Shown here: positions 1 through 64,000 of the stretch, in pieces
How the letters are laid out: the number at the start of each line of letters is the position of its first letter
Position numbering within the stretch: the first letter of the stretch is position 1
Sequence record: NC_041936.1
Direction: 5' to 3' (one strand)
DNA length: 64,000 nucleotides
DNA from: Escherichia phage ECD7
The notes under the pieces: generated by a model
Told to the model about the DNA's origin: nothing
Databases searched by the model: none
What the model saw: the letters and a program-made list of their open reading frames with translations, nothing else
Position numbers and translations under genes: made by a program

Positions 1-130
1 CACATCAAAAGTTGATCAGGAAGAACACCAGGTCATCAAGGGTGACGATTGGGGTAAAATGGCTGGACGTTCAGAAATGTCCTACATTTTAGGAATCGAA
101 CTGCCACCGCTTGAGATTGACAACGCTTAA

Positions 131-718
131 CTAAATATCTAACCAAGACAAGTCAGATCCGCCCAAGATTTTTTCGACGGCGGATCTATTTTCTTGATGA
201 TATAAGTTAAAACATGGTATCCCATGTCTACGGGCAACATAAACAGCAATTCGAGTTCCTCCCGAAACGATTCCATTAACTTCTTTCGCCCAAAATATCA
301 CACAATCTACAGGGTCATCAAGTGTCTCACCTAAGACTTGAGCAACATTTCTAGAAAACAGATTTTGCATGTATAACGGTATAGAACGAGGATTATCATA
401 AACGTGTTCTAATTCATCCATCGCCAGATTTTTTTGTTCTAAGGTTTGCCATGCAATCACATCATGACCGTTATGCTTGTGGTCATAAAACTTCCAATTT
501 GGAATGAAAATTTTTCTATAATCTGGATCGTAATACTTCATGAAAGCATTGTCCATACCGTAAGCCCCTCCAGAATGCGCTACAACGCGATTTTCTGACA
601 ATACCCTCCCAATGGTACTAGCCATTATCAAAATGTCGCTAGGCGCTTTTCTAGAGCCGATTAAAGCACATCTACGAAGTGGTTTTACTCCAAATAGATC
701 TTGTAACTGGTCAAACAT
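131..718 (-). CDS. hypothetical protein, SLOG/DprA-LOG-like Rossmann fold (tentative)
   Basis: 195-aa ORF with ATG start; glycine-rich loops HSGGAYGMD and VSGGTRIA resemble SLOG/DprA/LOG nucleotide-binding motifs. Confidence 0.5.
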   Translation of the reverse strand: MFDQLQDLFGVKPLRRCALIGSRKAPSDILIMASTIGRVLSENRVVAHSGGAYGMDNAFMKYYDPDYRKIFIPNWKFYDHKHNGHDVIAWQTLEQKNLAMDELEHVYDNPRSIPLYMQNLFSRNVAQVLGETLDDPVDCVIFWAKEVNGIVSGGTRIAVYVARRHGIPCFNLYHQENRSAVEKILGGSDLSWLDI

Positions 719-1100
719 AATATTTCCTCCATAGAAAGCAATATCATACTACAAGTTAATAACAAATACAAGTATCCGCGTAGCGGAAGCGAGCACAGCG
801 AGCAATAAAACACTTCCAGTAATTGATTAATAAATGTTCGAAACAAATTTTTATTATTCTATAAGATAAGTCTTCGTTTTGATCATAATTTAATCATACA
901 TGTAAAAACTACACAAAAGGATATCGCTTCGCGAACTCCTACGGAGTATAACATTTGTGTTACAATATGTAGTGATTAATAATTAACCAAAGATACATTT
1001 TCTATGTTCTAAAGATCTTTCTTCGTTTTGATCATAATTTAATCAAACAGTATTAATATTGTGCACATGTAAACTAAAATTATGTTAATAACAGATACAA

Positions 1101-1128
1101 AAAAGCCGCCCCAAAGGACGGCTAATGT
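1101..1128 (-). terminator. rho-independent terminator-like hairpin
   Basis: GC-rich imperfect hairpin GCCGCCCC..GGACGGC followed by T-run on minus strand, just downstream of ORF 1132-1569. Confidence 0.4.
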
Positions 1129-1131
1129 TAA

Positions 1132-1569
1132 TTATTTGTTGATAACGATCTGATTTCGGCGAATGGTAACATTACTCTTAGAGATGATCAGATCATCCGG
1201 CACTACGTTAGTTTTGTATGGTTGGAAGCGAACAAGCATCTGATTGCGTTTAGACCCTTCCTTAATCTTGATTTCCATCTGGATATTGTTGCCTACGTGA
1301 GCAACCGCAATTTCACCTTTATTCTCATAGACCCACTTGCTGGTAACGTCTCCAGCAAAAGCCTTAATAACTTGCAATGCTTCGTCGTATGCGGTAGAGC
1401 TGTGAACTTTCAGAAGGCCAGCCGTAGCAAGACGTGAGCAGGTGATCGCCGGAGATTGCCAAACATCAACATTAATTTGCTCAATCAGAGTAACACCGCC
1501 CTGATCAACTGCTTTGAATGCTTCGAACATTGCCTTTTTCATTGCTACGTGGTTTTTACGGAATTTCAT
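1132..1569 (-). CDS. hypothetical protein
   Basis: 145-aa ORF, ATG start, terminator-like hairpin immediately downstream (approx 1101-1128). Confidence 0.55.
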   Translation of the reverse strand: MKFRKNHVAMKKAMFEAFKAVDQGGVTLIEQINVDVWQSPAITCSRLATAGLLKVHSSTAYDEALQVIKAFAGDVTSKWVYENKGEIAVAHVGNNIQMEIKIKEGSKRNQMLVRFQPYKTNVVPDDLIISKSNVTIRRNQIVINK

Positions 1570-1615
1570 AATTAGTCACCTCTATTGATTAGTTATTCAG
1601 AATATTAATTACAAA

Positions 1616-1891
1616 TCAGGACATTGCCCGTTTGAATGCGTCCATTATAACAGTGTTATTTGGCATGTCAACACGTTTTTGAACTTTATTTTTAAATTTT
1701 TTGTTGATGTGGTGTTTACGATAAACAACCTTTTCACGGTTGGCGTAAGCCTCGCGTGCGTCTTTTACCATCAACCATGCCTTAGCCGCATCTTGTCCGC
1801 TGATCCCGCCAATCTTCTTAGCAATATCAACAAAATTAAGACCGTGGTCTTCGCGTAGCATGTAAACCATTAACGCTGTTTTCTTGTCCAT
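1616..1891 (-). CDS. hypothetical protein (possible HTH)
   Basis: internal ATG (MDKKT...) chosen because it overlaps the stop of the upstream ORF in an ATGA arrangement; track ORF extends to 1999. Confidence 0.4.
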   Translation of the reverse strand: MDKKTALMVYMLREDHGLNFVDIAKKIGGISGQDAAKAWLMVKDAREAYANREKVVYRKHHINKKFKNKVQKRVDMPNNTVIMDAFKRAMS

Positions 1892-2088
1892 CACTTCGCC
1901 CCATTGACGATTAACAGGATAGTGATTAGCACCGGAAACTGGATCATGATAGTGCCAATAAACCGGATAAATGCATTTTCTGACTTCCACACATGACATG
2001 CGACTAGCTGATAGACCATTGTTGAAACCAGAACTAGGATATAAACCGAAAGCGGTGTAACTTCGATTAGTCGGGAAATCTCATTCAT
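1891..2088 (-). CDS. hypothetical small membrane protein
   Basis: 65-aa ORF, hydrophobic stretch VYILVLVSTMVYQLVA and C-terminal PVLITILLIV. Confidence 0.4.
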   Translation of the reverse strand: MNEISRLIEVTPLSVYILVLVSTMVYQLVACHVWKSENAFIRFIGTIMIQFPVLITILLIVNGAK

Positions 2089-2250
2089 ACTTCACCTCAT
2101 ACATTCATAAACACAACAACGAATAATACAGTAACAGTTATCAACGCCATTTTCAACCCCATATTCATAATATGTTCTTCGCCTCACTATGGACAGTAGC
2201 ATGTCGATGCGTGCCATTATAGACATCTAAATCGCTCTGTCAAGCACAAA

Positions 2251-2279
2251 AACAAAAAAGCCACCCCGAAGGATGGCTG
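2251..2279 (-). terminator. rho-independent terminator downstream of hoc
   Basis: AGCCATCC-TTCG-GGGTGGCT hairpin followed by TTTTTTGTTTTT on minus strand. Confidence 0.6.
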
Positions 2280-2289
2280 ATAGATTTCA

Positions 2290-3504
2290 TTAAGCAGGAT
2301 GCGTTTCACGAATGCGTAGAACTCGCTCTAACGTATCTCGGTCCAGTTTATGTAACTCTTTGGAATGATACATGAAACCATTGCGAGATTCCATGCAAGT
2401 GCAATCACTATATTTTTCTTCCGCTGCCGCGATTGTCTCCAGATCTTTGGCGTACTTGCTGGTTGAATAAACTTCTCGATCACGCCACTCTAACCCAGAC
2501 TCATTGAATTTAACAATCTCGTCAAATACCCACCATCCAATGTAGATAAATGAAGTTTTGCGCCACGGGATCGGGTGTACGTAACGAAACATTTTAACAA
2601 CTTCCATTGAACATTTTCGGCTTGTACTTGCTGCAACTTCTACTGTTTCATCTTCGATCTGTTGATATAGTTTAGCAACACACCAGAATTTGGCTGTGTC
2701 ATCGTAAGTAGCACTCTCTTTGAACAGATGACCGTCTGGAGTGATAGAAAATCCTTCCAGTGCTTCGCCGACCTCACTACCGATCAGAGTCGGTGACATT
2801 TGCCCTTCGCGCTGCAAATACCAGTTATATTTGATCGTCAAATTAGGCATACCGCTAGAATCGCCTACAATGTCCTCTGACACAACATAATTAAGTGATA
2901 TCTCATTACCTAGTGCCACGGTCTTTGATTCCACCACATCCTGATCTACGTTCATTGTTGCCAGCATTATTTTAGTCGATGCGCTAGCGGCTGAATCTTC
3001 CGACTCGCCCCACACTTTTACAGTATACACGCCGTTTTTATCTGCTGTAAATTCTTGGATCGTAATATCCTTTTTTGTGTCTATAACGTCATCGCCCTTA
3101 CTCCAACTATAATGTAGTTCATAGTTGTCTGCTGGAGTCTTCCCACCAGAAAAATTTACTGTTGCATGTAATTCTACGTCTTTTTGTGATGATACGTAGA
3201 AATGCTGCGGTTCGGTGATATTTACGATTAATTCAGCTTCTTCCATGAGGAAAACTTCAGATTCTACTGATGTCATCGTATCGGTATCTTGTACCGTTAC
3301 TTTATAGCTACCCGCATTTTCACTTGTTGCGTCTGCTACAGTTAGCGTAGCTGTGCTATTTTCATGCGGTTGGTCGTCTTTTGTCCATGTATATGTCAAA
3401 TTGCTGGGTAATGGTTCGTCACCCGCTACAGTCGCCGTTAAGGTGAAACCATCTCCAGCAAGAAAACATCTTTTGTTAGATTGTATTGATACTGTGAAAG
3501 CCAT
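2290..3504 (-). CDS. hoc: Hoc-like outer capsid decoration protein with Ig-like repeats
   Basis: 404 aa; repeated Ig-like modules (..YTWTKDD.., ..YSWSKGDD..); position upstream of inh-uvsW as in T4; terminator downstream. Confidence 0.7.
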   Translation of the reverse strand: MAFTVSIQSNKRCFLAGDGFTLTATVAGDEPLPSNLTYTWTKDDQPHENSTATLTVADATSENAGSYKVTVQDTDTMTSVESEVFLMEEAELIVNITEPQHFYVSSQKDVELHATVNFSGGKTPADNYELHYSWSKGDDVIDTKKDITIQEFTADKNGVYTVKVWGESEDSAASASTKIMLATMNVDQDVVESKTVALGNEISLNYVVSEDIVGDSSGMPNLTIKYNWYLQREGQMSPTLIGSEVGEALEGFSITPDGHLFKESATYDDTAKFWCVAKLYQQIEDETVEVAASTSRKCSMEVVKMFRYVHPIPWRKTSFIYIGWWVFDEIVKFNESGLEWRDREVYSTSKYAKDLETIAAAEEKYSDCTCMESRNGFMYHSKELHKLDRDTLERVLRIRETHPA

Positions 3505-3843
3505 ATAAAGCCACTCCCATCGAAAATCCGAATTTAATTAATTGAAATAGTTGATTGTCATCAACCAGATAACCATTGCGAGATTCCAATACATGAGTAT
3601 TAGAATAGTGATGCAACGAGGCCGAAATAATATCGATCTCGTCTGGGTATTTGTTCTGCTATAAAGTCTGCTGTACTAACAACAATCTTTAACAGAAGTG
3701 GATGACCAACGGAGCCATAAACCGGACCTTCTGTTTGATGTAATACATTGATTTTGTTAGACATGTAGTCTCCCTTTTTAATTGCATAACGGAACTACAA
3801 TTAAAATTATAACAAATATTTCACAACTTTTATCACCCAAAAA

Positions 3844-4569
3844 TTACTTGAGTGTGTGGAATTGGCTATGTTTAGTCTCTCGCACCTTGACAGACCCATC
3901 GCGTTTGATATAATAGATCAGTGACTTGAGGGTGTCGTGTACATACGCGTGCGGGAAACGCTCTGGATACTTCTTCCAATCTGGAGTATTAACGATCCAG
4001 TCGAAAATCCACCACGGGCAGGAGTAGTAACCACGACCGCCACCGATCAAGCAAATGGTCGGACGGAAGCCAGTAAGATCGCAAAATGAATCAGTGTCAT
4101 TTGCTGGGGAACGATGTTCTGCTTCGTCAGAGAAAATGTTTGCTACCGGAGATTCCACTTTAACTTCCGGTGCTTCTTCAACATCTGACTTAACTTCTTC
4201 GACCACTGGTTCAACTGCTGGAGATTCTTCTTTTGTTTCTTCAATGACGATCTCAGGTTCTTTCATTGCTTCAACCAGAGACGGGTCAACTTCGTCGAAT
4301 ACCACTTTATCATCTGCGGTGTCTGCTGCCAGAATAAGATCGTTAATACTGGTTCCTTCTGCCGGAGTTTCTTCTTCCATTTCGGAAGCCAGTTTAGTTA
4401 ATTCGGTTTCTACGAACTCGATCATGTTCTCTAGTGATAAAGTCTTTTTGACCTTAATATCAAATTGTTTTGCGTAGTCAGCTAATTCTGTTTTAGCTGT
4501 TTTCTGTGCTTCTTTGTCGTCGGACGCCGCAATAGCGCGGAGTTCTTCGAAATATTCTTTATCAAACAT
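3844..4569 (-). CDS. inh: acidic protein, Inh-like (prohead protease inhibitor) by synteny
   Basis: 241 aa, highly acidic; lies between hoc and uvsW as T4 inh does; no sequence motif recognised. Confidence 0.45.
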   Translation of the reverse strand: MFDKEYFEELRAIAASDDKEAQKTAKTELADYAKQFDIKVKKTLSLENMIEFVETELTKLASEMEEETPAEGTSINDLILAADTADDKVVFDEVDPSLVEAMKEPEIVIEETKEESPAVEPVVEEVKSDVEEAPEVKVESPVANIFSDEAEHRSPANDTDSFCDLTGFRPTICLIGGGRGYYSCPWWIFDWIVNTPDWKKYPERFPHAYVHDTLKSLIYYIKRDGSVKVRETKHSQFHTLK

Positions 4570-4595
4570 GTTATTCTCCTGATTGGGGGTGTTTG

Positions 4596-4603
4596 TATAA
4601 ATA
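4596..4603 (+). promoter_or_regulatory. T4-type late promoter (TATAAATA) for uvsW
   Basis: exact TATAAATA about 37 nt upstream of uvsW ATG. Confidence 0.55.
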
Positions 4604-4639
4604 TTTGTATACTGTATTTATTGAGTGAGGCTATTCGCT

Positions 4640-6142
4640 ATGCAAGATATTAAAATTCACTTTCTGAACTATTCCCATGTTCAAATTGAATGTAGCGATT
4701 CAATTTTATTAGAAATGCGAGATTATTTTAGTTTTGAAGTCGAGGGAGCGCGGTTTCAAAAAAGATTTAAGTATGGTGGATGGGATGGGCGTATTCGTCT
4801 TTTAGATTACAACGGAAAGCTGCCAATCGGCCTAACTAAAACCGTGGGAATCTTCGCTAAAAATATGGGCTATAGCGTATGGGTAGATCCTCGCTTATTC
4901 GAAAAAGAACAAGTTACAGAAGAAGAAATTACAAAATGGTGTAATGACTTAGAATTATATTCCGGTGCTAACAGGATCACCCCGCATTGGTATCAATCAA
5001 AGGCTGTCTTTGAAGGTATTCATCATAAACGCCGTATGTTAGTTTTGCCTACGTCCGCTGGTAAATCTGCGATTGCTTGTATGTTGTCTCGCTGGTACTT
5101 AGAGAACTACGAAGGGAAAGTGTTGATCATCGTTCCTACCACGTCGCTAGTGCTGCAAATGCGTGATGATTTTGTTGATTATCGCCAGTTTCCTTATGAA
5201 GCAATTCATACTATCATGAGCGGTACTAGTAAACACGTAGGTGATCGCCTGATCGTTGTTAGTACGTGGCAATCTGCATGTAAACAACCTCGTGAGTGGT
5301 TCCAGCAATTTGGGATGGTTATTGTTGACGAATGTCACAAAGCCACTGCTAAAAACCTGCTAAACATCGTTACTGATATGGATCATTGCCAATTTAAGAT
5401 CGGCATGACTGGTTCCCCTCGTGACGGGAAAGCTAACATGATGCAGTATGTCGGGCTTTTCGGTGACATTTCCAAGATCGTGAGTATTGACCGCCTGATG
5501 GAAGAAGGCCAGGTGACAAAACTGAAAATTAACTGTCTTTTCCTTCGTTATACCGATGAGGAATGTAGCGCGGTTAAGGGTAGAGAATATGCGGAAGAGA
5601 TCAAGTATATTACGTCTAACCCACGACGTAATAAGTTTGCTTGTAATTTGGCGCTAAAACTCGCTAAGAAGGGCGAAAACGTATTCCTGATGTTCCGCAA
5701 TACTAAGCACGGAAAACTTATGTATGACGCGTTACAGAAGGTACACGACAAGGTTTATTATATTGACGGTGGAGTTAAGACAGAAGAACGTGATGAATTT
5801 AAGAAATTAGCGGAAGGGGAAACCGGGATCATTTGTGTTGCGTCTTATGGTGTGTTCTCTACTGGTGTTTCAATTAAGAATTTGCACCATGTTATTTTCG
5901 GTCATCCAGTGAAGGAATCAACTATCGTTCGTCAGAGTATCGGTCGTGCATTGCGTAAACATGGTTCGAAAGACATTGCAACGGTCTGGGATCTTATAGA
6001 TCATCTGGCGGTGAAGACAAAGAGCAAGAATGCTAAGAAACAGTTTAGTCACCTTAATTATGCTCTTAAACATGCCCTTGAAAGAATAAAAATTTACAAC
6101 ACCGACCGATTCGAATATGTCACGAAAACCATCGAGATTTAA
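4640..6142 (+). CDS. uvsW: UvsW DNA helicase (SF2)
   Basis: N-terminus MQDIKIHF..FSFEVEGARFQKRFKYGGWDGRIRLLDY matches recalled T4 UvsW; Walker A PTSAGKS, DEAH-like VDECH; start moved from track GTG (4625) to ATG 4640; late promoter TATAAATA upstream. Confidence 0.9.
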   Translation: MQDIKIHFLNYSHVQIECSDSILLEMRDYFSFEVEGARFQKRFKYGGWDGRIRLLDYNGKLPIGLTKTVGIFAKNMGYSVWVDPRLFEKEQVTEEEITKWCNDLELYSGANRITPHWYQSKAVFEGIHHKRRMLVLPTSAGKSAIACMLSRWYLENYEGKVLIIVPTTSLVLQMRDDFVDYRQFPYEAIHTIMSGTSKHVGDRLIVVSTWQSACKQPREWFQQFGMVIVDECHKATAKNLLNIVTDMDHCQFKIGMTGSPRDGKANMMQYVGLFGDISKIVSIDRLMEEGQVTKLKINCLFLRYTDEECSAVKGREYAEEIKYITSNPRRNKFACNLALKLAKKGENVFLMFRNTKHGKLMYDALQKVHDKVYYIDGGVKTEERDEFKKLAEGETGIICVASYGVFSTGVSIKNLHHVIFGHPVKESTIVRQSIGRALRKHGSKDIATVWDLIDHLAVKTKSKNAKKQFSHLNYALKHALERIKIYNTDRFEYVTKTIEI

Positions 6143-6147
6143 TAAAT

Positions 6148-6172
6148 AGGGGCTTTAATGCCCCTTTATTTC
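6148..6172 (+). terminator. rho-independent terminator downstream of uvsW
   Basis: AGGGGCTTTAATGCCCCT hairpin followed by TTATTT. Confidence 0.55.
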
Positions 6173-6186
6173 TACGGAGATTAAAA

Positions 6187-6423
6187 ATGATTAGCTTTAA
6201 ACGTTTTTTGGTTGAGGCCGCTATTGACGGTTTCATGCGTAAGATTTATTCTTGTAATACTATCGAGGGATTAAATGAACTTGAGGAATATTATGAGAAG
6301 CGCAAGAAAGAAACAGAATTGAAACCTGCTGATGATATTTCGATCCGTGATGCCATCGCTGGACGCCGTAAGCAATTGGAAGCGGACAACGAGCCAGAAG
6401 AGGAGCCGGAAGAGGATTTTTAA
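6187..6423 (+). CDS. UvsW.1-like small protein
   Basis: 78-aa ORF immediately after uvsW, acidic C-terminus; synteny with T4 uvsW.1. Confidence 0.55.
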   Translation: MISFKRFLVEAAIDGFMRKIYSCNTIEGLNELEEYYEKRKKETELKPADDISIRDAIAGRRKQLEADNEPEEEPEEDF

Positions 6424-6425
6424 GA

Positions 6426-6453
6426 TATAAAAAAGCCCCATCAATGATGGGGC
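6426..6453 (-). terminator. rho-independent terminator (minus strand), hairpin shared with uvsW.1 3-prime end
   Basis: GCCCCATCAATGATGGGGC hairpin, TTTTTTATAT after it on minus strand. Confidence 0.55.
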
Positions 6454-6486
6454 AAAATAAACCAATTAAAATCGGTTATCAACAAA

Positions 6487-6663
6487 TTACATTAACAGCA
6501 TTGTTTGCTCTACGAGTTGTTCTTGTTCTTCGCCGTTCGCATCTTCACTAATCGAACGTTCTGTTACTAGCTGTAAGCAGTAGCCAGTGTGAACAACGCC
6601 GTTTTCTGTCTGGACTGCTAACGCATCCTCGACAGGTTGTTTACAACAAATACAGATTTTCAT
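6487..6663 (-). CDS. small Cys-containing hypothetical protein (uvsY.-2 position)
   Basis: 58-aa ORF read by eye (MKICICCKQPVEDALAVQTENGVVHTGYC...), ATG start, terminator hairpin downstream (6435-6453); not in ORF track because under 60 aa. Confidence 0.4.
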   Translation of the reverse strand: MKICICCKQPVEDALAVQTENGVVHTGYCLQLVTERSISEDANGEEQEQLVEQTMLLM

Positions 6664-6684
6664 AAAAATTCCTCCTGCATGTAT

Positions 6685-7092
6685 TTAGCGACCAGATTCC
6701 AGCATACGCAATTCTATAGCATTCTTGATCGCAAATCCACGAGATTTAACGATATCAAGTGCGCGACCAGCAAAATCCATTACCATCTGGTAATATGCAA
6801 TTTTCGTATCAAGCGGTAAGATCTCGTCGTCTGCTGCCATGACAACTTTCAATTCTGATTTCTCATATTCAGCACGACACCAGTCATCACTACGGTTAGT
6901 GTAAAAGTCAAGACGATTTTTCATAGCCTTTTTCTTTTTAGCCTCAAGAGCAATCGTCTCTCTTTTCGCCTCGCTGTAAATCCTTAACCACTTTGAGTAT
7001 ACTACCGGATTATTCAGCGCCTCCCATTGCAACTTAGTCGCATCGATCTTCATGTCAGCTTCTAATTGTTCTTTCAAATCGTTTAGGTCCAT
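6685..7092 (-). CDS. uvsY: UvsY recombination mediator
   Basis: 135 aa; ..KLQWEALNN..YSKWL..KSRGFAIKN.. matches recalled T4 UvsY. Confidence 0.85.
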   Translation of the reverse strand: MDLNDLKEQLEADMKIDATKLQWEALNNPVVYSKWLRIYSEAKRETIALEAKKKKAMKNRLDFYTNRSDDWCRAEYEKSELKVVMAADDEILPLDTKIAYYQMVMDFAGRALDIVKSRGFAIKNAIELRMLESGR

Positions 7093-7139
7093 AATATCCC
7101 CTTATTCACACTAAGACCTATATCATATCACACACAAAA

Positions 7140-7526
7140 TCACTTTGCAAGTCTTATGCGTAGTTGTTCAAGATCATCTGGGTTATCTATTACTGAAAAG
7201 TAGATTGATACTATGATTGAGTTATCGTCGTACTGCGGAGTTACTTCTACTGTCAGGTTTCGGACCCGTGGTTCATAGTTTCGGATCGCCTCATTGATGT
7301 TTTTTGATAAGGTATCCACTGTCAGTGGGTTCATGTTCTCAAACAGTGATTTATTGAGATCGCATCCAAACAGTGGATCAAATGGACGAGATCCCTTGCG
7401 AGTAGTCACGATCAGTAGAATAGAATCCTTAACCGCTTTAATCCCTATGTTCTTTTTAACGTCGTTATTCCACGATCTGGATATATTGAGATCCAAATCA
7501 GTATACATCTGATTAATAGTTGCCAT
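7140..7526 (-). CDS. 25: baseplate wedge subunit gp25
   Basis: TTRKGSRPFDPLFGCDL..FSVIDNPDD matches T4 gp25; start set to ATG (MATINQ..) 12 nt inside track ORF. Confidence 0.85.
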   Translation of the reverse strand: MATINQMYTDLDLNISRSWNNDVKKNIGIKAVKDSILLIVTTRKGSRPFDPLFGCDLNKSLFENMNPLTVDTLSKNINEAIRNYEPRVRNLTVEVTPQYDDNSIIVSIYFSVIDNPDDLEQLRIRLAK

Positions 7527-7534
7527 GTTATACC

Positions 7535-8164
7535 TCAAAGAATTTTAAGGAAACTGGATAGACCTGATAATGAATATACACCAGATTCCCCGCATTCGCA
7601 CTTGATCGGTACTGCCAGCGTGATTTGATTTCTTGTTAGCTCGTCGATCACTTCTTCCACTTTATCCGTGGTAAGCATATCCAGCACGCGGTCAAAGTCC
7701 TGTGCGTTCAGGTCGTCTATATTGAATTGCTGATCGCCGATCACGATATATTCGATACATGCAATTACCATCTGCATAATATCAACATCTTCTGTAAACT
7801 TAGGTTGACGAAATTTTATTTTTACTTGCCCTAAGTCCAGAATATACGGTTCAACTTCTGGTATCTGTGTGCGTGAAACATCAAGAGAGTATACTTTCTC
7901 TTTATTGCATACACCACACACCCAAGTAGCATCAATTTTCATCTTATTGAGGCTGTGACACCATAAGAGAAGAAAAATATATTCTGCTTCGCATTTCTCT
8001 AGCTCTAATGCATTGATCCCCGTACATTCATGTATGATCTCTATAACAACCTCTGACAGCTTGCCAGTCTCTTTTGCTGCTACCAGTTTTTGAAATTCGC
8101 CGAAGGTGAAAGCACGGGCGTGTATCAACTTTTCGCCTAATTGGATCTTGAAAAAGTATTGCAT
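7535..8164 (-). CDS. 26: baseplate hub subunit gp26
   Basis: 209 aa, position between gp25 and gp51 as in T4. Confidence 0.75.
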   Translation of the reverse strand: MQYFFKIQLGEKLIHARAFTFGEFQKLVAAKETGKLSEVVIEIIHECTGINALELEKCEAEYIFLLLWCHSLNKMKIDATWVCGVCNKEKVYSLDVSRTQIPEVEPYILDLGQVKIKFRQPKFTEDVDIMQMVIACIEYIVIGDQQFNIDDLNAQDFDRVLDMLTTDKVEEVIDELTRNQITLAVPIKCECGESGVYSLSGLSSFLKIL

Positions 8165-8206
8165 AATAAAACACCCTTTATAAACACATAGAATTATTTA
8201 GTATTT

Positions 8207-8214
8207 TATAAATA
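8207..8214 (+). promoter_or_regulatory. T4-type late promoter (TATAAATA) for gene 51
   Basis: exact TATAAATA about 20 nt upstream of gp51 ATG. Confidence 0.55.
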
Positions 8215-8234
8215 CCCGAAAGGGGGATTATACC

Positions 8235-9005
8235 ATGAATATTATCAGAATAAAACTACCGGAAGGTGTGCAGAGATTTAAACCATTCACGGTAAAAGAT
8301 TATAGAGATTTCCTTCTGGTGTCAACTGAAATTAAGATGAATCCAGAAGAAGAACAAACGATTCTTGATGAGCTATTAGAAGAAATATATCCAGAAGTAG
8401 ATCCGGCATTTCGTGAATATATTTTCCTGAATGTCTTTACTAGTTCAATTGGTAAAACTAAAATACCGCTTTGTTTTACTTGCCCGACTTGCAACAAAGA
8501 AAGAAAAATGTTGCTTAACTTACAGGTTGAAGCACTAAAACCAATCGTTCTAGAGGCCGCAGGGCTTAAAATAACTTTCCGGTATGTTAAACCATCAACC
8601 GACTATGCAAAAACGTTTCTGGATGCGATAGAGCGTGTATCTGATGGTATTAATGATTATCTATGGACTGAATTACCGGAAGAAGTTAGAGAACAGGTTA
8701 TCGATTCAATCTCATTTGCTGAATTTGAAGAAGTTGTTAAGCAGATGCACACAATCAAGATCGAACAAAAGATATCTTGTTGTGAAAGTCATGACCTGAA
8801 ATACATAGGTCTTCTTCCATTATTCAAATTGTTGTTGAATCCAGATGAGTTATTCATCTTTTATCGAATAAACCATCTATTGGCAAAATCAAATTATTCT
8901 ATCAGTGATCTTATGGATATGTTACCGGTCGAGAGAAACATTGCACTGACACTGGTCGAGAAAGACGTAAAAGAGGCAAATAATGCAAAGAACGGGGTTT
9001 CCTAA
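8235..9005 (+). CDS. 51: baseplate hub assembly protein gp51
   Basis: 256 aa, divergent from gp26, CxxC..C motif, late promoter TATAAATA 8207-8214 upstream; synteny. Confidence 0.75.
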   Translation: MNIIRIKLPEGVQRFKPFTVKDYRDFLLVSTEIKMNPEEEQTILDELLEEIYPEVDPAFREYIFLNVFTSSIGKTKIPLCFTCPTCNKERKMLLNLQVEALKPIVLEAAGLKITFRYVKPSTDYAKTFLDAIERVSDGINDYLWTELPEEVREQVIDSISFAEFEEVVKQMHTIKIEQKISCCESHDLKYIGLLPLFKLLLNPDELFIFYRINHLLAKSNYSISDLMDMLPVERNIALTLVEKDVKEANNAKNGVS

Positions 9006-10092
9006 TGTCTCAATAAAACTTTATCAGGATTATGAGGCATTTCTAAATCATCGCTTTATAGAATTGGGTGCTACCTTTGTTACAATGACTCTGCGTGATT
9101 CTATTCGTGGGGTGAACGAAGGATTGTTGCAATTCTATGATAATAAGGCGATGCATACAAAATTAAACGGGAGAGAGATCATTCAGATTTCGCTATCAAC
9201 TGCTAATACAGATGAAGTGTTTAACCGAATCTATGGGATCTCTCATAGTAATGTAACAATTGACCAAAAATCCGACAACATTTTAACATTCCAGTTAAAG
9301 AGCTATCACGAAACACTAAACCTTAAATTTTCCCGCTCATTGACAAATAACGCTGTTAATAACGTAACTAGCATGATTGATGCCATCTATAAGGAAGTTC
9401 CTTTATGGAAACCTACTATAAAGGGTGATAACGTTGTTATTCCTCGTTGTCCGTGGGTTAGTACCATAAATGACTATATGGATTTTGTGAGGGCATACGG
9501 GCAAAGCGTAGAAACCGAGTCTTTCGTGTATTGCTGGGAAGATTTTGATGGTATAACGATCGCTGGACACGATACAATATTAAAAAATGAGCCAATACCA
9601 GCTATAATCTGTGAGCCTAGACTCATGGGGCAATTTATTGATATGTCGCCTAATCTGATGGTTTTTAATTTCGAGTGGCAGACTAAGAGCAATGCTAAAG
9701 TTAAAAATTCATTTAGCAATGTGACATACACAACTATTGATTTTGTTACTAAGCAGTATAATAAAATTATTGTTGGTAATGGGGATAATATTGCACACTT
9801 TGCTCATGGTGGAGCTTATGGTGATTTAACTTATAAGAATGCGTTTTTGGAAGGGTCTAAACTCGCCACAATAGAACAATATGATTCATATGCTACCGCC
9901 GTGTGTCACGGTAATTTTTCGTTGCGCCCCGGTATGGTTATTCGATTCTTTGATGAGAAGCAACAAGCACGCAATGATTTTATTGTTGACGAAGTGGTGC
10001 ATGAAATTAGCCGAGAGCAATCATTAACTCACCTGTATATGATCGGTAACAGCGAAGAATTACAGGAAGTCAAATTTGAAGGTAAGATATAA
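8983..10092 (+). CDS. 27: baseplate hub subunit gp27
   Basis: N-terminus MQRTGFPNVSIKLYQDYEAFLNHRFIELGATF..GLLQFYD matches recalled T4 gp27. Confidence 0.85.
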   Translation: MQRTGFPNVSIKLYQDYEAFLNHRFIELGATFVTMTLRDSIRGVNEGLLQFYDNKAMHTKLNGREIIQISLSTANTDEVFNRIYGISHSNVTIDQKSDNILTFQLKSYHETLNLKFSRSLTNNAVNNVTSMIDAIYKEVPLWKPTIKGDNVVIPRCPWVSTINDYMDFVRAYGQSVETESFVYCWEDFDGITIAGHDTILKNEPIPAIICEPRLMGQFIDMSPNLMVFNFEWQTKSNAKVKNSFSNVTYTTIDFVTKQYNKIIVGNGDNIAHFAHGGAYGDLTYKNAFLEGSKLATIEQYDSYATAVCHGNFSLRPGMVIRFFDEKQQARNDFIVDEVVHEISREQSLTHLYMIGNSEELQEVKFEGKI

Positions 10093-10610
10093 TGACAGAA
10101 ACTAAACCTATGTTAAAATTTGTTGTTCCTGTAAAAAAATTAGAGATAAACGGGAAACATATCAAGATCCCAAAAATGGGGATTAAGCAACATCGATTAT
10201 TAAAAGATGTTCGTAGCTGTGATGAAACATTAAAGATTCTTCTTGATTCAATCTGTCCTGGGTTAAACGCTGCCGAGTCTGAATTGGTTATGCTTAACCT
10301 TTGTGCGTTTAATGGTAAGTGTCTGGAAGAAAAAGACGGTCTTAAGCTGTCTGATGTGTATATTTGTACAGAGACTGAATTTACTTTAAATGGTAAAGTC
10401 TTTAAATTTAAAAATCCAATGTATACTTCTGACCCCATTATCGATGACGCTGATTTCTTGAGTCATCATTATCACGATCCTAGTGTAGACTTCCATGATT
10501 TCCCAGCTTTTATTATGGATTGGGCTACAGGATTAAGAAAAACTATTGCACTGGATACACCGGAAGGTACTATCTATGGTGGAATTAACATATTGGATCG
10601 CCTATCATGA
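10092..10610 (+). CDS. 28: baseplate hub distal subunit gp28
   Basis: 172 aa, ATGA overlap with gp27 stop, synteny. Confidence 0.75.
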   Translation: MTETKPMLKFVVPVKKLEINGKHIKIPKMGIKQHRLLKDVRSCDETLKILLDSICPGLNAAESELVMLNLCAFNGKCLEEKDGLKLSDVYICTETEFTLNGKVFKFKNPMYTSDPIIDDADFLSHHYHDPSVDFHDFPAFIMDWATGLRKTIALDTPEGTIYGGINILDRLS

Positions 10611-12340
10611 ATGACGCATTAACATCATTTCGCGGGATGCGCAAGGAAGCGGAAGAAAACCCGATTGATAAACTTAACAAATTAGATAAACTTGATTCTA
10701 TTGATAATTTGCAAGCCGCTACCGAATTGGTGGCGGAGACAGTAGAACAAAAATCTAATGAAGTTGTTGGTGCGGTAGAGGATAACACCGCAGCCAATGA
10801 ATTGACGGCAGAAAATACACAATCTACCGCTGGCAATACCAAAAAAACTTATGAAGAATTGCAAAAACTCAATAATTTCTCTTCTCAGATGAATGAGAAA
10901 TTACGTGGTTTTGGTGTTATGATGGAACGTAGATTTGGTGTTGTCAGTAAAATGGCTAGCGGTATTGGTGCGATTGAAGAAGCACTGAAAAAACCGGAAC
11001 AACCGCAAACAATGCCATCACCTCAGCCAGTTTTGCCTACTGTACCGGAACAGCCTAATAATGACAACTATCAAGGTCTTCCAAAGAAAAAACCAGATGT
11101 TGAGGAACGGAAGAAAAAGAACGCCACAGATAAGCGTAATGCCGATTCTATGGAAAATCTTCTTAAAGTTGTTCGTGGAGGATTTAAAGAAACCATAGGT
11201 ATCTCTAATAAGGTCTTAGGGATGTTATTTAAGATCACCTTGACCGCTATGGCAGAAGCCGCAAAATGGGGTGCTATTTTGATGGGTATTGTTTTTGTCA
11301 TTGATACCCTGATGGTTCATTTCAGATATTGGAGCGATTTATTCGAGACAAAATTCAGTGAATTTATGGATAAAGCCGGAGAATGGGCTGGACCAATTAG
11401 TGATATTCTAACAACTATTCGTCAAGTTCGAGATTATTGGTCTAAAGGCGAATATGGAGAGTTAATTAAATCTCTTGTTATGGGTATTGGTGATGCATTC
11501 TATAAAACCTTTATCCAACTTGATCGAATTATCACTACTGGTATTGCTAAAATTCTTCGCATGATCCCTGGTATGGGTGATTATGCCGATAAGTTAGAAT
11601 ACGGTGCTTTAAAGTCTGCTGTCGCTCAAGGCTATACGCCAAATGAAAGAGAACTCGAATTAATGGATAAGGTCGAGTCTGAACATGAAGAAGACAAATA
11701 TGGAGAGCGTACTGGTTGGACCGGAAAAGCCCGTGATATTGGCGAAGCTATTGGGGATTCTATTAAGGATAAAGTTAACGAAGGTCTTGTTAGTCTGGGC
11801 TGGCGAGATCAAAAGGATGTTGACGCAGAGAAACGACAAGAAGAATTAAAACGCGGGGAATATAAGTCTGTTTCTGCTGAACAACGATCTGCTAGTCGTA
11901 AACTTAGAATTAAAAGCGAGGGCGCGATCAATAATATTAATGAAGTTATGGAGAATTTGAGCGGTGACTATGACAAAGAAAGAATGGGAGAGTTGAAAAA
12001 GGATATTGATGTTTACCGTGAGCAAGTTCAAGATCCTACATTAGTTGAAAGTGATCGTTCTCAGTTAGAGCGTCTTATTGAAAAATTTGATGAGATGTAT
12101 GCTGATAAAACTAAGGGTGCGGTTCCAGCTAATCCTGTTCCTGCAACTGAAACGGAAACAGCAAAACAAGCGGAACGTACTGAACAAATGCAGAAACAAG
12201 CTGCAATCCAGCAACAAACGACAAATCAGACCTCAAACGTAAATAATACACAAATTGTAACAAACAATAGAACTGTTAAACAGGGTGCACCAACAACTAG
12301 AATTGATGCCCCCGGTACAATTAATATGGGGAACTTTTAA
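10607..12340 (+). CDS. 29: baseplate hub subunit / tail length determinator gp29
   Basis: 577 aa, coiled-coil rich, synteny between 28 and 48. Confidence 0.8.
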   Translation: MNDALTSFRGMRKEAEENPIDKLNKLDKLDSIDNLQAATELVAETVEQKSNEVVGAVEDNTAANELTAENTQSTAGNTKKTYEELQKLNNFSSQMNEKLRGFGVMMERRFGVVSKMASGIGAIEEALKKPEQPQTMPSPQPVLPTVPEQPNNDNYQGLPKKKPDVEERKKKNATDKRNADSMENLLKVVRGGFKETIGISNKVLGMLFKITLTAMAEAAKWGAILMGIVFVIDTLMVHFRYWSDLFETKFSEFMDKAGEWAGPISDILTTIRQVRDYWSKGEYGELIKSLVMGIGDAFYKTFIQLDRIITTGIAKILRMIPGMGDYADKLEYGALKSAVAQGYTPNERELELMDKVESEHEEDKYGERTGWTGKARDIGEAIGDSIKDKVNEGLVSLGWRDQKDVDAEKRQEELKRGEYKSVSAEQRSASRKLRIKSEGAINNINEVMENLSGDYDKERMGELKKDIDVYREQVQDPTLVESDRSQLERLIEKFDEMYADKTKGAVPANPVPATETETAKQAERTEQMQKQAAIQQQTTNQTSNVNNTQIVTNNRTVKQGAPTTRIDAPGTINMGNF

Positions 12341-13398
12341 TGAAAATTAGTGTTATCAATGATGCCGTTGATAGCTTTAAAGCGGGGGTTAAAACCTCCG
12401 CTGGTTTTACCTCAAAAAATAAAGGGAAAACATTAACCGCTCAATTCCCCGCTGAACGTGCTAGCGGTAATGATGCTAGCGGTTATTATATCAACGACTT
12501 ATATAATAATGGTCTGTTATTCACTGCATACGATTATACATCTCGTACTACTGGATCGTTGCGTGATTTCAGGAAAAAGAAAAATGTTGCTAGCGGTTTT
12601 GGCGGTAGCGTTAATATCGCTGGTTTTGATTTAAATTTGGGAGGGAGAAATGCTGCATTTGACCGCGAGGCAATTGCTAATATTCTTCTTCCTCGTAGTC
12701 AATCTGACGTTGACGCTGCTAGCCATAAGTTTAATGATGTTGGTGAATCTGTCATTTCTCGCGGCGGTGGTACTTTAGGCGGTGCTCTTTCTAATATGGC
12801 ATCTACTGCCGTTTTTGGTGGTATCGAAAGTATTACTGGTGGATACCTTGCCGATCACGGTGAACAGATTTATAATACTGCGCGAAGCATGTATGCTGGT
12901 GCTGACGCACGAACTAAAAACTACGTATGGCATTTAACCCCACGTAGTATTGAAGACCTTCGCAATATTCTGATCATATACGAAACGTTTTTAGAATTGT
13001 CTTATGGATCTAGTGGTATTTCCAGCACCGCAAAAGAATTAAAAGCGGAAGTTGATGCGTGGTATAAAAATACACTATTGAGAAAATCCACCCCAGAGGA
13101 AGCGAAGAGAAATGATACTCTGTTTGAAGGGATCACCGATTTTCTATCAAACGCAATTACTGTATCTAACCCGACAATATGGATGATCTCTAACTTCGGT
13201 AAGCGTACATCGTTTGAAGGGCGTAGCGATGCATTTGGTCCCGCTCAGATCTCAAGTGTACGTCTGGACAAGTCGCCGGATGGTAAGTTTAATGGCCTTG
13301 CTATTTCTCCTAACTTGCCGAGTACCTTTGTTCTGGAAGTATCATTTAGAGAGATCTTGACACTTTCCCGTGGTACTATATTTGGGAGTGCGGTATAA
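12340..13398 (+). CDS. 48: baseplate tail tube cap gp48
   Basis: 352 aa, synteny, overlapping start/stop with neighbours. Confidence 0.8.
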   Translation: MKISVINDAVDSFKAGVKTSAGFTSKNKGKTLTAQFPAERASGNDASGYYINDLYNNGLLFTAYDYTSRTTGSLRDFRKKKNVASGFGGSVNIAGFDLNLGGRNAAFDREAIANILLPRSQSDVDAASHKFNDVGESVISRGGGTLGGALSNMASTAVFGGIESITGGYLADHGEQIYNTARSMYAGADARTKNYVWHLTPRSIEDLRNILIIYETFLELSYGSSGISSTAKELKAEVDAWYKNTLLRKSTPEEAKRNDTLFEGITDFLSNAITVSNPTIWMISNFGKRTSFEGRSDAFGPAQISSVRLDKSPDGKFNGLAISPNLPSTFVLEVSFREILTLSRGTIFGSAV

Positions 13399-14330
13399 TG
13401 TTTGATTTAAATGATTTTAACGAACAAGCCGCTAACCTTGACTTTCAGCGATCCAACTTATTCAGCGTGGCATTTGCCACCACTCCAAGTAATAAGACAC
13501 AAGCGATCCTAGAAAGTATGGGCGGTGCGGTATATGATATTATACCAAATGCATTAAATGACTATTTCGGGATTACTCGTGGTGATTATACTGACGCATT
13601 AACAAATCTTGCTGTACAGGGTGTTAGGCGTGCTGTTGATTCATCCGGTGTCAAAAAGTATCTTTTAGGTGCAATGTCATCCCGCGTAGTTCAATCTCTT
13701 CTGGGGCAATTTGATGTTGGTACATATGCGCTTGACTGGTTCAATATGGCATATAAGACAAGCGGTCTTCTGGTGTATGCTGTTAAGGTTCCAGAAAACA
13801 GATTGAATTATGAAATGGACCGTAACCACAATGCACCAAACATTCGAATTACCGGACGTGATTTTGATCCGCTTGTGTTGAGCTTTAGAATGGACTCTAG
13901 CGCATCAAACTATAGAGCAATGCAAGATTGGGTTAACTCAGTAGAAGACCCCGTCACAGGGCTTCGTGCGCTTCCTGTTGACGTTGAAGCGGATATTCAG
14001 GTCAACTTACATAACCGAATGGGAGTCCCTCACACGATCATGATGTTTAATGGTTGTGTTCCTGTTGGTGTGAGTGCACCGGAATTAACCTATGAAAACA
14101 ACAACGAAATTACAACATTCGATGTTACTTTTGCGTATAGGACTATGCAAACTGGTGCTGTAGGAGAGCAAGCCGCGCGAGAATGGATTGAGGATAAGGC
14201 AATAAACGCAATAACAAACACTTTCGGCAATAATTTACTTGATAGTGGGTTATCTGCTGCTGGTAATGCTTTATCGCGTCTAAATGGCGTTGGTGGGCGT
14301 GTGGTGAATACTGTCACCAACTGGTTCTAA
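13398..14330 (+). CDS. 54: baseplate tail tube initiator gp54
   Basis: 310 aa, synteny, strong terminator hairpin downstream. Confidence 0.8.
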   Translation: MFDLNDFNEQAANLDFQRSNLFSVAFATTPSNKTQAILESMGGAVYDIIPNALNDYFGITRGDYTDALTNLAVQGVRRAVDSSGVKKYLLGAMSSRVVQSLLGQFDVGTYALDWFNMAYKTSGLLVYAVKVPENRLNYEMDRNHNAPNIRITGRDFDPLVLSFRMDSSASNYRAMQDWVNSVEDPVTGLRALPVDVEADIQVNLHNRMGVPHTIMMFNGCVPVGVSAPELTYENNNEITTFDVTFAYRTMQTGAVGEQAAREWIEDKAINAITNTFGNNLLDSGLSAAGNALSRLNGVGGRVVNTVTNWF

Positions 14331-14338
14331 TAAGCGAA

Positions 14339-14368
14339 AGGCGGGGATAATCCCCGCCTTTTTATTTT
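14339..14368 (+). terminator. rho-independent terminator downstream of gene 54
   Basis: AGGCGGGGATAATCCCCGCCT hairpin followed by TTTTTATTTT. Confidence 0.65.
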
Positions 14369-14847
14369 GCTAAATCATTGCAATATTTTAGTGCCTTAGT
14401 TTGAAATTCTGCGCTGTTAAGTTCTTCATAACGGTCATAATCACCGTTTAATGCTGCCTTTCTTGCTTCTTGCTCTATCTGCATGTCAGACATGATAATA
14501 CAGCGATCCCGCGCTTTCATCTTCTCAAGTTGTATAGACTCTTCTTTCTGCTTGCGCAATTCTTCTTGACGCTTCTTTTCTTCTTGTGCTTTCTCTTCCC
14601 GCGCTTCTTTGATTGCATCCTTGAACATCTGCGTTTGTGGTGCTAAACCAACTTTAACGCGATCCACGTCTCGACGTTCCATTTTAGAAATAAAGCATGA
14701 TTCGATCTGATCATCACTTGCATATGCTGCTTTACATTCACGAAGCAAGAAAACCGGATCTGATTTAGCATTCATCATAGCTTCCATGTTGGCACAACCA
14801 GTAAGCATGAATGCAGCCGCAAGACCAATCAGTTTAATCATTTTCAT
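14362..14847 (-). CDS. predicted lipoprotein
   Basis: signal peptide with lipobox (..FMLTGCANM..), charged coiled-coil body. Confidence 0.6.
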   Translation of the reverse strand: MKMIKLIGLAAAFMLTGCANMEAMMNAKSDPVFLLRECKAAYASDDQIESCFISKMERRDVDRVKVGLAPQTQMFKDAIKEAREEKAQEEKKRQEELRKQKEESIQLEKMKARDRCIIMSDMQIEQEARKAALNGDYDRYEELNSAEFQTKALKYCNDLAK

Positions 14848-15668
14848 TTAGTCACCTCACCGAAAATTGTAAATTGTCTACGATTCTCATCGCCGAAAGA
14901 TTCTACTACGTCGTTTACCTTGACGCAAGTCCCGCGCGGTAAAATTACTTCACATTCGCAAGGGTTCCATGCAATTGACCCAACAACAAAACCTTTATGA
15001 TCTTTTACGTCAATTACCCATGATACATTACAAGAATGTTGCATCTTTCCGGTCATTGATTCATATCGATTCTCGCAATAAAGGCTAGTGCTGTTTGATA
15101 GCCATCCTCCAAAGATGATTGGTGTCATGCTGGTTGACACAAAGTTTTTAAAGGTAAATTCCTTATCTTCAATAATACGCTCTATTGTCTGAATGTCAAG
15201 ATGTTGACCGCGATAAAGAGTACCGTTTAACTTTTCGGTTTTATCCATGACACAATCCATCAAATCAACAATCTCTGATATCTCATCGGTCATGTCTTCT
15301 TCCCCTAAGAGAGCACCATTTACCCATTCGTATTGTTCGGACACATAATCACAGATTGCATTATATTCTGCTGGGGTTATGTTGTTATGTTTGTAATGTT
15401 TGAATACATTATCTCCAAAGTCTTCGGAGTGTACTTCATACATCACATTAATGATTTTCTTGACAAATCCATAATCTTGTGTCTCACGCTCAAGGAAGCG
15501 GATAACCTTCACATAATCATCAAAGTTAATCTGATCGCTGATCATCTCAGTGATCATGTAACCATTAATCCCCTCAATGTCATATGTTTCGATGTAATTA
15601 TCCATACGTTCCATCATTGATTCGCGTGATTCTTCTGAAAGACGAAAATCCTGTAATTTCTTGAACAT
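14844..15668 (-). CDS. Alt-like ADP-ribosyltransferase paralog
   Basis: 274 aa; shares YRGQ.., FKNFVSTS.., GGW and ECEVILPRG motifs with the C-terminal region of the adjacent Alt ORF (R-S-E ART signature). Confidence 0.7.
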   Translation of the reverse strand: MFKKLQDFRLSEESRESMMERMDNYIETYDIEGINGYMITEMISDQINFDDYVKVIRFLERETQDYGFVKKIINVMYEVHSEDFGDNVFKHYKHNNITPAEYNAICDYVSEQYEWVNGALLGEEDMTDEISEIVDLMDCVMDKTEKLNGTLYRGQHLDIQTIERIIEDKEFTFKNFVSTSMTPIIFGGWLSNSTSLYCENRYESMTGKMQHSCNVSWVIDVKDHKGFVVGSIAWNPCECEVILPRGTCVKVNDVVESFGDENRRQFTIFGEVTK

Positions 15669-15680
15669 TTTAAACCTCCC

Positions 15681-15720
15681 ATATAACAGAAAACGGGGCT
15701 AGTATAAAACTAGTCCCCGT
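15681..15720 (-). terminator. terminator-like hairpin between alt and alt-like gene
   Basis: ACGGGGCTAGT..ACTAGTCCCCGT long hairpin followed by T-rich run on minus strand. Confidence 0.45.
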
Positions 15721-15746
15721 TTGAGTCAACCATTATTTCTTAAAAA

Positions 15747-17798
15747 TTACATTTTAAATTTATCTGGCATTGCGTCTACAGATACCAGATCAGCGATAAG
15801 CTGACGTAGAGTTGCCTTATCTGCTTTCTTACGTTCGGTTTTAGCTTCGCTAATGAAGCTGGAGAAAGACAGGTCAGAAGCAGGTTTAACAACACCCTCA
15901 CGGATGAATGCATCACCGTCCGCGATCATCTCACCAGATTCTTGTAATGCTGCCAGTTCACTTTTGTTCATAATATGTGCCTCAATGTAATAAGTTTCTT
16001 GTGAATCCGTCGATGCCGTAGCACGAGTTACCGTATCAAAGGATAACACAACACCGCGAGGAAGTAAAATCTCGCATTCTTTGTAAGCAAATGCTTTGTT
16101 ACCTACTGGCAATACAGGGATGTTTTCCGCGCCAGCGATAGAGAAAGCAACATTAGCGCCACCTTCACCGCGAGAGCCAGCCATAGAATCAACACCAGCA
16201 ACGGCACTAGCCACGTTTGCATTCCAGCCACCAAAAATATTAGGCGCAAGGGAAGTGCTCACATAGTTTTTAAAGTAAAACGCTTTTTGCTTACGTGCAG
16301 TTTCCCACATTTGCGACCGGAAGTCCATACCACGATACAGAATAGTACCCGGATCAAGTTTAACACCATAGTTAGAGAAGGCATTATCCAGTGCATCGCA
16401 CATCTTGACCAATTCTTCTGGATCTGCGATTCCCTCAAACTCTTCCAGCTTGCGATCAGTTAGGAAGTTGTTCATATTGATGTATGCTGCATCGGCATAT
16501 TCGCTCAACACAAAACCTTCCGCGCCCGGCAGATCAAGATCAATATCTGCCATCATTTCACCCATGTTGCTAGCAATTGCTTCAAACATACCGGACGCAA
16601 CATTACGAAGGGCATCGGTTTTAATCTGGGTGATATGACTACGCAGCATTTCAGCTTTTACATCTGCTGGCATAGACTGGTCTACTCGATCCATTGCCAG
16701 GGCGGTGATCTTGTTTTCGAATACTTCCTCGCTCATGATTTCTTTTAAGCGTTTGATTGAGGCTGCGATAACTTCCGCAGACAACGGATCATATTGATCC
16801 TGAACTTTTACCAGTTCGCTTACTGCGTATTTTGCATCGGCTTCGCTTTCAAAAATAGTACGCATGAAACCATAGCGAGTGATAATATCACTTGTCCAGT
16901 CATTCAGAGAACGGGCGGTTGAACGTTCTAAGGCTTGACGGTCAATCAGAGTATTAAACTGTTTCTTAGGTTCGGCTTCGGTGATATCTTCTTCCGGTTT
17001 AAGATTAATTTTTTCTGGATGATTCACGTAGTCGCTGTTATAGGTCGCTTGAGTTTTCAGCATTTCTTCTTTAGTCAAACGAGATTTAGCCGCTACGCGT
17101 TGTTCTGCTTCCGCGTTTCGTTCTTCTTCTGACACAAGACTAGCCGCATACGCCTCATCTTTAGTCAGAGATTCACCAGTAGCCTTAGATACCCAGCGAT
17201 CACCTAAATCACTTTCTACTTTAGTGAACAAGGATTCATCAAGTTTAATCCCTTTAATCTTATCAATCGCCATCCCGCGACGTTTGACAACAACTAAAGC
17301 GATCTTTTTGCTGGTCATTACTTCCTGCTGGAATACTTCAAACTTCGGTGTACGACGCACCAAACGCTCTATAACGCGCTTAACCAGTTCGGTCTTACCT
17401 TTCATGCGGGATACGTTAAAACGGAACATAACAGCGTCTAATTGCGCTTTACGGGCTGTTTCCATAACCACATCAAAAGCACTTGCCATAACTGCAATCG
17501 GGTTATCACCTAGACCATTTTTAAGCTGTACAATACGACCGCTTTTGTTCATTTCACACAGTACAACGTGTGCGGTCTTGTCACCCATACGAATAATTTT
17601 AGGTGTTTTGTTGGTGAAGTTGCAAAGACGGACAATCACATCTTTATCGCGTGTCTGTACTGCAAAAAGCTGTTTAGGATTCTGCTTAGGCTTTAAGCAT
17701 TGTACCGGAGCAATACTGCCAAAGTTTTCTTCCTCTTCCGTCAACAGCCATTTCTCGAAAGATTCAATCATTAGATCGTCGATTTCTAAGTTAAACAT
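15747..17798 (-). CDS. alt: Alt ADP-ribosyltransferase (internal head protein)
   Basis: 683 aa (T4 Alt about 682); LYRGMDF, FKNYVSTSLAPNIFGGW, ECEILLPRG; position between gene 54 and ligase. Confidence 0.85.
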   Translation of the reverse strand: MFNLEIDDLMIESFEKWLLTEEEENFGSIAPVQCLKPKQNPKQLFAVQTRDKDVIVRLCNFTNKTPKIIRMGDKTAHVVLCEMNKSGRIVQLKNGLGDNPIAVMASAFDVVMETARKAQLDAVMFRFNVSRMKGKTELVKRVIERLVRRTPKFEVFQQEVMTSKKIALVVVKRRGMAIDKIKGIKLDESLFTKVESDLGDRWVSKATGESLTKDEAYAASLVSEEERNAEAEQRVAAKSRLTKEEMLKTQATYNSDYVNHPEKINLKPEEDITEAEPKKQFNTLIDRQALERSTARSLNDWTSDIITRYGFMRTIFESEADAKYAVSELVKVQDQYDPLSAEVIAASIKRLKEIMSEEVFENKITALAMDRVDQSMPADVKAEMLRSHITQIKTDALRNVASGMFEAIASNMGEMMADIDLDLPGAEGFVLSEYADAAYINMNNFLTDRKLEEFEGIADPEELVKMCDALDNAFSNYGVKLDPGTILYRGMDFRSQMWETARKQKAFYFKNYVSTSLAPNIFGGWNANVASAVAGVDSMAGSRGEGGANVAFSIAGAENIPVLPVGNKAFAYKECEILLPRGVVLSFDTVTRATASTDSQETYYIEAHIMNKSELAALQESGEMIADGDAFIREGVVKPASDLSFSSFISEAKTERKKADKATLRQLIADLVSVDAMPDKFKM

Positions 17799-17840
17799 TT
17801 TATATCCTCTAGTTGATAACCTATAAACCTATATTTATGA

Positions 17841-17862
17841 AAAAGGGGCTTAACGCCCCCTT
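17841..17862 (-). terminator. terminator-like hairpin upstream of alt
   Basis: AGGGGCTTAACGCCCC hairpin flanked by A- and T-runs, possibly bidirectional. Confidence 0.45.
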
Positions 17863-17865
17863 TTA

Positions 17866-18077
17866 TTATAATGCACCATCAAGCAATTGCTCTAAGGTGT
17901 ATCCTGAATAGTCTTTTTCAATCAGGATATATTTTCCTACTCGTTTAATCCAACCGCGCATTTCAACGTATTCTGCGTAGTTGATGGTGCGAGTTGTTCC
18001 ATCTTCCAGTAATGCAGTACCGATTTCGTTGATGCGGTCATAAGTTACGTCGGTAATGATGATTTCGATGTTAGCCA
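17866..18077 (-). CDS. hypothetical small early protein
   Basis: start set to ATG (MANIEI..) directly downstream of promoter cassette; track ORF extends into the promoter. Confidence 0.5.
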
Positions 18078-18143
18078 TTTGATACTCATTAGTAGTTCGT
18101 TTCGGTATGTGTGCATTATAGGGGATCACCGATCCCTTGTCAA
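18078..18143 (-). promoter_or_regulatory. early promoter cassette (PeSL-like) 1
   Basis: minus strand: TTGACA, 17-bp spacer containing inverted repeat GGGATCGGTGATCCCC, TATAAT, conserved leader ..CCGAAACGAAC.., then ATG. Confidence 0.6.
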
Positions 18144-18151
18144 CAACTTTT

Positions 18152-18670
18152 TTAGTTATTTTTTAATTGCTCATCTTGCAATAGGGCAATCACATGCTGG
18201 CGATGTTCTTCCGATTGAGGCACACCGAAAAAGTTTGTTTTGTAGAAATACTCTAATCGGTCTTCTCGTGTGCTCTCTTCCATCATGATCGCGGGTAGTC
18301 CGAGATTTCGGAAACGTCGCTTTTCTGCTGGCGTAAAATCACTGTAATACAGCATATAATCATCATTACCAGCAATGCTAAACTCATCCTTCATGAAAGA
18401 GAATATTGCGTTTAAACGCTGTTTACCGTCCACGATTTCGATTTCATAGCGAGAGCCATCATCAATCTTAGCCATTGCGATAGCACCAACCGGAAAATCA
18501 TTAATCAGGTTTTCGATAAACATACGTTTGTTTTCTGTGTCCCATACCAAAGGACGCTGATAATCTGGGTTCATGTTGATATAGCCATCTTCTAACCATG
18601 CTTCGTAAACAGAGATGACAAAGTTTTTAGTATTGGTATAGTAACGGCGTTTAGGCGTTAAACGGTTCAT
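18152..18670 (-). CDS. DUF262 (ParB/Srx-like nuclease/NTPase domain) protein
   Basis: motifs NPDYQRPLVW and DGKQRL are the DUF262 signature; start set to ATG (MNRLT..) with AGGAG SD, 1 nt after upstream stop. Confidence 0.6.
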   Translation of the reverse strand: MNRLTPKRRYYTNTKNFVISVYEAWLEDGYINMNPDYQRPLVWDTENKRMFIENLINDFPVGAIAMAKIDDGSRYEIEIVDGKQRLNAIFSFMKDEFSIAGNDDYMLYYSDFTPAEKRRFRNLGLPAIMMEESTREDRLEYFYKTNFFGVPQSEEHRQHVIALLQDEQLKNN

Positions 18671-18671
18671 A

Positions 18672-19001
18672 TTATAGTCTCCTGAATGGATCATCACGTA
18701 AATCAATATCTTTTAAGAACTCATCCCATGAATGGCGGATATTGTTCTTAATTCTCCAGATAAGCGCAGGGATTGAACGCTCTCCCATCTGGAAGTAAGG
18801 ATCATATGATCCGTATGCCCAATATGCTACTACAATTCCACAATCAGCGCAATAGTATTCTATTTCACTTGCTGGCGACCAAAGTCCATCAATATGATCA
18901 GTGATCTTGCTTTCGATGTTATGGCTATGACAATCAGGGCAACGGATGCAATGACCTTGTTTATCGTAATTTGACGTTAGAGAATACTTAAACAATCTCA
19001 T
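18672..19001 (-). CDS. zinc-ribbon-like hypothetical protein
   Basis: 109 aa, CIRCPDC...CADCG cysteine pairs. Confidence 0.5.
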   Translation of the reverse strand: MRLFKYSLTSNYDKQGHCIRCPDCHSHNIESKITDHIDGLWSPASEIEYYCADCGIVVAYWAYGSYDPYFQMGERSIPALIWRIKNNIRHSWDEFLKDIDLRDDPFRRL

Positions 19002-19717
19002 TATAGATCCTTATTGGCTTCAAATACTGCCTTTGCGAATCCTCGCGGCGTAAGTGACCTGATAGTCTTTGTTCTGGTTCCTTTCCCGCCTAGCTTAGAA
19101 TGCTGTTTGCTGTACCCTTTATTAATCTGCAACGGTTTCTTTTCTGGCATTATAAAGCCTTGTCCGGTCCATAAGCAAGTCTTTTTCGGGTACATATCAC
19201 GGGCGGCAATATACTCAGGAAACGTAGGATGCTTATCATCTTCCGGCAAATAACCGCCATATTCCCACGGATGGAACATGTAATCAGGCTTACGCCACAT
19301 ACTAGAGATAACGCTTACAGGATTCTCTATCATATAGGGAACTCCTAGCCATTCACCCAAATAAGCGGTTATTTTAGCTGCCCGTACATCATGAACTTGA
19401 ATCAATGGTCCTTGTTCTCGTTTCTTTCGTTCAAAGTGTGCAGCGCCACTAACAGCTAAATTGGTGCACGGTGGGAATGCAAATATAATATCCGGTTTCC
19501 CCCATTCAAGGTCCATTGCTCTTTCCAGCCAGTTCAAATCAATCCAGGTGTTTACATAGGTAATGTTTGGATGTTCAAATCTGGTATTATACTTTTTGTA
19601 TGTACCGTGGTCGGCGTCATCCGCATTAAAGCAGACTACCTTATGACCTGCTTTAGCCCATTCTAGCCCCATTATCCCCGATCCGTCAAAGTTGCAGAAT
19701 ATTAATTTTTGTTTCAT
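19001..19717 (-). CDS. compact C5-cytosine methyltransferase-like protein
   Basis: 238 aa; FCNFDGSGIMG (motif I-like FxGxG), DIIFAFPPCTNLAVSG (motif IV PC-like), MIENPVS (motif VI ENV-like); no obvious target-recognition domain. Confidence 0.55.
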   Translation of the reverse strand: MKQKLIFCNFDGSGIMGLEWAKAGHKVVCFNADDADHGTYKKYNTRFEHPNITYVNTWIDLNWLERAMDLEWGKPDIIFAFPPCTNLAVSGAAHFERKKREQGPLIQVHDVRAAKITAYLGEWLGVPYMIENPVSVISSMWRKPDYMFHPWEYGGYLPEDDKHPTFPEYIAARDMYPKKTCLWTGQGFIMPEKKPLQINKGYSKQHSKLGGKGTRTKTIRSLTPRGFAKAVFEANKDL

Positions 19718-19959
19718 ATACGACCCTTTAACCCAGCACAGATTTTAGTCGGTTCTTTACCGTGCCACATTAAGTAAAGTCCGTTAGTGCGGCCTTGTTT
19801 TGTATATGATTCTTTTCTGATCTTCTTATAGTATCGTGCTTCCTCAGCCGATTGTTTAGAATGCCGATCATAAAGGAAGAGGAACAAAGGCCAACCATTA
19901 GCGGCCTTAATGCAGTTATTAAGAAATTCCTTATTGCGTTTAATTAATTTTCTTTTCAC
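19714..19959 (-). CDS. hypothetical basic protein
   Basis: 81-aa ORF, overlapping stop/start with neighbours in the same operon. Confidence 0.5.
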   Translation of the reverse strand: MKRKLIKRNKEFLNNCIKAANGWPLFLFLYDRHSKQSAEEARYYKKIRKESYTKQGRTNGLYLMWHGKEPTKICAGLKGRI

Positions 19960-20207
19960 GCTGCCCCCATTGGTTTGATAGTAACAGAATCTAAAAGACC
20001 TTTGTTAGCCAGTTCGCGGCAAGTTTTCAGATCCGTAACTTCCCAGCCAGCCGCAATCAGGTTATCAATGAGGCTGTTAGCAACTTCCTCGCTCATGAAA
20101 GAGCACTGTTTGCCGATGGTGTAGCGCACACGCTGTAATTTCAGTTTACGGAAGCCTTTAACGTTCAGGTCTTTAGCGATTTTCTTTGCGGTTTCGATGT
20201 TAGCCAT
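19956..20207 (-). CDS. hypothetical small early protein
   Basis: 83 aa, first gene after promoter cassette at 20208-20276. Confidence 0.5.
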   Translation of the reverse strand: MANIETAKKIAKDLNVKGFRKLKLQRVRYTIGKQCSFMSEEVANSLIDNLIAAGWEVTDLKTCRELANKGLLDSVTIKPMGAA

Positions 20208-20276
20208 TGTTTGATTCTCCTAAGTGGTATCTCGTCTTGATGGTTGTATTGTAGGGGAGTTATCCTCCCCTGTCAA
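20208..20276 (-). promoter_or_regulatory. early promoter cassette (PeSL-like) 2
   Basis: TTGACA, 17-bp spacer with palindrome GGGGAGGATAACTCCCC, TACAAT, leader, GGAGAATCAAACAATG. Confidence 0.55.
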
Positions 20277-20290
20277 CACTTTTTATAAAA

Positions 20291-20458
20291 TTATTTGTTA
20301 ATTTCTGGTGCGTTGCTCGGATAGTAACCTTCTTTAACGCCCAGGTATTTCGCAACCATCCCTACAATCTTCTGTGCTACTACAATGTCAAATTTCAGAT
20401 AATCTTCGCCGTGGGTTTCAATGATATATGCTTCACATGCTGCTTTAGTCTCGAACAT
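20291..20458 (-). CDS. hypothetical 55-aa protein (copy 1 of duplicated gene)
   Basis: read by eye: MFETKAACEAYIIETHGEDYLKFDIVVAQKIVGMVAKYLGVKEGYYPSNAPEINK; near-identical paralog at 23549-23716; own promoter cassette. Confidence 0.5.
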   Translation of the reverse strand: MFETKAACEAYIIETHGEDYLKFDIVVAQKIVGMVAKYLGVKEGYYPSNAPEINK

Positions 20459-20520
20459 TTTGATTCTCCTATTTCGTTTCGGTATGGGTGTATTATAGGG
20501 GATCTCCCGATCCCCGTCAA
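20459..20520 (-). promoter_or_regulatory. early promoter cassette (PeSL-like) 3
   Basis: TTGACG, spacer GGGGATCGGGAGATCCCC, TATAAT, leader CCGAAACGAAAT, GGAGAATCAAAATG. Confidence 0.6.
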
Positions 20521-20534
20521 CAACTTTTTTAAAA

Positions 20535-20816
20535 TTATTCGTGATTAGTTTCGATGTTGTGCATTTTGCACCAGTTCAGCCAATCGCCCAGATCTTGATA
20601 GTTGATGCTTTTATCTGCTGCCATCGTTTTTGTCTTGATACCCATATGTGCGTTATGAGTAAGCATTTTTACAGTGAACTCAATTTTATCGCCTTTAGCT
20701 TTAACATCAACCAGTTTGGTCCACTGGCTACCAGCGCCGCGAATGTTCATGCCAACGATGTTTCCGATGTATGCTTCTTTGTTTTTCAGGATTTCGGTTG
20801 CTTTGATGAATTTCAT
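20535..20816 (-). CDS. hypothetical small early protein
   Basis: 93 aa, promoter cassette upstream. Confidence 0.55.
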   Translation of the reverse strand: MKFIKATEILKNKEAYIGNIVGMNIRGAGSQWTKLVDVKAKGDKIEFTVKMLTHNAHMGIKTKTMAADKSINYQDLGDWLNWCKMHNIETNHE

Positions 20817-20878
20817 TTTTGATTCTCCAGTTCGTTTCGGTATGGGTGTATTATGCTATGTTCTTACTTTGGTGTCAA
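20817..20878 (-). promoter_or_regulatory. early promoter cassette 4
   Basis: TTGACA, 17 bp, CATAAT, conserved leader and GGAGAATCAAAA ATG; spacer not palindromic here. Confidence 0.55.
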
Positions 20879-20885
20879 CAACTTT

Positions 20886-21155
20886 TTAGATATTTTCAGA
20901 AATAAATTTTAAAACTTGACGTAAATGTTTCTCATCTTTGATAGTCGCCGGAAGTTCTTCTTTTACTTCCTGTGCAAGATAGATATTTCCGTTCCAAGTG
21001 AAAGATCCGTCTTCGTTTACGCGATAGCTGAACATCCACTCGCAATCATTTTCGATTTCATATACACACAGAAGGGTGTAATCGTTAAAGCTATTGATTT
21101 CAAGGTCGAAGCCGTGACGTTTTGCAAAGTTGGTAGTGGTTTTAGTCAGTGCCAT
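20886..21155 (-). CDS. hypothetical small early protein
   Basis: 89 aa, promoter cassette upstream. Confidence 0.55.
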   Translation of the reverse strand: MALTKTTTNFAKRHGFDLEINSFNDYTLLCVYEIENDCEWMFSYRVNEDGSFTWNGNIYLAQEVKEELPATIKDEKHLRQVLKFISENI

Positions 21156-21224
21156 TGTTTGATTCTCCTAAGTGGTATCTAGTTTCGATGGGTGTATTAT
21201 GCTATACACAGGATCTGGTGTCAA
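21156..21224 (-). promoter_or_regulatory. early promoter cassette 5
   Basis: TTGACA, 17 bp, CATAAT, leader CATCGAAAC.., GGAGAATCAAACAATG. Confidence 0.55.
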
Positions 21225-21248
21225 TGCCTTTTTTAAAATTTTATGCAA

Positions 21249-21274
21249 TAAAAAAGCCGACGCTATGGTCGGCT
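21249..21274 (-). terminator. rho-independent terminator
   Basis: AGCCGACCATAGCGTCGGCT hairpin followed by TTTTTTATT on minus strand. Confidence 0.6.
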
Positions 21275-21281
21275 AATAAAA

Positions 21282-21590
21282 TCATTTAGACAAATAATCA
21301 TTCTGTGCAATCCGGTCGGCGTATGCTGGTGTTATGTCAATCGCCAGCACTTTAACGCGTGCTTTCTTGCGACCTGGGTTTTCTCGTAACCAGTGCTCAT
21401 GACCGTGAATATTTTTATACTGCGATGCTTCTTCGAAGGTACGGATCGGACCTGGGTAATCAGCGTAAAGGATCTCTAGATCTTCGGTGATGTAAAAATA
21501 TACATCGTAATTGCTGTTCTCTAGCTTAAGCAGAGACTTTCGGAACATTGGGAGATTTTCGCGGGTAAATTCAAAGATATTATCTTTCAT
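21282..21590 (-). CDS. HxHW-family small protein (paralog 1)
   Basis: 102 aa; ..YFYITEDLEILY..HGHEHW..VKVLAIDI..; terminator downstream. Confidence 0.55.
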   Translation of the reverse strand: MKDNIFEFTRENLPMFRKSLLKLENSNYDVYFYITEDLEILYADYPGPIRTFEEASQYKNIHGHEHWLRENPGRKKARVKVLAIDITPAYADRIAQNDYLSK

Positions 21591-21613
21591 AGTATTATCC
21601 TCAATAGTTGGAT

Positions 21614-21636
21614 GAAAAGGGGCGTTAACGCCCCCA
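21614..21636 (-). terminator. rho-independent terminator
   Basis: GGGGCGTTAACGCCCC hairpin then TTTTCAT on minus strand. Confidence 0.5.
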
Positions 21637-21640
21637 TATA

Positions 21641-21928
21641 TTAAAACAGTCCTTCCTGTACACCGTAGTAGAGTTCGTCGCTGATAATTTCATTAATGCG
21701 ACGGTGTGCATATTCCTGATTTGCGAAGTTGTCAGCAAGTTCTACTTTAGTTTCGCCGTCATGAGTCCATTTAGTGATAACTTTACCATCTGCAAATTTG
21801 AAGTTGAACTCTTTAGCTACTGCATCGCGTACCAGACGTGCAAACTTATTGTTGCGGATTGCATTGTCGGTTTCGTGTGCAGCGTGAGCAAATTTGTTAA
21901 CTTTCAGAGTGATAGTGATGTATGCCAT
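21641..21928 (-). CDS. hypothetical small early protein (VAKEFN family)
   Basis: 95 aa; shares VAKEFNFK block with ORF 24934-25245; promoter cassette upstream, terminator downstream. Confidence 0.55.
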   Translation of the reverse strand: MAYITITLKVNKFAHAAHETDNAIRNNKFARLVRDAVAKEFNFKFADGKVITKWTHDGETKVELADNFANQEYAHRRINEIISDELYYGVQEGLF

Positions 21929-22003
21929 AATTTGATTCTCCTAGTTAGAAAGTGTATCTCGTTTCGATGGGGATATTATGCTATACCCCCGATCTGGTGT
22001 CAA
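21929..22003 (-). promoter_or_regulatory. early promoter cassette 6
   Basis: TTGACA, 17 bp, CATAAT, leader ..CATCGAAACGAGATAC.., GGAGAATCAAATTATG. Confidence 0.55.
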
Positions 22004-22009
22004 CACTTT

Positions 22010-22288
22010 TTATAAAATAATTTTTTGATATTTTTCTATGATGTTCGTGTAAGTCACATCAACCGCTAGCACCGTTGCTTCGAATCCACCGTTTAGCCAA
22101 TGGCTATGATCATGGTCGTGAAAGAAACCTAGTCCAGTACGAAGACCTTCTTTATATTCTGCGCGTACATTCAGTTTGTCGTCGATAAACAGATAAAACC
22201 ATGAATTTTTACTAGGATTGATGATACAACCTTTCAGATTAGGGAGAATATCACGACTAAGAATAAATTTATCACCTACTTTGAACAT
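22010..22288 (-). CDS. HxHW-family small protein (paralog 2)
   Basis: start set to ATG (MFKVGDK..) with GAGGA SD; ..FYLFIDDKLNV..HDHSHW..TVLAVDV.. Confidence 0.55.
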   Translation of the reverse strand: MFKVGDKFILSRDILPNLKGCIINPSKNSWFYLFIDDKLNVRAEYKEGLRTGLGFFHDHDHSHWLNGGFEATVLAVDVTYTNIIEKYQKIIL

Positions 22289-22292
22289 AATA

Positions 22293-22613
22293 TTAGTCCT
22301 CACTTATAAGGTCAAACCAATTGTTTTTCGCATAATGCTTAATGCGTGCTTGATCTGCTTCCGCTGGTGATAGATTCCATGCAACCACTACAACTTCTGA
22401 CGCATCGTCATCAGTTTCTGATACCCAATGATTGTGATTCATACAGTTATTTGCTATCGAGTGAGCAAATGATTTCATCACTGGAGACGTATAATCATAG
22501 TAACGGATTTTCAGATTTTCATCAACATACAAATAGATCGTATAAGGTTTATATTCAGTAACCAGTAACAGACAGTTACGCAATTCTGGGAAAATCTTTT
22601 TAGTTAATTTCAT
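22293..22613 (-). CDS. HxHW-family small protein (paralog 3)
   Basis: 106 aa; ..YLYVDENLKIRY..NHNHW.. Confidence 0.5.
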   Translation of the reverse strand: MKLTKKIFPELRNCLLLVTEYKPYTIYLYVDENLKIRYYDYTSPVMKSFAHSIANNCMNHNHWVSETDDDASEVVVVAWNLSPAEADQARIKHYAKNNWFDLISED

Positions 22614-22815
22614 ATTCTAGTTCTCCGTAATACACAGTAATCCATTTTTCTTCATACTTTGTATCTTTCCAGCACACAACCCCGTTTACTGTGCAATCTT
22701 TGGAATTGACGAATGATTCATATTGTTCTGCATCTTCCATCATTTCATGAGCGGTCTTTTCATCGAATATATCGCAGATCGCTTTATATGCTCGATAATC
22801 TTTAAATTTGCTCAT
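22600..22815 (-). CDS. hypothetical small protein (MSKFKDY tandem paralog a)
   Basis: start set to ATG MSKFKDYRAYK; paralogous to next ORF. Confidence 0.5.
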   Translation of the reverse strand: MSKFKDYRAYKAICDIFDEKTAHEMMEDAEQYESFVNSKDCTVNGVVCWKDTKYEEKWITVYYGELEYEIN

Positions 22816-22817
22816 AA

Positions 22818-23027
22818 TTAACACCACTCAAGAGTTTTTGAAAACACATCTATCCATTGTTGAGTATATGCGGTTTCTTTCCATGATACAATACCAGTCG
22901 AATAATGGTTTTTGTTTCCAGAAAAGGACGGGCATTTTGATGCATCTTCCATCATCTTTTCGGCGAACTCTGGTGCGTATACTCGCAAGATCTGTTGATA
23001 TGCTTTGTAGTCTTTAAATTTGCTCAT
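22818..23027 (-). CDS. hypothetical small protein (MSKFKDY tandem paralog b)
   Basis: 69 aa MSKFKDYKAYQQ...; tandem duplicate of 22600-22815. Confidence 0.5.
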   Translation of the reverse strand: MSKFKDYKAYQQILRVYAPEFAEKMMEDASKCPSFSGNKNHYSTGIVSWKETAYTQQWIDVFSKTLEWC

Positions 23028-23292
23028 AATCGTTAACTACCTTATCAGCTTCTTTTATTGTTTTTACATCAACTGCGATAATACGTAAAGGTTCGTCGAA
23101 GGTCCACCAATGATCGTGAATATCAGCTTGTGATTTATCACCAAAGGAATCACGAATATCATTTTTACATTTATAGCTAATGTGACCGTTATAGTCAACA
23201 TAAAGGTAATTATCGAAAATCGGCGTTTTTAAGATCATACCGAAAAATCTTTCTTTGTGTGTCTTATCCAGCGTTGCAGTAATTCGCATCAT
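23014..23292 (-). CDS. HxHW-family small protein (paralog 4)
   Basis: 92 aa; ..YLYVDYNGHISY..HDHWW..RIIAVDV.. Confidence 0.55.
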   Translation of the reverse strand: MMRITATLDKTHKERFFGMILKTPIFDNYLYVDYNGHISYKCKNDIRDSFGDKSQADIHDHWWTFDEPLRIIAVDVKTIKEADKVVNDYEQI

Positions 23293-23304
23293 AATATATT
23301 CCTC

Positions 23305-23484
23305 TTAGAAAGGGATGGTCATTTCTTGAGCTTGTACATTCTCGTTAGGATTAAACTTCATCCAACCGATATTGTCTACCAGCATATACACATTTTTATC
23401 ATATCCTACGTGAGTAGTCAACACTAAATGTGCTTTACCTTCAACGATGATTTCCATGTACTTCTGAACTTCGATAGCTTTCAT
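23305..23484 (-). CDS. hypothetical 59-aa protein
   Basis: read by eye (MKAIEVQKYMEII...), ATG directly after promoter cassette; under 60 aa so absent from track. Confidence 0.45.
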   Translation of the reverse strand: MKAIEVQKYMEIIVEGKAHLVLTTHVGYDKNVYMLVDNIGWMKFNPNENVQAQEMTIPF

Positions 23485-23545
23485 TTTGATTCTCCGTTTG
23501 TTGTCTTGATGGGAGTATCTTACTACTCCCTTTAATCATTGTCAA
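23485..23545 (-). promoter_or_regulatory. early promoter cassette (PeSL-like) 7
   Basis: TTGACA, spacer then inverted repeat GGGAGTAGTAAGATACTCCC overlapping a TAAGAT -10, leader, GGAGAATCAAAATG. Confidence 0.5.
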
Positions 23546-23548
23546 CGA

Positions 23549-23716
23549 TTATTTGTTAATTTCCGGTGCGTTGCTTGGATAGTAACCTTCTTTAACACCC
23601 AGATATTTTGCAACCATTCCGGTGATCTTCTGTGCCACTACGATATCGAATTTCAGGTAGTCTTCACCGTGGGTTGCTACAATGTATGCTTCGCATTCTG
23701 CTTTAGTCTGGAACAT
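23549..23716 (-). CDS. hypothetical 55-aa protein (copy 2 of duplicated gene)
   Basis: MFQTKAECEAYIVATHGEDYLKFDIVVAQKITGMVAKYLGVKEGYYPSNAPEINK; roughly 85-90 percent nt identity by eye to 20291-20458. Confidence 0.5.
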   Translation of the reverse strand: MFQTKAECEAYIVATHGEDYLKFDIVVAQKITGMVAKYLGVKEGYYPSNAPEINK

Positions 23717-23778
23717 TTTGATTCTCCTTTATCTCGTTGGTATGTGTGCATTATAGGGGATCACCGATCCCCTGTCAA
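23717..23778 (-). promoter_or_regulatory. early promoter cassette (PeSL-like) 8
   Basis: TTGACA, GGGGATCGGTGATCCCC, TATAAT, leader, GGAGAATCAAAATG; duplicated with cassette 3 together with its gene. Confidence 0.6.
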
Positions 23779-23783
23779 CAACT

Positions 23784-24079
23784 TTATAATGCTTTATATG
23801 CGTATTTCATAAATTTGTCTGCCACTTCATTGGCATGTTCAGATTCTACGCCTGATTCGAGAACAATAGCTAGGTCGGTTTCGTCATTCCCGCCGTACCA
23901 ATGATTTGATGTTCGATTTTTTTCAATTGGAAATTGGTCACTTTTATCTGTGCGACAAAATACATCTAAATGCTCGTCGATGTAAAAGATCCAATCTTCA
24001 TAAAGAATAACGGTATTAGCCAGATTTTTATTGCCTTCAACGAAAGGTTCGGCTACAAACAAATTAGTATGTTCCATAG
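23784..24079 (-). CDS. HxHW-family small protein (paralog 5)
   Basis: start set to ATG MEHTNLFV.. (SD GAGGAAAT); ..ILYEDWIFYIDEHLDV..SNHW..LAIVLE. Confidence 0.5.
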
Positions 24080-24093
24080 TAATTTCCTCAAAA

Positions 24094-24285
24094 TTATACA
24101 GCTTCGTAAACTTCCCAATGTCCAACACCAGCACGCTTAACGAAAAGGTTTTCTTTGATGTTATTCATAAACGTCTGGATGGATTTAATGCGGTTTGAAG
24201 GTTTCCATTCTTCGTTGGCATTGCGTCGATACATCATAACATTACCAGTTCGCTTATATTCAGCAACCATTTTAAGACCACACAT
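24094..24285 (-). CDS. hypothetical small protein
   Basis: 63-aa ORF in same transcription unit. Confidence 0.45.
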   Translation of the reverse strand: MCGLKMVAEYKRTGNVMMYRRNANEEWKPSNRIKSIQTFMNNIKENLFVKRAGVGHWEVYEAV

Positions 24286-24342
24286 AATATTATCCTCAAT
24301 TTGCGGGAGAGTATTACCCCTCCCAATGATTGTTATGTTATA

Positions 24343-24663
24343 TCACACAAAATGGCGTGTCAATGCTTCTTTTGCGGTTCCGCTAAGACTTTCGATCTCG
24401 CCTGGCATAACATCAACCGCCAGAACTTCTACAACATCCTCGGACCCTAACCAGTGAGTATGGCCTTTGTAGAACTTGATAACCAGACTACCTTCCTCGT
24501 CCCATTTAACGCTATCGCTAGCCCACCACACATCACCGTCGATAAAGTTGATGTAAAGCACACTACGCAACATTGAATTAATTACTTTCAATACTGCGCC
24601 TTTCATCTCTTCCACGGTATGGTCTTCCATTTTGAAGACCATACCTACCTGAACTTTTGCCAT
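24343..24663 (-). CDS. HxHW-family small protein (paralog 6)
   Basis: 106 aa; ..LYINFIDGDVWW..KGHTHWLGSEDVVEVLAVDV.. Confidence 0.55.
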   Translation of the reverse strand: MAKVQVGMVFKMEDHTVEEMKGAVLKVINSMLRSVLYINFIDGDVWWASDSVKWDEEGSLVIKFYKGHTHWLGSEDVVEVLAVDVMPGEIESLSGTAKEALTRHFV

Positions 24664-24680
24664 TTAGTCACCTCTCTTTA

Positions 24681-24860
24681 TTACATAACAATCACGCCAG
24701 CCGTTGAAAGTTGATGTTTCAACTGAGCATTTTCTGCTACCGTCAAATCAATGATTTCTTGTGACGCTGCAATCATATATCCATTGGTGATATTGTTTTG
24801 CATCAGTTCAATGGTTTCTTCGTTGTAGCGGATTTTAGCGATGATTTCGTTGAAGTTCAT
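24681..24860 (-). CDS. hypothetical 59-aa protein
   Basis: read by eye (MNFNEIIAKIRYNEETIELMQ...), ATG directly after promoter cassette. Confidence 0.45.
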   Translation of the reverse strand: MNFNEIIAKIRYNEETIELMQNNITNGYMIAASQEIIDLTVAENAQLKHQLSTAGVIVM

Positions 24861-24924
24861 GATTGATTCTCCTAGTTCGTTTCGGTATGTGTGTAGTATA
24901 GGGGATCTCCCGATCCCCTGTCAA
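24861..24924 (-). promoter_or_regulatory. early promoter cassette (PeSL-like) 9
   Basis: TTGACA, GGGGATCGGGAGATCCCC, TATACT, leader ..CCGAAACGAAC.., GGAGAATCAATCATG. Confidence 0.6.
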
Positions 24925-24933
24925 CAACTTTTT

Positions 24934-25245
24934 TTAAAGTTTTTCCATGATAACGGTCATAATTACATCTTCTGCGCGAGCGGTCAGATTATCAGCGTCA
25001 GCATGTGGGCGGTTGGTTGTTACAGAGATAACACCGTTGCGCACTGGTTTGATATTGATATCAAGATGATCCGCGAAACGTTCGCCAGTTACAGAATGAA
25101 TTTTGGTGTTAAATTCTTTTGCCAGTGCCTTGCGAACTTCACGAATCAGGGTAGCGTTTTTCAGTTGGTTCTCCGCGCTCATGGTCTTCTGGGTGTTCAT
25201 GGTTCCGTCGAAGTCAATCATTGGCAGCGTTACGATGTATTTCAT
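24934..25245 (-). CDS. hypothetical small early protein (VAKEFN family)
   Basis: 103 aa; LAKEFNTK block shared with 21641-21928; promoter cassette upstream. Confidence 0.55.
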   Translation of the reverse strand: MKYIVTLPMIDFDGTMNTQKTMSAENQLKNATLIREVRKALAKEFNTKIHSVTGERFADHLDINIKPVRNGVISVTTNRPHADADNLTARAEDVIMTVIMEKL

Positions 25246-25319
25246 TTTTGATTCTCCGTTTAAGAAAGTGTGTTTCGTTTTGATGTGTGTAGTATAGGGG
25301 ATACGTGATCCCCTGTCAA
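25246..25319 (-). promoter_or_regulatory. early promoter cassette (PeSL-like) 10
   Basis: TTGACA, GGGGATCACGTATCCCC, TATACT, leader, GGAGAATCAAAAATG. Confidence 0.6.
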
Positions 25320-25332
25320 CAACTTTTTTGAA

Positions 25333-25809
25333 TTATTTTTCTTGATGCTCGCGCTCGTACTTTTCGAAATAAAATTCTACTGGCTGGTCATGAATTGACA
25401 GCAAGCCAAAGCGTTTAGCCGCTCGCAATCCCATATTGCGCTGAATGTACTTCTGGAAGTTCTCGCGTATACACTTACGCCAGTATTCTAAGCCCATACA
25501 GCTTTTATAAAGATTGCATTGTACACACGCCGGATTCATGTTATCAAGTATATCATGTTCCGGTTTATGCATTCCTACAACCTTATACTTCCACGACCCA
25601 TCATCATTACGGGCAATTCGTCCATTTTCATCATAGACTACCTTTGAGCGTCGCAATACTGGTTTGATATGGTCTGCGTGCCAGCGATCCCCTAGTTCCT
25701 CGCCACAATAGGCACAACGCCCACCGTATTTCATTTTCAGGATCTGGCGTTGCTCTTTCTTTGACAATTTTTTAGGTTTAGGGGCTTTCGCCCCTTCATT
25801 ATCACACAT
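25333..25809 (-). CDS. HNH endonuclease (free-standing, homing-type)
   Basis: CAYCG..DRWHADHIKP..N..CVQCN: HNH motif with paired CxxC zinc knuckles; start overlaps ligase stop. Confidence 0.7.
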   Translation of the reverse strand: MCDNEGAKAPKPKKLSKKEQRQILKMKYGGRCAYCGEELGDRWHADHIKPVLRRSKVVYDENGRIARNDDGSWKYKVVGMHKPEHDILDNMNPACVQCNLYKSCMGLEYWRKCIRENFQKYIQRNMGLRAAKRFGLLSIHDQPVEFYFEKYEREHQEK

Positions 25810-27298
25810 CGAATACCTCTTTTACTGTATTTGCAGTGGTCTTGTCGTAGCGAATACGTTTGATGATTGGGAGAAATAAAGAGAACTCCGGTTCATCTTC
25901 TTTACGTGATTTGCTGCGGATATACCCGTTGCATGTCATCTCAATGACTTTTCCAATCAGGTTATGACGGTCAGTCCATAACATTTCTCGGTCGAGTTCA
26001 TTTCGACGATCGAACGGAATTACACGTTCAGTACCATCATCACCTTTTTCGGTTGTAGTGTCGGTTAATCCCGATCCGGTGTTAGTCATCATTCGTCCGC
26101 ACGCACTACGGACAGTAAAACCGCCTACCTTATTGGGGTCTTTACTATGCGGATATACATCAACAATTTCCGCGTCGAAGTCAATCACTTCTTTAAATTT
26201 AACCTGATCTTTACTACGGCGATCTTCAAATACACCATGTAAATTTTTAAGGATAATACCTTCTAAGCCCATGTTTACATAGCGATGATATACTTCGCGA
26301 GCTTCATCGATATTGTTAACTACAGTGTTTTCGATTATCTGAACACGAGGATCGTTAAGTTCTTCAACAATCTGTTTTAGCTCTTCGAATCGATCTTTAT
26401 ATTGCTTCGTTGCTTTCTCGTTTCCGTAATACACATCACGGTCGATAACATCCCAGACAGTGTAAACAATACATTGGGCTTCTTCTTTTGGAATAGTTCC
26501 TTTCAGTGATTTGTTGAGGATACCATTTCCGGTCTGACGATCTGCAACAACGGATTCTTTCACCGCTTCCGCTACTGGCGTTAATGGCATTTCCTCTTCT
26601 TCAAATATCCATGACAGAGTACCATCATAAACGCTCTCAACGAAGTTCTGCGCTGGTGTTTGCGAAAGGGTAGGCATATATACCAATTCGCCATCTAGAA
26701 CAATTCCACGGCCTCGTAGACTCTCTAAAACCGCAAACAAATCATCAAGCCCTTGATAGGTATTACCTGAACGGGTATAGATTGCTAATGTTTCCCCGTC
26801 AATATCAGCCATACCACGAGCGCCATCGCTTTTAAGTTGTGCATACGCCGGATATTTGATATTGGCAATGGTCTTATCAGAACATGACGATGCAAGGTGG
26901 CACGGCTGCTGGGGGATCAGTTTCTTCCATACCTTGTTTGCAGTGGTAGCGGAACAACCGCATTCCAGGTCACGATTCAGGACCATCATTGCAACTTTAG
27001 CATCATCTTCTGACAAGCAAGTCAGAGTATCGGTAACTAGCTGTAATGCTGCATTACCAGTTACTTGACGTGTGGCAAGTTTATTTTTAAAGACTTGTAA
27101 TGCACCGGATAAAGACAATACAGACGAATAGCGCGATGGTTTATCGTATTTCTTTACGCCAAACGTAACCTGTTTGCAATATGCCAGATAAAAGCATTCT
27201 TTCAGTGTTTCATTGCTTGCAGATTCTTTCAGGATCTTTTCTTTCAGCGATGTTTTGTCTGTTGCTGCAAGCTGATTAATGATATTAAGAATTGACAT
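25802..27298 (-). CDS. 30: ATP-dependent DNA ligase gp30
   Basis: ..KYPAYAQLKSDGARG.. (adenylation motif I KxDG), LTGNAA.., DLECG.. match recalled T4 ligase; start moved from track GTG to ATG (MSILNI..). Confidence 0.9.
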   Translation of the reverse strand: MSILNIINQLAATDKTSLKEKILKESASNETLKECFYLAYCKQVTFGVKKYDKPSRYSSVLSLSGALQVFKNKLATRQVTGNAALQLVTDTLTCLSEDDAKVAMMVLNRDLECGCSATTANKVWKKLIPQQPCHLASSCSDKTIANIKYPAYAQLKSDGARGMADIDGETLAIYTRSGNTYQGLDDLFAVLESLRGRGIVLDGELVYMPTLSQTPAQNFVESVYDGTLSWIFEEEEMPLTPVAEAVKESVVADRQTGNGILNKSLKGTIPKEEAQCIVYTVWDVIDRDVYYGNEKATKQYKDRFEELKQIVEELNDPRVQIIENTVVNNIDEAREVYHRYVNMGLEGIILKNLHGVFEDRRSKDQVKFKEVIDFDAEIVDVYPHSKDPNKVGGFTVRSACGRMMTNTGSGLTDTTTEKGDDGTERVIPFDRRNELDREMLWTDRHNLIGKVIEMTCNGYIRSKSRKEDEPEFSLFLPIIKRIRYDKTTANTVKEVFDV

Positions 27299-27764
27299 TT
27301 TCACCTCGTTTTGTTAAACGTTCACGAATATCATTGAGGATACTACAAAATTCTGATTCGGTCAATATGGTCTTTAACGGATCAGTTCCACCTATACTAT
27401 GACGTAATTTCTTATTTCCGGTAGCGAGTAATGCTTTACAAAATTCTGGGTTATTCCGTGCCATCGTAACAAATGCCAGGTGCACCAGTCTGTAATAATG
27501 CTCACTCATTCGATGAATCGGGCGACCCTGAAAATATAGCATGTGATTCTCAATCTTTTCAGTCCTTCCGGTTCTTTTTGCCTTGCCACCGTGCATCAAA
27601 AAGATTTCTCTTTGCTTTTCTGGATTCTTGAATCTTAATCCCTGTAAAAATCCTTCTGTGCTGTTAATATCGCAACCAAATAGACGGAATGGTCTTTTAT
27701 TGAAGTTGCTCAATTCACCCGATGGATAAGGTCCACCCGCATAGATATCAATTTCAGAAGTCAT
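27285..27764 (-). CDS. NADAR (YbiA/DUF1768)-like protein
   Basis: pattern ..IYAGGPYPSGELSNF..STEGFLQGLRF..KALLATGNKKLRH resembles recalled E. coli YbiA/NADAR family; assignment by pattern only. Confidence 0.5.
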   Translation of the reverse strand: MTSEIDIYAGGPYPSGELSNFNKRPFRLFGCDINSTEGFLQGLRFKNPEKQREIFLMHGGKAKRTGRTEKIENHMLYFQGRPIHRMSEHYYRLVHLAFVTMARNNPEFCKALLATGNKKLRHSIGGTDPLKTILTESEFCSILNDIRERLTKRGENVNS

Positions 27765-27918
27765 TGAAACTAATCTCGCTAATCATAGAGAACGGATCAT
27801 AATCGTCATGAGGAATATCGATAGTAATCGAATGAGGATTTACCCATACACCAAACTGGTCTTCTTCGGTGAATACTTCGGTATGGATTTCTTGGATGTT
27901 TACATTCATAGTTTTCAT
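27754..27918 (-). CDS. hypothetical 54-aa acidic protein
   Basis: read by eye (MKTMNVNIQEIHTEVF...), stop overlaps start of NADAR-like gene; weak. Confidence 0.3.
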   Translation of the reverse strand: MKTMNVNIQEIHTEVFTEEDQFGVWVNPHSITIDIPHDDYDPFSMISEISFNDF

Positions 27919-28000
27919 AATAAAAATTCCTTAATAATCAATAACTTACAAAATCATATAGCCAAAATATAGCGGGATTATTACCCGCCGTTTAAAATCA

Positions 28001-28324
28001 TTAACCGTAAACTACCACAATATTCTGTTTGTGCGTTACAGTCCATTTCAGGTCGATCTCTTCTTCCTTCTTAACGCCGTTAATAACGTCTGGATGAGGA
28101 ACTTTATTAAGTTTCCCATGAGGAAGCAATACAGTCTTGCCCAGCAATTCTTTATCAACGTTATCACCGATATCAATAATCTTACCGACTAAAGGAATCT
28201 CTCCCATAGTTCGTTTTTGCTCGATGATAATACCAAAATCGCTCTTTACTTCGGTCCCTGCGCTTTCCGCTTTAGCTTCAATGATCACATAGTCACCAAG
28301 TGCTTTAGGAGTTTTAACGGTCAT
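28001..28324 (-). CDS. 31: co-chaperonin gp31 (GroES-like)
   Basis: 107 aa; ..LGDYVIIE..GIIIEQKR..GKIIDIG.. GroES/gp31-like pattern; position between ligase and cd. Confidence 0.7.
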   Translation of the reverse strand: MTVKTPKALGDYVIIEAKAESAGTEVKSDFGIIIEQKRTMGEIPLVGKIIDIGDNVDKELLGKTVLLPHGKLNKVPHPDVINGVKKEEEIDLKWTVTHKQNIVVVYG

Positions 28325-28360
28325 AATTTTCTTACCTCTTCAATTCATCTCAATAGTAAA

Positions 28361-28972
28361 TTATTTATATTTCGCGACCTTTGGATTTCGCCGCAGACCG
28401 GAATGTATTTGCGCTATACAACAATAAGAAACATTAAACATATCAGCTATAATTTGCTTCTTAACTTTTCCTTTAAGCCGCATTATTTCTTCGACTTGCG
28501 CATTTGTCAGTTTTGCCCGTGAGTGGTTTTCACCGACATTGTTATTGAGTCCAGTTCTAAATGAATGTCTCATATTTTCTAGTAAGGTTACTATTTCTAG
28601 ATTCCACACATAATTGCAGGTTTTTACACCATTGATGTGATTAACCTCAAGTCCGGTAACGTCTCCTAGAAATGCATTTGCTACAAGTCGATGTATCTTT
28701 TCGGCTTTAACTGAGATTTTACCATTGTCTTTTTGTTTTGACAATGTTGAATAATAATATCCATATCGGTCTAAAATTGGTTTTATTATTTTACCAGCCC
28801 GTTTTTGTTTTACGAGCTTAATATTACCGGGAGAAACTTCTCTATAAAATTCGATACTTCGGTCAATAGATCTCAATCTACCATAATTAGAGATTTCATA
28901 CCACGGATAACCTACAGCTTGTCTCCATTCTTCCGGCGCTGGTAATACGATATTATCATCTTTTGTTTCCAT
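28361..28972 (-). CDS. HNH homing endonuclease with NUMOD4-like N-terminus
   Basis: WYEISNYGRLRS (NUMOD4-like), EVNHINGVKTCN (HNH), GENHSRAKLT; start set to ATG two codons inside the track TTG start. Confidence 0.7.
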   Translation of the reverse strand: METKDDNIVLPAPEEWRQAVGYPWYEISNYGRLRSIDRSIEFYREVSPGNIKLVKQKRAGKIIKPILDRYGYYYSTLSKQKDNGKISVKAEKIHRLVANAFLGDVTGLEVNHINGVKTCNYVWNLEIVTLLENMRHSFRTGLNNNVGENHSRAKLTNAQVEEIMRLKGKVKKQIIADMFNVSYCCIAQIHSGLRRNPKVAKYK

Positions 28973-28974
28973 TG

Positions 28975-29301
28975 TCAACTGCCACCGTAAATTTCAACGA
29001 TCTGCGCTGGAGTCAGCCCGTCTACATTAATCAGACTATCAAGCCCAATACTACGGAAACCTTCAACTGCAATTTCATATACTGGCAAAGATGTTTCTGA
29101 TTCTTTACGCGGTTTTTCAACATTAGGAACTAACCACTTTTCGTATGTTTCGAAAGGCATCAGTGCCGGATCTCGCGTAGCGATCATATCTCGGACAGTA
29201 CCATCTTTCTTAGTAAACTGCAAAGAGTGAGTACCGACAGAAAACATTTTCTTTAGTGCTTCACGAAGTGCGATATTATCAATTTGTTCAGTCATTATCA
29301 A
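28975..29301 (-). CDS. hypothetical protein
   Basis: 108-aa ORF between HNH gene and cd. Confidence 0.5.
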   Translation of the reverse strand: MIMTEQIDNIALREALKKMFSVGTHSLQFTKKDGTVRDMIATRDPALMPFETYEKWLVPNVEKPRKESETSLPVYEIAVEGFRSIGLDSLINVDGLTPAQIVEIYGGS

Positions 29302-29794
29302 TACCCTTCAAATCAGTCAATAATGCTTTTGGAATACGCGTAACCGTAATGTCGGCTTTATCCAAAATATCAGCCCAATCACACCCACCATTTCGATCAT
29401 ATGTGTCGCAATAGTATAGATGTTTAATTCCACTGTTTGCAATTGCTTTAGCGCAATCTGGACACGGTGAAGCAGTACACCACATACTAGCGCCTTCAAT
29501 CGATACACCGCTACGGGCAGCAAACAAAATAGCATTTAATTCAGCATGGATCTCGTTTTTCTGTGACCATGCACTATGTTCTGGTCGTTTTTCTGGGATC
29601 ATTTTGCCGTCATCATCCAGCCAACCGCTTTTATGTGCATGACAGCTACAATTTACTTGCCCTGCTGGAGTGCCGTTAAATCCAGTAGAAATGATTCGCC
29701 CGTCTTTTTCGATCAGTGCGCCTACCTTCCACGAAACGCATTTAGAGTTCTTTGCGATTAGATAGGCGATCTGCATGTAAGTTTGTGACAACAT
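29288..29794 (-). CDS. cd: dCMP deaminase
   Basis: zinc-binding deaminase motifs HAELNAI and PCPDCAKAI; GALIEKDGRIISTGFNGTPAG matches recalled T4 Cd. Confidence 0.85.
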   Translation of the reverse strand: MLSQTYMQIAYLIAKNSKCVSWKVGALIEKDGRIISTGFNGTPAGQVNCSCHAHKSGWLDDDGKMIPEKRPEHSAWSQKNEIHAELNAILFAARSGVSIEGASMWCTASPCPDCAKAIANSGIKHLYYCDTYDRNGGCDWADILDKADITVTRIPKALLTDLKGIDND

Positions 29795-29815
29795 AATATA
29801 ATCCTCACATATTAA

Positions 29816-30019
29816 TTAACCGTATACGCGAAAGTATTCTACCGATCCGTCACTATACTGTTTTACATTGAATGTATTCACACCATGATCATTGCTCATA
29901 ATGACATATACACTGCGACGCTCATCACCAAACGGGTTAACTGGTGCGGGTTCAATTTCAACATTAAAACCACGTTTAGCAAGTGCTTCGCCTAATTGCT
30001 TGAGTTTATCGGTAAACAT
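29816..30019 (-). CDS. hypothetical small protein
   Basis: 67-aa ORF, ATGA-type junction with pseT. Confidence 0.5.
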   Translation of the reverse strand: MFTDKLKQLGEALAKRGFNVEIEPAPVNPFGDERRSVYVIMSNDHGVNTFNVKQYSDGSVEYFRVYG

Positions 30020-30897
30020 TAAAAGTCTCCGTAGTTAACCTGAAAACATTCTACACCAATTGAGCGGTACATGTCAACCACTTGATCACGGTCATCTACT
30101 GCCAAAACAACATGATAACGCGGTGCAATTTCAGAGAAGAAAATCTCTTTCTTTACTTCATGATCAGGACGACGATCATTAGTTTCACGTTGAAAGTGAT
30201 CACTAGGTTCGATACCTTGTTCACGCAACCATTGCAGAGTATCTTCTTCGCAAACATCCTCACGTCCTGAGCATGTAATGATACGATAACCATTATCACG
30301 ATACAGTTTAAGCATTTCGATCACTTGCGGACGCGGTTTATCTTCTTTGACCTTTGTCCAGTCAAACGGATGACGACCGCCCTTATCCGCTAATGTCCCA
30401 TCAATATCAAAGATCACTGCCTTTGGCAGCATGGTATTCGGTTTGTATACTTCTTGACCCATATATTCCTGCATCAGATAAAATTGGTTACGCAAATGAG
30501 ATAGCGGAATTGCTTTCTCTCCGCGATAGAAATTACGTTTCTTTAGTGTCTCAAATGATTCATTGAACACTTGCTCAGTATACACCGCGTTAAATTCTTT
30601 TGCAAGTTCTTTATAGAATACACGATGTTTTTCTTTCAGGTTAGTATCAGAGATAATGATACTTAATCCGCGTGATAGAGTCTCGCGAGCAATCATTCTC
30701 TGAATAGACTCTACCAGCTTTTCTTTTTCCTTAGTATACTTGTATTTCAAAAGTGAGTCAACACCAAACAACATAAGACGAAGATCATCACGATTCACAT
30801 TACGATAATTACTAAACCGTTTACATGTTTCCATAGCCCATGTAGTTTTACCGGACCCAGAACAACCAACGGTTAAAATCACTTCACATTTCGGCAT
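30019..30897 (-). CDS. pseT: polynucleotide 5-prime kinase / 3-prime phosphatase
   Basis: P-loop GCSGSGKTTW; HAD phosphatase motif AVIFDIDGTLA; C-terminus ..IGVECFQVNYGDF matches T4 Pnk; start set to ATG (MPKCEV..) with AAGGAG SD. Confidence 0.85.
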   Translation of the reverse strand: MPKCEVILTVGCSGSGKTTWAMETCKRFSNYRNVNRDDLRLMLFGVDSLLKYKYTKEKEKLVESIQRMIARETLSRGLSIIISDTNLKEKHRVFYKELAKEFNAVYTEQVFNESFETLKKRNFYRGEKAIPLSHLRNQFYLMQEYMGQEVYKPNTMLPKAVIFDIDGTLADKGGRHPFDWTKVKEDKPRPQVIEMLKLYRDNGYRIITCSGREDVCEEDTLQWLREQGIEPSDHFQRETNDRRPDHEVKKEIFFSEIAPRYHVVLAVDDRDQVVDMYRSIGVECFQVNYGDF

Positions 30898-31349
30898 TAT
30901 TTCTCCTTCGGTTTGCACCGTTCCTCATTAAGTTCTTTGCGATAATAACACATGATCAACTTACTTTCAAGTGTATATCTCTTAATATCCGCAAGCCAGA
31001 CTCTGAATTTTTGGGAGTCCTCCCACGACATAGAAACTCTAGGTTTACCGTCTATTGTATCCACTTTCAGGTCAATGTCAACTTTTTCTATTGGTGCTGG
31101 TAGTGGAGGATGTAATTTCGGTTCCTGTGAATAATGGTCCATTGTACACGAAGAAAGAGCAAATACAATAGGTACAGCGAAGACATGGATTATGGCGGTC
31201 TGAAAATTCTTATGTGCTTTCTTAAACATCCAGTGTATCACGAAAATTGAAAACACCATCAGGATAATAATGCTTGCACCTATCCCCAGATAATCAACCA
31301 GATTAAAATTGCTTATCTGCTCTTGCGTAGGCAATATTTCTATGCTCAT
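30897..31349 (-). CDS. hypothetical membrane protein
   Basis: 150 aa with two hydrophobic helices; TAATG overlap with pseT. Confidence 0.55.
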   Translation of the reverse strand: MSIEILPTQEQISNFNLVDYLGIGASIIILMVFSIFVIHWMFKKAHKNFQTAIIHVFAVPIVFALSSCTMDHYSQEPKLHPPLPAPIEKVDIDLKVDTIDGKPRVSMSWEDSQKFRVWLADIKRYTLESKLIMCYYRKELNEERCKPKEK

Positions 31350-31669
31350 TTAGTAGCCTCCTTTAATTCTTCGGTAAACTCCTTAAATGAATCATTAAGC
31401 TGTTTCTCTACCAACTTGGGTTTTTGTGCTACTACATAGCCTCGTGTAGCGTCTTTCATTGCTTTGTTTTGTTCTTCTGCAAACTTAGTTCTTATTCCGT
31501 ACATCTCCTTTTGTAGTGAGTCTACAACCTTCATCTTTTCATCTGTCTTTTTCTTATACTCTGTAAATTCCTGATTCAGTCGATCTACCTCCTTTTTATT
31601 TTCCCACCACATATTGCCACCTACCCCCAGCAACACAGATATGATAACAATGTATATCAGCTTTGACAT
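31346..31669 (-). CDS. hypothetical membrane-anchored coiled-coil protein
   Basis: start set to ATG MSKLIYIVIISVLL (N-terminal TM), charged coiled-coil tail. Confidence 0.5.
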   Translation of the reverse strand: MSKLIYIVIISVLLGVGGNMWWENKKEVDRLNQEFTEYKKKTDEKMKVVDSLQKEMYGIRTKFAEEQNKAMKDATRGYVVAQKPKLVEKQLNDSFKEFTEELKEATK

Positions 31670-31713
31670 ATTACCCCCAACGACAAAAGGCGGGGAACTA
31701 GCCCCGCTTATTA

Positions 31714-32883
31714 TTACCAATCAATCTTATCAGCCGGAATCAGTTTCTTATAATTCCGTAGATAGTAAGTTTTCATTGAAGCCAGAATACGGTCATAATC
31801 AAGACCATCAAATGCAATCATCAGACACATGAAAATATATGATTGTGCATCACCATGTTTACGTGATTCGATAGTCGCATTGGATGCATATGTCTTTCTG
31901 TCTTCTCCCGCGTGTGCGTTATAAAATTCTGTTGCTGTCGTAAAGGCATTGCGAAGAATGGACCTGAATGCTTCCTCGAATAGCTCGATTCGTTCCAGTG
32001 CTTCCGGTTCGCCTTCATATGCAGCACGCAAATCATCGGTTTCGCTTTCTACGACATAGTAGATCAGGTTATTAGGAAACATCGATGTGTTTTTAATGTT
32101 ATGCACACCAATATACCATTCACTCTTCACCTTGAACATTTGACCGTCTTTAGTGCGTGCAACAATTCCTTCGATACCTTCTGCGGTCCGAACTTCATCA
32201 AGAATATTGCTAAAACGCGCTGAATCAACCTGTAACGCATTTACCAGATGAGGACGTAGGATTGCGTCAGAAAATAGCATTTGATGCGGTACGTACTCTC
32301 CTGTGACGTTATGGCGTACATTCAGAAGTGTTAGCGACGGTTCAGAATATTCTACAACAATTCGGTTGCTGGGTGCTGTATATTCAAAGTTGAAAGTATA
32401 ATCAGATCCAATATCGGCGATCTTAGCGCGTAGATCCGCATACTTCTCTGAATACAGAAGACCGTTTGCTCTCTCTGCCTGGCTTGAGTACAAGGCCGCT
32501 TTAGACTTCAACTGAACATAGCCGTTATCAATGTATGTGCTTACTAGACTACCGTCCATTTTGTCCATGACCATTTCCACATCTTCCGGCTTAAAGCGAG
32601 CGCGATCATTCTCACCTAAATTAAAAAACTTCTCCATAGGACGAGATGCAATGCGGACAGGTCGGTCTTTATCATCGATTTCAAACATGATCCCGCGACA
32701 CTCTAACGCATCTGGTTTATTCCACATTTCCGGTTTGCTCAAGTACAGATAACTAAAAATGCGCATACGGGTTTGCATCGCCGTAATTTCATCTTTGTAA
32801 TAGAACGTATCAGATCCGTCACATAGTGTCATCAGATTTTTGAACAATGCTAAAACTTTTTTGTTGTTTTCTTTTGTTGACAT
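31714..32883 (-). CDS. rnlA: RNA ligase 1
   Basis: ..PDALECRGIMFE..RPVRIASRPMEKFFNL..DKMDGSLVSTY.. matches recalled T4 Rnl1 including the nucleotidyltransferase lysine motif. Confidence 0.85.
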   Translation of the reverse strand: MSTKENNKKVLALFKNLMTLCDGSDTFYYKDEITAMQTRMRIFSYLYLSKPEMWNKPDALECRGIMFEIDDKDRPVRIASRPMEKFFNLGENDRARFKPEDVEMVMDKMDGSLVSTYIDNGYVQLKSKAALYSSQAERANGLLYSEKYADLRAKIADIGSDYTFNFEYTAPSNRIVVEYSEPSLTLLNVRHNVTGEYVPHQMLFSDAILRPHLVNALQVDSARFSNILDEVRTAEGIEGIVARTKDGQMFKVKSEWYIGVHNIKNTSMFPNNLIYYVVESETDDLRAAYEGEPEALERIELFEEAFRSILRNAFTTATEFYNAHAGEDRKTYASNATIESRKHGDAQSYIFMCLMIAFDGLDYDRILASMKTYYLRNYKKLIPADKIDW

Positions 32884-33280
32884 AATTTGTGTTCCACTCT
32901 GGTTTAAATTTGGTGATCAAAACAGGTTCTTCGATATCGGCAGTGCTTATAATATCCTTACCTGTTGGATTTTCTATGTACAACTCAAAGCACTGGCGGT
33001 AATAGAATGTTACTGTCTTCCCTTCCTCTAGCGCCTTATGAATATTCTTACTCTTGCGAGTATCCGCCGTTGGTGTCTGTCTGTTAATGCTAGTCCGGTA
33101 ATAATTGATCCGCTTTCTGAGATTAACAGTCTGACCAATGTATACCAGTTCATCATCAACCGCAATAGCGTAAAGAACATTTAAACGGTTCTTCTGAGGC
33201 GGTAGAATCACATCACCATCTTTACACTCTAAACATGAATATTTAACGAATCCATAGTTTTCTATTAGCTCATTAATCAT
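32819..33280 (-). CDS. denA: endonuclease II (GIY-YIG)
   Basis: ..NVLYAIAVDDELVYIGQTVNLRKRINYYRT.. GIY-YIG motif; matches recalled T4 DenA; follows rnlA as in T4. Confidence 0.75.
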   Translation of the reverse strand: MINELIENYGFVKYSCLECKDGDVILPPQKNRLNVLYAIAVDDELVYIGQTVNLRKRINYYRTSINRQTPTADTRKSKNIHKALEEGKTVTFYYRQCFELYIENPTGKDIISTADIEEPVLITKFKPEWNTNYVNKRKQQKSFSIVQKSDDTM

Positions 33281-33300
33281 TATCCTTTCCTCACGTCACA

Positions 33301-33324
33301 ACAAAGGCGGGATTTCTCCCGCCC
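33301..33324 (-). terminator. rho-independent terminator
   Basis: GGCGGGAGAAATCCCGCC hairpin then TTTGTTGT on minus strand. Confidence 0.5.
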
Positions 33325-33330
33325 ACCTTA

Positions 33331-33729
33331 TTAACTTTCCAGAATATCGCGAGCTTCGTTACGCTCCTTGATGATTTTCAGGACAAATTCCAGTTTTTCT
33401 TTGTTCAGTGTTCCGTTTTCCATTGCTTCTTTGACGGTAAACACTCCGCCACCTTGCCCGTATACAGTGACAGTGATTTCACCTAACATCGTGGTATGAA
33501 AACCGCCAATTTTCGGTGATTCGAACGAAACAATCACCTCGCGGACAGTATTACCGTCGTTGATTTCTGAGAGGGTAATGTCGTTTTTGTAGGCGGTTGC
33601 CTTAACCATACGGATCAGCATAGTCTGATCTGGGGAGATGGTCATTTTGTCCATTGCATGTTGCAATGCAGCGTAACCGAAAACTTTAACGAAGTCCAGA
33701 ACGTCTTTGCGAGTTTGAAATTTAATCAT
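33331..33729 (-). CDS. hypothetical early protein
   Basis: 132 aa, promoter cassette upstream, terminator downstream. Confidence 0.55.
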   Translation of the reverse strand: MIKFQTRKDVLDFVKVFGYAALQHAMDKMTISPDQTMLIRMVKATAYKNDITLSEINDGNTVREVIVSFESPKIGGFHTTMLGEITVTVYGQGGGVFTVKEAMENGTLNKEKLEFVLKIIKERNEARDILES

Positions 33730-33799
33730 CTTGATACTCCTTAGTAAGTTAGTTTCGTTTCGATGGGGGTATATTACTACCCCCGTTCCATGCTGTCAA
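33730..33799 (-). promoter_or_regulatory. early promoter cassette (PeSL-like) 11
   Basis: TTGACA, spacer, GGGGGTAGTAATATACCCCC inverted repeat overlapping -10, leader CATCGAAACGAAAC. Confidence 0.5.
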
Positions 33800-34018
33800 C
33801 TACTTTTTAATGACAAGTTCGAATTTTGCTACCTTGCGTCCTCGTTTATTGAAAGCAACCCACGGACGGGTTTCAATGTAGAACAATTCTTCACCAATAA
33901 TGAATACTGGCTGATTGTAAAGGCGACCCATCAGGTCACGCTGGCGAATGGTAGTAGATTCGTATACTTCGCCTACTACAAAGTGTTTGCTGATAGAGTC
34001 GGTGCAGATAAATTTCAT
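33800..34018 (-). CDS. hypothetical small early protein
   Basis: 72 aa, promoter cassette upstream. Confidence 0.5.
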   Translation of the reverse strand: MKFICTDSISKHFVVGEVYESTTIRQRDLMGRLYNQPVFIIGEELFYIETRPWVAFNKRGRKVAKFELVIKK

Positions 34019-34080
34019 TTTGATTCTCCTTTGTTTCGTTTCGATGGGAGTATCTTACTACCCCCGTTATTCAGTGTCAA
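34019..34080 (-). promoter_or_regulatory. early promoter cassette (PeSL-like) 12
   Basis: TTGACA, GGGGGTAGTAAGATACTCCC, leader CATCGAAACGAAAC, GGAGAATCAAAATG. Confidence 0.5.
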
Positions 34081-34088
34081 CTACTTTT

Positions 34089-34307
34089 TTACTTGTTGTA
34101 TTCATTCCACCATTGGGTGAGCTTATCAATTATTTTTGTGTTTCTATCCAACTTATCCCACCGTTTTCGAGGGTTTATCAACCGGAATAGGTAAGGTGTA
34201 CTTGTTAAGTGGACTCGGTCAATATAGTGATTGATGTACTGTTTTTCGATTCTAAGTTTCATCTTTTTACGATGAAAATATGCAATAACTTGTTCTTCTG
34301 TTTCCAT
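34089..34307 (-). CDS. hypothetical small early protein
   Basis: 72 aa, promoter cassette upstream. Confidence 0.5.
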   Translation of the reverse strand: METEEQVIAYFHRKKMKLRIEKQYINHYIDRVHLTSTPYLFRLINPRKRWDKLDRNTKIIDKLTQWWNEYNK

Positions 34308-34360
34308 ATGTTCCTCCGTTTCGATGTGCGTATTATGCTATGGCAAGATCCGATTGTCAA
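34308..34360 (-). promoter_or_regulatory. early promoter cassette 13
   Basis: TTGACA, 17 bp, CATAAT, leader ..CATCGAAACGGAGGAACATATG. Confidence 0.5.
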
Positions 34361-34370
34361 CGCCCAATAA

Positions 34371-34396
34371 CAAAAAAGTCGCCACTATGGGCGACT
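34371..34396 (-). terminator. rho-independent terminator
   Basis: AGTCGCCCATAGTGGCGACT hairpin then TTTTTTGTTATT on minus strand. Confidence 0.6.
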
Positions 34397-34407
34397 TTGA
34401 ACAAACA

Positions 34408-34884
34408 TTAATCATGACCGTGATTGGCAATGTCCGCGCGTGTCTTATCTTTGTGATTTCCTACGTCAAAGACACGATAGCCGTTTTCTCTAAGAACTTT
34501 AATCACTTCTGGGTTATCCTCAAAGACTCCGACAACTTCATCTTTATCAAAGGATTTAATTACCTCTAATTTGATGTGATAGTCTTTACGGGAATCATTG
34601 CGACCTCTCATAAAGATTTTATCGAAACACACATCATTAGCGATCAGCCATTCCACCGTTTCTATGTAAGCATGTGAACTTCGTCCGGTGAGGATGTAAA
34701 TCAAATGCCCGTTGTCGGAAAGAGCATTAATAACACGGATTACATCGTAAATGGGGGAATCTCCCCCACATGCCTTGTTATATTCGATCCATGACTCGAC
34801 TTTATCAAGATTTTCGGTTGGCATCTTTGCTAGTCGATGTGTTGGATCTGTGATCGTAAAATCTAAATCGACAAAATATATCAT
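34408..34884 (-). CDS. HAD-superfamily phosphatase-like protein
   Basis: DxDxT motif (IYFVDLDFTITD) and ..YILTGRS.. resemble HAD motifs I and II. Confidence 0.55.
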   Translation of the reverse strand: MIYFVDLDFTITDPTHRLAKMPTENLDKVESWIEYNKACGGDSPIYDVIRVINALSDNGHLIYILTGRSSHAYIETVEWLIANDVCFDKIFMRGRNDSRKDYHIKLEVIKSFDKDEVVGVFEDNPEVIKVLRENGYRVFDVGNHKDKTRADIANHGHD

Positions 34885-36041
34885 AGATATTTCCCGAATC
34901 GGTTGTAGTCATCGTCTGTTAAATCGGTATTAACCTGAGATACCAGATACATAATCTCTACTTCTTGCGCCGCGTTTTGAACTTCGTCAGAGTTTAACCA
35001 CTTACGCATCCACGGTAAAGGATGACGACGAACACTAAACGGGCTTTTCAGTCCGGCAGCACGCATACGGGAATCTGCCAGGTATTCTACATAGGTTTTC
35101 AGAATTTCCGGTGACAGGTTAGGAATTGCCCCCATTGCGAATAAGTGGTCTACCCATTCTTTTTCTTGCTCGACAACATCCAGAAAGATTTTCGTTGCTT
35201 CGTCTTCAAGTTCTTCCGCAATCTGTTTCCACTCATCACCGTCAGCCCCCGTTTGCCATTGACGAATAATGTATTGTGTGCCTTTTAAGTGAAGTTGTTC
35301 ATCACGCGCAATAAATTTCATGATCTTCGCGTTACCTTCAAGTAAACCACGTTCGGCAAAGCTGAAAGTACATGCAAAGGAAACATAGAAACGGATTGCT
35401 TCCAGTGCATTAACGCAGTGTGCACACAGATAAATCGAAGCCATCAGATCTCGTTTTGTATCTTCAAAAAATCTTCTTGCATCATCTAATGCTGTCTGGT
35501 CGTCTCGTTCTTCCCAATAGCGGAGATCTTCTTTTGCATTCTCATACTTACGAATCCAATAAAGAACATCGTCATAGTATTGCCCGATAGATTCCGCTCG
35601 CTTCATGATAGCAGGGTTATCGATGATCTGGTCAAACTCACTAGCCGGATCAATAAAACAGTTACGCATAATGTGAGTATAACTGCGGCTATGAATTGTC
35701 TCGCTGAATGTCCATGTTTGCAACCATGTATCGAGAGTCGGATCAGATACAATTGGACCAAATGCTGCGGACGGTGCGCGACCTTGAATAGAATCAAGCA
35801 ATGTCTGATACTTCAAGTTTTCTGTAAAGAAACGTTTTTCAACATCGCCCATATTCAGATATTGAATGCGGTCGGTTGCAAGTGAAATCTCTTCTGGACG
35901 CCAGAAAAATGACAATTGCTTTTCGATCAGTTCTTCAAATACTTGATGACGCTGAATATCATAGCGAGCGATACCCAACCCACTACCCAGAAACATCGGT
36001 TCGTTCATAATATCAACATGTTCGCGGTTAAATACGCTCAT
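34881..36041 (-). CDS. nrdB: ribonucleotide reductase small subunit
   Basis: 386 aa; ferritin-like diiron pattern (..EAIRFYVSFA.., ..ARDEQLHL..); adjacent to nrdA. Confidence 0.9.
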   Translation of the reverse strand: MSVFNREHVDIMNEPMFLGSGLGIARYDIQRHQVFEELIEKQLSFFWRPEEISLATDRIQYLNMGDVEKRFFTENLKYQTLLDSIQGRAPSAAFGPIVSDPTLDTWLQTWTFSETIHSRSYTHIMRNCFIDPASEFDQIIDNPAIMKRAESIGQYYDDVLYWIRKYENAKEDLRYWEERDDQTALDDARRFFEDTKRDLMASIYLCAHCVNALEAIRFYVSFACTFSFAERGLLEGNAKIMKFIARDEQLHLKGTQYIIRQWQTGADGDEWKQIAEELEDEATKIFLDVVEQEKEWVDHLFAMGAIPNLSPEILKTYVEYLADSRMRAAGLKSPFSVRRHPLPWMRKWLNSDEVQNAAQEVEIMYLVSQVNTDLTDDDYNRFGKYL

Positions 36042-36056
36042 TAATTCACCTCACTA

Positions 36057-36224
36057 TCACTTTTTAACACAAAAGAACTTAGTATTTCTGTTTATTTCGA
36101 TATCCTGTTGCAACTCCTGCACGGCTTCAAAACAACTTTGATGTGATGAAAACTCTACGCTGGTAACAGTTCCTTTATTATATGACCCGACACTAACGGA
36201 AAGCAATAACCATAATGTAGCCAT
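36057..36224 (-). CDS. hypothetical 55-aa protein (tandem paralog a)
   Basis: read by eye: MATLWLLLSVSVGSYNKGTVTSVEFSSHQSCFEAVQELQQ...; TAATG overlap with paralog b. Confidence 0.4.
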   Translation of the reverse strand: MATLWLLLSVSVGSYNKGTVTSVEFSSHQSCFEAVQELQQDIEINRNTKFFCVKK

Positions 36225-36397
36225 TAGTTCACCTTCTGCTTTTCAATGCAATACAGATTCATAAAGCGTTTATTGTCTTCGCGTATAATCTCGCGAGCTT
36301 TAACGCAATCCTGCTTTGTTGCAAATTCAATGCTTGACATATTTCCGTAATTATACATTGAATTGCTTATTGCAATCAATAACCATACAGTAGCCAT
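36224..36397 (-). CDS. hypothetical 57-aa protein (tandem paralog b)
   Basis: read by eye: MATVWLLIAISNSMYNYGNMSSIEFATKQDCVKAREII... Confidence 0.4.
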   Translation of the reverse strand: MATVWLLIAISNSMYNYGNMSSIEFATKQDCVKAREIIREDNKRFMNLYCIEKQKVN

Positions 36398-36564
36398 TAT
36401 CCGACAACCTCAAAACATTTATCATCAGGAAGAATAGCCCATTCTACGCCGTATTCATCCTTAACGTAGTAGCAAGTCCCATCATGTCGAGCATCATATT
36501 CATCACCGACAACAAAGCTATCAGCTAGTTCAAAATCTACAGCAACACATTTTAATTTGGTCAT
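36397..36564 (-). CDS. hypothetical small early protein
   Basis: start set to ATG MTKLKCVAV.. just downstream of promoter cassette. Confidence 0.45.
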   Translation of the reverse strand: MTKLKCVAVDFELADSFVVGDEYDARHDGTCYYVKDEYGVEWAILPDDKCFEVVG

Positions 36565-36624
36565 AATAAAATCCTCACTTGTTTTTGATGGTTGTATTAT
36601 AGCGGGGATTTCTCCCCGCGTCAA
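36565..36624 (-). promoter_or_regulatory. early promoter cassette (PeSL-like) 14
   Basis: TTGACG, spacer with GCGGGGAGAAATCCCCGC palindrome, TATAAT, between nrdA and small genes. Confidence 0.5.
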
Positions 36625-36632
36625 CACTTATT

Positions 36633-38876
36633 TTACAGCTTGCAAGATGAGCACTCGCTAGCGTCTTCCGTACCATCAGCACCATCACGCACGTTAGCGT
36701 AATACAGTGTCTTGAGGCCGTAATATTGAGCAAACAACATATCATCTAATACATCAGCAATATCGACTTTACCAGTCTTATAAGTGCTTGGATCGTAGGA
36801 TGTGTTGGAACTAATCGCCTGATCTACAAACTTCTGCATGATCGCTGCCAGTGTCAGATAAGGCTTGTTACCTTTCTTGATCAGTGTCCAAAGCAGGTCA
36901 ATAACATCAGCATTATTCTCTACGTTCGGAATAACCTGATTAAATTGCCCTTCTTTCGATCCTTTAACCGATACAATCCCGCGAGGCGGTTCAATACCGT
37001 TTGTGCTGTTAGACACCTGAGAGGACGACTCACAAGGCATCAGCGCCGAAAGCGTACTGTTACGAATGCCATATTTTTTCAGGTCTTCGCGAAGTTCTTC
37101 CCAATCCATCTCATACACAGGATCAACCAGTTCATCTACTGTCTTTTTGTACCAGTCGATAGGCAGTTCACCGCGACCATAACGTGTTTCGTGCATCAGT
37201 TCGCAAGCACCCTTCTCTTTAGCCAGTTGTACACTAGCCTTAATCAGAGCATATTGCAAGCGTTCAAACGTTTTATGCGTAAACTCGTTAGCGTCTTCAT
37301 ATGTGAAGAAATTATCCGCCAGATATGATGCAAAGTTAGTCACACCAACACCCAGAGAGCGACGTTTTTTGGCTGTCAGAGCTTGTTCTACAGGATAATC
37401 CTGGTAATCTAACAGGTTGTCAAGTGCACGCACCATAACCATAGCAATGCGTTCTACTTCTTCCATATTTTCGATATCAAAGTTTCCTAAAACATATGCT
37501 GCCAAAGTACATAGGCTGATCTCTGAATCATCACGACCCATCGGTTTTGTTGGCAGAGCAATTTCACAACACAGGTTAGATTGTTTAATCGGTGCTACAT
37601 TACGAATAAACGCCCCGTGATTGTTCATGTTGTCTGTGAACGCTGGATAGATTCGACCAGTGTTAAAACGTTCAATTGCCACCGCTAAAAACAGGTCTTC
37701 GGCTTTAACACGAGTTTTACGAACACTCGGATCTTTTTCCAGTTTTTCGTAAAGCTGGCGGAAACCTTCCTCATCTCGGAAGTACAGATCCCACAACAAG
37801 CCACCTGCAACATCTGGACTAAACAGAGTAATGTAATCCCGTTTGAGGAATCGCTCTACCATCAGGTTATTAATCTGTACGCCGTAATCAAGATGACGAA
37901 TGCGGTTATCTTCTACCCCTTTGTTGTTCTTCAACACAATCAGACTTTCAAACTCTAAATGCCACATTGGGTAATAGAGAGTCGCCGCCCCGCCACGAAT
38001 ACCGCCTTGTGAACATGACTTAACGGCAGTCTGAAAATGTTTCCAGAATGGGATAACGCCAGTATGACGAACTTCACCATGCCCGATCTTAGATCCTTCC
38101 GCACGAATCATGCCAGCGTTGATACCGATGCCAGCACGCTTGCTAATATACTTGATGATTGCATTTGCGGTTTCATTAATACCCTGCAATGAATCATCAG
38201 ATTCGATCACCACACACGAACTAAATTGGCGTGTTGGGGTACGCACACCAGCCATAATCGGAGTAGGCAGAGAAATTTGCTTATTAGCAACAGCATTATA
38301 AAAATCAATCACATGTTCAAGTCGATTTTCTGTCTCTTCTTGATGTAAGCACATACCGATCAGCATATACGCAAATTGCGGTGTTTCAATGATTTTCTTA
38401 GTGCTGCGATCCTGAACAAGATATTTCTCTTTTAACTGCATCGCACCAGCATAGGTCATTTTAAAATCAAGTTTATGGTCGATGAATTTCTCCAGATATT
38501 CCACTTCTTCACGGGAATACTTTTGCAGAATTTCGCGATCATATTTTCCGGTTGCAATATTACGCTCAATATGGCTATAAAAATCAATAGGTTGGAATTG
38601 ACCGTATACTGATTTACGAAGCGCGAACATTGCAAGGTTACTTGCTACATATTGATAATCAGGTGTTTCTACAGTAATGTTATCTGCGGCGACCTTAATC
38701 AATACTTTCTGGATATCATTGGTAGACATACCTTCTGTCAGAAGTGGTTCAACCATATCAAATAATTCATATGGGTCAACGTTATGACCTTCGGCTGCCG
38801 CTTCCAGAATTTTCATTACTTTTTCTTTTTCAAACGGAACAGTCAGACCGGAAGACTTAACAACATTTTTAATCAT
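36633..38876 (-). CDS. nrdA: ribonucleotide reductase large subunit
   Basis: 747 aa; N-terminal ATP-cone-like region, catalytic ..NLCCEIALP.. and C-terminal ..CSSCKL redox tail. Confidence 0.9.
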   Translation of the reverse strand: MIKNVVKSSGLTVPFEKEKVMKILEAAAEGHNVDPYELFDMVEPLLTEGMSTNDIQKVLIKVAADNITVETPDYQYVASNLAMFALRKSVYGQFQPIDFYSHIERNIATGKYDREILQKYSREEVEYLEKFIDHKLDFKMTYAGAMQLKEKYLVQDRSTKKIIETPQFAYMLIGMCLHQEETENRLEHVIDFYNAVANKQISLPTPIMAGVRTPTRQFSSCVVIESDDSLQGINETANAIIKYISKRAGIGINAGMIRAEGSKIGHGEVRHTGVIPFWKHFQTAVKSCSQGGIRGGAATLYYPMWHLEFESLIVLKNNKGVEDNRIRHLDYGVQINNLMVERFLKRDYITLFSPDVAGGLLWDLYFRDEEGFRQLYEKLEKDPSVRKTRVKAEDLFLAVAIERFNTGRIYPAFTDNMNNHGAFIRNVAPIKQSNLCCEIALPTKPMGRDDSEISLCTLAAYVLGNFDIENMEEVERIAMVMVRALDNLLDYQDYPVEQALTAKKRRSLGVGVTNFASYLADNFFTYEDANEFTHKTFERLQYALIKASVQLAKEKGACELMHETRYGRGELPIDWYKKTVDELVDPVYEMDWEELREDLKKYGIRNSTLSALMPCESSSQVSNSTNGIEPPRGIVSVKGSKEGQFNQVIPNVENNADVIDLLWTLIKKGNKPYLTLAAIMQKFVDQAISSNTSYDPSTYKTGKVDIADVLDDMLFAQYYGLKTLYYANVRDGADGTEDASECSSCKL

Positions 38877-38943
38877 ATTACCTCACTTCATATTTTAGCA
38901 GGAACAAGTTTATCCTCCATAACGGGGCTTTCGCCCCCTTTGT

Positions 38944-40176
38944 TTATACTGCCATTTGAGCGGTGATCGCTGGATGGCTTTGATAGTTGTGAATTTTAAA
39001 GTCTTTCGGAGTCTTTGTCAATACCTCATCTAAAGATTTAAATTCCGGCAACTCAATTGTTGGTTTATCAAACGGAACACGGTTTAACTGTTCCATAACT
39101 TGATCAAAATGGTTTTTGTAAATGTGAGTATCTCCGCCGGAGAAAATCAGTTCACCAACTTCAAGGTCGCACATTTTCGCTATGATGTGAGTTAACAGCG
39201 CATAGCTGGCGACGTTAAAGGGCAAGCCCAAAAAGCTGTCTACGCTTCTCTGAAACCACATGCAAGATAGTTTACCTTCATTGACGTAGAATTGCACGAA
39301 AGGATGACATACACCTAATACAGCATTATGTGTTCCTTGTACGTTCCATGAGTCAATAATGATCCGGCGATCCGTTGGATTGTTTTTAATTTGTTCAATC
39401 ACGTTTTGTAACTGGTCTTCCCAAATCTTCGGGCGATAGACATATTCTTCATCGTCTTTAGTGCTCGATGTGTCTACGTCCATACTAGCAAAGATCGTGG
39501 TATCTGGTGCTAAAATATCCCCACCCAGATAATCACTATCAAGCAGATAACCGAAATAACCATCATCTACCCATTCCTGGAATCCCCACAAGCAATATGC
39601 ATCATTAACAAAATTAGATTGAGTCTTCCAGTGGTCTGCTACTAAGAATAGATTATATTCAGAATCAAACTCTTCATAACGCATACCACGCCAGATAGCA
39701 CATAAACGGTCTTCTGTTTCATTGGTTGGCGTAAAGTCTTCTACCCACGGGTGCTTAAATGTATGTGTATATTTGCTCTTAACGCGCTTAATTTTGACTT
39801 CCCCGTGTGGATGAATCGGTTTGCGTCGCCACGCCATACCATACATATTGCCAACATTATAGCCGTTGAATCGTAGCGGATTCTTTTCTTTCATATCAAG
39901 ACAGTTGCCGCGCCAAATGTCGAAGGCTTCTTCGTCAAACCGACCGCGTGTAATTTCCTGTAAGCGACGGCGGTCAAGTGATCCCTCCATAAACCATAGC
40001 AACTCGCCAATTACAGAGGCTGTAGCCATCTTTTTAGTGGTCAGTAATGGGAAACCCTTGCTTAAATCAATTCGCATCTCTGCGCCGAATTTAGAGAGCG
40101 TACCTACCCCCGTGCGGTCTTCACGAGGCCAGCCATTATCAAGAACATCACGCAACAGTTTCAAATATTCTTTCAT
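38944..40176 (-). CDS. td: thymidylate synthase with a large internal insertion
   Basis: DRTGVGTLS, PLLTTKK, ELLWFM, ..VCHPFVQFYV.. (active-site Cys), FLGLPFNVASYALL; about 115-125 extra residues between WRR and DQLQNV relative to ThyA. Confidence 0.8.
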   Translation of the reverse strand: MKEYLKLLRDVLDNGWPREDRTGVGTLSKFGAEMRIDLSKGFPLLTTKKMATASVIGELLWFMEGSLDRRRLQEITRGRFDEEAFDIWRGNCLDMKEKNPLRFNGYNVGNMYGMAWRRKPIHPHGEVKIKRVKSKYTHTFKHPWVEDFTPTNETEDRLCAIWRGMRYEEFDSEYNLFLVADHWKTQSNFVNDAYCLWGFQEWVDDGYFGYLLDSDYLGGDILAPDTTIFASMDVDTSSTKDDEEYVYRPKIWEDQLQNVIEQIKNNPTDRRIIIDSWNVQGTHNAVLGVCHPFVQFYVNEGKLSCMWFQRSVDSFLGLPFNVASYALLTHIIAKMCDLEVGELIFSGGDTHIYKNHFDQVMEQLNRVPFDKPTIELPEFKSLDEVLTKTPKDFKIHNYQSHPAITAQMAV

Positions 40177-40417
40177 CCCACATCACCTTTTTCTTGTTGA
40201 TTGCTTTCTTACGCAGTTTTGCTACTGTCTCGTCAATATTGATAAAGACAACGCCCGGATCGAATACAGTAACAGGTCTTGAAATATCGCTATTTTCCTG
40301 TACTGGAAGCCATGATGCTTTAGCTTCATCATAGAGATATTGTAAACCGTAATAATCTACGGCTACTGCGTAGTTTTCACTGGTAGCCGTCCATAATTGA
40401 ATAATACCGACTTTCAT
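40148..40417 (-). CDS. hypothetical small protein
   Basis: start set to ATG MKVGIIQL..; overlaps td start. Confidence 0.45.
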   Translation of the reverse strand: MKVGIIQLWTATSENYAVAVDYYGLQYLYDEAKASWLPVQENSDISRPVTVFDPGVVFINIDETVAKLRKKAINKKKVMWDERIFETVA

Positions 40418-40509
40418 TATTGTTCCCGTCCGCAATGTAAACACCGACTACCAGCAAACATCAAAGATTCACCACAATGTTTGCACTCATAATCTGTCAG
40501 AATTTTCAT
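40417..40509 (-). CDS. tiny zinc-ribbon ORF (30 aa)
   Basis: read by eye MKILTDYECKHCGESLMFAGSRCLHCGREQ; CxxC..CxxC; tightly packed between frd and next gene with TAATG overlap. Confidence 0.3.
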   Translation of the reverse strand: MKILTDYECKHCGESLMFAGSRCLHCGREQ

Positions 40510-40510
40510 G

Positions 40511-41092
40511 TTACGCCTTCTTACGTTCTAAAATTTGTTCGCTGATCAGGTAATTATCAAGGAAGTAATTATGTTCTTCTTTTGTTGCAAAGTCAAAATA
40601 TAATTCCTGAATCATTTCCTTAGAGATACCAACATCATATTCAAATGGATCGTTGACCCCTGAACGTTGAACATACGTTAACACAATACGGTCCGCAAAG
40701 TCAACTGCTTTTTCAATCAGGGAAGGTCCACCGATAACACTTACCAAACCTTGCGTTTTCTCCAGGACTTTTAACAGATCCTTTAATTCGTCATCATTAG
40801 TAATTGCGGTATACACATCTGGTTGGTCGCCGTTTTTTGTTTTCGGTTCTGGCTTGCTGGTATCGGTGCTAACAACCACATTCAAACGTCCCCAAAGTGC
40901 TTTAGGCAGACTTTCAAAGGTGTTACGTCCCATTACTACCGCAGCAAAATCAACATCGCCAATAGTGCGGATTTTAAAGTTTTCCATATCCTTTTTGATT
41001 GGACGATCCCACGGTAAACCGCCTTTAAAACCAAACGCCCAATTTTCATCTGACATTTTAGTGTTGCCAATCGCAAATACACATTGAATCAT
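40511..41092 (-). CDS. frd: dihydrofolate reductase
   Basis: ..IQCVFAIG..GFKGGLPW.. DHFR N-terminal pattern; start set to ATG with GGAG SD; adjacent to td. Confidence 0.8.
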   Translation of the reverse strand: MIQCVFAIGNTKMSDENWAFGFKGGLPWDRPIKKDMENFKIRTIGDVDFAAVVMGRNTFESLPKALWGRLNVVVSTDTSKPEPKTKNGDQPDVYTAITNDDELKDLLKVLEKTQGLVSVIGGPSLIEKAVDFADRIVLTYVQRSGVNDPFEYDVGISKEMIQELYFDFATKEEHNYFLDNYLISEQILERKKA

Positions 41093-41106
41093 AATATAAT
41101 CTCCTA

Positions 41107-41436
41107 TCAAATCAGTTTGAAATAGTTGTCTTGCACGTTTTCTTCTGTGATTGCCGTTTTAAATTCTTGACCGTTATCCGGTGTTATGACATAGCGGTCT
41201 GAATAATCACGCCATCTTTTCAGCATACTGACGCCAACATTAACACCATTTTCCCAGAAACGGAAGGTAATCATTTTTGTTTCATATCGGTAATCACTTT
41301 GAATCAAGCTACCATCACCGCGACGTGATTCATAAACCGTAATACATTCACGGTTAGCGGCTTTAAGGCATTCTTCAATAGTGCCACACGAGACAATTTC
41401 TGTTGAGTCATCTACGATTTGTTCTACAGTCCACAT
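41107..41436 (-). CDS. hypothetical early protein
   Basis: 109 aa, promoter cassette upstream. Confidence 0.5.
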   Translation of the reverse strand: MWTVEQIVDDSTEIVSCGTIEECLKAANRECITVYESRRGDGSLIQSDYRYETKMITFRFWENGVNVGVSMLKRWRDYSDRYVITPDNGQEFKTAITEENVQDNYFKLI

Positions 41437-41485
41437 AATATAATTCTCTCTTCGTTTCGATGTTTGTATTATACATCATCTGTAT
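41437..41485 (-). promoter_or_regulatory. early promoter cassette 15
   Basis: TTGACA, 17 bp, TATAAT-like (ATAATACAAAC), leader CATCGAAACGAAGAG. Confidence 0.5.
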
Positions 41486-41491
41486 TCGGTG

Positions 41492-41821
41492 TCAACCTTT
41501 TTGTTCCATGAAAAGCGGTGCTGTTTCTTCTTTCAGTTTAATAACTAGCGCGGAAACTTCATCAAGAAAATCTTTTTCCATATGAGCAAGCATTGATTTA
41601 GAATCTTTGATGACTTTCAAAGAATATTCACTTAGATTTCCTTTTCCTAACAATAATGCAGGATACACACTATGTGGGATCTCGATTTCATGATATTCGC
41701 TCATAGTATAATATTTGTGAATTTTTAAATCTATATTTCTTCGTTGTACGTCTACATCAGCAATGACATACAGAAGTTCAATTTTATCACTTTTCTGGGA
41801 AAGGGTAGCATTCAAAAACAT
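41492..41821 (-). CDS. hypothetical early protein
   Basis: 109 aa, promoter cassette upstream. Confidence 0.5.
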   Translation of the reverse strand: MFLNATLSQKSDKIELLYVIADVDVQRRNIDLKIHKYYTMSEYHEIEIPHSVYPALLLGKGNLSEYSLKVIKDSKSMLAHMEKDFLDEVSALVIKLKEETAPLFMEQKG

Positions 41822-41878
41822 TGTTAATCCTCCGTTGTTTCGATGCTTGTATTATACAACCTCATCTCAGCATGTCAA
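41822..41878 (-). promoter_or_regulatory. early promoter cassette 16
   Basis: TTGACA, 17 bp, TATAAT, leader CATCGAAACAACGGAGGATTAACAATG. Confidence 0.5.
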
Positions 41879-41903
41879 CACCTTTTTCATAAAATTTTAG
41901 GCA

Positions 41904-41930
41904 ATAAAAAAGCCTCCCCGAAGGGAGGCT
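41904..41930 (-). terminator. rho-independent terminator downstream of gene 32
   Basis: AGCCTCCCTTCGGGGAGGCT hairpin then TTTTTTATT on minus strand. Confidence 0.65.
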
Positions 41931-41940
41931 GTAAAATTCA

Positions 41941-42165
41941 TTACATCGCTAACAGAGAGTCCAGGTCATCCAGATCAGAAGCGGAGGAAGTACCGCCACC
42001 CAGGTCCAGAGATGCCATCAGATCATCAGCGGAAGAATCTGACGCTGTGCTAGTTGCGGTAGTACCAGCGTCGAATGCATTCATCTGTGCATCGAAATCA
42101 TCAAGCTGGCTGTTAATCGCTGCCGCAGCACCAGAAGCCGCAGTACCAGCTACCAGCTTACGCCT
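41941..42165 (-). other. 32: gp32 C-terminal acidic domain encoded out of frame
   Basis: minus-strand frame shifted relative to 42150-42887 translates ..[44 protein letters not shown], typical of the gp32 acidic tail; no start codon of its own. Confidence 0.6.
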
Positions 42166-42887
42166 TTAACTTTCTTAAATTTAGCATCCAGTTCCTCGAA
42201 AGATTTAAACTGGTCTTTTGCTACGATAACATCAATATCTACCATGTTTTCGAACAGATATTTCTGGAATGCTTCATCTTCGATGTTCGGAATCGCTGAT
42301 TGCTGCATGAAACGTGAATCATCGTAGTTCAGGAATTTATCTACTTTCTTAGCTTTCAGAAGGAAGTTAGCGCCTTCGAACGGACATACGATGTTTACAG
42401 GTTTTTCGCCCAATTCCGTGTTTACGTTGCTCATTGCCAGAATCTTGTCATAAATTTTCTTACCGAAGCGGAATTTAAATACTTTACCTTCGTTTTCCGG
42501 CGCTTTCGGATCTTTCATGACCAGAATGTTTGCGAAGTAAGAAGATTTACGCTTAACATCTTGATATTCTTTATTGTTGGTGTTGTACAGGTCATTTTCG
42601 CTAATGTATTTGCACACAGGGCAAGAATCAAAATCACCGTGGGTGCTAGGGCAGTTTTCCCAATAATACTTACCATTTACTTTGAAAGAATGGTTTACAA
42701 GGTTGATGATCGGTAAACCGTCTTCGGTGCGTGCCGGAAGAAAACGAATCACCGCTTCACCGTTACCCGCCGCGTCAGTTTTAATCTTCCACTCTTTCGG
42801 ATCTTCTTTGGAGAAGCCGTTGCTACCTTTCAGTGCTGCCAGTTGAGCTTGCAGTTTGGAAGAATCTTGACGACGAAAAATGTTCAT
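42150..42887 (-). CDS. 32: ssDNA-binding protein gp32, N-terminal and core domains (ORF ends prematurely)
   Basis: ..[32 protein letters not shown].., ..[12 protein letters not shown].., ..[15 protein letters not shown].., ..[14 protein letters not shown].. match recalled T4 gp32; start set to ATG MNIFRRQ..; ORF stops at TAG 42150-42152 before the acidic tail. Confidence 0.8.
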
Positions 42888-42953
42888 AATTATACCTCTT
42901 TTATACATTAACTATTAATTTGCTAGATTATTATACAGATTTAAATTTACTTG

Positions 42954-43634
42954 TCAACTATTTGTTTCGGCTTTTAATTGAGATATTTCTTTACACTCTT
43001 TAACTACTTTAACAAATAATGCTCTTGCTTTTGCGGCGTCAATAACAAGTAGTTTCTTGTACGCCTTCATTTTAACACTATAAGTTTGCCAAATCAAGTC
43101 TTTGGCTACCTTGTCGTGTTCGTCGATTATATTTAGAAAGCTATCTAACAACATAAACGACTCAAACGATATAATCCGATTTTGCAGTAGTTTAAAAATA
43201 CCGCTTGTTTCGGTTGCGGGATTATATGTAATTAGCTCTTTAAGAGTAACCCCGCGTTTCTCTGAGAAGTATACCAGACTTTTAATGTCATCGTCAAATC
43301 GTGTTGCAGCATCAGTGATCTTACCGATATACTCCATGTAAAATCCGTATGCGTCAACATCAGTGATTTCACCTACCCATGCATCGGTATTAGCTACCAG
43401 ATTGCTTAGGAATAGGAAGTATAATTCTCTTAGATTGTACTTTTCCGCTAATTTTGCGAAATAATACTTATCTCTGCGTTTATTGAATGCGGCATCAGAC
43501 AACCGCATCCTCCAATTGTATTTTACGCAATCATAACGCCCGTTCATGTGAGCTTTCATCATGCAATATAACATATACACAGATTTAGCATTAATTCGCA
43601 TATCTGGATCTGGAGGAAGACGGTTTCTGATCAT
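42954..43634 (-). CDS. 59: helicase loader gp59
   Basis: ..AKSVYMLYCMMKAHMNGRYDCVKYNWRMRLSDAAFNKRRDKYYF.. matches recalled T4 gp59. Confidence 0.8.
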   Translation of the reverse strand: MIRNRLPPDPDMRINAKSVYMLYCMMKAHMNGRYDCVKYNWRMRLSDAAFNKRRDKYYFAKLAEKYNLRELYFLFLSNLVANTDAWVGEITDVDAYGFYMEYIGKITDAATRFDDDIKSLVYFSEKRGVTLKELITYNPATETSGIFKLLQNRIISFESFMLLDSFLNIIDEHDKVAKDLIWQTYSVKMKAYKKLLVIDAAKARALFVKVVKECKEISQLKAETNS

Positions 43635-43643
43635 ACATACCCC

Positions 43644-43898
43644 TTAAATATCGAGAGTGTTGGTCGGTTCGTCGATCACTCCCTTCCTGAGCGTTCTATT
43701 TACTATACATTCTTGTGTGATCTTGTCAATAATGGACACAGGAATATACTTCTGATAGTGACCATATTCGATAGAGTTTTCCTCTACAAACTGCGTTGTC
43801 GCTTCAAGATAAGTCAATCCCTCTTCAACAACCAGTTTTTCGATTGCAAGACCGTTTGCTGTTTTGTTCGCGGCTTTTACCGCATGTTCATTAAGCAT
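43644..43898 (-). CDS. 33: late transcription co-activator gp33-like (by synteny)
   Basis: small acidic protein between 59 and dsbA; start set to internal ATG (MLNEHAV..). Confidence 0.5.
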   Translation of the reverse strand: MLNEHAVKAANKTANGLAIEKLVVEEGLTYLEATTQFVEENSIEYGHYQKYIPVSIIDKITQECIVNRTLRKGVIDEPTNTLDI

Positions 43899-44166
43899 TG
43901 AACACCCGATCATAGAGTTCTACCGCTTCGTCGCGTTCTGCTTCGAAGGTTTCGCGCTGTTGCTGGTGATACAGTTTAAACAGAATGCCCCACATTTTAC
44001 CATCTACGCCTAATTCTTCTTTAGCACGCTGCTTGATCTCTTTGATCTTATCGCCATATGCTTCTTGAATGGTTTTCTGATCGCTGGCTTCTTTAATCAG
44101 TTGTGCCAGGGTATTTCCGTGCACTGCTTCGTCGAATACTACTTTTTCTTTTTTCTGTTCAGTCAT
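43891..44166 (-). CDS. dsbA: DsbA-like dsDNA-binding protein (by synteny)
   Basis: 91-aa charged protein at the T4 dsbA position. Confidence 0.55.
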   Translation of the reverse strand: MTEQKKEKVVFDEAVHGNTLAQLIKEASDQKTIQEAYGDKIKEIKQRAKEELGVDGKMWGILFKLYHQQQRETFEAERDEAVELYDRVFNA

Positions 44167-44170
44167 AATA

Positions 44171-44776
44171 TTAACCCTCTTTCGTCATTAATTGAAAACC
44201 ACGTTCAGCTTTTGAGATTTCGCTAGGACGTAAATCGTCACCCACATATTCTAGCATCATTTCTCGGATAATGTCAAGTGCTTTTTCATCACCTGATTTT
44301 AACTCGAACTCAAGTTCATAATGAGCAGTGTCGCCCATTCCTTCGCCTACTTTGCCATAATAGAAAGTGTCTTTGCACATTTCCACTATACCGCAACCCA
44401 GATCTAGAGTCAATGACTTGCGATATGTCATTACTTGCATTATTGTAGTGATATAGTCTGAGTTTACCCCTAGACTATCAATAAAATGGACGAACTCATC
44501 CCAATTTGAAAATGTCATTTCCTCGCGGTTGAATAGTCCAGATTCATTATCACCCATTTTGACCATGATCTCTGATTTTCTACAGTCAAGTCGTGCATAA
44601 ATTCCTTTTTGACGTAGCGCATGGTCTTCGGTATCATAATAAAATTCGTGTTTTAATATGTTATCTCGGTCTACGATATTATAACCGTCATACATTGCTA
44701 CCCACAAATCACAGATGGTTTCGACGCCAATTTGTGAGTGTGCATAGTATTTTAATTCAAGTTCTTTCATAGTCAA
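44171..44776 (-). CDS. CYTH-like (triphosphate tunnel metalloenzyme) domain protein
   Basis: N-terminal ExExK signature (MKELELKYY) and C-terminal ..HYELEFELK..; inserted between dsbA and rnh, absent from T4. Confidence 0.5.
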   Translation of the reverse strand: MTMKELELKYYAHSQIGVETICDLWVAMYDGYNIVDRDNILKHEFYYDTEDHALRQKGIYARLDCRKSEIMVKMGDNESGLFNREEMTFSNWDEFVHFIDSLGVNSDYITTIMQVMTYRKSLTLDLGCGIVEMCKDTFYYGKVGEGMGDTAHYELEFELKSGDEKALDIIREMMLEYVGDDLRPSEISKAERGFQLMTKEG

Positions 44777-44779
44777 CCC

Positions 44780-45727
44780 TTAGAACTCACCAATTTTCTG
44801 CAACATTTTAACTAACGCATTTGTTACAAAATAATTATAAATTTTACCGCGTGGTGCTGGTTTAGATTTCTCCCATGCCAACAAAATTTCATATTCGATG
44901 TTATCAGGAATAAATTCAAAATCAATAAGTTCGCGGTTTTCGTCAAAGCGTCGTGCTTCTTCCTCTGTCATCAAAGACTTTGGATCTTCGGCATCGAAAA
45001 TTTGCTCTAACCATTTGGTTGCAATTGGTTTAGCTCGTTCCCCTTCCAGTCGTGAGATAATGAAATCACTACGGCACTTGATAGAAGCTACACCGTCTTT
45101 TGCGTCACCCTTAACACATTTTACCATAAGGTCTTTGTAAGGGCTACCATATTTGCATTTCTTCCATGCTTTCTGTACTGGCGCCCACTGTTTCACATTT
45201 TTGTATTTGTGCAACTGTGTGTAGTCACCATCGCCGGAGTTGATTAGCACCTGGCGACCTTCTACAGAAAACTTTTTAGTTAACACAGCTATTATATCAT
45301 CCGCTTCAACTTTGTCAACCTTAATAACGTGATAAGGCATATTCTCTTTAAACTCTTCGGTGATCTTATTGATCGCAGCAAAGATCATCTCCCAATCACG
45401 CGGATCTGCGTCTCGTTTTTCCTTACGGTTGCGTTTATAGTAAGGGGCGATATCACGTCGCCAGTAACCTTTGCTTGAATCAAAAGCAAGTACCGTAATA
45501 GGGTATTGCTCTTTGAATTTTGTCATATTATAACGCATGGTGTCAAGAATAAGATGACGGATCATGCCTTCATTAATAGGATCTTCCGGTTTAAAGGTAT
45601 GCGAGATAGTAGCAATCATAAGCTGCGACATATCAATCAAATGCACACCCTCCGGCAGTTTATCTTCTGGATCATCGAAGAAATCATTAAGTGTAGCGGT
45701 AGTTTTTGTAAACGGGTTATACGTCAT
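44780..45727 (-). CDS. rnh: RNase H / flap endonuclease
   Basis: ..MPYHVIKVDKVEADDIIAVLTKKFSVEGRQVLINSGDGDYTQLHKYKNVKQW.. matches recalled T4 RNase H. Confidence 0.85.
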   Translation of the reverse strand: MTYNPFTKTTATLNDFFDDPEDKLPEGVHLIDMSQLMIATISHTFKPEDPINEGMIRHLILDTMRYNMTKFKEQYPITVLAFDSSKGYWRRDIAPYYKRNRKEKRDADPRDWEMIFAAINKITEEFKENMPYHVIKVDKVEADDIIAVLTKKFSVEGRQVLINSGDGDYTQLHKYKNVKQWAPVQKAWKKCKYGSPYKDLMVKCVKGDAKDGVASIKCRSDFIISRLEGERAKPIATKWLEQIFDAEDPKSLMTEEEARRFDENRELIDFEFIPDNIEYEILLAWEKSKPAPRGKIYNYFVTNALVKMLQKIGEF

Positions 45728-45729
45728 AA

Positions 45730-45915
45730 TTAAGTTCTCTCCACTCTCACAACAACATATTCGCCAAACGAGTTAGATACTTCACGATCATACCCATATT
45801 TCTCCATAACTCGCAGAATTGCATTGTTTAATTCGGCGCGGAAATAATTGTAATCCTTATCAGGGATTCTGTCAACTACCCATTTTGCACCTTCTGACAA
45901 ATCAACTTTAACCAT
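45730..45915 (-). CDS. hypothetical small protein
   Basis: 61-aa ORF upstream of rnh, same strand. Confidence 0.5.
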   Translation of the reverse strand: MVKVDLSEGAKWVVDRIPDKDYNYFRAELNNAILRVMEKYGYDREVSNSFGEYVVVRVERT

Positions 45916-45953
45916 AATATATCATCCTCTTTTGTTTCTATCAAGCCTCATTT

Positions 45954-45961
45954 TATAAATA
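45954..45961 (+). promoter_or_regulatory. T4-type late promoter (TATAAATA) for gene 34
   Basis: exact TATAAATA about 29 nt upstream of gp34 ATG. Confidence 0.6.
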
Positions 45962-45989
45962 TGAACATACTATAAAAGGAGACCCAATA

Positions 45990-48900
45990 ATGGCAGATTT
46001 TTCTCAACATTTCAAGGCCACATTTGGCTTTGACGCTGGTAATGAAAAGGTCGTCAATGTAGCATTGGCTGATAAGAATGTCAACACCGATGCGGTCAAC
46101 GTTGAATTTTTCAATTACCATAATGGTATTACTCAGTATGACACAACTCGCGGTTATGATCAATACGGAACTACAATCTATCAAAACCGTCCGTATTATG
46201 CAAAAGAAGATATCACAAAGCCAGCAGGTGATTTTGACCCGACTAAATGGCAAGCACTGCGCACGGACCCACGTTGGGATTATATTGCAGCAACTTCCGG
46301 TGATACTCCTTTACAGTCTGGTGATTATATCGCAGCAGATGGTCAATTTGCAAACTTGACTTTCTCTATGCCAACTAAACCAGCAGAGGGAGACACTATA
46401 ACAGTAAAAGATATCGGTGGCAAGTGTGGTGTTAACGAATTATCGTTCTTGAGTTCAGGACATGAGTTTTACCATAACGGTAATGTGTATAACCGAAAAT
46501 GGTATTGCACTACCCCGTATGCAATGAACTATTTCATCTTTGTTCGTAATCGTTGGCATGTTTATCAGACAGGAACAGAGCCACGCGGGGTGTACGCACA
46601 GCCAGCGATTGATGCTATTCAAATGCAGAATGGTGATCAGGTCTTTCGTCGTAGTTCGTTGGGTAATATTACCTTAGTGCTTCCTAAGTTTGCCAACAAT
46701 GGCGACATGATCCAGACTACAGACCTTGACGGATTAACCGCAACCAACCACGTTACGGTTAAAGTTCATGAGCACGCAGAAGAACAATCAATTGGCACGT
46801 CCGGTCTAAAAGAGATTATCGGTAAGCGTAGCGGTCATGGTGTATTCATCTTTGACAAGACGGAAAACTTATGGCGTTTGTGGGATGGTGATCAGTCTGT
46901 TCGTCTTAAACCGATCATCGATGACACTCGCTTGCAACCTAATAGCTATGTTGCCGTATTTGGTGATCGTGATGTTACTCTGACGCTGCCGACCAATGTC
47001 GAGCCGGGTGATCGTATTCAAGTTTCTATGCAGTATATGCACGGAAACCAGACTTGCCGAATCATTACCTCAGAAGAGGATACAAAAATCCTTATGCAGA
47101 AAAACATGGTTCAGTTTCCTAAGCGTAGCGAGTACCCATTCAATGGGACCGATACATGGACGGGAGTTTCTGAATTGTCTTTCAACGCTGCAAATGATTA
47201 TGTACCTTATCTGGAGTTCTCTTATTCAGAAGGTGATGATGGTAAGAAATACTGGTTGGTGGCACATGCTCACCCGATTGTAGAACGAGTAGATCCGACT
47301 CGTAAAGACCGTGTTGGTGTAATTGCACTGGCTACCCAGACTGAAACGAATAAAAACCATGAAGAGAATCCTAGCGACGAAGTTGCAGTAACACCAAAAA
47401 TGCTGGCTAATAAAACCGCCAACGAAACTCGACGCGGTATTGCTCGAATTGCAACTCAAGCGGAAACGCATCAAGATACTGGTTCCAACTTCCTGGATGA
47501 TGTTATCGTTACGCCTAAAAAGTTAAATGACTGTGTTGCTACCGAAGCCCGTCGTGGTGTGATGGAAATTGCAACCCAGCACGAAACCAATGAAGGTTTA
47601 GACGATACCCGCGCTATTACTCCTAAGAAATTAGAAGAACGTCGCGCTTCCGAAGATCTCGCTGGTATTGCTGAAATTGTTCAGGTTGGCGGTAGTGCTG
47701 CCGCTCGACGTGGCGAAGCTGGTACAGGGATCTATAACATCAACGACCATGCTAAAATTGTTACGCCAAAAAACATCAACGAGGTCAAGGCGACCGAAAC
47801 TTCCCGTGGTGTTGGCTATCTGGCAACTGACGCGGAAGTGCAAGGGGCTACAGAATCAACCCCGCAAGATGCTTTACTAATCACGACTCGCACGCTAACG
47901 AAACGTACTGCTACCGAATCGCGCACTGGTATCGCTGAAATTGCAACACAGGAAGAAACAAACTTAGGTCAAAGTGATAACCATATCATCACGCCTAAAA
48001 AGCTGCATACTCGCCGCGCAACGGAAACTTTACACGGTTTAGCAGAAATTGCAACTCAGCCGGAATTTGACGCAGGTCTTGACGATGCTCGCATTTCTAC
48101 CCCATTGAAGATTAAAACCTTCTTTGAGAATGCACAGCGTTTGAAAGTAGATCCGACTCAGGGGCTTAACCTTACTGGTGATTTGTGGCAAGGTATCATG
48201 ATCCGCGGTCTGGACGCAACCGAAGACACAAAAGGTGTCGCTAAAGTTGCTACTACTCAGCTTACGGATGCTGGTCAAGATGATACTACAATCATCACGC
48301 CTAAAAAGCTGCAAGGCAAAAAGGCCACAGAAGGTAAAGAAGGTATTATCCGAGTTGGTACTCAAGCCGAAACCGTGGCTGGTACACTGGCTAATGTAGC
48401 AATTTCTCCGAAGAACTTCAAATATGTTGTTCAGACAGAGGATACATGGAAAGCAACCGAAGCGCGTCGTGGTTTCTTGAAAGTTGCCACTCAGGAAAAC
48501 TGTTTTGTTGGTGATAATCTGCAAGGTTCTACTCAAGAACTAGGAAACTACCAGCATGACGGAATTGCTGTTACCCCGAAAGGATTAAACTACGCACTTG
48601 CTAATTTCTTACCTAAGATGGCAACCGCTCAGAATAGTTTGAAATTAGGTAACGTAGAGGCCGCTAAATGGGCGCGTAGAGACATTGACCAGACCATAGA
48701 GAGCAATTACACGTTTAATAAAAACGTTAACGTGAAGGGCGATTTAGAGTGCTTAAAATCAGGTTCCTTTGAAACTCTGTATGTGACTAAGAACTCTACT
48801 GATGATCCGAGTAATGGTCATCTGGTGTTGGGTGAGCGTGGAGTTGACGGTCACACCGGAATTACTCTGCATGGCACAACCGCATCGGAAGGCATGAAAA

Positions 48901-49730
48901 ACTCCTGGTCTATTATCGTTGGTGGTACTGGAACGGCGCAAGCAGTTAATAGTGGCGCTATCGCTTTCGGTCAAATCAATGATGGTGGAGTCGTCGAGCA
49001 TTACGCCTTTGCTATGGAACACACTGGCGACGCGACAGCATATAGAAACTTAATGGCAGGTCGTAACCTGTATGCAAAACAAGGCGGTTTATACATTGTT
49101 GACCTGTCTAATCCGGCAATGACTCGTTCCTCAGATGGTATGCTGAATATCGGTCACGGTGGAAGTGTTAACATCAAGGCAGGTCATCAAACGTTAACTA
49201 CAGAGATCGCCGGACAGAAATATCAGATCGTACACGCAGGAAACGCCGACGAAGTTCTTAACCGTCGGTTTGTTAAGAATGCTGGCGATACAATGGTCGG
49301 TAAGCTGACTATGGATAATGCGCCTATTGTTTCTGTTAAGCATGAAGCTAGCGCGGCAACCGCTCCGGCAATCGGTAACATCGGTTTCTGGAATATGCGA
49401 GTTACTACCCAGAACATCAAAGAAACTTATCCAGAGAAGAAAAACGGTACTCTGATGCAATGGGGTACTGACGCGGACGGGCTTACCCAGCTTTGGTCCC
49501 CTGATGGTACTCATAAACATTATATCCGTTCCGGTACTGGTGGTCAATGGACCGCATGGGGTGAAATTTACACCAAACAGAATAAGCCTACCGCTCAGGA
49601 AATCGGGGCAGTTGTTGCAGAAGGTGGTTTAATGAACTCTATGACGGTTCGTGATTGGATCAAAGTTGGTAATGTTAAAATCATCGCCAATAATCTGACT
49701 CGTACCGTAGACTTTATCTGGGAAGACTAA
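45990..49730 (+). CDS. 34: long tail fibre proximal subunit gp34
   Basis: 1246 aa; N-terminus MADFSQHF..FDAGNEKVVNVALADKNVNTDAVNVEF..TRGY matches T4 gp34; internal ~30-aa repeats (..TPKKL..ATE..G.AEIATQ.E..); late promoter TATAAATA 45954-45961. Confidence 0.9.
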   Translation: MADFSQHFKATFGFDAGNEKVVNVALADKNVNTDAVNVEFFNYHNGITQYDTTRGYDQYGTTIYQNRPYYAKEDITKPAGDFDPTKWQALRTDPRWDYIAATSGDTPLQSGDYIAADGQFANLTFSMPTKPAEGDTITVKDIGGKCGVNELSFLSSGHEFYHNGNVYNRKWYCTTPYAMNYFIFVRNRWHVYQTGTEPRGVYAQPAIDAIQMQNGDQVFRRSSLGNITLVLPKFANNGDMIQTTDLDGLTATNHVTVKVHEHAEEQSIGTSGLKEIIGKRSGHGVFIFDKTENLWRLWDGDQSVRLKPIIDDTRLQPNSYVAVFGDRDVTLTLPTNVEPGDRIQVSMQYMHGNQTCRIITSEEDTKILMQKNMVQFPKRSEYPFNGTDTWTGVSELSFNAANDYVPYLEFSYSEGDDGKKYWLVAHAHPIVERVDPTRKDRVGVIALATQTETNKNHEENPSDEVAVTPKMLANKTANETRRGIARIATQAETHQDTGSNFLDDVIVTPKKLNDCVATEARRGVMEIATQHETNEGLDDTRAITPKKLEERRASEDLAGIAEIVQVGGSAAARRGEAGTGIYNINDHAKIVTPKNINEVKATETSRGVGYLATDAEVQGATESTPQDALLITTRTLTKRTATESRTGIAEIATQEETNLGQSDNHIITPKKLHTRRATETLHGLAEIATQPEFDAGLDDARISTPLKIKTFFENAQRLKVDPTQGLNLTGDLWQGIMIRGLDATEDTKGVAKVATTQLTDAGQDDTTIITPKKLQGKKATEGKEGIIRVGTQAETVAGTLANVAISPKNFKYVVQTEDTWKATEARRGFLKVATQENCFVGDNLQGSTQELGNYQHDGIAVTPKGLNYALANFLPKMATAQNSLKLGNVEAAKWARRDIDQTIESNYTFNKNVNVKGDLECLKSGSFETLYVTKNSTDDPSNGHLVLGERGVDGHTGITLHGTTASEGMKNSWSIIVGGTGTAQAVNSGAIAFGQINDGGVVEHYAFAMEHTGDATAYRNLMAGRNLYAKQGGLYIVDLSNPAMTRSSDGMLNIGHGGSVNIKAGHQTLTTEIAGQKYQIVHAGNADEVLNRRFVKNAGDTMVGKLTMDNAPIVSVKHEASAATAPAIGNIGFWNMRVTTQNIKETYPEKKNGTLMQWGTDADGLTQLWSPDGTHKHYIRSGTGGQWTAWGEIYTKQNKPTAQEIGAVVAEGGLMNSMTVRDWIKVGNVKIIANNLTRTVDFIWED

Positions 49731-49762
49731 TTAAAGGGGGCGAAAGCCCCTATGGGGTTATT

Positions 49763-50902
49763 ATGACACAAGATATAGAATTACGCAATACTGGAATTAG
49801 GTTTGCGCATTTCGACGAAGACTCTGCGACATTTACCAGCATTTCAGAAAATAACTCTGTGATGTATAAGCTGGAAGTGCGCGGATCTAATGCGGATTCT
49901 ACCAAACCAGCAAGGATTAGATTTAATGGAGTGGAGATCGTTGGCACTGGCTATGAAAATGGCCTAAATTTTAAAGTTCTTACTCCAACTGGACAACTAC
50001 ACGAAGAAAAGGTATTCTATGGTCGCGGTGCTGTTTTGGCAATGCGTGATTATCTTTCTTTGCTGAAAGGTGACTATATCATTGCGATGGCAACGCATGG
50101 AGAATTGTTTGCAGATCCGATAAGTGATGATGTATTTTCTAAGCTGGGATCTGTATCATTCCCGAATCACATTTTGTTACAGCAAATGCCTCGTGTATCA
50201 TATGCAGCAATTTATTCTACTAAAATGGGTAAAATTGTGTGCGAAGGTATGCAAGCGACCCACGGGGAAGGACAAGATTCATCTATACAAATTGAGAAAG
50301 TCTATGATACTATAGATGATCTTGCTATAACAGGAACACCACAACGATTTTTAGATTATCCGGTTGAGTATGTTAGCGAAGATGCCGAACATTTCGAGCT
50401 AATACAATGGCCTCACGATGAGATCAGCGCCCCACTTGAGGATTTTAACATAAAGGCAGGTGACAAACTATCAATATCCTTTGAATTGTTCCGTGATAGT
50501 GCCGCAGCCGCAGCCAACGTAACAGCGCGTTTCTATCACAACTACTTCACCGATGGACAATATCAAACTGGTGTTCGATACAATGCCAGCAAAAAAGACC
50601 AATGGGAAAAGTTTGAAGCCGTCTATACCGTACCGGAAGGAGTTGATAGTGTAGTAACTGGTTGTATCAGATATCCAACCAACTCAAGTGAAGGTATTGT
50701 TAAAATTAGAAACATACTAATAACGCCGATCAGTGGAGTCGTCAAAACTACTGGTCCTACTTCATTTGGTGTTAATGGTGTTAGAACAACTCATATTCAG
50801 GATAACGGTGATTTTACTAACCCTGTAATGAGTCTTCTTAAACTGCCTAGAGATAATAAACACATCACATCCAACAACTTTAAAGAGTTCGATGTTGATT
50901 AA
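49763..50902 (+). CDS. 35: tail fibre hinge gp35
   Basis: 379 aa, synteny between 34 and 36, terminator downstream. Confidence 0.75.
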   Translation: MTQDIELRNTGIRFAHFDEDSATFTSISENNSVMYKLEVRGSNADSTKPARIRFNGVEIVGTGYENGLNFKVLTPTGQLHEEKVFYGRGAVLAMRDYLSLLKGDYIIAMATHGELFADPISDDVFSKLGSVSFPNHILLQQMPRVSYAAIYSTKMGKIVCEGMQATHGEGQDSSIQIEKVYDTIDDLAITGTPQRFLDYPVEYVSEDAEHFELIQWPHDEISAPLEDFNIKAGDKLSISFELFRDSAAAAANVTARFYHNYFTDGQYQTGVRYNASKKDQWEKFEAVYTVPEGVDSVVTGCIRYPTNSSEGIVKIRNILITPISGVVKTTGPTSFGVNGVRTTHIQDNGDFTNPVMSLLKLPRDNKHITSNNFKEFDVD

Positions 50903-50913
50903 CATTTTTAACA

Positions 50914-50944
50914 AGCCGATCCTCGTGGTCGGCTTTATTTTTAT
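50914..50944 (+). terminator. rho-independent terminator downstream of gene 35
   Basis: AGCCGATCCTCGTGGTCGGCT hairpin followed by TTATTTTTAT. Confidence 0.6.
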
Positions 50945-51062
50945 ACAGTTGGTTAAATTATAACCAAAACGAAGAAAGATCTTTAGAATATAGAAAAGTT
51001 TGTTTCGGTTAAAAATTAGTCAGTGCCTACGGCACGTCGCGAAGCGATATTTTGTTAACATT

Positions 51063-51070
51063 CTATAAAT
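51063..51070 (+). promoter_or_regulatory. T4-type late promoter (TATAAATA) for gene 36
   Basis: exact TATAAATA about 35 nt upstream of gp36 ATG. Confidence 0.6.
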
Positions 51071-51104
51071 ACTCGGAACTATAACTAATTTTTGAGGTTA
51101 CTTT

Positions 51105-52595
51105 ATGGCAGATTTGAAATATGGATCTACTGTAGGTGGATCTCCCATTTGGACGCAAGGAAACTTGACGATCCAGCCAGCGGGGGATCAGCTTTTCTAC
51201 AAAGGTCATAAAATCTATACCGCTTTTGATAGACCTTCGGCTACCGATTTTGATGCTGTTAGTGCATCCGAAGGTGGAACATTTCAAAAGCAAGTTCATT
51301 TCGAGGAAGGTTTAAGCGTAGGTAGCGCATCGGCTGGAGAAACCAAAAAGAATGGTATCTTTAAAGGTCAGAGTGACGCTGCTAATTTTGACGGCGTAAG
51401 CTGGGGTTTGCATTCATGGAAGTCAATCGGCTTTGTTAATGCCCGTGATGGCGTTATTATGGCGTATATTGACACCACAACGGGCGAATTTAAGTCTAAA
51501 GGGACTATCGAAGGGACAACCATTAAAGACACAGGTCAACGCGTCTATAGCCCTGTTAATAAACCAACGAATAATGATTTAGATTTGGTGTCTCGTCGCG
51601 GTGATACTCTCACAGGAACATATAATTTAAACACTGTCACTGTTAAACTATCGGTTGATTCGAAATTAATTGCAAGGGAACGTGATTTAATTAATTTTGA
51701 TGCGACTAAGATCTATTATGGTAACGTTCTTGATACGTTGGTCTTCCGAAGTAAAGATGAGCCTACCATTTTTGTTAATGGCAAAGAAGGTCGTTTTTAT
51801 CACACCAACAATAAACCAACTAAAGCCGATGTTGGACTAGGAAATGTCACCAATGATGCACAGGTTAAACGTGCTGGTGATATTATGGAAGGTAACTTGC
51901 AAGCGCCTAGAATGTTGGCGACAAACGATCCTGCTGGTCCTAATGAATTGGTTCGTTTGAGCTACTTTGAGAGAAAATCAATGGTAGCAAATCCAACCAT
52001 CATAGGAAACGTTGATTGGAACACTCTTATTAATCGCGGTATCTATCGTGTGGAAAATGCTGGGTCGGGTACTAATAAACCGTCTGATAGCTATTATAAC
52101 GGCGTTTTGATGGTATATCGCCCAGAAGATGCGGTCGGCACTCGTCGAATTGTTCAGGTGTATTATCCTGAATCTATTGACCATCCGATGTGCTGGCGTT
52201 CTTGTTCTAATGAATCATGGACTGCATGGAACTATGTAGATCACCGTAAATTAGCCGATATTCGCTATGTTAACGTAACTGGCGATACCATGACAGGACC
52301 GTTAACTGTTCCGGCTGCAAACGGTGTTAGAACGGCTAAAACTAACTATAACGGGGATAACTGTTATGCGGCGTTAAGCGGTGCTGATGGTACTGCTATG
52401 ATTCACCGCATTAGTGATATTAAAGGGACCGAAAAGCTGGGGATCACCCACGACTCAAAGGTCGTGTTTTTCCGTTCTAGAAACAATACTCAAACCGTGG
52501 ACCGCTATCAGCTTTATCATGAAGGCAATAAGCCTACTCCGGCTGATGTTGGAGCGGTTCCACTTAATGCGGTGATTGATTTTGGTACTTTCTAA
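51105..52595 (+). CDS. 36: long tail fibre distal subunit gp36
   Basis: N-terminus MADLKYGSTVGGSPIWTQGN.. matches T4 gp36 N-terminus; late promoter TATAAATA 51063-51070; longer than the T4 protein as I recall it. Confidence 0.8.
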   Translation: MADLKYGSTVGGSPIWTQGNLTIQPAGDQLFYKGHKIYTAFDRPSATDFDAVSASEGGTFQKQVHFEEGLSVGSASAGETKKNGIFKGQSDAANFDGVSWGLHSWKSIGFVNARDGVIMAYIDTTTGEFKSKGTIEGTTIKDTGQRVYSPVNKPTNNDLDLVSRRGDTLTGTYNLNTVTVKLSVDSKLIARERDLINFDATKIYYGNVLDTLVFRSKDEPTIFVNGKEGRFYHTNNKPTKADVGLGNVTNDAQVKRAGDIMEGNLQAPRMLATNDPAGPNELVRLSYFERKSMVANPTIIGNVDWNTLINRGIYRVENAGSGTNKPSDSYYNGVLMVYRPEDAVGTRRIVQVYYPESIDHPMCWRSCSNESWTAWNYVDHRKLADIRYVNVTGDTMTGPLTVPAANGVRTAKTNYNGDNCYAALSGADGTAMIHRISDIKGTEKLGITHDSKVVFFRSRNNTQTVDRYQLYHEGNKPTPADVGAVPLNAVIDFGTF

Positions 52596-52599
52596 TTTT

Positions 52600-52625
52600 A
52601 GCGGGGATTATCTCCCCGCTTTTCT
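52600..52625 (+). terminator. rho-independent terminator downstream of gene 36
   Basis: AGCGGGGATTATCTCCCCGCT hairpin followed by TTTCT. Confidence 0.5.
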
Positions 52626-52665
52626 AAATAATATTATTCTAATAACCGTTTAAGGATTTTATAAA

Positions 52666-55608
52666 ATGGCAGATTTAAGCAGAATCCAATTTAAACGCAC
52701 TAGCACTAAAGGTCGTAAACCTGATGCTAGTACGATGAATCCGGGGGAATTGGCAATCAACCTTGCGGATCAATATCTTCTTACTAAAAATGATTCCGGT
52801 GCTATTATCAATTTAAGTTGTCCTCCGGTGTATGACCGCGATGTTACAATGGCGGGTAAGGTTAAAGGTAATAATTATATCTTAAGTAAAACCGCCAACT
52901 ATTTGGAAGACCAGACAGCGAGAGATCTTAACTACTTTGGCGCTTTCTGTACCAATGGTCTTGATGGTCTTCTCGAACTCACGCTAAACGTTCCTCACTC
53001 TTCCGGTGTCCAACATGGTCGAGGATTTACTTTCCAGTATGGGCACACTGGATCGCGCGTAGAAACTTATGGATATAATGCACAAGGACAAAAAGCATTT
53101 AGCTATAAAATGTATCACGAAGGTGATAAACCAACTCCAGGAGAATTGAACGTTTATAGCAAACAAGAAGTTGACCGTATGTTTGTTAAAACCGTTAAAC
53201 TTGCTACAGTTCCTGTTGATATAGTTGACGGTTATTTTAAATTAGCGACTGCGATGATTCCGCAAAACGGTCGTAGCGTATTTTTCCGTATTCATGGTGG
53301 TAACGGATATAACGTTACTGCATACGATCAAGTTGATATTGTAGAAATTGTTATTCGCAGTGGAAATAATCGTCCTAAAGGTGTTAACGTTATTGCATAC
53401 CGCCGAAATACAAACAAAGCATTTGATGTTTTGGCTGTTAATACTTCTGGTGATAACTATGATATCTACGTGAAATATCAGCGTTACACTGATAACGTTA
53501 TTGTTGAATTTGGTAAAAGTGTTGATGTTGATCTGGTAGTCCATGACGTTCCAGATTTTGTTGTTGATCGTCCTGTTGGCGATAATGTTATTGGCGGTCG
53601 CGCGGTAACTCTTTTCAACACCGAAAACAAACGAGGTGTGTTGAGTTTTGACGACAACACACAAAATAGTTATGATATTGTTCACTTGAGTAATGATAGG
53701 GGTACTGGACGGAAATATATTCGTAAATTCCGTAGCAACTATAACGAAATGATCTGGCATGAGACGGTTCAAGGTTCTACTTATCGACTCGCCACGGGTA
53801 GTACAGATGCCCAGGAGATTCTATCCGTTGAATCTAGTAGCTCTATTGCTGGGACTCATAAAGGTAATATTCTTTCTGGTCGAATGATGTTGGGTGGCGG
53901 TAGTAATGTTATTACCTTGCGGCGTCCTGCTGGTCAATCCAACCATATTACGTTTCAAGATAATCGGACTGGATCTATTACCCGTCAAGGGTGGATCGGT
54001 TATGGTAATGCTGATACTAACGTTTTTGAATGGTATAGTGATGTAGGTGGTACTTCTATTCGTCACCACATCGACGGACAGATCGAACTTGCAACCGGTA
54101 ACACAAAACGAGTTTATACTAACGCTCAATTCATCTCAATGAATAGCAACGCCTACCGTATGCTATACGGTAATTATGGTGCATTCTGGCGTAATGACGG
54201 CGTTAAAGTTTATCTTCTTTCTACTGCCGAAAATGATAAATTGGGTGGATGGAATAGCTATCGTCCATTCATTTATGATTTAACTTCCGGTAACGTTCAA
54301 TTAGGCGGTGATGGTAACGAAGATGCATTAACGTTAGAACTTGCTTCTCGTGCCGCTCGCTTTAGTAATGACGTTTACATTAAGAAAGGGCATTTGACTT
54401 TCGACGCTGGGCGCTCTGGATCTCGCGATTACTTCCGGTTTAACCATTGGGGTGATAGCAATAATGCCCGTGATAACATTCTATATCTAGAAGACAGTAA
54501 AGGTCGACATTTTAGCACCGAGCGTAATATGGCAACGGGTGCATTAAAAGCCGACTTCTTAGGCGATCTTGAAGTTGGTGGTAAGTTGACATGGGGTAAA
54601 AATACAGCTACATCTAGCTTTAATATTCGTGCATGGGGTAGTGATTCTCGTAAGCAAGTATTAGAATGCGCGGATGAAAGTGGTTGGCATTGGTATACCC
54701 AACGTGCTGGCGGTCCAGGTACTGAATTAATCGATTTTGCCATTAATGGTACTGTTAAGCCTAAAGCAATTCACACTGGCGGTAATATTACCCTGAACGG
54801 TCCTGATATTGAGTTTAAACGCGCTGGCAATAAGCACATCTGGTTTAGAGATCCAGACGGTTTAGAGTTAGGCTTGATGTACTGCGATGATGCTGGTGCT
54901 ATTCGATTCCGTGGTCAGAAACAAGCCCAAGCGTGGAAATTTGCAGATAAAATGATCCAGTTGGAATCTGGTACTGTAACCGGTGGCGGTAATGGCCTGA
55001 TTCGTGGTGAAGTTGCTGGCGGTAGTTGGGCTAGCTGGCGTGACCGTGCTGCTGGCCTTATGGTTGGGTGTCCTCAATCCACCAACTCGGCACATAACGT
55101 ATGGAAAGCGACGCATTGGGGTAAATATCACATTGCAGCAATGGCTGTACATGTTCCTGATGGTACTATTACCAATGCTTTAGCTCGCCTAAACGTTCAT
55201 GACGCCAACTTTGACTTTAGCGCATCCGGTGACTTGTCGGCAGGTCGTAACGGTTCGTTTAACGATGTGTATATTCGTTCTGATGCTCGCCTTAAAATCA
55301 ATAAGGAAGAGTATAAGGAGAATGCCACCGATAAAGTTAATCGCTTGACGGTATACACCTATGACAAGGTTAAATCTTTAACCGACCGTACTGTCATTGC
55401 TCATGAAGTTGGTATTATTGCTCAGGATCTTGAAAAAGAATTGCCGGAAGCCGTAACAACTTCTAAGATCGGCGACCCAGATAATCCAGAAGAGATCTTA
55501 ACAATTTCTAACTCTGCTGTCAACGCTCTTTTAATTAAGGCGTTTCAGGAAATGAGCAAAGAATTGAAAGCCGTTAAAGCTGAACTAGCAGAACTTAAAA
55601 AGAATTAA
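52666..55608 (+). CDS. 37: long tail fibre distal subunit gp37 with C-terminal intramolecular chaperone domain
   Basis: N-terminus ..IQFKRTSTKGRKPDASTMNPGELAINL.. matches T4 gp37; C-terminus ..YIRSDARLKINKEE.. to end resembles peptidase S74 autoproteolytic chaperone domains. Confidence 0.85.
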   Translation: MADLSRIQFKRTSTKGRKPDASTMNPGELAINLADQYLLTKNDSGAIINLSCPPVYDRDVTMAGKVKGNNYILSKTANYLEDQTARDLNYFGAFCTNGLDGLLELTLNVPHSSGVQHGRGFTFQYGHTGSRVETYGYNAQGQKAFSYKMYHEGDKPTPGELNVYSKQEVDRMFVKTVKLATVPVDIVDGYFKLATAMIPQNGRSVFFRIHGGNGYNVTAYDQVDIVEIVIRSGNNRPKGVNVIAYRRNTNKAFDVLAVNTSGDNYDIYVKYQRYTDNVIVEFGKSVDVDLVVHDVPDFVVDRPVGDNVIGGRAVTLFNTENKRGVLSFDDNTQNSYDIVHLSNDRGTGRKYIRKFRSNYNEMIWHETVQGSTYRLATGSTDAQEILSVESSSSIAGTHKGNILSGRMMLGGGSNVITLRRPAGQSNHITFQDNRTGSITRQGWIGYGNADTNVFEWYSDVGGTSIRHHIDGQIELATGNTKRVYTNAQFISMNSNAYRMLYGNYGAFWRNDGVKVYLLSTAENDKLGGWNSYRPFIYDLTSGNVQLGGDGNEDALTLELASRAARFSNDVYIKKGHLTFDAGRSGSRDYFRFNHWGDSNNARDNILYLEDSKGRHFSTERNMATGALKADFLGDLEVGGKLTWGKNTATSSFNIRAWGSDSRKQVLECADESGWHWYTQRAGGPGTELIDFAINGTVKPKAIHTGGNITLNGPDIEFKRAGNKHIWFRDPDGLELGLMYCDDAGAIRFRGQKQAQAWKFADKMIQLESGTVTGGGNGLIRGEVAGGSWASWRDRAAGLMVGCPQSTNSAHNVWKATHWGKYHIAAMAVHVPDGTITNALARLNVHDANFDFSASGDLSAGRNGSFNDVYIRSDARLKINKEEYKENATDKVNRLTVYTYDKVKSLTDRTVIAHEVGIIAQDLEKELPEAVTTSKIGDPDNPEEILTISNSAVNALLIKAFQEMSKELKAVKAELAELKKN

Positions 55609-55650
55609 GGAAAATTCCCAGGGAAGGGAAACTACTAAGGAGAAACGGCT

Positions 55651-55890
55651 GTGGTCTATAATATCATCATTGGTGCTTTGTCTAATTTCGGAATGAAATT
55701 ATTGTCAAAGTTAATTAGTGAAAAGATGCTCACTAAAATTTTCTTCTACTGCGCTCGTCGTCTTGCGGCTTATACCAATACGCCAATTGATGATCGTTTT
55801 GTGGAAGAACTTTATAAGGAGTTTAATAAAGATCAGTCAGAAGATAGTAACGAGCAAGATAAACCTAGTGATAGTCAAGTACCTAAATAA
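55651..55890 (+). CDS. hypothetical small protein (GTG start)
   Basis: 79 aa, AAGGAG SD 8 nt upstream of GTG; hydrophobic N-terminus, acidic tail; occupies the gp38 position but is not gp38-like. Confidence 0.4.
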   Translation: MVYNIIIGALSNFGMKLLSKLISEKMLTKIFFYCARRLAAYTNTPIDDRFVEELYKEFNKDQSEDSNEQDKPSDSQVPK

Positions 55891-55923
55891 GAGTACACTG
55901 TCATAGTTATCTTAGGGCATTAT

Positions 55924-56580
55924 ATGCAAGTTTCTGAAAAAGAGAAAGACTTTGCTATCTCAAATGTCCTGCGCGCTATTTTCACAACTAAAAGCACGGA
56001 GTTGCTCGTACTTCGTGTTTTTGCTGCCGTCGTGTTGTCCATATTGGCATTTGTCGTTTATAGTAAAAACGAGTTATTTGCGCTTTATAAAGAGACTCGT
56101 TATGAGACTTATGCTCACATTCTCCAGGTAGAGAAAGACCGCAATTTTGATAATGCAGCACAGGAGCAGTTACAGATAGTTCATGTGTCGGCTGATGCCG
56201 ATTTTTCTGCTGTTTTTAGTTTTCGTCCGAAAAACCTAAACTATTTTGTTGATTTGGTGGCATATGAAGGAAAGCTACCGCACACAATCGATGAAAAAAA
56301 TTTAGGCGGATTCCCTATCAATAAAACGAGTGAAGAATATCGTAGGCATCTTTTAGGTAAATCATATTTTACCGATAAAGATTTCCAGTATATTCCATCA
56401 AGAGAAAAGAAATTAGAGAATATCGATATAGGTTTCATGTATTCTTGTCCTATATTCAATCTCGATAATGTCTATTCTGGTAGTATCGCCATTTCATGGA
56501 AGAATAAACCGGATATTGACATTGAGAATTTAGATACTCTTTGCAATCAATCTGCCAGAATCCTCGGAAGGATTAGATAA
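55924..56580 (+). CDS. t: holin T
   Basis: 218 aa; ..YETYAHILQVEKDRNFDNAAQEQLQIVHVSADADFSAVFSFRPKNLNYFVDLVAYEGKLP..ARILGR matches recalled T4 holin T. Confidence 0.85.
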   Translation: MQVSEKEKDFAISNVLRAIFTTKSTELLVLRVFAAVVLSILAFVVYSKNELFALYKETRYETYAHILQVEKDRNFDNAAQEQLQIVHVSADADFSAVFSFRPKNLNYFVDLVAYEGKLPHTIDEKNLGGFPINKTSEEYRRHLLGKSYFTDKDFQYIPSREKKLENIDIGFMYSCPIFNLDNVYSGSIAISWKNKPDIDIENLDTLCNQSARILGRIR

Positions 56581-56585
56581 CTTAA

Positions 56586-56617
56586 AGGGGAAGCCTTTCG
56601 GCCTCCCCTTCTTTTTA
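56586..56617 (+). terminator. rho-independent terminator downstream of holin t
   Basis: GGGGAAGCCTTTCGGCCTCCCC hairpin followed by TTCTTTTTATT. Confidence 0.65.
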
Positions 56618-56863
56618 TTGGCGCATAGAAGCCCCTGAATCACATTTTGACGCTGTATGATGAAAACAGGTAGCGTACCAGTCATCGGCTTGTTTGTCTT
56701 CGTCAGAAAACGCGTAATTGCGTTGTATGCCGTTTTCTACTTTGACCAGTGCAATAGCTGTTTCTGGAAGATCAATCAATCGGACAAAATCGCCATCTTC
56801 CCATTCTACACGAGCAATATCATAACCCATCTCAAAGTATACAATCGCTTGTTCTAATTTCAT
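56615..56863 (-). CDS. DUF2829-like (Tad2-like) small protein, tentative
   Basis: 82 aa; ..LEQAIVYFEMGYDIARVEWEDG.. and C-terminal ..DKQADDWY.. follow the pattern I associate with DUF2829; pattern-level only. Confidence 0.45.
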   Translation of the reverse strand: MKLEQAIVYFEMGYDIARVEWEDGDFVRLIDLPETAIALVKVENGIQRNYAFSDEDKQADDWYATCFHHTASKCDSGASMRQ

Positions 56864-57192
56864 TCTGGAAACTTCCCGTAAATGTTCTCTGCCAACATAC
56901 GCGCATCGCTAATGATATCTTTCATGCTATGACCGTAGTGTTCAGCCATTGAGTTGACACAATCAACAAAGAAATTATAACGGCGACGGTTTAAGATTTC
57001 TTCTCTGCTATAGTTTTCATATTTGACGGTCGAGTGTGCTTTCTCGATTGCCTTGATTGCTATATTGACTTCATTGATAATGGTTTTAGCATTGTATGCG
57101 CCACGACGGATCAGGATATTTGTCAATTCTCTTGCAATATCTTGCAATTCTTCATATTCATGTTCAAACATAATCAACCTCTCAAAATACAA
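56860..57192 (-). CDS. hypothetical early protein
   Basis: 110-aa ORF. Confidence 0.5.
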   Translation of the reverse strand: MYFERLIMFEHEYEELQDIARELTNILIRRGAYNAKTIINEVNIAIKAIEKAHSTVKYENYSREEILNRRRYNFFVDCVNSMAEHYGHSMKDIISDARMLAENIYGKFPE

Positions 57193-57195
57193 TCC

Positions 57196-57540
57196 TTACA
57201 GATGAAAACCTGTTACGATCACCGCATCGATCTTACCGCTAGGAATAAACGGTTCGCCCTCTTTTATTTCAACTTTGAATTGATGCCATTTCGCTAATAC
57301 TTCTTCCGGTACACCCAGCGATTCGGCGTCTGCTTTAGTTTCATCCATAATCCAACTAGGCTGCATGAGAGCATAGTTTACATAGTCCATTTCTGGGGTC
57401 ATGTCATCAATGTTAATATATTTGCAGTTGACGCGTTTCAGAATTTCAAATTCTTTATTGTCAACCTGTACCATGTATAATTCAGTAGTTTCTGGAATCA
57501 GTTCCCACACAATCAGTACATTTTTCATAGTTCGCCTCAC
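57196..57540 (-). CDS. hypothetical early protein
   Basis: 114-aa ORF. Confidence 0.5.
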   Translation of the reverse strand: MRRTMKNVLIVWELIPETTELYMVQVDNKEFEILKRVNCKYINIDDMTPEMDYVNYALMQPSWIMDETKADAESLGVPEEVLAKWHQFKVEIKEGEPFIPSGKIDAVIVTGFHL

Positions 57541-57905
57541 TTAACAAACATTTTCTTTAATGCTTTCAGGATCGTTGCTTCCGGCGCTTCTTCCGGTGGA
57601 GGAAGCAATTCTACCACTTCCTCTTCCAACTCGATATAGTCTACCAGATATTCTACATAGAATGCAAGTGCTTCCATGAAATTAAATGCTACATCCGATT
57701 CACCACAAGCGCCTACATGCATTGTATAAACATCACTGCGATCAAGTTTGTGGATGCTTCCCAGATAGTTTCGGTTATACCAGACTTCCCACACTTTCAG
57801 CTTTCCGGTTTTGGTTGCTGTTTTATAATCGGTTTCGTAATGATGCAATTGACGTTGCAAATCATTGATAATAACACATTTTTCGTAATTGTTTTGAATT
57901 TCCAT
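57537..57905 (-). CDS. hypothetical early protein
   Basis: 122-aa ORF with acidic tail. Confidence 0.5.
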   Translation of the reverse strand: MEIQNNYEKCVIINDLQRQLHHYETDYKTATKTGKLKVWEVWYNRNYLGSIHKLDRSDVYTMHVGACGESDVAFNFMEALAFYVEYLVDYIELEEEVVELLPPPEEAPEATILKALKKMFVK

Positions 57906-57915
57906 GATGTAATCC

Positions 57916-58107
57916 TCACTTATCGTTAAGAAGTTCTAAAACTTTCTGTCGTACTTTGTCAATATTAGTTGATTCAAAAACTGTACGGTATCCCCAGCTT
58001 TGACCGTATGAGCGGTTGCAATCTCCATATCCCCATTGTTCAACCTGGTAGTATTCAAGGAATGGATGCTGCCGAACTATGATACCATCGCGATTAAAAA
58101 TTACCAT
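57916..58107 (-). CDS. hypothetical small protein
   Basis: 63-aa ORF. Confidence 0.45.
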   Translation of the reverse strand: MVIFNRDGIIVRQHPFLEYYQVEQWGYGDCNRSYGQSWGYRTVFESTNIDKVRQKVLELLNDK

Positions 58108-58130
58108 AATATAATCCTCACGTCAACAAC

Positions 58131-58418
58131 TTATTTTCGGTTGTGGTCACGATATGTTTTAAAATATCCCTCGTACCACGGTAAAATATCTGGATTTTTA
58201 CCACTATACAGACTTTTAACCATCATGTCAATAAGGCCATCTGGTGTTTGATAGTTTCCAGCTTTTATAAGCTCTCTGATTAAAATCTCTCTGTATATGT
58301 CTTTCGGATCTTCGTAATCAACTTGTATTGTGGTTGTGGTCTCATTCAATTTTGTTTCTGGAGTATCTCGCATTGCATCCCACCAATCTTTTGTGACCTT
58401 AATGTTATTGAATTGCAT
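58131..58418 (-). CDS. hypothetical early protein
   Basis: 95-aa ORF. Confidence 0.5.
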   Translation of the reverse strand: MQFNNIKVTKDWWDAMRDTPETKLNETTTTIQVDYEDPKDIYREILIRELIKAGNYQTPDGLIDMMVKSLYSGKNPDILPWYEGYFKTYRDHNRK

Positions 58419-58429
58419 AATTTAACCTC

Positions 58430-59188
58430 TTACTTGCAAACGTATTGATCTACATCAATTGCGCCACCGAATGTGGGATGACGTTTTTCAAATCGAATAG
58501 TTCCGTCGTTTGGTTCGAAAACGGAGTATTCATATAGATCTTTCTTGCCAACATTCTTATAAAACCCACCTTTAGTCATAACGGTTTCTTGTACGTTTGC
58601 TTTGTGTACGTTGTATTCGTCAATGTATACAAAATCAACCATCTTCCCATTTTTAATGGTTACTTTAAGATCTCCTGGCTGGTTTCCATATTTTGCATAC
58701 AGTGGAGCCTCTTTAATTTTTGTGGAAATTCCATCTTTCATACTCCACTCATAACGAACGGTGCATTGATAGGTAAAAGTTTCGACCTTCGGTTCTTCTA
58801 CCACTTTTGCTTCCTGTTTCGGTTGTTCTTCTTCAACCTTCGCAGAAGTCTCTGAATCTCTCTCTGACTCGGTTTCTTCTTTAGGTAATACATTCATCAA
58901 GTTTTGGATTTGAGCGTTATATACAACCTCCAGTGGCTGAATCTGCCCGATATTGATCATTGTATCACGAACAGTTTTATTCCAGTTGCGTTGCTCTTGT
59001 TTAAGAGACGGATCAATCTTAACAGCCTTAACATATACCTCATGAAGTTTCGAATCCAGTGCGGAGATTGACTCATTAGCACAAATAAACTTCTCTGATT
59101 TGGTAGTGGCTTTAGCGCAATCAAAGGACGCAGCATTAGCACCGAAAGCAGTAGCGGAAAGAACGATAGCAGCGATAATGTTTTTCAT
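58430..59188 (-). CDS. secreted protein with DUF1311 (LprI-like) N-terminal domain, tentative
   Basis: cleavable signal peptide MKNIIAAIVLSATAFGANAAS; ..FDCAKA..FICANE..LD..L..Y......QRNW..RD.. pattern; promoter cassette upstream. Confidence 0.55.
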   Translation of the reverse strand: MKNIIAAIVLSATAFGANAASFDCAKATTKSEKFICANESISALDSKLHEVYVKAVKIDPSLKQEQRNWNKTVRDTMINIGQIQPLEVVYNAQIQNLMNVLPKEETESERDSETSAKVEEEQPKQEAKVVEEPKVETFTYQCTVRYEWSMKDGISTKIKEAPLYAKYGNQPGDLKVTIKNGKMVDFVYIDEYNVHKANVQETVMTKGGFYKNVGKKDLYEYSVFEPNDGTIRFEKRHPTFGGAIDVDQYVCK

Positions 59189-59251
59189 AATATATTCCTC
59201 AATGTTTTGTCTTGATGGGAGTATCTTACTACTCCCTTAATCCGGTGTCAA
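59189..59251 (-). promoter_or_regulatory. early promoter cassette (PeSL-like) 17
   Basis: TTGACA, CCGGATTAAGGGAGTAG, TAAGAT with GGGAGTAGTAAGATACTCCC inverted repeat, leader CATCAAGACAAAAC. Confidence 0.5.
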
Positions 59252-59258
59252 CTACTTT

Positions 59259-59414
59259 TTAAATTTCTTCTACAGTAAAGTCTTCAATGTTGTTGTGCTC
59301 GGAGAACGTTGCCAGACCAGCATTCCATGCATCATCCTCAGAGAAGAATACACCGTAACGTTCATATCCTTTAGCGCCTTCAAATTTAACCATTAATTTG
59401 TGAGTATGTTTCAT
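59259..59414 (-). CDS. hypothetical small early protein
   Basis: start set to ATG MKHTHKL.. downstream of promoter cassette. Confidence 0.45.
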   Translation of the reverse strand: MKHTHKLMVKFEGAKGYERYGVFFSEDDAWNAGLATFSEHNNIEDFTVEEI

Positions 59415-59473
59415 TTTGATTCTCCTTCGTTGTCTTGATGGGTTTAGTATAGGGGATCGCCGATCCCCTGTCA
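59415..59473 (-). promoter_or_regulatory. early promoter cassette (PeSL-like) 18
   Basis: TTGACA, GGGGATCGGCGATCCCC, TATACT, leader, GGAGAATCAAAATG. Confidence 0.6.
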
Positions 59474-59484
59474 ACAACTATTTT

Positions 59485-59697
59485 TTAATTTTTACCCGCT
59501 CGTGCATTAATACGCATTTTCTGCATAGCCATGATCTGGCTTACTGCTTCTTCTTTACGTTCTTGCGTGATAACGTGACCAGATTCAGCAAACTCTCCCG
59601 CAACTTCTTCTACGATCTCGCGAACTTGAGAACGTCCAAAGATGCGGTTTCCTTCGTAGCTCATAAATTCAGTCACTACTTGCTCAATAGATTTCAT
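59485..59697 (-). CDS. hypothetical small early protein
   Basis: 70 aa, promoter cassette upstream. Confidence 0.5.
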   Translation of the reverse strand: MKSIEQVVTEFMSYEGNRIFGRSQVREIVEEVAGEFAESGHVITQERKEEAVSQIMAMQKMRINARAGKN

Positions 59698-59755
59698 GTG
59701 ATTCTCCTTTTGTTTGGTATTTGTGTATTATGCAATGATGGATTATGGAAGTCAA
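59698..59755 (-). promoter_or_regulatory. early promoter cassette 19
   Basis: TTGACT, 17 bp, CATAAT, leader, GGAGAATCACATG. Confidence 0.45.
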
Positions 59756-59767
59756 CAACTTTTAAAA

Positions 59768-59794
59768 TAAAAAAGCCGACCACAAGGATCGGCT
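59768..59794 (-). terminator. rho-independent terminator
   Basis: AGCCGATCCTTGTGGTCGGCT hairpin then TTTTTTATTTT on minus strand. Confidence 0.6.
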
Positions 59795-59804
59795 TAATAA
59801 TCAG

Positions 59805-60200
59805 TTACTTACTAAATTTCTTTTTGGCTTCGTCTACTGCATGAGATGCTAGTACCGCTGCCGCATGTGCACTTTTATCTGTGTTGCAGAGAACACCCAG
59901 ATAAACATCACGCCAAAGTTTAATCATCTCATAGATCATATCAATATCATTTTCTTGTTTGTTGGCGATGCTATTCGTTGTTATCTGGTAAGGTAACGGC
60001 TTAATCTGTACTGGTTCCGCCATAGGGCTAATCGGTTTCGGATCAGTCATAATAGGTGCTGTTGTGGGTGGTGTTTTCCATACACCATTATTCCACGGTT
60101 TAATCGTTGTGTCGTAAAGTTTATAAGGATTTTTGTCTGGGTCAACCATCCATGCATGATGAGTACCCAAACCATTTGAAGTGATGCGTCGTTCAGTCAT
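59805..60200 (-). CDS. hypothetical protein
   Basis: 131 aa, terminator hairpin downstream. Confidence 0.5.
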   Translation of the reverse strand: MTERRITSNGLGTHHAWMVDPDKNPYKLYDTTIKPWNNGVWKTPPTTAPIMTDPKPISPMAEPVQIKPLPYQITTNSIANKQENDIDMIYEMIKLWRDVYLGVLCNTDKSAHAAAVLASHAVDEAKKKFSK

Positions 60201-60203
60201 AAT

Positions 60204-60407
60204 TTATTTCCTCTCTGAAAATTCTTTCATCAAGCTGTCGATCTTTGCTCTGTGTTCTGGTGTGTTTGTCATCTCTGCTAATTTGCTCAGAGATTCAATA
60301 GTGATCCGGTTGGCTTCTTCCATAGTCTCAACGACCATTGGCACAATCTTTTTATTGTTGTACACAAATGCAATATAACCGCCTTCTGGATATTCTTTCA
60401 TAATCAA
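60204..60407 (-). CDS. hypothetical small protein
   Basis: 67-aa ORF immediately downstream of gene 52. Confidence 0.5.
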   Translation of the reverse strand: MIMKEYPEGGYIAFVYNNKKIVPMVVETMEEANRITIESLSKLAEMTNTPEHRAKIDSLMKEFSERK

Positions 60408-61765
60408 CCCTTCTTAAGTTCTTTAAGATCTTTCTTATATTCCTTCATTGCGGTCGTCTTTGTCCAATACTCATATTCACTATGATGTTTATCGGCATCT
60501 TTGACCAGTCGATCATACTCTTCTTGAGTAACGCTATACAATGGCATAGAAACTAGCTTATCGGCGTATGGACGCAGTTTTTCATGTCCATTGATGGATT
60601 GCATTACCTCGGCCTTTTTCTTTCCCTGTAGCTCGATTTCGCCCTTAATTACAAGGTCGATAAATTCGGCTTTAGCCATTGCATAATTGTATGCTTCCAG
60701 CGTTTCCGCTTGCATCAATTCAATGCGTTTATCGACATACCCTAATCGGATTTCGACGAATCGACGGATCAGATCACTAGCTTTATCGAATACTTCAACT
60801 AGACCACGTTCGTTAACTACTACGATATTCTGGGCTACTAACTGCGTTAGTTTAAAATCCTTCATGATTTGCTCATGTCGAGCGGATTCATCTTCGCTTT
60901 TGAAATAATCACGTTTCAGTGTTACTTCAAATCTGAATCCGTCCTTAGAGCAACGGTCATTATATGAGACAATCAGATCTTTTTCTTCCAGTGCATCCAG
61001 TACCGCTACATATTCTTCACGGTCGAACTTATAAGGAACTTCTGATATTGTCAGTTTAGTCTTGCCGTTTAGTTCATATATACCCTCAAGAATAACACCA
61101 TCGCGATCATCTCGCGGGATAACTTTACCCGTGAATTTTGGGAATTGAACACTAGGTTCTTTATCCAGTTTTCCGGCAAGTGCTAGCTCTGTGCATTCAA
61201 TGAGGCTTTCCAGTGAATGCGGTAAAATGTCAGTTTTATACCCTGAAGCAATACCACTAATACCATTAGCCAATACCATTGGCACAACTGGCAAGTAGAA
61301 CGCTGGCGGGATGTGTTCCAGATCTTCGTGCTTAGGTGCGCAATTCATATCTTTATAGATTTTAAAGAAGTTTTCATGTACACGAGCAAAGATATAACGT
61401 GCCGCACCTGCTTTCTGGACTAAACGCGATCCGAAGTTACCTTGACCGTCAAGCAGTGGAGTATTATTGCTCCATGTATTCGCCATGAGTGATCCGGCTT
61501 CTACGGCATTAGTTTCGCCGTGGTGATACCCCAACTCAGCGACACCAGATCCAATATCTGCCATCTTACGGAATTTCTTACGGTCGCCTTTACTCTTTTG
61601 CAAAGCACATTCCATAACAAAGCGTTGCACTGGTTTAAGCCCATCCACTAATTGAGGAATCCCGCGTTCCTCGGCAGAATAGATCGCATATTCCTTAGCT
61701 TCATTATGTACAATGCTTTCAAGGCTGCGGTAAGTAACTGATTTATTCATCTTCACCTCATACAC
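60404..61765 (-). CDS. 52: DNA topoisomerase II medium subunit gp52 (GyrA-like)
   Basis: ..DGLKPVQRFV.. GyrA/ParC N-terminal signature; 453 aa (T4 gp52 about 440). Confidence 0.85.
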   Translation of the reverse strand: MYEVKMNKSVTYRSLESIVHNEAKEYAIYSAEERGIPQLVDGLKPVQRFVMECALQKSKGDRKKFRKMADIGSGVAELGYHHGETNAVEAGSLMANTWSNNTPLLDGQGNFGSRLVQKAGAARYIFARVHENFFKIYKDMNCAPKHEDLEHIPPAFYLPVVPMVLANGISGIASGYKTDILPHSLESLIECTELALAGKLDKEPSVQFPKFTGKVIPRDDRDGVILEGIYELNGKTKLTISEVPYKFDREEYVAVLDALEEKDLIVSYNDRCSKDGFRFEVTLKRDYFKSEDESARHEQIMKDFKLTQLVAQNIVVVNERGLVEVFDKASDLIRRFVEIRLGYVDKRIELMQAETLEAYNYAMAKAEFIDLVIKGEIELQGKKKAEVMQSINGHEKLRPYADKLVSMPLYSVTQEEYDRLVKDADKHHSEYEYWTKTTAMKEYKKDLKELKKG

Positions 61766-62120
61766 GCTTACAAATCACATTCTTTACTTTATCAGATTTA
61801 TCAGCCCAATCCAATAGCCATTTTAACGGAAGGATTGAAACAATAAACGGGGCAGCAATCAAAGCAAACATGATACACCGGATAATCAGGAAAGCGCAAG
61901 TAACAAAGCTAGCGATAGCGATCCCGACAAAACAAAATACCATAGAAAACAGAGTAATGATATAGAAAGGCCAGAATACCCACTCCCGCATCTTAACGCC
62001 TTTGTATTCTCTGAATTGCTTAAAATCTACAAACAACTCTCGGATAGACGCGTACAGGACCGAAAAATCATCTTTCATTGCTCTGAATGAGCAATCTTCT
62101 ATTTTAGAATGACCTAGCAT
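61758..62120 (-). CDS. hypothetical membrane protein
   Basis: 120 aa with two hydrophobic helices. Confidence 0.5.
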   Translation of the reverse strand: MLGHSKIEDCSFRAMKDDFSVLYASIRELFVDFKQFREYKGVKMREWVFWPFYIITLFSMVFCFVGIAIASFVTCAFLIIRCIMFALIAAPFIVSILPLKWLLDWADKSDKVKNVICKRV

Positions 62121-62122
62121 TA

Positions 62123-62416
62123 TTAACCGCCTTTCATCATTGATACTGGAATTGTTTTCTGATTTGTGTATAATTGGCCTACTTCAATTTTTTCTTGAAT
62201 CACCACGACGTTACAATATCCACTGTCTTTAAGTTTTCTGATAATAACTCGCTTTTGTTCGTCGGTGATAGGATTGACTGTTCTCACCAATTCACCGCAA
62301 ATAATAGCACCATCTTTACAATTACCAGTAACTTTCATGCTACGACCGTGAACAACAACCACATCACCGCAAATCACATTTTCGTCGTCGTATTTGGTAA
62401 TAACCGTGACCGTCAT
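62123..62416 (-). CDS. hypothetical protein
   Basis: 97-aa ORF. Confidence 0.5.
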   Translation of the reverse strand: MTVTVITKYDDENVICGDVVVVHGRSMKVTGNCKDGAIICGELVRTVNPITDEQKRVIIRKLKDSGYCNVVVIQEKIEVGQLYTNQKTIPVSMMKGG

Positions 62417-62430
62417 AATGTATTCCCTCT

Positions 62431-62454
62431 AAGAAAGGCCGCGCAAAGCGGCCT
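62431..62454 (-). terminator. terminator-like hairpin
   Basis: AGGCCGCTTTGCGCGGCCT hairpin, short T-run. Confidence 0.35.
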
Positions 62455-62461
62455 ATGTTGA

Positions 62462-62788
62462 TTATTGTTCTACAGTATAACCGTTGTTTTCAAGCCATAC
62501 AATAACAATCTTTTCACCAATTTCATCGAGCATTTCATCAGAGCCATATTCTTTGATGAAAATCGATGGATCGTTATTGCTTACTACGTGCTGGATCACA
62601 ACATGTTCAGGAATTGCGTCTAGCAGTTCGCTATGATCATACTCATTAACGATATCTTCAACACTAACATTATTAACCAAATCAACATCATCCATAGTCA
62701 CAGTAACGCGACCGGACGGACGCAATGAATATTGGCTACTTTCAACTTCAACATGTGCACTTTCGCAAGTAACTTTCATATCAACCAT
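62462..62788 (-). CDS. hypothetical acidic protein
   Basis: 108-aa ORF, terminator-like hairpin downstream. Confidence 0.5.
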   Translation of the reverse strand: MVDMKVTCESAHVEVESSQYSLRPSGRVTVTMDDVDLVNNVSVEDIVNEYDHSELLDAIPEHVVIQHVVSNNDPSIFIKEYGSDEMLDEIGEKIVIVWLENNGYTVEQ

Positions 62789-62802
62789 AATTAATTCCTC
62801 TG

Positions 62803-63804
62803 TTAGTAATGGCTAAACCCTTCGGTTACATCTTCAACCACATAGTAACGATGGCAGCGCATTTTGGCATTCGCATAATCTTTCGGGATACTTACAACGT
62901 GACGAGGATCAACTTTGCATTTAATGATTCGGCCTCGTCCACCTCCATAGTGCGGAATATAGTGTTTCGCTGCAACGTGGAGGCCATTAGAGCAAGTGCG
63001 ATCATCATCTGGGTCCACGTCTTTACGCTTCATTTTAACCGTGCGCCCTGGGCTATTATCAAACGTATGCGTAAAGAAATCTTTATAATCAACATCAACA
63101 CGTTTCCATGCATAGAAACATCCATCTTCCCCGATCTCAATGTCGTTGTGCTCTAAGAAGTCAAACAGACGATCTACCGCCTTACGGCTAGGATTCTTCT
63201 TGCACTTCTCAAAGAAGTTCAGATAGTGCGTATATGGCTTATTCTCTTTAATAGACTCAACAACTCGACGAGTCAGATTATTATCAAGAACAATATTATG
63301 ATAATACACAATACCATTTTCGATACGGAAAGCGCCGTGATAATATACTTCAACCGCTTTCTTAATGTCAATCAGCGTAATTGCTTTAATAAAATCATTC
63401 TGCTTAACTGCTTCCAGTGCTTCCTTAAAGTTAACATGTGATGGATCAGCAGTATAAACAATGTCACCGCATGTAATAGTAATAAACTTAGTTGAGGCTA
63501 TGGCTACGATTTTTGAGGTAGTAGTCACGGGCTTTTTTGCGCGTTCACCGCCTTTTCCTTTACTGGTTTTACGGCGTGCTTTACGTTTTTCTAGTGCCTT
63601 GCGACCTTCCGCTACTGCGTCTTTCTGAATCAGTAATACACGGGAGGCAGTACGACGAGATACCCCAAATGCTGCCGCAAGTGCTTCGCGGGTAGTAAAC
63701 TTACCTTCGCCCCACTGTTTAGCCAGTTTGATTTGTTTTTCAGAATCCAGGCATTGAACGTTACGGTCAGAGACGGTGATTTTTGCTTTAGTCATAGTAT
63801 TCAT
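62803..63804 (-). CDS. rIIB: rIIB lysis-inhibition / membrane integrity protein
   Basis: ..KAVDRLFDFLEHNDIEIGEDGCFYAWKRV..FTHTFDNSPGRTVKM..CSNGLHV..VVSIPKDYANAKMRCHRYYVVEDVTE.. matches recalled T4 rIIB. Confidence 0.8.
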   Translation of the reverse strand: MNTMTKAKITVSDRNVQCLDSEKQIKLAKQWGEGKFTTREALAAAFGVSRRTASRVLLIQKDAVAEGRKALEKRKARRKTSKGKGGERAKKPVTTTSKIVAIASTKFITITCGDIVYTADPSHVNFKEALEAVKQNDFIKAITLIDIKKAVEVYYHGAFRIENGIVYYHNIVLDNNLTRRVVESIKENKPYTHYLNFFEKCKKNPSRKAVDRLFDFLEHNDIEIGEDGCFYAWKRVDVDYKDFFTHTFDNSPGRTVKMKRKDVDPDDDRTCSNGLHVAAKHYIPHYGGGRGRIIKCKVDPRHVVSIPKDYANAKMRCHRYYVVEDVTEGFSHY

Positions 63805-63857
63805 TCCTCTATTAGTTGGGCGACTATCGCCGCCCGATTCACAACATTATACCAGAA

Positions 63858-63989
63858 TTATTTTGCTTCGACAACCTTGCGGATTGTGCGGTCTGATACA
63901 TTATAGATTCGTGCCAGTTCACCTTTAGTCAAGCCGCGAGCGTATTGTTTACGGATGGTTTCTTTCTGGATAGCGGTCAGTTTAGTCAT
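63858..63989 (-). CDS. small HTH-like ORF (43 aa)
   Basis: read by eye MTKLTAIQKETIRKQYARGLTKGELARIYNVSDRTIRKVVEAK; helix-turn-helix-like; window ends shortly after. Confidence 0.3.
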   Translation of the reverse strand: MTKLTAIQKETIRKQYARGLTKGELARIYNVSDRTIRKVVEAK

Positions 63990-64000
63990 AATATCACCTC

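What the first reader, a model, noticed from the sequence alone, without database searches (positions are those of the whole stretch)
20498..20514. Perfect GC-rich palindrome inside the promoter spacer: candidate operator
In most cassettes the 17-bp spacer between -35 and -10 is a perfect inverted repeat, for example GGGGATC-N3-GATCCCC at cassettes 1, 3, 8, 9, 10 and 18, or GGGAGTAGTAAGATACTCCC overlapping the -10 at cassettes 7, 11, 12 and 17. A palindrome between -35 and -10 is the classic position for a dimeric repressor operator, and the repeated GATC cores could also be Dam sites. This could let one phage or host factor switch the whole early accessory regulon. As RNA the element would only matter on read-through transcripts, where it could terminate or be cleaved.
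Basis: inference. Interest (0 to 1): 0.6.

Follow-up and report, generated by a model that had tools for sequence, protein, structure and literature searches.

The report
Known phage promoter-terminator cassette (PeSL)
The GC-rich palindrome inside this phage promoter is the stem-loop of a "PeSL", a combined promoter-plus-terminator cassette described in RB49-like T4-type phages in 2010, so it is a real but already explained feature and not a new repressor operator.

Summary
The window is a Krischvirus (RB49/phi1/GEC-3S-like coliphage; 98% identical). The palindrome is real. On the minus strand it reads TTGACG-GGGATCGGGAGATCCCC-TATAAT: a 7-bp stem GGGGATC/GATCCCC with a 4-nt loop (not N3), and the first stem G is the last base of the -35.

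It sits between the orthologues of phi1 ORF193 and ORF191. This is one of the "promoter-early stem-loop" (PeSL) cassettes of Arbiol et al. 2010 and Comeau et al. 2014. They are strong sigma70 promoters with an embedded G(n)-loop-C(n) hairpin that attenuates or terminates transcription arriving from upstream, and recombination between them shuffles ORFans.

My tests favour a sense-strand hairpin over an operator:
- Stem sequence, loop length (3-6 nt) and position (spacer, across the -10, or upstream of the -35) all vary within one genome.
- Pairing is kept through compensatory changes and sense-strand G·U pairs.
- Embedded hairpins and canonical upstream terminators never occur in the same cassette.
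- 38 of 41 hairpins end before the transcription start.
- GATC is found in only one stem family and is lost in phi1, RB49 and JK32 variants.

One caveat: the hairpins lack U-tracts, so the termination mechanism is non-canonical.

Verdict: already known, low interest.

The parts
20498..20515 (-). Flagged stem-loop GGGGATC-GGGA-GATCCCC (7-bp stem, GNRA-type loop on the gene strand). It fills the promoter spacer and shares its first G with the -35 hexamer.
   Evidence: RNA fold gives -16.7 kcal/mol for the 66-nt context, with the hairpin in both MFE and centroid structures.
20515..20520 (-). -35 hexamer TTGACG
   Evidence: Annotated as minus_35_signal at the orthologous site in GEC-3S.
20492..20497 (-). 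-10 hexamer TATAAT. It also forms the U/A-rich tail immediately 3' of the hairpin on read-through RNA.
   Evidence: GEC-3S annotation.
20521..20537 (-). AT-rich UP-like tract (TAATTTTAAAAAAGTTG) that includes the stop codon of the upstream ORF193 orthologue. In published examples this is the zone where PeSL-PeSL crossovers occur.
   Evidence: RB49 differs from the window exactly upstream of this tract, because ORF192 is inserted there. PMC2839356 Fig. 3 legend.
20459..20491 (-). Conserved 5' leader ACACCCATACCGAAACGAAATAGGAGAATCAAA, with a GGAG Shine-Dalgarno, before the ATG.
20291..20458 (-). Downstream ORFan (55 aa), the orthologue of phi1 ORF191. It has no Pfam match.
20535..20816 (-). Upstream ORFan (93 aa), the orthologue of phi1 ORF193. 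Its read-through transcript would contain the hairpin.
18122..18136 (-). Spacer-type PeSL hairpin GGGATC-GGT-GATCCC (cassette 18143).
   Evidence: Orthologues in four other phages carry a -10-overlap hairpin here instead.
20253..20271 (-). Spacer-type PeSL hairpin AGGGGAG-GATAA-CTCCCCT (cassette 20276).
23755..23773 (-). Spacer-type PeSL hairpin AGGGGATC-GGT-GATCCCCT (cassette 23778). It corresponds to PeSL206/205, whose promoter gave about 13,000 Miller units.
   Evidence: PMC2839356.
24900..24919 (-). Spacer-type PeSL hairpin AGGGGATC-GGGA-GATCCCCT in an 18-nt spacer (cassette 24924).
25296..25314 (-). Spacer-type PeSL hairpin AGGGGAT-CACGT-ATCCCCT (cassette 25319). Its sequence is identical to the stem-loop of RB49 PeSL211/210, which was tested as a terminator.
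   Evidence: PMC2839356.
36602..36619 (-). Spacer-type PeSL hairpin GCGGGGA-GAAA-TCCCCGC (cassette 36624).
59451..59469 (-). Spacer-type PeSL hairpin AGGGGATC-GGC-GATCCCCT (cassette 59474).
23511..23530 (-). Hairpin overlapping the -10: GGGAGTA-GTAAGA-TACTCCC (cassette 23545).
59217..59236 (-). Hairpin overlapping the -10: GGGAGTA-GTAAGA-TACTCCC (cassette 59251).
33765..33784 (-). Hairpin overlapping the -10: GGGGGTA-GTAATA-TACCCCC (cassette 33799). Relative to GGGAGTA/TACTCCC it is a compensatory variant.
34046..34065 (-). Hairpin overlapping the -10: GGGGGTA-GTAAGA-TACTCCC, with a G·U pair on the gene strand (cassette 34080).
21969..21990 (-). Hairpin overlapping the -10: GGGGGTAT-AGCATA-ATATCCCC, with a G·U pair (cassette 22003). 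Orthologues are GGGGATAT/ATATCCCC or GGGTGTAT/ATACACCC.
15691..15722 (-). Long hairpin spanning the -10 of the cassette upstream of ORF183 and followed by a T-run. It is both a terminator shape and a promoter.
21255..21274 (-). Canonical hairpin plus T-run immediately upstream of the -35 of cassette 21224, whose spacer has no conserved hairpin.
   Evidence: Annotated as a terminator in GEC-3S.
34375..34398 (-). Canonical hairpin plus T-run upstream of the -35 of cassette 34360 (no spacer hairpin).
41911..41930 (-). Canonical hairpin (CUUCGG loop) plus T-run upstream of the -35 of cassette 41878 (no spacer hairpin).

Best explanation
The palindrome is the stem-loop of a PeSL (promoter-early stem-loop), the composite promoter/terminator cassette of RB49-like (Krischvirus) phages. 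The flagged copy is the single PeSL between the orthologues of phi1 ORF193 and ORF191.

The cassette works as a compact insulator. Host sigma70 RNA polymerase starts a new early transcript at TTGACG-N17-TATAAT. The GC-rich inverted repeat packed into the spacer lies upstream of that start, so it is never part of the cassette's own mRNA. It is transcribed only by polymerases arriving from the upstream ORFan. On that read-through RNA it folds into a 7-bp hairpin followed by UAUAAU (the -10 box), which terminates or attenuates the upstream transcript. Each small ORFan therefore carries its own start and stop signals in about 75 bp of intergenic DNA. Because about 50 near-identical cassettes are scattered through the hyperplastic regions, they also serve as homology patches for recombination that inserts, deletes or swaps ORFans.

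Shown here: identity and orthology, hairpin conservation by covariation, the sense-strand G·U bias, the exclusive distribution of embedded hairpins and canonical terminators, and exclusion of the hairpin from the cassette's own transcript.
Shown in the literature: promoter strength, terminator activity of one spacer-type stem-loop, and minicircle formation.
Inferred: that the flagged copy itself terminates, and by what mechanism, since it has no U-tract.
For: Identity:
- The window is 98.3% identical to GEC-3S and 98.2% to phi1 over 3 kb.
- The site lies between the orthologues of ORF193 and ORF191, the exact locus of Fig. 3 of Arbiol et al. 2010.
- RB49 has ORF192 inserted here, flanked by two PeSLs.
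- GEC-3S annotates the orthologous promoter.

Published function (PMC2839356):
- PeSLs are sigma70-consensus promoters with an AT-rich upstream region and a polyG/polyC stem-loop. Five positional subclasses are described.
- The stem-loop of PeSL211/210 reduced lacZ about as much as rrnB T1. Its sequence is identical to the window hairpin at 25296-25314.
- PeSL206/205, which corresponds to window 23750-23778, gave about 13,000 Miller units.

My tests:
- Across 11 Krischvirus genomes or fragments the stems vary but stay paired. The -10-overlap subfamilies are 99-100% paired. Three stem positions changed on both sides, with G·U intermediates.
- There are 6 G·U variants on the gene-sense strand against 1 A·C. 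Sense folds are 2-5 kcal/mol more stable than antisense folds for those variants.
- Embedded hairpins and canonical upstream terminators are mutually exclusive. In the window the counts are 5 of 8 against 0 of 14, Fisher P = 0.002. In the whole LF73P4 genome they are 6 of 21 against 0 of 28, P = 0.004.
- 38 of 41 embedded hairpins end at or before position -1.
- Nearly all GC-rich perfect hairpins in the window are either promoter-embedded (11) or classic terminators (about 14). The two groups share stems such as GCGGGGA/TCCCCGC.
Against: - The hairpins lack the U-tract of a canonical intrinsic terminator. The 8 nt after the stem usually contain only 1-2 T, and a consensus terminator scan does not call them.
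- Terminator activity has been shown for only one spacer-type stem-loop, in a plasmid reporter. It has not been shown for the flagged copy or for the -10-overlap class.
- A drop in lacZ could also reflect RNA processing or instability, not release of the polymerase.
- The G·U asymmetry rests on 7 non-independent variants (binomial P = 0.06).
- Paralogous copies spread by recombination, so 'covariation' may partly reflect exchange of whole modules, not independent compensatory mutations.
Confidence: 0.85

Rival explanations
1. Operator model: the palindrome is the duplex-DNA binding site of a dimeric phage or host repressor. The repressor sits between -35 and -10 and switches the early ORFan regulon off together.
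For: - The position between -35 and -10 is a classical operator position.
- A GGGG...CCCC core recurs in many cassettes.
- Arbiol et al. themselves speculated that this motif might be bound by a specific DNA-binding protein, though for recombination.
- Krischvirus lacks MotA (PMC1524935). I found no T4 AsiA homologue in a complete Krischvirus genome by tblastn (best E = 3.1). How these -35-dependent promoters are shut off is therefore not explained by what I examined.
Against: - No conserved half-site. Within a single genome the arms are GGGGATC, GGGGAG, GGGGAT, GCGGGGA, GGGAGTA, GGGGGTA, GGGTGTAT and others.
- The spacing between arms varies from 3 to 6 nt.
- The element sits in the spacer in some cassettes, across the -10 in about as many (19 against 19 of 41), or is replaced by a terminator upstream of the -35.
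- Natural variants break dyad symmetry but keep a sense-strand G·U pair.
- 21 of 49 cassettes in LF73P4 have no embedded hairpin.
- No cognate repressor is known.
Confidence: 0.05
2. Dam-switch model: the two GATC cores make promoter activity depend on adenine methylation by host or phage Dam.
For: - The GGGGATC...GATCCCC family places two GATC sites in the spacer.
- GATC is about 2.4-fold denser in cassette cores than in the window as a whole (14 in 1,058 bp against 5.6 per kb).
- Krischvirus LF73P4 encodes a D12-class N6-adenine methyltransferase (PF02086, 104.7 bits).
Against: - GATC belongs to one stem family only. The GGGGAG, GCGGGGA, GGGAGTA, GGGGGTA and GGGTGTAT hairpins have none.
- The phi1 orthologue of the flagged site, and the RB49 and JK32 variants, read GGGGGTC. 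They lose a GATC while keeping a G·U pair.
- The 25319 cassette has only one GATC.
- GATC is common genome-wide: 356 sites in the window against 231-256 expected.
Confidence: 0.03
3. DNA-level model: the inverted repeat acts mainly in DNA. It would be a hairpin or cruciform, or a protein-recognised site, that stimulates the recombination responsible for PeSL-mediated ORFan shuffling. Any effect on RNA would be secondary.
For: - PeSLs flank indels between related phages, and minicircles form by PeSL-PeSL crossovers.
- I saw a module swap at cassette 18143.
- The loop is flipped exactly, GGT to ACC, between orthologous hairpins. This is the signature of events across the inverted repeat.
- The authors raised this possibility.
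Against: - Mapped crossovers lie in the AT-rich region, or between the -10 and the Shine-Dalgarno or ATG, not in the stem-loop.
- Ordinary homologous recombination over about 100 bp of shared sequence is sufficient to explain them.
- The G·U bias on the sense strand, and the exclusive distribution of embedded hairpins and conventional terminators, point to a transcript-level role.
- Stems of 6-8 bp are short for cruciform extrusion (general knowledge).
Confidence: 0.07

Closest known systems
PeSL (promoter-early stem-loop) cassettes of RB49/phi1 (Arbiol et al. 2010, Genome Biol Evol 2:140, PMC2839356; Comeau et al. 2014, PMC4122927)
   Same: It matches in every respect tested.
- Same phage genus and orthologous locus (the ORF193/ORF191 junction).
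- TTGACA-N17-TATAAT promoter with an AT-rich upstream tract.
- G(n)-loop-C(n) stem-loop between -35 and -10, the commonest of the five published subclasses.
- Shine-Dalgarno and ATG of an ORFan downstream.
- Many copies in the hyperplastic regions.
- Association with indels between related phages.
   Different: Nothing essential differs. This copy has a GGGA loop and TTGACG as its -35. It is the 'fused' phi1-type PeSL, not the two RB49 PeSLs that flank ORF192.
Rho-independent (intrinsic) terminators of E. coli and T4-type phages
   Same: A GC-rich hairpin of -13 to -15 kcal/mol lies immediately downstream of a stop codon. Stems are shared with genuine terminators in the same window (e.g. GCGGGGA/TCCCCGC at 14337-14361). 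The published reporter shows strong attenuation.
   Different: There is no U-tract. The tail is UAUAAUAC, or AUCAAGAC for the -10-overlap class. The hairpin is superimposed on a promoter, not placed before one.
Repressor operators located in promoter spacers (e.g. lac O1-type engineered spacers, LexA or phage-repressor operators overlapping -35/-10)
   Same: An inverted repeat lies between or over the promoter hexamers.
   Different: Half-site sequence, half-site spacing and position are not conserved across the regulated promoters. No cognate protein is known. Variants retain RNA-type G·U pairing, not DNA dyad symmetry.
Morons of lambdoid phages and integron cassettes
   Same: Each is a self-contained unit of promoter, small accessory gene and terminator that can be gained or lost as a whole. 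The original authors draw this comparison.
   Different: In PeSLs the shared regulatory element is itself the recombination substrate. No integrase or attC-type site is involved. The promoter and terminator overlap physically.

Membership tests
PeSL (promoter-early stem-loop) of RB49-like phages | [quoted passage not shown] | tested here: met
   TTGACG-N17-TATAAT preceded by AATAATTTTAAAAAAGTTG.
PeSL (promoter-early stem-loop) of RB49-like phages | Stable stem-loop, typically polyG...polyC, located between -35 and -10, overlapping either box, or just flanking the promoter | tested here: met
   GGGGATC-GGGA-GATCCCC in the spacer. The hairpin is present in the MFE and centroid folds.
PeSL (promoter-early stem-loop) of RB49-like phages | Intergenic position: the stop codon of the upstream gene lies in the AT-rich tract, and a Shine-Dalgarno and start codon of a (usually ORFan) gene lie downstream | tested here: met
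   The TAA of the 93-aa ORF is 14 nt upstream of the -35. GGAG and the ATG of the 55-aa ORF lie 33 nt after the -10. Neither ORF has a Pfam match.
PeSL (promoter-early stem-loop) of RB49-like phages | Repeated about 50 times per genome, concentrated in hyperplastic regions | tested here: met
   About 22 cassettes in the 64-kb window, clustered at 15.7-25.3 kb. 49 cassettes, 28 with embedded hairpins, in the complete LF73P4 genome. The published counts are 52 and 51.
PeSL (promoter-early stem-loop) of RB49-like phages | Orthology to a named PeSL in RB49/phi1 | tested here: met
   Identical or nearly identical sequence at the ORF193/ORF191 junction of phi1, GEC-3S, JEP8 and ELT3, and at ORF192/191 of RB49.
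PeSL (promoter-early stem-loop) of RB49-like phages | Association with insertions, deletions or replacements between closely related phages | tested here: met
   RB49 carries ORF192 inserted at this PeSL, and the sequences diverge exactly in the AT-rich tract. There is a module swap at cassette 18143.
PeSL (promoter-early stem-loop) of RB49-like phages | Promoter activity and terminator/attenuator activity in vivo | not testable with these tools
   Published for PeSL206/205, PeSL193/192 (promoter) and the PeSL211/210 stem-loop (terminator). Not measured for this copy.
Dimeric-repressor operator | Conserved half-site sequence shared by the co-regulated promoters | tested here: not met
   At least eight different arm sequences occur within one genome.
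Dimeric-repressor operator | Fixed spacing between half-sites and fixed position relative to the promoter hexamers | tested here: not met
   Loops of 3, 4, 5 and 6 nt. Hairpin 3' ends fall in two registers 11-13 nt apart, and some cassettes have the hairpin upstream of the -35 instead.
Dimeric-repressor operator | A cognate DNA-binding protein | not testable with these tools
   None is known. The flanking ORFans have no Pfam match. The authors only speculate about a binder.
Canonical intrinsic (Rho-independent) terminator | GC-rich hairpin directly followed by a U-tract | tested here: not met
   The hairpin is present, but the tail is UAUAAUAC. Most embedded hairpins have 1-2 T in the next 8 nt. 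The consensus terminator scan does not call them.
Dam-regulated promoter | GATC sites conserved at the regulatory position across orthologues and co-regulated promoters | tested here: not met
   The phi1, RB49 and JK32 variants read GGTC. Most other hairpin families have no GATC.
Rfam RNA families | Match to a curated covariance model at gathering score | tested here: not met
   0 matches in the whole window.

The most novel reading that the evidence does not exclude
Besides attenuating read-through transcription, the GGGG...CCCC stem-loops might be recognised by a still unidentified Krischvirus factor. It could recognise the duplex, an extruded hairpin, or the RNA. Such a factor might turn off the hairpin-bearing early promoters or target recombination to them.

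This would fill a gap. These phages lack MotA, and a complete Krischvirus genome showed no detectable T4 AsiA homologue by tblastn. I therefore could not account for how their -35-dependent early promoters are shut off.
Probability: 0.08. Interest if true: 0.6.

Novelty: already known. Interest (0 to 1): 0.1.

Why it matters
It matters little as a discovery, because the element, its architecture and its main functions were published in 2010 and 2014 for this phage group.

It is still a neat case of extreme regulatory compaction. A terminator hairpin is nested inside the spacer of the next promoter, so each accessory gene is an insulated and mobile expression unit.

What remains open:
- how hairpins without U-tracts stop or attenuate transcription;
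- whether the -10-overlap class behaves like the one spacer-type hairpin that was tested;
- how early promoters are shut off in a T4-type phage that lacks MotA and has no detectable AsiA.

Tried and rejected
The first was reused only as a background set of promoters.
- The search for related loci with the 238-aa ORF189 orthologue returned a single Krischvirus contig. I therefore took relatives from the GenBank phage collection.
- Desplats et al. [quoted passage not shown] The supplementary figure with the lacZ values is not held either.
- Rfam found nothing in the window.
- A literature search found no later functional work on PeSL mechanism. A 2026 paper on Krischvirus DNA modification had nothing on GATC.
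- The operator and Dam readings were considered and rejected for the reasons given under rival explanations.
- I considered that the 6-bp GTGTAT/ATACAC pairing in cassette 21224 is a functional hairpin. I rejected this because the orthologues lack it and the cassette has a canonical upstream terminator.
- The AsiA search is limited to tblastn with T4 AsiA against one complete Krischvirus genome and a sampled listing of phage hits. A very divergent homologue would be missed.

Full report
**1. What is at the coordinates**

The genes around the finding are on the minus strand. Read on that strand, the sequence is AATAATTTTAAAAAAGTTG-TTGACG-GGGATCGGGAGATCCCC-TATAAT-ACACCCATACCGAAACGAAATAGGAGAATCAAA-ATG.
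- The -35 is at 20520-20515, the 17-nt spacer at 20514-20498 and the -10 at 20497-20492.
- The perfect inverted repeat is GGGGATC / GATCCCC with a 4-nt loop GGGA, not N3. It spans 20498-20515, because its first G is the last base of TTGACG.
- The upstream 93-aa ORF stops 14 nt before the -35. A 55-aa ORF starts 33 nt after the -10.

**2. How general the feature is, and whether it exceeds chance**

A relaxed promoter search found 26 TTGAC-N18-TATAAT-type matches where 2.5 are expected. Restricting to sites followed by a Shine-Dalgarno, a start codon and an ORF leaves about 22-23 real cassettes, almost all on the minus strand. They fall into four groups.

| Group | Number | Cassettes (first T of the -35) |
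|---|---|---|
| Hairpin in the spacer | 8 | 18143, 20276, 20520, 23778, 24924, 25319, 36624, 59474 |
| Hairpin across the -10 | 6 | 15729, 22003, 23545, 33799, 34080, 59251 |
| Canonical hairpin plus T-run just upstream of the -35, no spacer hairpin | 5 | 2243, 21224, 34360, 41878, 59755 |
| No hairpin | 3 | 1671, 20878, 42957 |

There are six GGGGAT(C)-type cassettes and four of the GGG(A/G)GTA type, though the loops and some stems differ from the examples quoted.
- A random 19-mer contains a perfect stem of at least 6 bp with probability 0.004-0.006. Eight or more of 23 has P about 4e-13. The copies are paralogues, so the P value overstates independence.
- As an outside control, none of 131 promoters matching GTTGTTGACA-N17-TATA in unrelated phage contigs had a GC-rich stem of at least 6 bp.
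- Of the 28 distinct GC-rich perfect hairpins in the window, 11 are promoter-embedded and about 14 are ordinary terminators with T-runs. Only three lie elsewhere.

**3. Identity**

The window is a Krischvirus.
- A 3-kb stretch around the site is 98.3% identical to GEC-3S and 98.2% to phi1. 57 RB49-like records match it.
- In GEC-3S the orthologous site is annotated as a promoter with -35 and -10 signals.
- In phi1 the site lies between ORF193 and ORF191.
- In RB49 an extra gene, ORF192, is inserted here, flanked by two cassettes.

This is the locus Arbiol et al. 2010 (PMC2839356) used to illustrate "promoter-early stem-loops" (PeSLs). That paper describes:
- about 50 copies per genome of a motif made of an AT-rich tract, a consensus sigma70 promoter and a stable polyG/polyC stem-loop;
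- five subclasses defined by where the stem-loop sits, with 'between -35 and -10' and 'overlapping the -10' the commonest.

The experimental results reported there:
- The stem-loop of PeSL211/210, placed between a strong promoter and lacZ, cut expression about as much as rrnB T1. By my alignment that stem-loop (GGGGATCACGTATCCCC) is identical to window 25296-25314.
- PeSL206/205, which corresponds to window 23750-23778 and carries GGGGATC-N3-GATCCCC, gave about 13,000 Miller units in uninfected E. coli.
- Most cloned PeSLs picked up -35 or -10 point mutations, which implies toxic promoter strength.
- Recombination between PeSLs generates indels and encapsidated minicircles.

Comeau et al. 2014 (PMC4122927) extended PeSLs to T4/PST and KVP40/nt-1 and called them composite promoter-terminator motifs. 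The finding is therefore already known.

**4. Operator or transcript hairpin**

I compared the window with GEC-3S, phi1, RB49, JEP8, ELT3, JK32, UPWr_E1, JSE, one IMG/VR contig and the complete LF73P4 genome.

(a) Sequence, spacing and position all vary within a single genome.
- Arms include GGGGATC, GGGGAG, GGGGAT, GCGGGGA, GGGAGTA, GGGGGTA, GGGTGTAT, GGGGATAT and GCGGTTAT.
- Loops are 3-6 nt.
- In 41 embedded hairpins, the 3' end falls in the spacer in 19 cases, exactly 6 nt after the -10 in 19, and further downstream in 3.

(b) Pairing is preserved through change.
- In the two -10-overlap subfamilies, 99% and 100% of cells are paired.
- Three stem positions changed on both sides: A-U to G-C, U-A to G-C, and G-C to A-U. 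G·U intermediates are present.
- Slid controls give only 30-74% pairing.
- The selection patterns I used left the variable positions free, so they did not enforce complementarity.

(c) Imperfect variants are biased towards the gene strand.
- Six variants carry a G·U pair on the gene-sense strand and one carries A·C. For those six, the sense fold is 2-5 kcal/mol more stable than the antisense fold.
- One of the six is the phi1 orthologue of the flagged site, GGGGGTC-GGGA-GATCCCC. It breaks the DNA dyad and removes a GATC.
- The bias is suggestive only (binomial P = 0.06).

(d) Embedded hairpins and conventional terminators do not co-occur.
- In the window, 5 of 8 cassettes without an embedded hairpin have a hairpin plus T-run immediately upstream of the -35. 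None of the 14 cassettes with an embedded hairpin does (Fisher P = 0.002).
- In the whole LF73P4 genome the figures are 6 of 21 and 0 of 28 (P = 0.004).

(e) The hairpin is kept out of the cassette's own mRNA. 38 of 41 embedded hairpins end at or before -1.

(f) At cassette 18143 the window has a spacer-type hairpin, whereas four relatives have a -10-overlap hairpin in front of the same downstream gene. What is retained is 'a hairpin somewhere in the promoter', not a specific site.

Together these results argue for a structure formed by the sense strand of read-through transcripts. They argue against a sequence-specific duplex operator.

**5. Dam**
- GATC occurs in only one stem family.
- It is lost in natural variants in phi1, RB49 and JK32.
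- It is abundant across the window: 356 sites against 231-256 expected.
- Krischvirus LF73P4 does encode a Dam-family methyltransferase (PF02086), so the sites are probably methylated. Nothing indicates that this is regulatory.

**6. Caveats on mechanism**
- The embedded hairpins are not canonical intrinsic terminators. The tail of the spacer class is the -10 box itself (UAUAAU/UAUACU). The tail of the -10-overlap class is AUCGAAAC or AUCAAGAC. Most have only 1-2 T in the next 8 nt, and a consensus terminator scan ignores them.
- Attenuation has been shown for only one spacer-type stem-loop, in a reporter.
- Whether the effect is polymerase release, pausing or RNA processing is unresolved.
- The flagged hairpin on its own is modest. 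The 66-nt context folds at -16.7 kcal/mol, z = -2.0.

**7. What stays open**

RB49 has no MotA or middle promoters (PMC1524935). I found no T4 AsiA homologue in a complete Krischvirus genome by tblastn (best E = 3.1), nor any Krischvirus record in a spread listing of 1,169 AsiA-positive phage records. How these strongly -35-dependent promoters are shut off is therefore not accounted for by what I examined. Arbiol et al. themselves wondered whether GGGG...CCCC is bound by a protein. I give that reading a low probability because of points (a) to (f).

**8. Verdict**

The operator and Dam interpretation is not supported. The element is a textbook member of an already described family, so novelty is 'already known' and interest is low.

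Noticed in passing
window 23755-23773 and 24900-24919, compared with L002 (phi1), L001 (GEC-3S), L241 (RB49), L242 (JEP8), L243 (ELT3): Orthologous PeSL hairpins differ by an exact flip of the loop: GGGGATC-GGT-GATCCCC against GGGGATC-ACC-GATCCCC, which are reverse complements of each other. These are small inversions across the inverted repeat, and they suggest DNA-level hairpin or template-switch events at these sites.
   Followed up: partly
window 18100-18180 (cassette 18143): The window has a spacer-type hairpin and a different 3' end of the upstream gene. phi1, RB49, JEP8 and ELT3 instead have a -10-overlap hairpin (GGGTGTAT-ATCATA-ATACACCC) in front of the same downstream gene. This is a promoter-module swap whose junction lies inside the PeSL.
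   Followed up: partly
window 24616-24645: A perfect 12-bp hairpin, GGTATGGTCTTC-N6-GAAGACCATACC, lies inside the 5' end of the minus-strand ORF 24343-24663. It is the longest perfect inverted repeat in the window and sits within a coding sequence. It is unexplained.
   Followed up: no
window cassettes 18143, 20520, 20878, 23778, 24924 and others (about 33 nt after each -10): Unrelated ORFans share a nearly identical 5' leader, ACAC(A/C)CATACCGAAACGAA...GGAGAATCAAA-ATG. PeSL conservation therefore extends through the whole untranslated region and a GGAG Shine-Dalgarno.
   Followed up: no
window 14337-14361, 36602-36619 and 41911-41930: The bidirectional terminator between the convergent genes at 14337-14361 uses the same GCGGGGA/TCCCCGC stem as the promoter-embedded hairpin at 36602-36619. 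The terminator at 41911-41930 has a CUUCGG tetraloop on the gene strand.
   Followed up: no
LF73P4 complete genome (L245, L249-L252); Dam-like ORF at L250:30835-31644: No T4 AsiA homologue was detectable by tblastn in a complete Krischvirus genome (best E = 3.1). A D12-class N6-adenine DNA methyltransferase (PF02086, 104.7 bits) lies about 9 kb beyond the region that corresponds to the window.
   Followed up: partly
window 19001-19717 (-): The 238-aa ORF189 orthologue is annotated in some GenBank records as a DNA methyltransferase, Dcm or C-5 cytosine methylase. It has no Pfam match at E <= 0.01.
   Followed up: partly
window, whole: GATC is over-represented across the window: 356 sites against 231 (mononucleotide model) or 256 (first-order Markov model) expected.
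   Followed up: no
L035:1648 and L091:10299 (IMG/VR contigs, unrelated phages): A GTTGTTGACA promoter has the AT-rich palindrome TATACTTATATAAGTATA in its spacer, and the same palindrome again just upstream of the -35. This looks like a genuine duplicated operator, in contrast to the PeSL hairpins.
   Followed up: no

What the first reader, a model, noticed from the sequence alone, without database searches (positions are those of the whole stretch)
21282..24663. Six-member paralogous family of small early proteins with a conserved H-x-H-W ... LA(V/I)D motif
ORFs at 21282-21590, 22010-22288, 22293-22613, 23014-23292, 23784-24079 and 24343-24663 (92-106 aa) share an N-terminal hydrophobic beta-like block (Y-x-Y-[IV]-D-[ED]-x-L) and a C-terminal H-x-H-W motif followed by [VI]-L-A-[VI]-D-[VI]. 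Six diverged copies within 3.4 kb suggests repeated duplication under diversifying selection, as seen for anti-defence or host-takeover families. I do not recognise the family.
Basis: seen in the sequence. Interest (0 to 1): 0.65.

Follow-up and report, generated by a model that had tools for sequence, protein, structure and literature searches.

The report
Six-copy orphan early-gene family, RB49-like phage
Six small genes in a plastic early region of an RB49-like (Krischvirus) coliphage are real, anciently duplicated copies of one protein family whose predicted fold matched no solved structure; its function is unknown, it is probably an accessory host-interaction protein, and this is a modest lead.

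Summary
The window is a Krischvirus (RB49-like T4-type coliphage), and the six minus-strand ORFs correspond to RB49p197, 199, 200, 203, 206 and 208. All six belong to one family by leave-one-out HMMs, shuffles and profile-profile comparison; c5 is the weakest member. No seventh copy exists in the 64 kb.

The genes sit in RB49's hyperplastic region HPR3, inside three of the transcription units that start at PeSL early-promoter cassettes. Orthologues are under purifying selection (dN/dS 0.08-0.25), not diversifying selection. Natural isolates have lost c1-c4 or c5-c6 by recombination between PeSL repeats, and none examined lacks all six.

Function is untested. My best guess is a dimeric early host-factor or anti-defence binder. 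The two-His metal site is weakened, because the first His is Ser in this window's c5.

The parts
21282..21590 (-). c1 (102 aa), equivalent to RB49p197. Second and last gene of the PeSL unit that starts at 22003.
22010..22288 (-). c2 (92 aa), equivalent to RB49p199.
   Evidence: AF2 pLDDT 88.5.
22293..22613 (-). c3 (106 aa), equivalent to RB49p200. Closest paralogue of c1 (33% identity, E 3e-11).
23014..23292 (-). c4 (92 aa), equivalent to RB49p203.
23784..24077 (-). c5 (97 aa), equivalent to RB49p206. The most divergent member.
24343..24663 (-). c6 (106 aa), equivalent to RB49p208.
24861..24955 (-). PeSL early-promoter cassette: A-rich UP element, TTGACA, a GGGGATC..GATCCCC stem-loop in the spacer, TATACT, and a conserved leader with GGAGAATCAA SD. 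It heads the unit orf59a-c6-orf63-c5.
   Evidence: PMC2839356
23485..23575 (-). PeSL-type promoter without the stem-loop (TTGACA-17-TAAGAT). It heads the unit orf59b-c4-orf69-orf72-c3-c2.
21929..22034 (-). PeSL-type promoter (TTGACA-17-CATAAT). It heads the unit orf95-c1.
21255..21274 (-). Intrinsic-terminator-like hairpin plus T-run, 8 nt after the c1 stop codon.
23548..23785 (-). Direct repeat D1, copy 2 (PeSL plus 55-aa ORF). It is 84% identical to copy 1 at 20290-20527. Recombination between the two copies deletes c1-c4 in phages FL04 and Cognac.
20290..20527 (-). Direct repeat D1, copy 1 (PeSL plus 55-aa ORF).
25243..25326 (-). PeSL upstream of orf103. It is the recombination partner of the PeSL at 23702-23785 in the phiS deletion, which removes c5 and c6.

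Best explanation
The six ORFs are real protein-coding genes of one old paralogous family. The family is confined to Krischvirus (RB49-like T4-type coliphages) and a few uncultured relatives.

Shown:
- c1 and c2, the two copies modelled, are predicted to have the same compact fold: beta1, short helix, beta2-beta3-beta4, a variable loop, a short helix carrying the invariant H-W (usually H-x-H-W), beta5 and a C-terminal helix. All six are soluble and acidic to neutral.
- The genes lie in hyperplastic region HPR3, between the DNA ligase/HNH genes and the methyltransferase/alt genes.
- They are never the first gene of the three transcription units that carry them, each headed by a PeSL-type early-promoter cassette.
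- Copy content changes by homologous recombination between these cassettes. Isolates exist that lack c1-c4 or c5-c6, and others carry a replaced c2 slot.

Inferred:
- The proteins are made immediately after infection.
- They act stoichiometrically rather than as enzymes, binding a host (or phage) macromolecule or small ligand through the surface formed by the invariant His-Trp and the adjacent variable loop.
- They probably work as homo- or heterodimers, because a natural tandem two-domain fusion exists.
- The paralogues cover different target variants, giving partial redundancy.
- The most likely biological role is accessory host takeover or counter-defence.

Confidence by layer: real family of accessory early genes about 0.9; binder with a host-interaction or anti-defence role about 0.4.
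For: Family membership is supported statistically.

Purifying selection acts on all six copies.

Each gene has a Shine-Dalgarno sequence and lies in a compact operon.

Nine aligned PeSL cassettes carry consensus -35 and -10 elements. PeSLs were shown experimentally to be promoters, terminators and recombination sites in RB49 and phi1 (PMC2839356).

The AF2 models are confident and share one topology: c1 pLDDT 84 and pTM 0.80; c2 pLDDT 88.5 and pTM 0.84.

There is no transmembrane segment, and pI values are 4.5-6.9.

Gene order is conserved in RB49, JK32, Brandy, G2248, E26, UPWr_E1 and kvi.

Natural losses occur at repeat junctions: FL04 and Cognac lack c1-c4, and phiS lacks c5-c6. No examined genome lacks all six.

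A 203-aa tandem fusion, P0089, occurs in a metagenomic array of five domains.

Variation among orthologues, including indels, concentrates in the loop next to the invariant H-W.

Segmental amplification of counter-defence genes is documented in T4 (PMC9391042).
Against: There is no functional, expression or interaction data for any member.

There is no signature of positive selection.

An invariant polar His-Trp could equally mark a catalytic or cofactor site.

The fusion protein comes from a single short assembled contig.

The AFDB fold library was unavailable.
Confidence: 0.5

Rival explanations
1. The proteins are small metal-binding proteins or metalloenzymes. The H-x-H pair, with an acidic residue from the Y-I-D-E strand or across a dimer interface, coordinates Zn, Ni or Fe.
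Confidence: 0.12
2. The proteins are sponges for nucleotide-derived immune signals, in the manner of Tad1, Tad2 and Acb2. The His-Trp pocket stacks on a base, and the paralogues are tuned to different signals.
Confidence: 0.1
3. The proteins are nucleic-acid- or RNA-polymerase-binding regulators with an SH3-like (KOW/Tudor-type) barrel that modulate early transcription or translation.
For: One c2 orthologue is labelled 'KOW2-KOW3 domains of Spt5' in nr. The profile hits Spindlin Tudor-like repeats at E 0.06 over profile positions 4-47. c2 and c6 start with a KOW-like K-V-G-D/x motif. The five strands are compatible with a small barrel.
Confidence: 0.1
4. The genes are neutral passengers. They spread and persist only because they hitch-hike on recombinogenic PeSL cassettes and have no function for the phage.
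For: They lie in the PeSL-rich HPR3. Subsets are dispensable in isolates that grow on E. coli K-12.
Against: dN/dS is 0.08-0.25 in every copy. Order and content are conserved over about 50 genomes and in a divergent metagenomic relative. The motif is invariant across 15-30% identical paralogues. The genes are never the PeSL-proximal single-gene cassette.
Confidence: 0.08
5. The similarity is chance, or the ORFs are non-coding.
For: Some pairwise BLAST E-values are poor, for example c4-c5 at 69. The leave-one-out E-value for c5 is 0.088.
Against: Leave-one-out ranks, shuffles and profile-profile results all support the family. The two AF2 models share one topology. Purifying selection acts on every copy.
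Confidence: 0.01

Closest known systems
PeSL-flanked ORFan cassettes of RB49/phi1 hyperplastic regions (Arbiol, Comeau, Kutateladze, Adamia, Krisch 2010, PMC2839356; Comeau et al. 2014, PMC4122927)
   Same: This is the same genomic region (HPR3) and the same promoter-stem-loop cassettes. The same recombination mechanism is seen here as natural deletions with junctions in PeSL repeats. The genes are database-orphan early genes.
   Different: The papers do not describe this paralogous family. The family genes are internal members of multi-gene units rather than single ORFans bracketed by two PeSLs.
PHROGs phrog_9345, 17255, 15972, 15965 and 16486 (all 'unknown function')
   Same: These groups contain exactly these proteins.
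   Different: PHROGs splits them into five families. Only c1, c3 and weakly c2 are linked. Here all six, plus metagenomic members, are joined into one family.
Small early accessory or counter-defence proteins of T4-type phages (TifA, Dmd, Arn, IPI*) and their segmental amplification (Srikant et al. 2022, PMC9391042)
   Same: These are also small, soluble, early-expressed, dispensable genes in plastic regions. Tandem amplification by recombination is a documented route to copy-number gain.
   Different: No sequence or fold similarity was detected. No defence phenotype has been tested. The copies here are ancient and diverged, not recent dosage amplifications.
Weak structural neighbours: Tis1 immunity protein (6ox6_B), AcrIIA7 (8kbi_A), Tad2 (9eib_A)
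   Same: They are small alpha+beta inhibitor or sponge proteins of similar size, with 55-67 residues superposable.

Membership tests
The H-x-H-W family itself (all six copies as one family) | A significant profile match of each copy to a model built without it | tested here: met
   Leave-one-out E-values run from 9e-12 to 2.5e-4 for five copies. c5 is 0.088 but top-ranked, with 2 of 2000 shuffles reaching it and hhalign 91.8% to c1.
The H-x-H-W family itself | A shared predicted fold | tested here: met
   c1 and c2 models have the same order of secondary-structure elements, with pTM 0.80 and 0.84. Paralogues from other phages are recovered by structure in BFVD. c3-c6 were not modelled.
The H-x-H-W family itself | An invariant H-x-H-W motif | tested here: inconclusive
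   H-W is invariant in all 34 aligned members. The first His is Ser in window c5 and Asp in P0093 and P0101.
PeSL regulatory cassette (Arbiol 2010) | A sigma-70 consensus -35 and -10 with an AT-rich upstream element | tested here: met
   Nine aligned cassettes score 10-12 of 12 hexamer matches and carry an A-rich UP element.
PeSL regulatory cassette (Arbiol 2010) | A G/C-tract stem-loop within the cassette | tested here: met
   A GGGGATC..GATCCCC-type (G-tract/C-tract) inverted repeat lies in the spacer of 5 of 9 cassettes; the others lack it.
PeSL regulatory cassette (Arbiol 2010) | Mediates insertion or deletion of the flanked genes by recombination | tested here: met
   The FL04 and Cognac junctions, and the phiS junction, map to PeSL-containing repeats.
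Metal-binding H-x-H sites (for example metallo-beta-lactamase HxHxDH, cupin) | A complete, conserved ligand set and a matching fold | tested here: not met
KOW / Tudor-like SH3 barrels | A significant sequence or structure match to the barrel | tested here: not met
Known anti-defence proteins (Acr, Tad, Acb, Ocr/Arn-type) | Homology to a characterised member, or a demonstrated inhibition phenotype | tested here: not met
   There is no significant PDB sequence or fold match. No dedicated anti-defence HMM library was available, and the phenotype is not testable here.
Known defence-system components | A match to PADLOC models | tested here: not met
   There is one hit at E 0.029 among 27 members.

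The most novel reading that the evidence does not exclude
The family is a new fold class of phage counter-defence proteins. A conserved His-Trp ligand or target anchor sits beside a specificity loop. Six dimerising paralogues form an 'anti-defence array' that lets Krischvirus neutralise several E. coli immune systems. From my own knowledge, not checked here, Krischvirus unlike T4 carries unmodified cytosine DNA. The array would be reshaped by PeSL-mediated recombination.
Probability: 0.2. Interest if true: 0.7.

Novelty: new member of a known kind. Interest (0 to 1): 0.38.

Why it matters
Krischvirus phages are common therapeutic and model coliphages, yet their early hyperplastic regions are annotated almost entirely as 'hypothetical protein'.

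Joining six orphan genes, which PHROGs splits into five groups, into one family gives a tractable target. The family has a confident predicted fold that matches nothing in PDB, and an invariant His-Trp motif.

Natural isolates that lack c1-c4 (FL04, Cognac) or c5-c6 (phiS) already exist. They could be compared directly on defence-system and strain panels.

If the proteins prove to be counter-defence factors, they would add a new inhibitor fold. They would also give a worked example of how PeSL recombination builds and prunes such arrays. If not, the result is still a cleaner annotation of a well-known plastic region.

Tried and rejected
- **Domain libraries.** Pfam, NCBIfam and PADLOC scans gave no significant hit.
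- **PDB sequence profile.** Only Spindlin (E 0.06) and PhtD (E 0.07) appeared, and I rejected both as non-significant.
- **BFVD Foldseek.** Only family members were returned.
- **AFDB50.** The library was not available.
- **Deep HMMER search.** It found 18 clusters. P0099, a 1034-aa MAM-like repeat protein at E 2.9e-4, was rejected as a repeat-driven chance match.
- **Word-index searches.** Three searches found no fusions to known domains.
- **IMG/VR scans.** P0096 and P0098 found nothing, and the family alignment was too divergent for pattern scanning.
- **Positive selection.** Tests over whole genes and over the variable loop were negative.
- **A seventh copy or degenerate half-copy** (for example orf63, which ends in GHWEVYEAV). 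The HMM did not detect one.
- **Literature.** Searches for a prior description of the family found none.
Full report
**Identity of the window.** Bases 20000-26000 are 94-98% identical to about 57 Krischvirus genomes, including JEP8, ELT4, kvi and RB49. The flanking genes are DNA ligase gp30, an HNH endonuclease and a DNA methyltransferase. The six ORFs correspond to RB49p197, 199, 200, 203, 206 and 208, all annotated as 'hypothetical protein'.

**Checking the observation.**
- The six minus-strand ORFs exist.
The correct gene is 23784-24077.
- The alignment shows the described blocks: [YF]-x-[YF]-[IV]-[DT]-[ED]-x-L, H-x-H-W, and [VI]-[LIV]-A-x-[DN]-[VIL] followed by E-A-D.
- The blocks are less uniform than stated. 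Window c5 reads SNHW and VLESGV, and c3 reads VVAWNL. Only H and W are invariant across 34 diverse members.

**Is the similarity more than chance?**
- Pairwise BLAST is convincing only for c1-c3 (E 3e-11).
- An HMM of any five copies retrieves the sixth as the best non-training hit among all 599 ORFs of at least 40 codons in the window. E-values run from 9e-12 to 2.5e-4, with c5 at 0.088.
- No shuffle out of 2000 reaches the real score for five copies, and 2 of 2000 do for c5.
- Profile-profile comparison of orthologue groups links c5 to c1 at 91.8% probability. c4 links most weakly, at 64% to c2.
- No further member exists in the 64 kb.

**Are they genes?**
- Each has a GAGG/GGAG Shine-Dalgarno sequence at the right spacing and tight or overlapping junctions with its neighbours.
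- Across 8-9 Krischvirus loci, dN/dS is 0.08-0.25 for every copy.
- None has a transmembrane-like segment, and pI values are 4.5-6.9.

**Predicted structure.**
- AlphaFold2 with family alignments gives confident models: c1 pLDDT 84 and pTM 0.80; c2 pLDDT 88.5 and pTM 0.84.
- Both have the same element order: beta1, short helix, beta2, beta3, beta4, a long lower-confidence loop, a short helix containing H-x-H-W, beta5 and a C-terminal helix.
- BFVD returns only family members. AFDB was not available.

**Known families.**
- Pfam, NCBIfam and PADLOC give nothing significant.
- A PDB sequence-profile search gives only Spindlin (E 0.06) and PhtD (E 0.07).
- PHROGs places the six proteins in five separate unknown-function groups.

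**Distribution.**
- A word-indexed search of 5.8 billion proteins found 87 hits. All are orthologues at 69% identity or more to one of the six, many of them on 163-176 kb contigs and the rest on short assembly fragments.
- An exhaustive HMMER search of 1.84 billion cluster representatives found only 18 clusters at E of 0.001 or better. Eleven were new diverged members of 84-111 aa, plus a 203-aa protein made of two tandem family domains. A 1034-aa MAM-like repeat protein at E 2.9e-4 is taken as spurious.
- tblastn against 50,697 phage records hits only Krischvirus.
- A 2.1-kb metagenomic contig (L011) carries five family domains, interleaved with homologues of the same small neighbour ORFs (orf59a, orf59b) as in the window. 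The array therefore predates the genus-level radiation.
- Lower-GC contigs (31-35%) carry a single c5-like copy beside homologues of other window genes.

**Genomic context.**
- Nine conserved cassettes of about 95 nt precede the first genes of successive minus-strand units. Each has an A-rich UP element, TTGACA, a 17-18-nt spacer that in five cases holds a GGGGATC..GATCCCC-type hairpin, TATAAT-like -10, and a conserved leader with GGAGAATCAAA-ATG.
- These are the PeSLs (promoter-early stem-loops) that Arbiol et al. described for exactly this region, HPR3 of RB49. They showed PeSLs to be promoters, terminators and recombination substrates that produce mini-circles (PMC2839356).
- The family genes are never PeSL-proximal. 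The units are orf59a-c6-orf63-c5, orf59b-c4-orf69-orf72-c3-c2, and orf95-c1 followed by a terminator-like hairpin.
- The region holds other paralogue pairs: orf55a/orf55b at 91%, orf69/orf72 at 44%, and orf95/orf103 weakly. All the neighbours are Pfam-orphan.

**Natural variation.**
- Order c6-c5-c4-c3-c2-c1 is conserved in RB49, JK32, Brandy, G2248, E26, UPWr_E1 and kvi.
- FL04 and Cognac lack c1-c4. The junction falls in the 238-nt direct repeat D1, which consists of a PeSL plus orf55 (window 20290-20527 and 23548-23785).
- phiS lacks orf103, orf59a, c6, orf63 and c5, with a junction in two PeSLs. By coverage, G5211 and PTE-Eco09 look the same.
- JSE and a 170-kb metagenomic genome have the c2 slot replaced by a second c3-like gene, and JSE's c1 is frameshifted.
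- Each half of the array is therefore dispensable for growth on laboratory E. coli, but no genome examined has lost all members.

**Selection.**
- Amino-acid variation and indels among orthologues concentrate in the loop before H-x-H-W and at the termini.
- Loop pN/pS is 0.27 against 0.23 for the rest, with c5's loop at 0.47. There is no evidence of positive selection.
The paralogues look like old duplicates that are now conserved.

**Mechanism.**
- Shown: a real family with a shared predicted fold, located behind early promoters, reshuffled through PeSLs, and dispensable in subsets.
- Inferred: early expression, and stoichiometric binding of a host or phage target or ligand through the His-Trp plus variable-loop surface.
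- Also inferred: dimerisation, by Rosetta-stone logic from the tandem fusion, and partial redundancy among paralogues.
- An accessory host-takeover or counter-defence role is favoured for three reasons. This is what small early genes of T4-type hyperplastic regions typically do. Counter-defence loci in T4 are known to expand by recombination (PMC9391042). And, from my own knowledge and not tested here, RB49-type DNA carries unmodified cytosine, so these phages rely on protein-based countermeasures.
- Rival readings cannot be excluded: a metal site, a nucleotide sponge, an SH3-like regulator, or a neutral passenger. The metal-site idea is weakened by loss of the first His in three lineages.

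**Novelty and score.**
- The genes are already in GenBank and PHROGs as unknowns, and the region's plasticity is published.
- New here are the unification into one family, the predicted fold with no PDB match, the invariant His-Trp, the tandem fusion, and the natural half-array deletions.
- I found no prior description of the family.
- This is a solid but ordinary kind of finding, an orphan accessory family in a phage hyperplastic region. It has moderate follow-up value, so interest is 0.38.

Noticed in passing
window 28361-28978 (-): A 205-aa NUMOD4 + HNH_3 homing-endonuclease gene is inserted between the gp31 co-chaperonin homologue (28001-28324) and the 31.1 homologue (28975-29301). This stretch is absent from FL04, UPWr_E1 and the 170-kb metagenomic relative L002.
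   Followed up: partly
window 20290-20527 and 23548-23785 (-): A 238-nt direct repeat (84% identity) consists of a PeSL plus a 55-aa ORF; the two ORF copies are 91% identical at protein level. It is the junction of the 3.26-kb deletion seen in FL04 and Cognac. Part of the 55-aa ORF (window about 23576-23735) is 69% identical at DNA level to the siphoviruses vB_EcoS_swi2 and Bas81, which suggests exchange between unrelated phages.
   Followed up: partly
window 22600-23027 (-): Two tandem, overlapping paralogues (orf72 and orf69, 44% identity, both starting MSKFKDY) sit between c4 and c3. They form a second orphan family inside the same unit.
   Followed up: partly
window 21641-21928 and 24934-25245 (-): orf95 and orf103, both the first gene after a PeSL, are weakly similar at their N-termini (36% over 50 aa, E 0.011). 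orf103 occupies the position of RB49 ORF210, whose PeSL mini-circles were shown by Arbiol et al.
   Followed up: no
window 20459-20534: Only a single PeSL lies between orf55a and orf93, where RB49 carries ORFan192 (RB49p192). This window therefore has the phi1-type arrangement described in PMC2839356.
   Followed up: partly
L011 820-1431 (Logan SRR8048117 contig): A 203-aa ORF (P0089) joins two family domains in tandem by a Lys/Asp-rich linker, within an array of five family domains in 2.1 kb.
   Followed up: partly
L017 (phage JSE) 4821-5128 and 7181-7475: The JSE orthologues of c1 and c5 are split or truncated in the deposited record. This is either a frameshift pseudogene or a sequencing error.
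   Followed up: no
window 24335-24363 and 22287-22315 (-): Extra sigma-70-like consensus matches (10 of 12) lie inside the 3' ends of c6 and c3. They could be internal promoters for orf63-c5 and for c2. These are consensus matches only.
   Followed up: no
window 25333-25809 (-): A 158-aa HNH endonuclease gene overlaps the end of the DNA ligase gene and borders the hyperplastic region.
   Followed up: no

Follow-up and report, generated by a model that had tools for sequence, protein, structure and literature searches.

The guanine-ADP-ribose (G-ADPr) made by DarT1 is hydrolyzed by NADARs (Schuller et al. 2023, PMC11543638). According to de Souza and Aravind, the gp30.3 proteins constitute the phage branch of these enzymes, which is marked by a His residue where YbiA-type proteins have a Glu and DarG1-type proteins an Asp (summarized in PMC11125620 and PMC11543638). 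One characterized member is the product of T4 gene 30.3. In vitro, it is active on DNA carrying G-ADPr and inactive on T-ADPr, and it does not rescue the toxicity of DarT1 in uninfected cells (2024 Toxins paper, PMC11125620).

Johannesman et al. (Nat Commun 2025, PMC11825919), who worked with phages Bas35-47, T2, T4, T6 and RB69, traced the ability of T-even phages to resist DarTG1 to gene 30.3, which they renamed adfN. T4 without adfN is sensitive to DarTG1, and purified T4 AdfN strips ADP-ribose from DarT1-modified DNA. The protein is impaired by the E36A and K43A substitutions, of which K43A is only partly defective, and by the C-terminal truncation found in RB69. T4 AdfN does not counter DarTG2 (PMC11825919), and phage NADARs leave the thymidine modification introduced by DarT2 in place (PMC11825919, PMC11125620). 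Full function of T4 AdfN was seen only during T-even infection, which led to the suggestion of an unknown phage partner (PMC11825919). A literature search for Krischvirus in combination with DarTG returned no paper, and both RB49 and Krischvirus are absent from the supplement of PMC11125620.

Gene 30.3 and its neighborhood

The DNA analyzed here is a stretch of 64 kb (the window). Its list of open reading frames contains a single ORF at exactly 27285-27764, a minus-strand frame with an ATG start and a product of 159 amino acids. All motifs quoted in the initial annotation of this DNA, which did not give the strand, are present: GELSNF at residues 16-21, STEGFLQGLRF at residues 35-45 and ALLATGNKKLRH at residues 111-122. 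Compared with RB49, the codon differences in this ORF are 18 synonymous and 2 non-synonymous, and compared with phage MIZ4, which encodes a 100% identical protein, they are 11 synonymous and 0 non-synonymous. The same comparison shows no frameshift in gene 30.3 of either phage, and the gene is intact in 58 close phage genomes at a protein identity of at least 95%. The ORF is a real gene that is under purifying selection.

A megablast search with positions 25300-29400 returned 58 phage records, nearly all of them at 95-99% identity and all belonging to Krischvirus (RB49-like) coliphages. Judging by these matches, the window is from a Krischvirus, an RB49-like phage of E. coli. The RB49 record places Krischvirus in the Straboviridae, outside the Tevenvirinae. 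In RB49 (AY343333), the orthologous gene is named '30.3: gp30.3 conserved hypothetical protein' and the gene order is cd - 31.1 - 31 - ORF215c - 30.3 - 30, while in most phage records the NADAR gene is labeled 'hypothetical protein'. The coding sequence at 27285-27764 (minus strand, stop codon included) is assigned as a gp30.3/AdfN ortholog, a phage-type NADAR, on the basis of the ORF itself, its Pfam match, its homology to the T4 protein, the RB49 annotation and the predicted NADAR fold.

The gene sits within a tightly packed minus-strand block, and its position between genes 31 and 30 is conserved, as evidenced by the RB49 annotation, the T4 locus and the gene content of the window. Its neighbors are a 54-residue ORF, gene 31, the DNA ligase gene and an HNH endonuclease gene. 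The 54-residue ORF (27754-27918, minus strand), which corresponds to phrog_15277, a PHROGs entry without an assigned function, ends 11 nt inside the NADAR gene and overlaps its start codon (27754-27764, minus strand). On the other side, the gene adjoins the DNA ligase gene (gene 30), in agreement with the initial annotation. The ligase ATG at 27298 is located within the last 14 nt of the NADAR ORF (overlap at 27285-27298, minus strand) and is preceded by a GAGG Shine-Dalgarno sequence inside the NADAR 3' end; the annotation of RB49 shows this arrangement as well. This overlap suggests co-transcription and translational coupling of the two genes.

A functional tie between the NADAR and the adjoining ligase was considered and rejected, as four small ORFs part gene 30.3 from gene 30 in T4. 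Moreover, there would be no mechanistic reason to invoke a ligase because the glycosidic removal of a base adduct should leave no nick to seal. As far as the compared loci tell, the adjacency is a matter of gene order: the four small ORFs that T4 has between 30.3 and 30 are missing from Krischvirus.

A terminator-like GC hairpin followed by a T-run, found by a consensus scan and in the sequence, lies just after gene 31 (27971-27989, minus strand), although such sites are not enriched over shuffled sequences. It may tentatively be taken as the upstream edge of a transcription unit that consists of the 54-residue ORF, 30.3 and 30. The same scan gave 17 promoter-like sites, where shuffled sequences gave 12.4 ± 3.7, and terminators in about the number expected by chance. 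A scan of positions 24000-41000 against Rfam gave no match.

Several other features of the region deserve mention in their own right. A homing-endonuclease ORF of 205 residues with NUMOD4 and HNH_3 domains (28361-28978, minus strand) is located between genes 31 and 31.1, which are adjacent in RB49, where this ORF is missing. As it is variably present, matches with a coverage of about 84% occur among Krischvirus genomes. The pattern is indicative of a mobile insertion whose presence differs among Krischvirus genomes. A second HNH endonuclease ORF (25333-25809, minus strand, 158 residues, phrog_2118) shares 8 nt with the 3' end of the ligase gene and has a counterpart in RB49, ORF212c. The homolog of gene 31.1 (28975-29301, minus strand) has a WYL_2 / Sm-like SH3 fold (PF10902) and is called 'tail fiber(s) protein' in several phage records, which is probably a propagated mis-annotation. 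Finally, the thymidylate synthase ORF (38944-40176, minus strand, 410 residues) has a match to PF00303 that is divided into two parts, one of which aligns profile positions 110-266 with residues 254-410. The split implies an in-frame insertion of about 130 residues in the middle of the enzyme, and the same length is annotated in phage MIZ4. No Rfam intron was found in the 24000-41000 range, which holds this ORF.

Family and fold of the protein

The protein matches PF08010 (Phage_30_3) over profile positions 2-138 of 138 with an E-value of 1.5e-39 and a score of 135.4 bits, the gathering cut-off of this family being 36 bits. T4 gp30.3, translated from the T4 record, scores 229.5 bits against the same profile, and this is the sole Pfam family that it matches. 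In a BLASTP alignment, residues 3-150 of the window protein and residues 2-151 of T4 gp30.3 are 39% identical, with 54% positives (E=2e-29). The family is large: a tblastn search located it in 1508 phage records, and an exhaustive HMMER search gave 987 cluster representatives at 50% identity.

The initial annotation had called the protein a YbiA-like NADAR and had proposed a search with the canonical NADAR profile, PF08719, as a check. This profile is the second Pfam match of the protein, but its E-value of 0.012 and score of 16.3 bits, which is below the cut-off of 35.1 bits, do not make it a significant one. We regard this result as a false negative and not as a refutation because the proven T4 AdfN also matches PF08010 only and because the fold is unambiguous. 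The assignment to NADARs holds at the level of the fold, but within them the protein is a member of the phage gp30.3 branch and not of the YbiA/PF08719 branch. In other libraries, the protein corresponds to phrog_652, a PHROGs entry without an assigned function, and matches the NCBIfam model 'NADAR family anti-phage protein' faintly (E=0.015). The PADLOC models matched neither the window protein nor T4 AdfN, so that this library is uninformative here.

An AlphaFold2 (AF2) model computed from a 12-sequence alignment has a pLDDT of 94.2 and a pTM of 0.89. In a structure comparison, the model scored 12.1 with E. coli YbiA (2B3W), 12.0 with the Phytophthora NADAR in complex with ADP-ribose (8BAU, PnNADAR) and 9.9 with the DarG1 NADAR of Geobacter lovleyi (8BAT), and the next match scored 4.1. 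Foldseek gave E=2.9e-6 and a TM-score of 0.65 for YbiA, and E=7e-4 and a TM-score of 0.64 for 8BAU. These three structures were also reported for T4 gp30.3 (PMC11825919). A search of PDB sequences with a profile of 74 family members ranked YbiA (E=4.4e-4) and 8BAU first, and the SNF motif, the Glu and the Lys are aligned in both matches. The window protein is thus unambiguously predicted to have the NADAR (YbiA) alpha+beta fold.

A different protein, the D-alanine ligase DltA, was at the top of a phmmer search of the PDB with the single sequence (7VHV_D, E=4.3e-4, residues 45-151) and was also hit faintly in NCBIfam (E=0.059). We judged this similarity to be due to chance since DltA is missed by both family profiles, A2 and A3, which put YbiA and PnNADAR first.

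The architectures of gp30.3-type NADARs vary among seven relatives (P0020, P0022, P0024, P0044, P0053, P0062 and P0086), which include tandem NADAR duplications and N-terminal regions of about 320 residues without a Pfam match that precede the NADAR domain. The domain is fused to a calcineurin-like metallophosphatase in P0062 and to BspA-type leucine-rich repeats in P0053. Furthermore, two PF08010 genes are located on a contig of Candidatus Falkowbacteria (CPR; L004), at a distance of 2.3 kb from each other (2089-2691 and 5001-5669) and with Nudix, RNase T and HD genes in their vicinity. No evident DarT-like toxin gene was found beside these two genes on the contig. Since this contig carries PF08010 genes, the 'phage' branch of NADARs is also cellular.

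Active-site residues

The residues known to be important in other NADARs were located by alignment, and the conservation of the respective columns was counted in 167 sampled family sequences. Glu37 (codon GAA, 27654-27656, minus strand) is equivalent to the catalytic Glu36 of T4 AdfN, as seen in the pairwise alignment, and to E88 of the E. coli C7 NADAR. This column contains a Glu in 161 of the 167 sequences, and it is aligned to the Glu of YbiA and PnNADAR in the profile-to-PDB matches.

His122 (codon CAT, 27399-27401, minus strand), which is the signature of phage NADARs, is located in the KLRHSIGG motif on the last beta-strand, as seen both in the alignment and in the AF2 model, where the strand comprises residues 119-121/122. 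A His occupies this column in 158 of the 167 sequences and is invariant in the family alignment A2. The profile alignments to 2B3W and 8BAU stop one residue short of it. The C-terminal alpha-helix (residues 136-157 of the AF2 model, 27294-27359, minus strand) is the counterpart of the helix that is absent from the frameshifted RB69 allele. It is intact here, as the alignment with the T4 protein reaches the last residue of the latter.

The seventh position after the Glu is the site of the catalytic, phosphate-coordinating Lys (T4 K43, C7 K95). A basic residue is present at this position, but it is an arginine, Arg44 (codon AGA, 27633-27635, minus strand), instead of the lysine. The column contains Lys in 152 sequences, Arg in 9 (about 5%), other residues in 4 and gaps in 2. 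Six or more diverged family lineages have an Arg here while retaining both the Glu and the His. RB49 has Arg44 as well, and the residue is fixed in Krischvirus under purifying selection.

Proposed function and alternatives

The most likely explanation, to which we assign a probability of about 0.75, is that the ORF is the Krischvirus ortholog of T4 gene 30.3 (adfN) and that its product, a NADAR-fold N-glycosidase, has an anti-DarTG1 role. The protein would be a stand-alone, 'orphan antitoxin-like' enzyme of the phage gp30.3 branch, probably made from one minus-strand block together with gene 31, the 54-residue ORF and the DNA ligase. It would cut the bond between ADP-ribose and guanine N2 in phage DNA that has been modified by the host DarT1. 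Such a cleavage would restore a replicable template and allow the phage to grow on E. coli that carries DarTG1. By analogy with the experiments on T4 AdfN and other NADARs, we infer that the enzyme is active, that it is specific for guanine and that it confers the anti-DarTG1 phenotype.

The initial annotation had put the protein forward as a candidate for DNA de-ADP-ribosylation and a factor against DarTG, a proposal that is supported by the PF08010 score, the homology to T4 AdfN and the published T4 data (PMC11825919, PMC11125620). Its target has to be narrowed, as the T4 ortholog acts against DarTG1, which modifies guanine, but not against DarTG2, whose DarT2 modifies thymidine. The AdfN role is weakened by the identity to the T4 protein of only 39% and by the lack of a significant PF08719 or PADLOC match. 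Another point against it is the replacement of the lysine by Arg44, given the behavior of the C7 K95R variant described below. Furthermore, the putative T-even phage partner of AdfN may be absent here because Krischvirus is outside the Tevenvirinae.

The alternative that survives best, albeit as an unlikely one, is that the protein is an attenuated or specificity-shifted NADAR, which may hydrolyze G-ADPr in vitro but, owing to Arg44, does not protect effectively against the DarTG1 systems studied so far. Instead, it may be adapted to another DarT1 variant or to another ADP-ribosylated nucleic-acid adduct. This possibility is raised by the Arg at the Lys site itself and by the K95R substitution in the C7 NADAR, which retained G-ADPr hydrolysis in vitro but lost the rescue from DarT1 in cells (PMC11543638, Schuller et al.). 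In addition, NADAR subfamilies differ in their substrate ranges, with cytidine-ADPr being removed by only some of them (PMC12945103). However, even K43A leaves T4 AdfN only partly defective, and Arg44 is probably tolerated rather than disabling because it recurs in diverged lineages with the Glu and the His retained and is fixed under purifying selection. Its effect in vivo is not predictable from the sequence. A related proposal, that Arg44 marks a functionally distinct subgroup of gp30.3-type NADARs tuned to another DarT1 variant, ADP-ribosylated base or RNA, has about a one-in-ten feel to it, that is, it is rather improbable. If true, it would offer a natural handle on the substrate and in vivo specificity of NADARs, which workers in the field regard as unexplained.

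Less probable still is a main substrate other than DNA, namely ADP-ribosylated RNA or small ADP-ribose derivatives that serve as immune signals or toxins. A general proposal of this kind has been made for the NADAR and Macro domains of phages (PMC9503650), and G-ADPr on RNA is also removed by every NADAR family assayed (PMC12945103). The inability of T4 AdfN to detoxify DarT1 in uninfected cells could be read in the same way. On the other hand, the deletion makes T4 sensitive to DarTG1 and the enzyme takes ADP-ribose off DNA, and the neighborhood of the NADAR gene shows no NAD-salvage, SLOG, Macro or Nudix genes.

The initial annotation had also pointed to two ADP-ribosyltransferases (ARTs) in the window. 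Both are indeed PF03496 proteins, Alt (15747-17798, minus strand, 683 residues) and an Alt-like ART (14844-15668, minus strand, 274 residues), but although encoded on the same strand, they are not next to the NADAR gene, being 9.5-12.9 kb away. In the Alt family, the acceptor residue is arginine. That the NADAR balances or reverses the ADP-ribosylation by these two transferases is very improbable. The early co-expression of NADAR and ART genes in T4-like phages (Iyer et al. 2022, PMC9503650) would fit such a role, but Alt-family enzymes modify proteins (PMC9503650), whereas the reported NADAR targets are base-linked N-glycosidic adducts on guanine and, for some subfamilies, on cytosine. Moreover, the NADAR and ART genes are neither adjacent nor a conserved pair, and DarT1 alone accounts for the T4 phenotype. 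We found no result or literature that ties NADAR activity to ADP-ribosylation of proteins by Alt-type enzymes, and the 'wider ADP-ribose economy' that had been envisaged is speculation.

Finally, a YbiA-type metabolic N-glycosidase acting on intermediates of the riboflavin pathway is the least probable of all, as the best structural match, E. coli YbiA, is outweighed by the His in place of the YbiA-defining Glu of the last strand, the PF08719 score below threshold, the lack of a riboflavin gene context and the demonstrated anti-defense role of the ortholog.

The proposed AdfN function is the published, already known function of the T4 ortholog, and the gene is an ordinary one for a T4-like genome, apart from the natural Arg44 variant. 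The main value of the analysis is in annotation, as 'hypothetical protein' records could become adfN/NADAR. Should the Arg44 variant behave otherwise than T4 AdfN, it might shed light on the large differences in vivo among NADARs that have the same activity in vitro; this is a modest follow-up and not a new system.

Comparison with known systems

YbiA and the canonical NADARs (PF08719; 2B3W, 8BAU) differ from the window protein in the profile that recognizes them, which the latter matches well below the cut-off, and the Glu of the last strand that defines the YbiA subfamily is replaced by His122. YbiA has been tied to the cleavage of riboflavin intermediates and to a LexA-controlled operon, and not to phage counter-defense (PMC11125620).

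The NADARs of DarG1 from E. coli C7 and Geobacter lovleyi (8BAT; PMC11543638) have a catalytic Asp in the last strand, where the window protein has His122. Their additional N-terminal structural elements are absent from the window protein, which has 159 residues versus 219, and no DarT1 gene is adjacent to its gene. For its part, T4 AdfN is no substitute for DarG1 in uninfected cells (PMC11825919).

AdfN(Bas32) and AdfN(Bas60), which were acquired independently by T5-like and Vequintavirinae phages (PMC11825919), are orphan phage NADARs with a guanine-specific role against DarTG1, a role that the window protein would share by analogy. Both fall into NADAR branches other than that of gp30.3, with which they do not cluster, and they neutralize DarT1 without phage infection, in contrast to the gp30.3-type enzyme of T4.

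T4 AdfN is the experimentally characterized homolog. It has Lys43 where the window protein has Arg44, it lacks the 8 additional C-terminal residues found here, and its gene is parted from gene 30 by four small ORFs, whereas the window gene overlaps that of the ligase. The phage analyzed here is a Krischvirus, outside the Tevenvirinae. Nonetheless, the two proteins share the PF08010 family, full-length homology at 39% identity, a size that corresponds to the NADAR core only, the catalytic Glu, the phage-type His and the C-terminal helix, and both genes are orphans located between genes 31 and 30 with no toxin gene alongside.

Follow-up and report, generated by a model that had tools for sequence, protein, structure and literature searches.

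One missing cytosine splits gene 32 in the deposited genome of phage ECD7, probably through an error in the consensus sequence

[quoted passage not shown] We analyzed a 64,000-nt stretch of the ECD7 record NC_041936.1 (hereafter, the window), in which gene 32 is written as two pieces in different frames (Table 1). An earlier note, made from the sequence alone, had proposed that the gp32 reading frame ends prematurely at a TAG, that the acidic tail follows in the adjacent frame with no start codon of its own, and that gain or loss of one nucleotide near 42150-42168 would join the two. It offered three causes: an assembly error, a truncating mutation, or recoding.

Table 1. Features at and around gene 32, and GTCAACAACTTTTT copies throughout the ECD7 window
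Feature	Position	Strand	Description
Gene 32, 5′ part	42150..42887	-	245 aa; N-terminal cooperativity segment and complete OB-fold/zinc core; ends at TAG 42152-42150
Gene 32, 3′ part, -1 frame	41941..42165	-	70 codons of the C-terminal (A/C) domain; stop TAA 41943-41941
Sigma-70-type promoter upstream of gene 32	42930..42957	-	TTGACA-16-TATAAT, 12/12
Intrinsic terminator	41911..41930	-	8-bp stem, 6 GC, T-run; 10 nt past the full-length stop
Missing-base site	42156..42157	-	window AAG-C-TGG; Brandy and G2248 AAG-CC-TGG; JK32 AAG-TC-TGG (Ser244-Leu245)
Perfect 7-nt tandem GCTGGTA GCTGGTA	42144..42157	-	from imperfect GCCTGGTA GCTGGTA via deletion
GTCAACAACTTTTT copies	18139, 20516, 20874, 23774, 24920, 25315, 33795, 34076, 41874, 58122, 59247, 59470, 59751		+ strand coordinates

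The two pieces read as the earlier note described them. The first opens at an ATG (42887-42885, minus strand) with AGAGG in front and runs for 245 codons to the TAG. Its product is an exact match to ASJ80327.1 / YP_009602199.1, [quoted passage not shown]. An exact-sequence look-up found this protein recorded on one contig only, that of ECD7 (164,706 bp), and there were zero exact matches in the assembly index. The second piece is in the -1 (+2) frame relative to the core frame, and both frames are open for 16 nt only, between nt 719 and 735 of the gene. The statement that the tail frame lacks a start codon holds as far as the ATG at 42084, the first ATG, GTG, or TTG in that frame, which opens a 47-aa ORF.

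Comparison with relatives identified the cause of the split. ECD7 (KY683735), Enterobacteria phage Brandy, vB_EcoM_G2248, and Shigella phage JK32 all belong to the Straboviridae, genus Krischvirus (RB49-like), and the region is 99.7% identical to the window in Brandy, 99.0% in G2248, and 96% in JK32. In a four-way alignment, the three relatives read GGC GTA AGC CTG GTA GCT GGT (G V S L V A G), with AGT as the serine codon in JK32, and the window reads GGC GTA AG-C TGG TAG. One C of the CC pair is absent at 42156/42157, and there is no other difference nearby. The minus-strand context of the site is GTTAAAGGCGTAAG, then C or CC, then TGGTAGCTGGT; the intact form is AAGCCTGG and the one-C form is AAGCTGG. 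When the C is re-inserted, the two pieces become a 948-nt ORF that encodes a 315-aa protein identical to Brandy gp32, and the repaired gene differs from that of Brandy by two synonymous changes in 948 nt, at nt 369 and 516. The fusing indel that had been predicted is thus this single C. A tandem GCTGGTA-GCTGGTA, also pointed out earlier, is present at the junction. Since the relatives carry GCCTGGTA-GCTGGTA at this position, the repeat is perfect in the window because the C is deleted.

The base is present in the relatives that we examined. The earlier note had proposed a comparison with gp32 of the closest relatives, and all relatives examined have one continuous gene 32. In a 90% protein cluster of 25 members, the 14 other members listed are 310-324 aa long and the junction ...KGVSLVA... 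is invariant. The 109-aa downstream neighbor occurs on four further, independent contigs (three ENA metagenome assemblies and Brandy), each with a full-length gene 32; these contigs, selected for the exact 109-aa neighbor, are 95.3-97.7% identical to the window. We found no sibling genome, that is, ECD7 with an intact gene 32: the best INPHARED match was Brandy at 97.5%, alongside the four contigs sharing the neighbor. A 16-base junction pattern gave 64 loci in IMG/VR, none of them homologous to gene 32, and a 31-base junction pattern that accepted both alleles matched neither of them in IMG/VR, JGI metagenomes, or GTDB genomes. The split in the record is caused by one missing C, a base that every relative examined has.

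We then compared the repaired protein with known gp32 structures. It aligns end to end with T4 gp32 (8GME_A, E = 4e-111) and matches the T4 and RB69 cores 1GPC, 2A1K, and 2ATQ with E = 1e-98 to 1e-105. Residues H66, C79, C89, and C92 align with the T4 zinc ligands H64, C77, C87, and C90 (PMC3012046). The Pfam profile PF08804 scores 172.8 bits (cut-off 26.8), with profile positions 1-208 of 208 placed at residues 41-241. As the profile is complete within these residues, the 245-aa piece holds the whole core. The repaired ECD7 protein shares the whole layout of T4 gp32 (PF08804; PDB 1GPC for the core and 8GME for the full-length protein with Dda): the N-terminal cooperativity segment, the zinc ligands (one His and three Cys), the OB-fold core, and the acidic C-terminal domain. 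It differs from T4 gp32 in that the C-terminal domain is out of frame with the core as deposited, being joined to it only after one C is added, and in having a tail that is ~14 residues longer and contains more Ala, Ser, and Thr. In T4 numbering the TAG corresponds to residue ~243, which places it ~10 residues short of the classical boundary of the fragment called *I or gp32-A.

The sequence past the stop retains the elements of a gp32 C-terminal domain. As the earlier note had recognized, it encodes an acidic tail, and we found that it aligns with the C-terminal domain of T4 gp32. In T4, residues 248-270 form the helix that binds Dda and residues 273-301 form the acidic tip (PMC11551737). Equivalents of both lie in the 3′ part of the ECD7 gene, as the partner-binding helix INSQLDDFDAQMNAF and the acidic tip SDLDDLDSLLAM. 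Over its 210 nt, the tail matches the in-frame Brandy tail at 100% of nucleotides and, being the same base for base, shows no decay. Codon changes in the tails of relatives are mostly synonymous, with 15 synonymous and 7 non-synonymous changes against JK32 and 4 and 2 against G2248, and the tail is thus maintained by purifying selection in relatives. To judge from these alignments, the likeness to the gp32 C-terminal domain is not a chance resemblance. In tblastn searches for split gp32 tails, the low-complexity filter masks the tail, and all matches stop at residue 272 or earlier.

The signals that flank the gene also fit a full-length product. The terminator (41930-41911), a strong one, trails the stop of the tail frame and does not trail the TAG, and G2248 has an annotated terminator at the same place. 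Because the terminator lies just past the full-length stop, the transcription unit is arranged for the 948-nt gene. Since the promoter and terminator bracket the full-length gene, we counted them in favor of an error in the record.

Recoding would reconcile the two frames with a full-length protein, if ribosomes shifted -1 or hopped within the 16-nt overlap. The geometry allows this: the frames overlap with the tail offset by -1, and ribosomes could pause at the stop that closes the core frame. A programmed -1 frameshift site is exemplified by A AAA AAG in E. coli dnaX, and bypass by T4 gene 60. However, nine heptamers lie in frame across the overlap, and none has the form X XXY YYZ. A hop between the two TGG triplets, over 7 nt, lands in the +1 frame and stops after WYCGFWCCGSD, whereas reaching the tail requires -1/+2. 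No homopolymer of four or more identical bases, the feature looked for as a sign of transcriptional slippage, occurs within 60 nt of the junction. We also found no stimulatory structure in 136 nt around and downstream of the junction, where the minimum free energy was -45.9 kcal/mol compared to a shuffle mean of -42.0 kcal/mol (z = -1.02) and 31 of 200 shuffles folded as well as the actual sequence. Rfam returned only sub-threshold matches for the junction region, driven by the terminator hairpin. As the two-frame split occurs in none of the relatives examined, there is no conserved signal. We rejected a programmed -1 frameshift, for which slippery heptamer, stimulatory structure, and conservation are all lacking, and gene 60-type bypass, since the TGG take-off and landing pair does not restore a productive frame. 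The likeness to either system is bare geometry, two overlapping frames in one gene, and we regard recoding as extremely improbable. Of the causes offered by the earlier note, recoding therefore falls for want of a heptamer, homopolymer, structure, or conservation; between error and mutation, the evidence favors error.

Another explanation would have gp32 made as two polypeptides, the core from ATG 42887 and the 47-aa tail peptide from ATG 42084, acting in trans. An ATG-initiated ORF of this length is indeed present in the tail frame. However, inspection revealed no Shine-Dalgarno-like sequence before this ATG (GATGCACAG-ATG), and the peptide would start too late to include most of the partner-binding helix region, since INSQLDDFDAQ lies upstream of ATG 42084. 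The same ATG occurs inside the uninterrupted gene in relatives. Moreover, a free tail could presumably not tether partners to gp32-coated single-stranded DNA. Like recoding, this arrangement is scarcely credible.

What remains are an error in the record and a real deletion, and here the known roles of the domain matter. T4 gp32 uses its C-terminal domain to recruit gp59, gp61, RNase H, and Dda (PMC3012046; PMC5892887; PMC11551737). Through this domain it also contacts further proteins of replication, recombination, and repair, and the domain acts as an electrostatic gate on DNA binding (PMC3012046; PMC5892887). The fragment that lacks it, gp32-A, is defective in Dda-coupled assays (PMC3012046; PMC5892887; PMC11551737, citing also Hurley et al.). 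ECD7 (KY683735.1), which came from chicken feces in the Moscow region, is strictly lytic and serves as a therapeutic phage at 1e9 to 4e10 pfu/mL (PMC10223927; PMC7277081). Given that the T4 domain recruits replication proteins and that ECD7 reaches high titers, a fixed tail-less gp32 is unlikely.

We therefore favor an error in the deposited consensus as the probable explanation: the allele is unique to ECD7, its tail is undecayed, the tail is important in T4, and the titer is very high. ECD7 gene 32 would then be an ordinary T4-type single-stranded-DNA-binding protein gene, and the real phage would make the full 315-aa gp32, identical to that of Brandy. The deposited sequence would have dropped one C of the CC in ...GTA AGC CTG GTA... 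(Ser244-Leu245), so that the frame runs into TGG TAG and the C-terminal domain is left in the -1 frame. Such an error could have arisen in base-calling, assembly, or consensus-calling at a short homopolymer beside a quasi-repeat. Several points tell against it. A two-base run is not a strong context for homopolymer errors. The change from an imperfect to a perfect direct repeat is also what real slippage or templated mutation is expected to produce. In addition, the record is otherwise clean, as described below.

The main rival is a genuine, recent one-base deletion in the sequenced ECD7 stock, in which slippage at the quasi-repeat GCCTGGTA/GCTGGTA, or a mutation templated there, left a tail-less gp32. 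Such an allele may have been fixed after plaque purification, or it may have been a majority variant complemented during high-multiplicity production. The deposited sequence does read this way, RefSeq kept the truncated protein, and the perfect tandem repeat is a plausible product of misalignment. Moreover, the cut falls just past a complete core, and T4 already has a C-domain deletion mutant strain, deltaPR201, which carries a small deletion of residues 292-296 (PMC5892887). By analogy with T4 *I, which lacks the C-terminal domain (residues 254/255-301) through proteolysis or cloning, the 245-aa product would fold and bind single-stranded DNA (PMC5892887). Having a complete core and N terminus and no tail, it would be functionally equal to *I, with cooperative single-stranded DNA binding, stronger destabilization of double-stranded DNA, and no partner recruitment expected (PMC5892887; PMC11551737). 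In contrast to *I, which is a laboratory fragment rather than a natural allele, the ECD7 cut lies ~10 residues further upstream and adds a non-native Trp.

Despite these points, a genuine deletion is unlikely. It is absent from every other genome or assembly examined, and with zero decay in the tail the event would have to be extremely recent. The protein would be without its partner-binding helix and its acidic tip, although the phage reaches 4e10 pfu/mL. Prior odds would also favor an error in a record over the isolation of a natural phage in which an essential gene had just been broken. More doubtful still is the strong form of this explanation, in which all ECD7 virions carry the deletion and grow to 1e10 pfu/mL despite a gp32 without its C-terminal recruitment domain.

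To put the missing C in context, we compared the whole window with Brandy. There were 105 indels, nearly all of which were intergenic or, in divergent patches, paired so as to compensate each other. Isolated 1-nt indels fell inside annotated genes of Brandy just twice, once at the gene 32 site and once at window 10388. We rejected the latter as a second in-gene frameshift of the window, since gp28 is intact in the window and it is the Brandy copy that is broken. The gene 32 indel is thus the sole frame-breaking in-gene indel of the window across 64 kb; this otherwise clean record counts against an error and in favor of a genuine deletion.

The gp28 gene, which encodes a baseplate hub protein, is at 10092-10610 on the plus strand of the window and encodes an intact 172-aa protein in the window, SAP, and JEP8. 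In Brandy (MZ504876; span 11562-11930 of our sequence L004), gp28 is annotated as 122 aa and carries a private AAA>AA change at L004 11857. As for ECD7 gene 32, a private single-base change, here in a homopolymer, truncates an essential conserved gene (122 rather than 172 aa), in this case a different gene in a different genome. The Brandy break is probably a frameshift of the record, comparable to that in gene 32. Other deposited Krischvirus genomes thus do contain single-base frameshifts in essential genes, which we counted in favor of an error in ECD7.

We also asked how often the ECD7 record differs from relatives by a private single-base indel. In a 20-kb alignment of five genomes, all five private 1-nt indels of the window were deletions, four of which shorten homopolymers. 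Over window positions 1-64000, compared with Brandy, SAP, RB49 (OZ035808), and JEP8 under an alignment filter that left out the gene 32 site, the window had 8 private isolated 1-nt indels against 304 private substitutions. The pooled counts for SAP, RB49, and JEP8 were 8 against 806 (odds ratio 2.65, p = 0.053). Homopolymer length is altered by six of the eight in the window, and private homopolymer sites lie at 27971, 38923, 38939, 49741, and 49746. This excess is suggestive of a slightly indel-prone ECD7 consensus, although it is borderline and non-significant. Moreover, all eight are intergenic, where natural variation is equally likely, a further point against an error in gene 32. Two intergenic terminator-like hairpins, at 38922-38942 and 49741-49751, have G5>G4 together with C5>C4 relative to the relatives, changes that are private to the window. 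These shortened arms could reflect a real, compensated loss of one base pair from the stem, or the homopolymers of both arms may have been under-called.

The missing C sits in a CCTGG (Dcm) motif, and we considered a base-calling error linked to methylation. This was rejected, as differences between the window and Brandy were neither enriched nor asymmetric at CCWGG or GATC; for CCWGG, the counts were 27 against 29 sites, with 6 against 8 changed. The idea has this one site in its favor, and the lack of enrichment counts against an error.

ECD7 gp32 is most probably an ordinary gp32, and the finding has small biological import. However, the truncated 245-aa protein is now in RefSeq and UniRef (YP_009602199.1, UniRef100_A0A220NTS5), where it stands for the gp32 of a phage given to patients, and the ECD7 gene 32 record deserves correction. 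If the deletion is instead real and fixed, ECD7 would offer a natural test of the in vivo need for the gp32 acidic C terminus, a question addressed so far mostly in vitro. The domain would then be dispensable in vivo in Krischvirus, or its role would be filled by another phage protein or by a tail peptide supplied in trans. Such a tail-less gp32 would surprise specialists in T4 replication.

Our comparisons also revealed features of the gene 32 neighborhood. Gene 32 keeps its place in the replication gene cluster: as in T4, gp59 (immediately upstream), gp33, dsbA, and rnh lie upstream of it and frd lies downstream, an arrangement that matches Brandy, G2248, JK32, and the ENA contigs. The gene 32 module (41900-42950) is 99.7-99.8% identical between ECD7 and Brandy, whereas the genomes overall are 96-97.5% identical, and the gene 32 allele in the close genomes SAP, RB49, and JEP8 is only 81-84% identical. 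The contrast between module and genome-wide identity suggests that gene 32 is a mosaic module recently common to two Moscow-area phages. The slot directly 3′ of gene 32 holds a 109-aa ORF in the window (41492-41821), Brandy, and G2248, a 412-aa ORF in JK32 (L003 2638-3876), and a 541-aa ORF in JEP8 (L080 9485-11110). The content of this slot varies among the phages and may include a mobile insertion.

Finally, the sequence GTCAACAACTTTTT, with at most one mismatch, occurs in 13 copies in the window, all in one orientation, compared to 0.08 expected by chance (Table 1). Its minus-strand reading, AAAAAGTTGTTGAC, combines an A-rich element with the TTGAC(A) -35 box. One copy belongs to a 12/12 promoter at 41878-41851, just past the gene 32 terminator, and many of the indels between the window and Brandy lie in or beside these copies. 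The copies resemble the early-promoter cassettes that recur in RB49-type phages.
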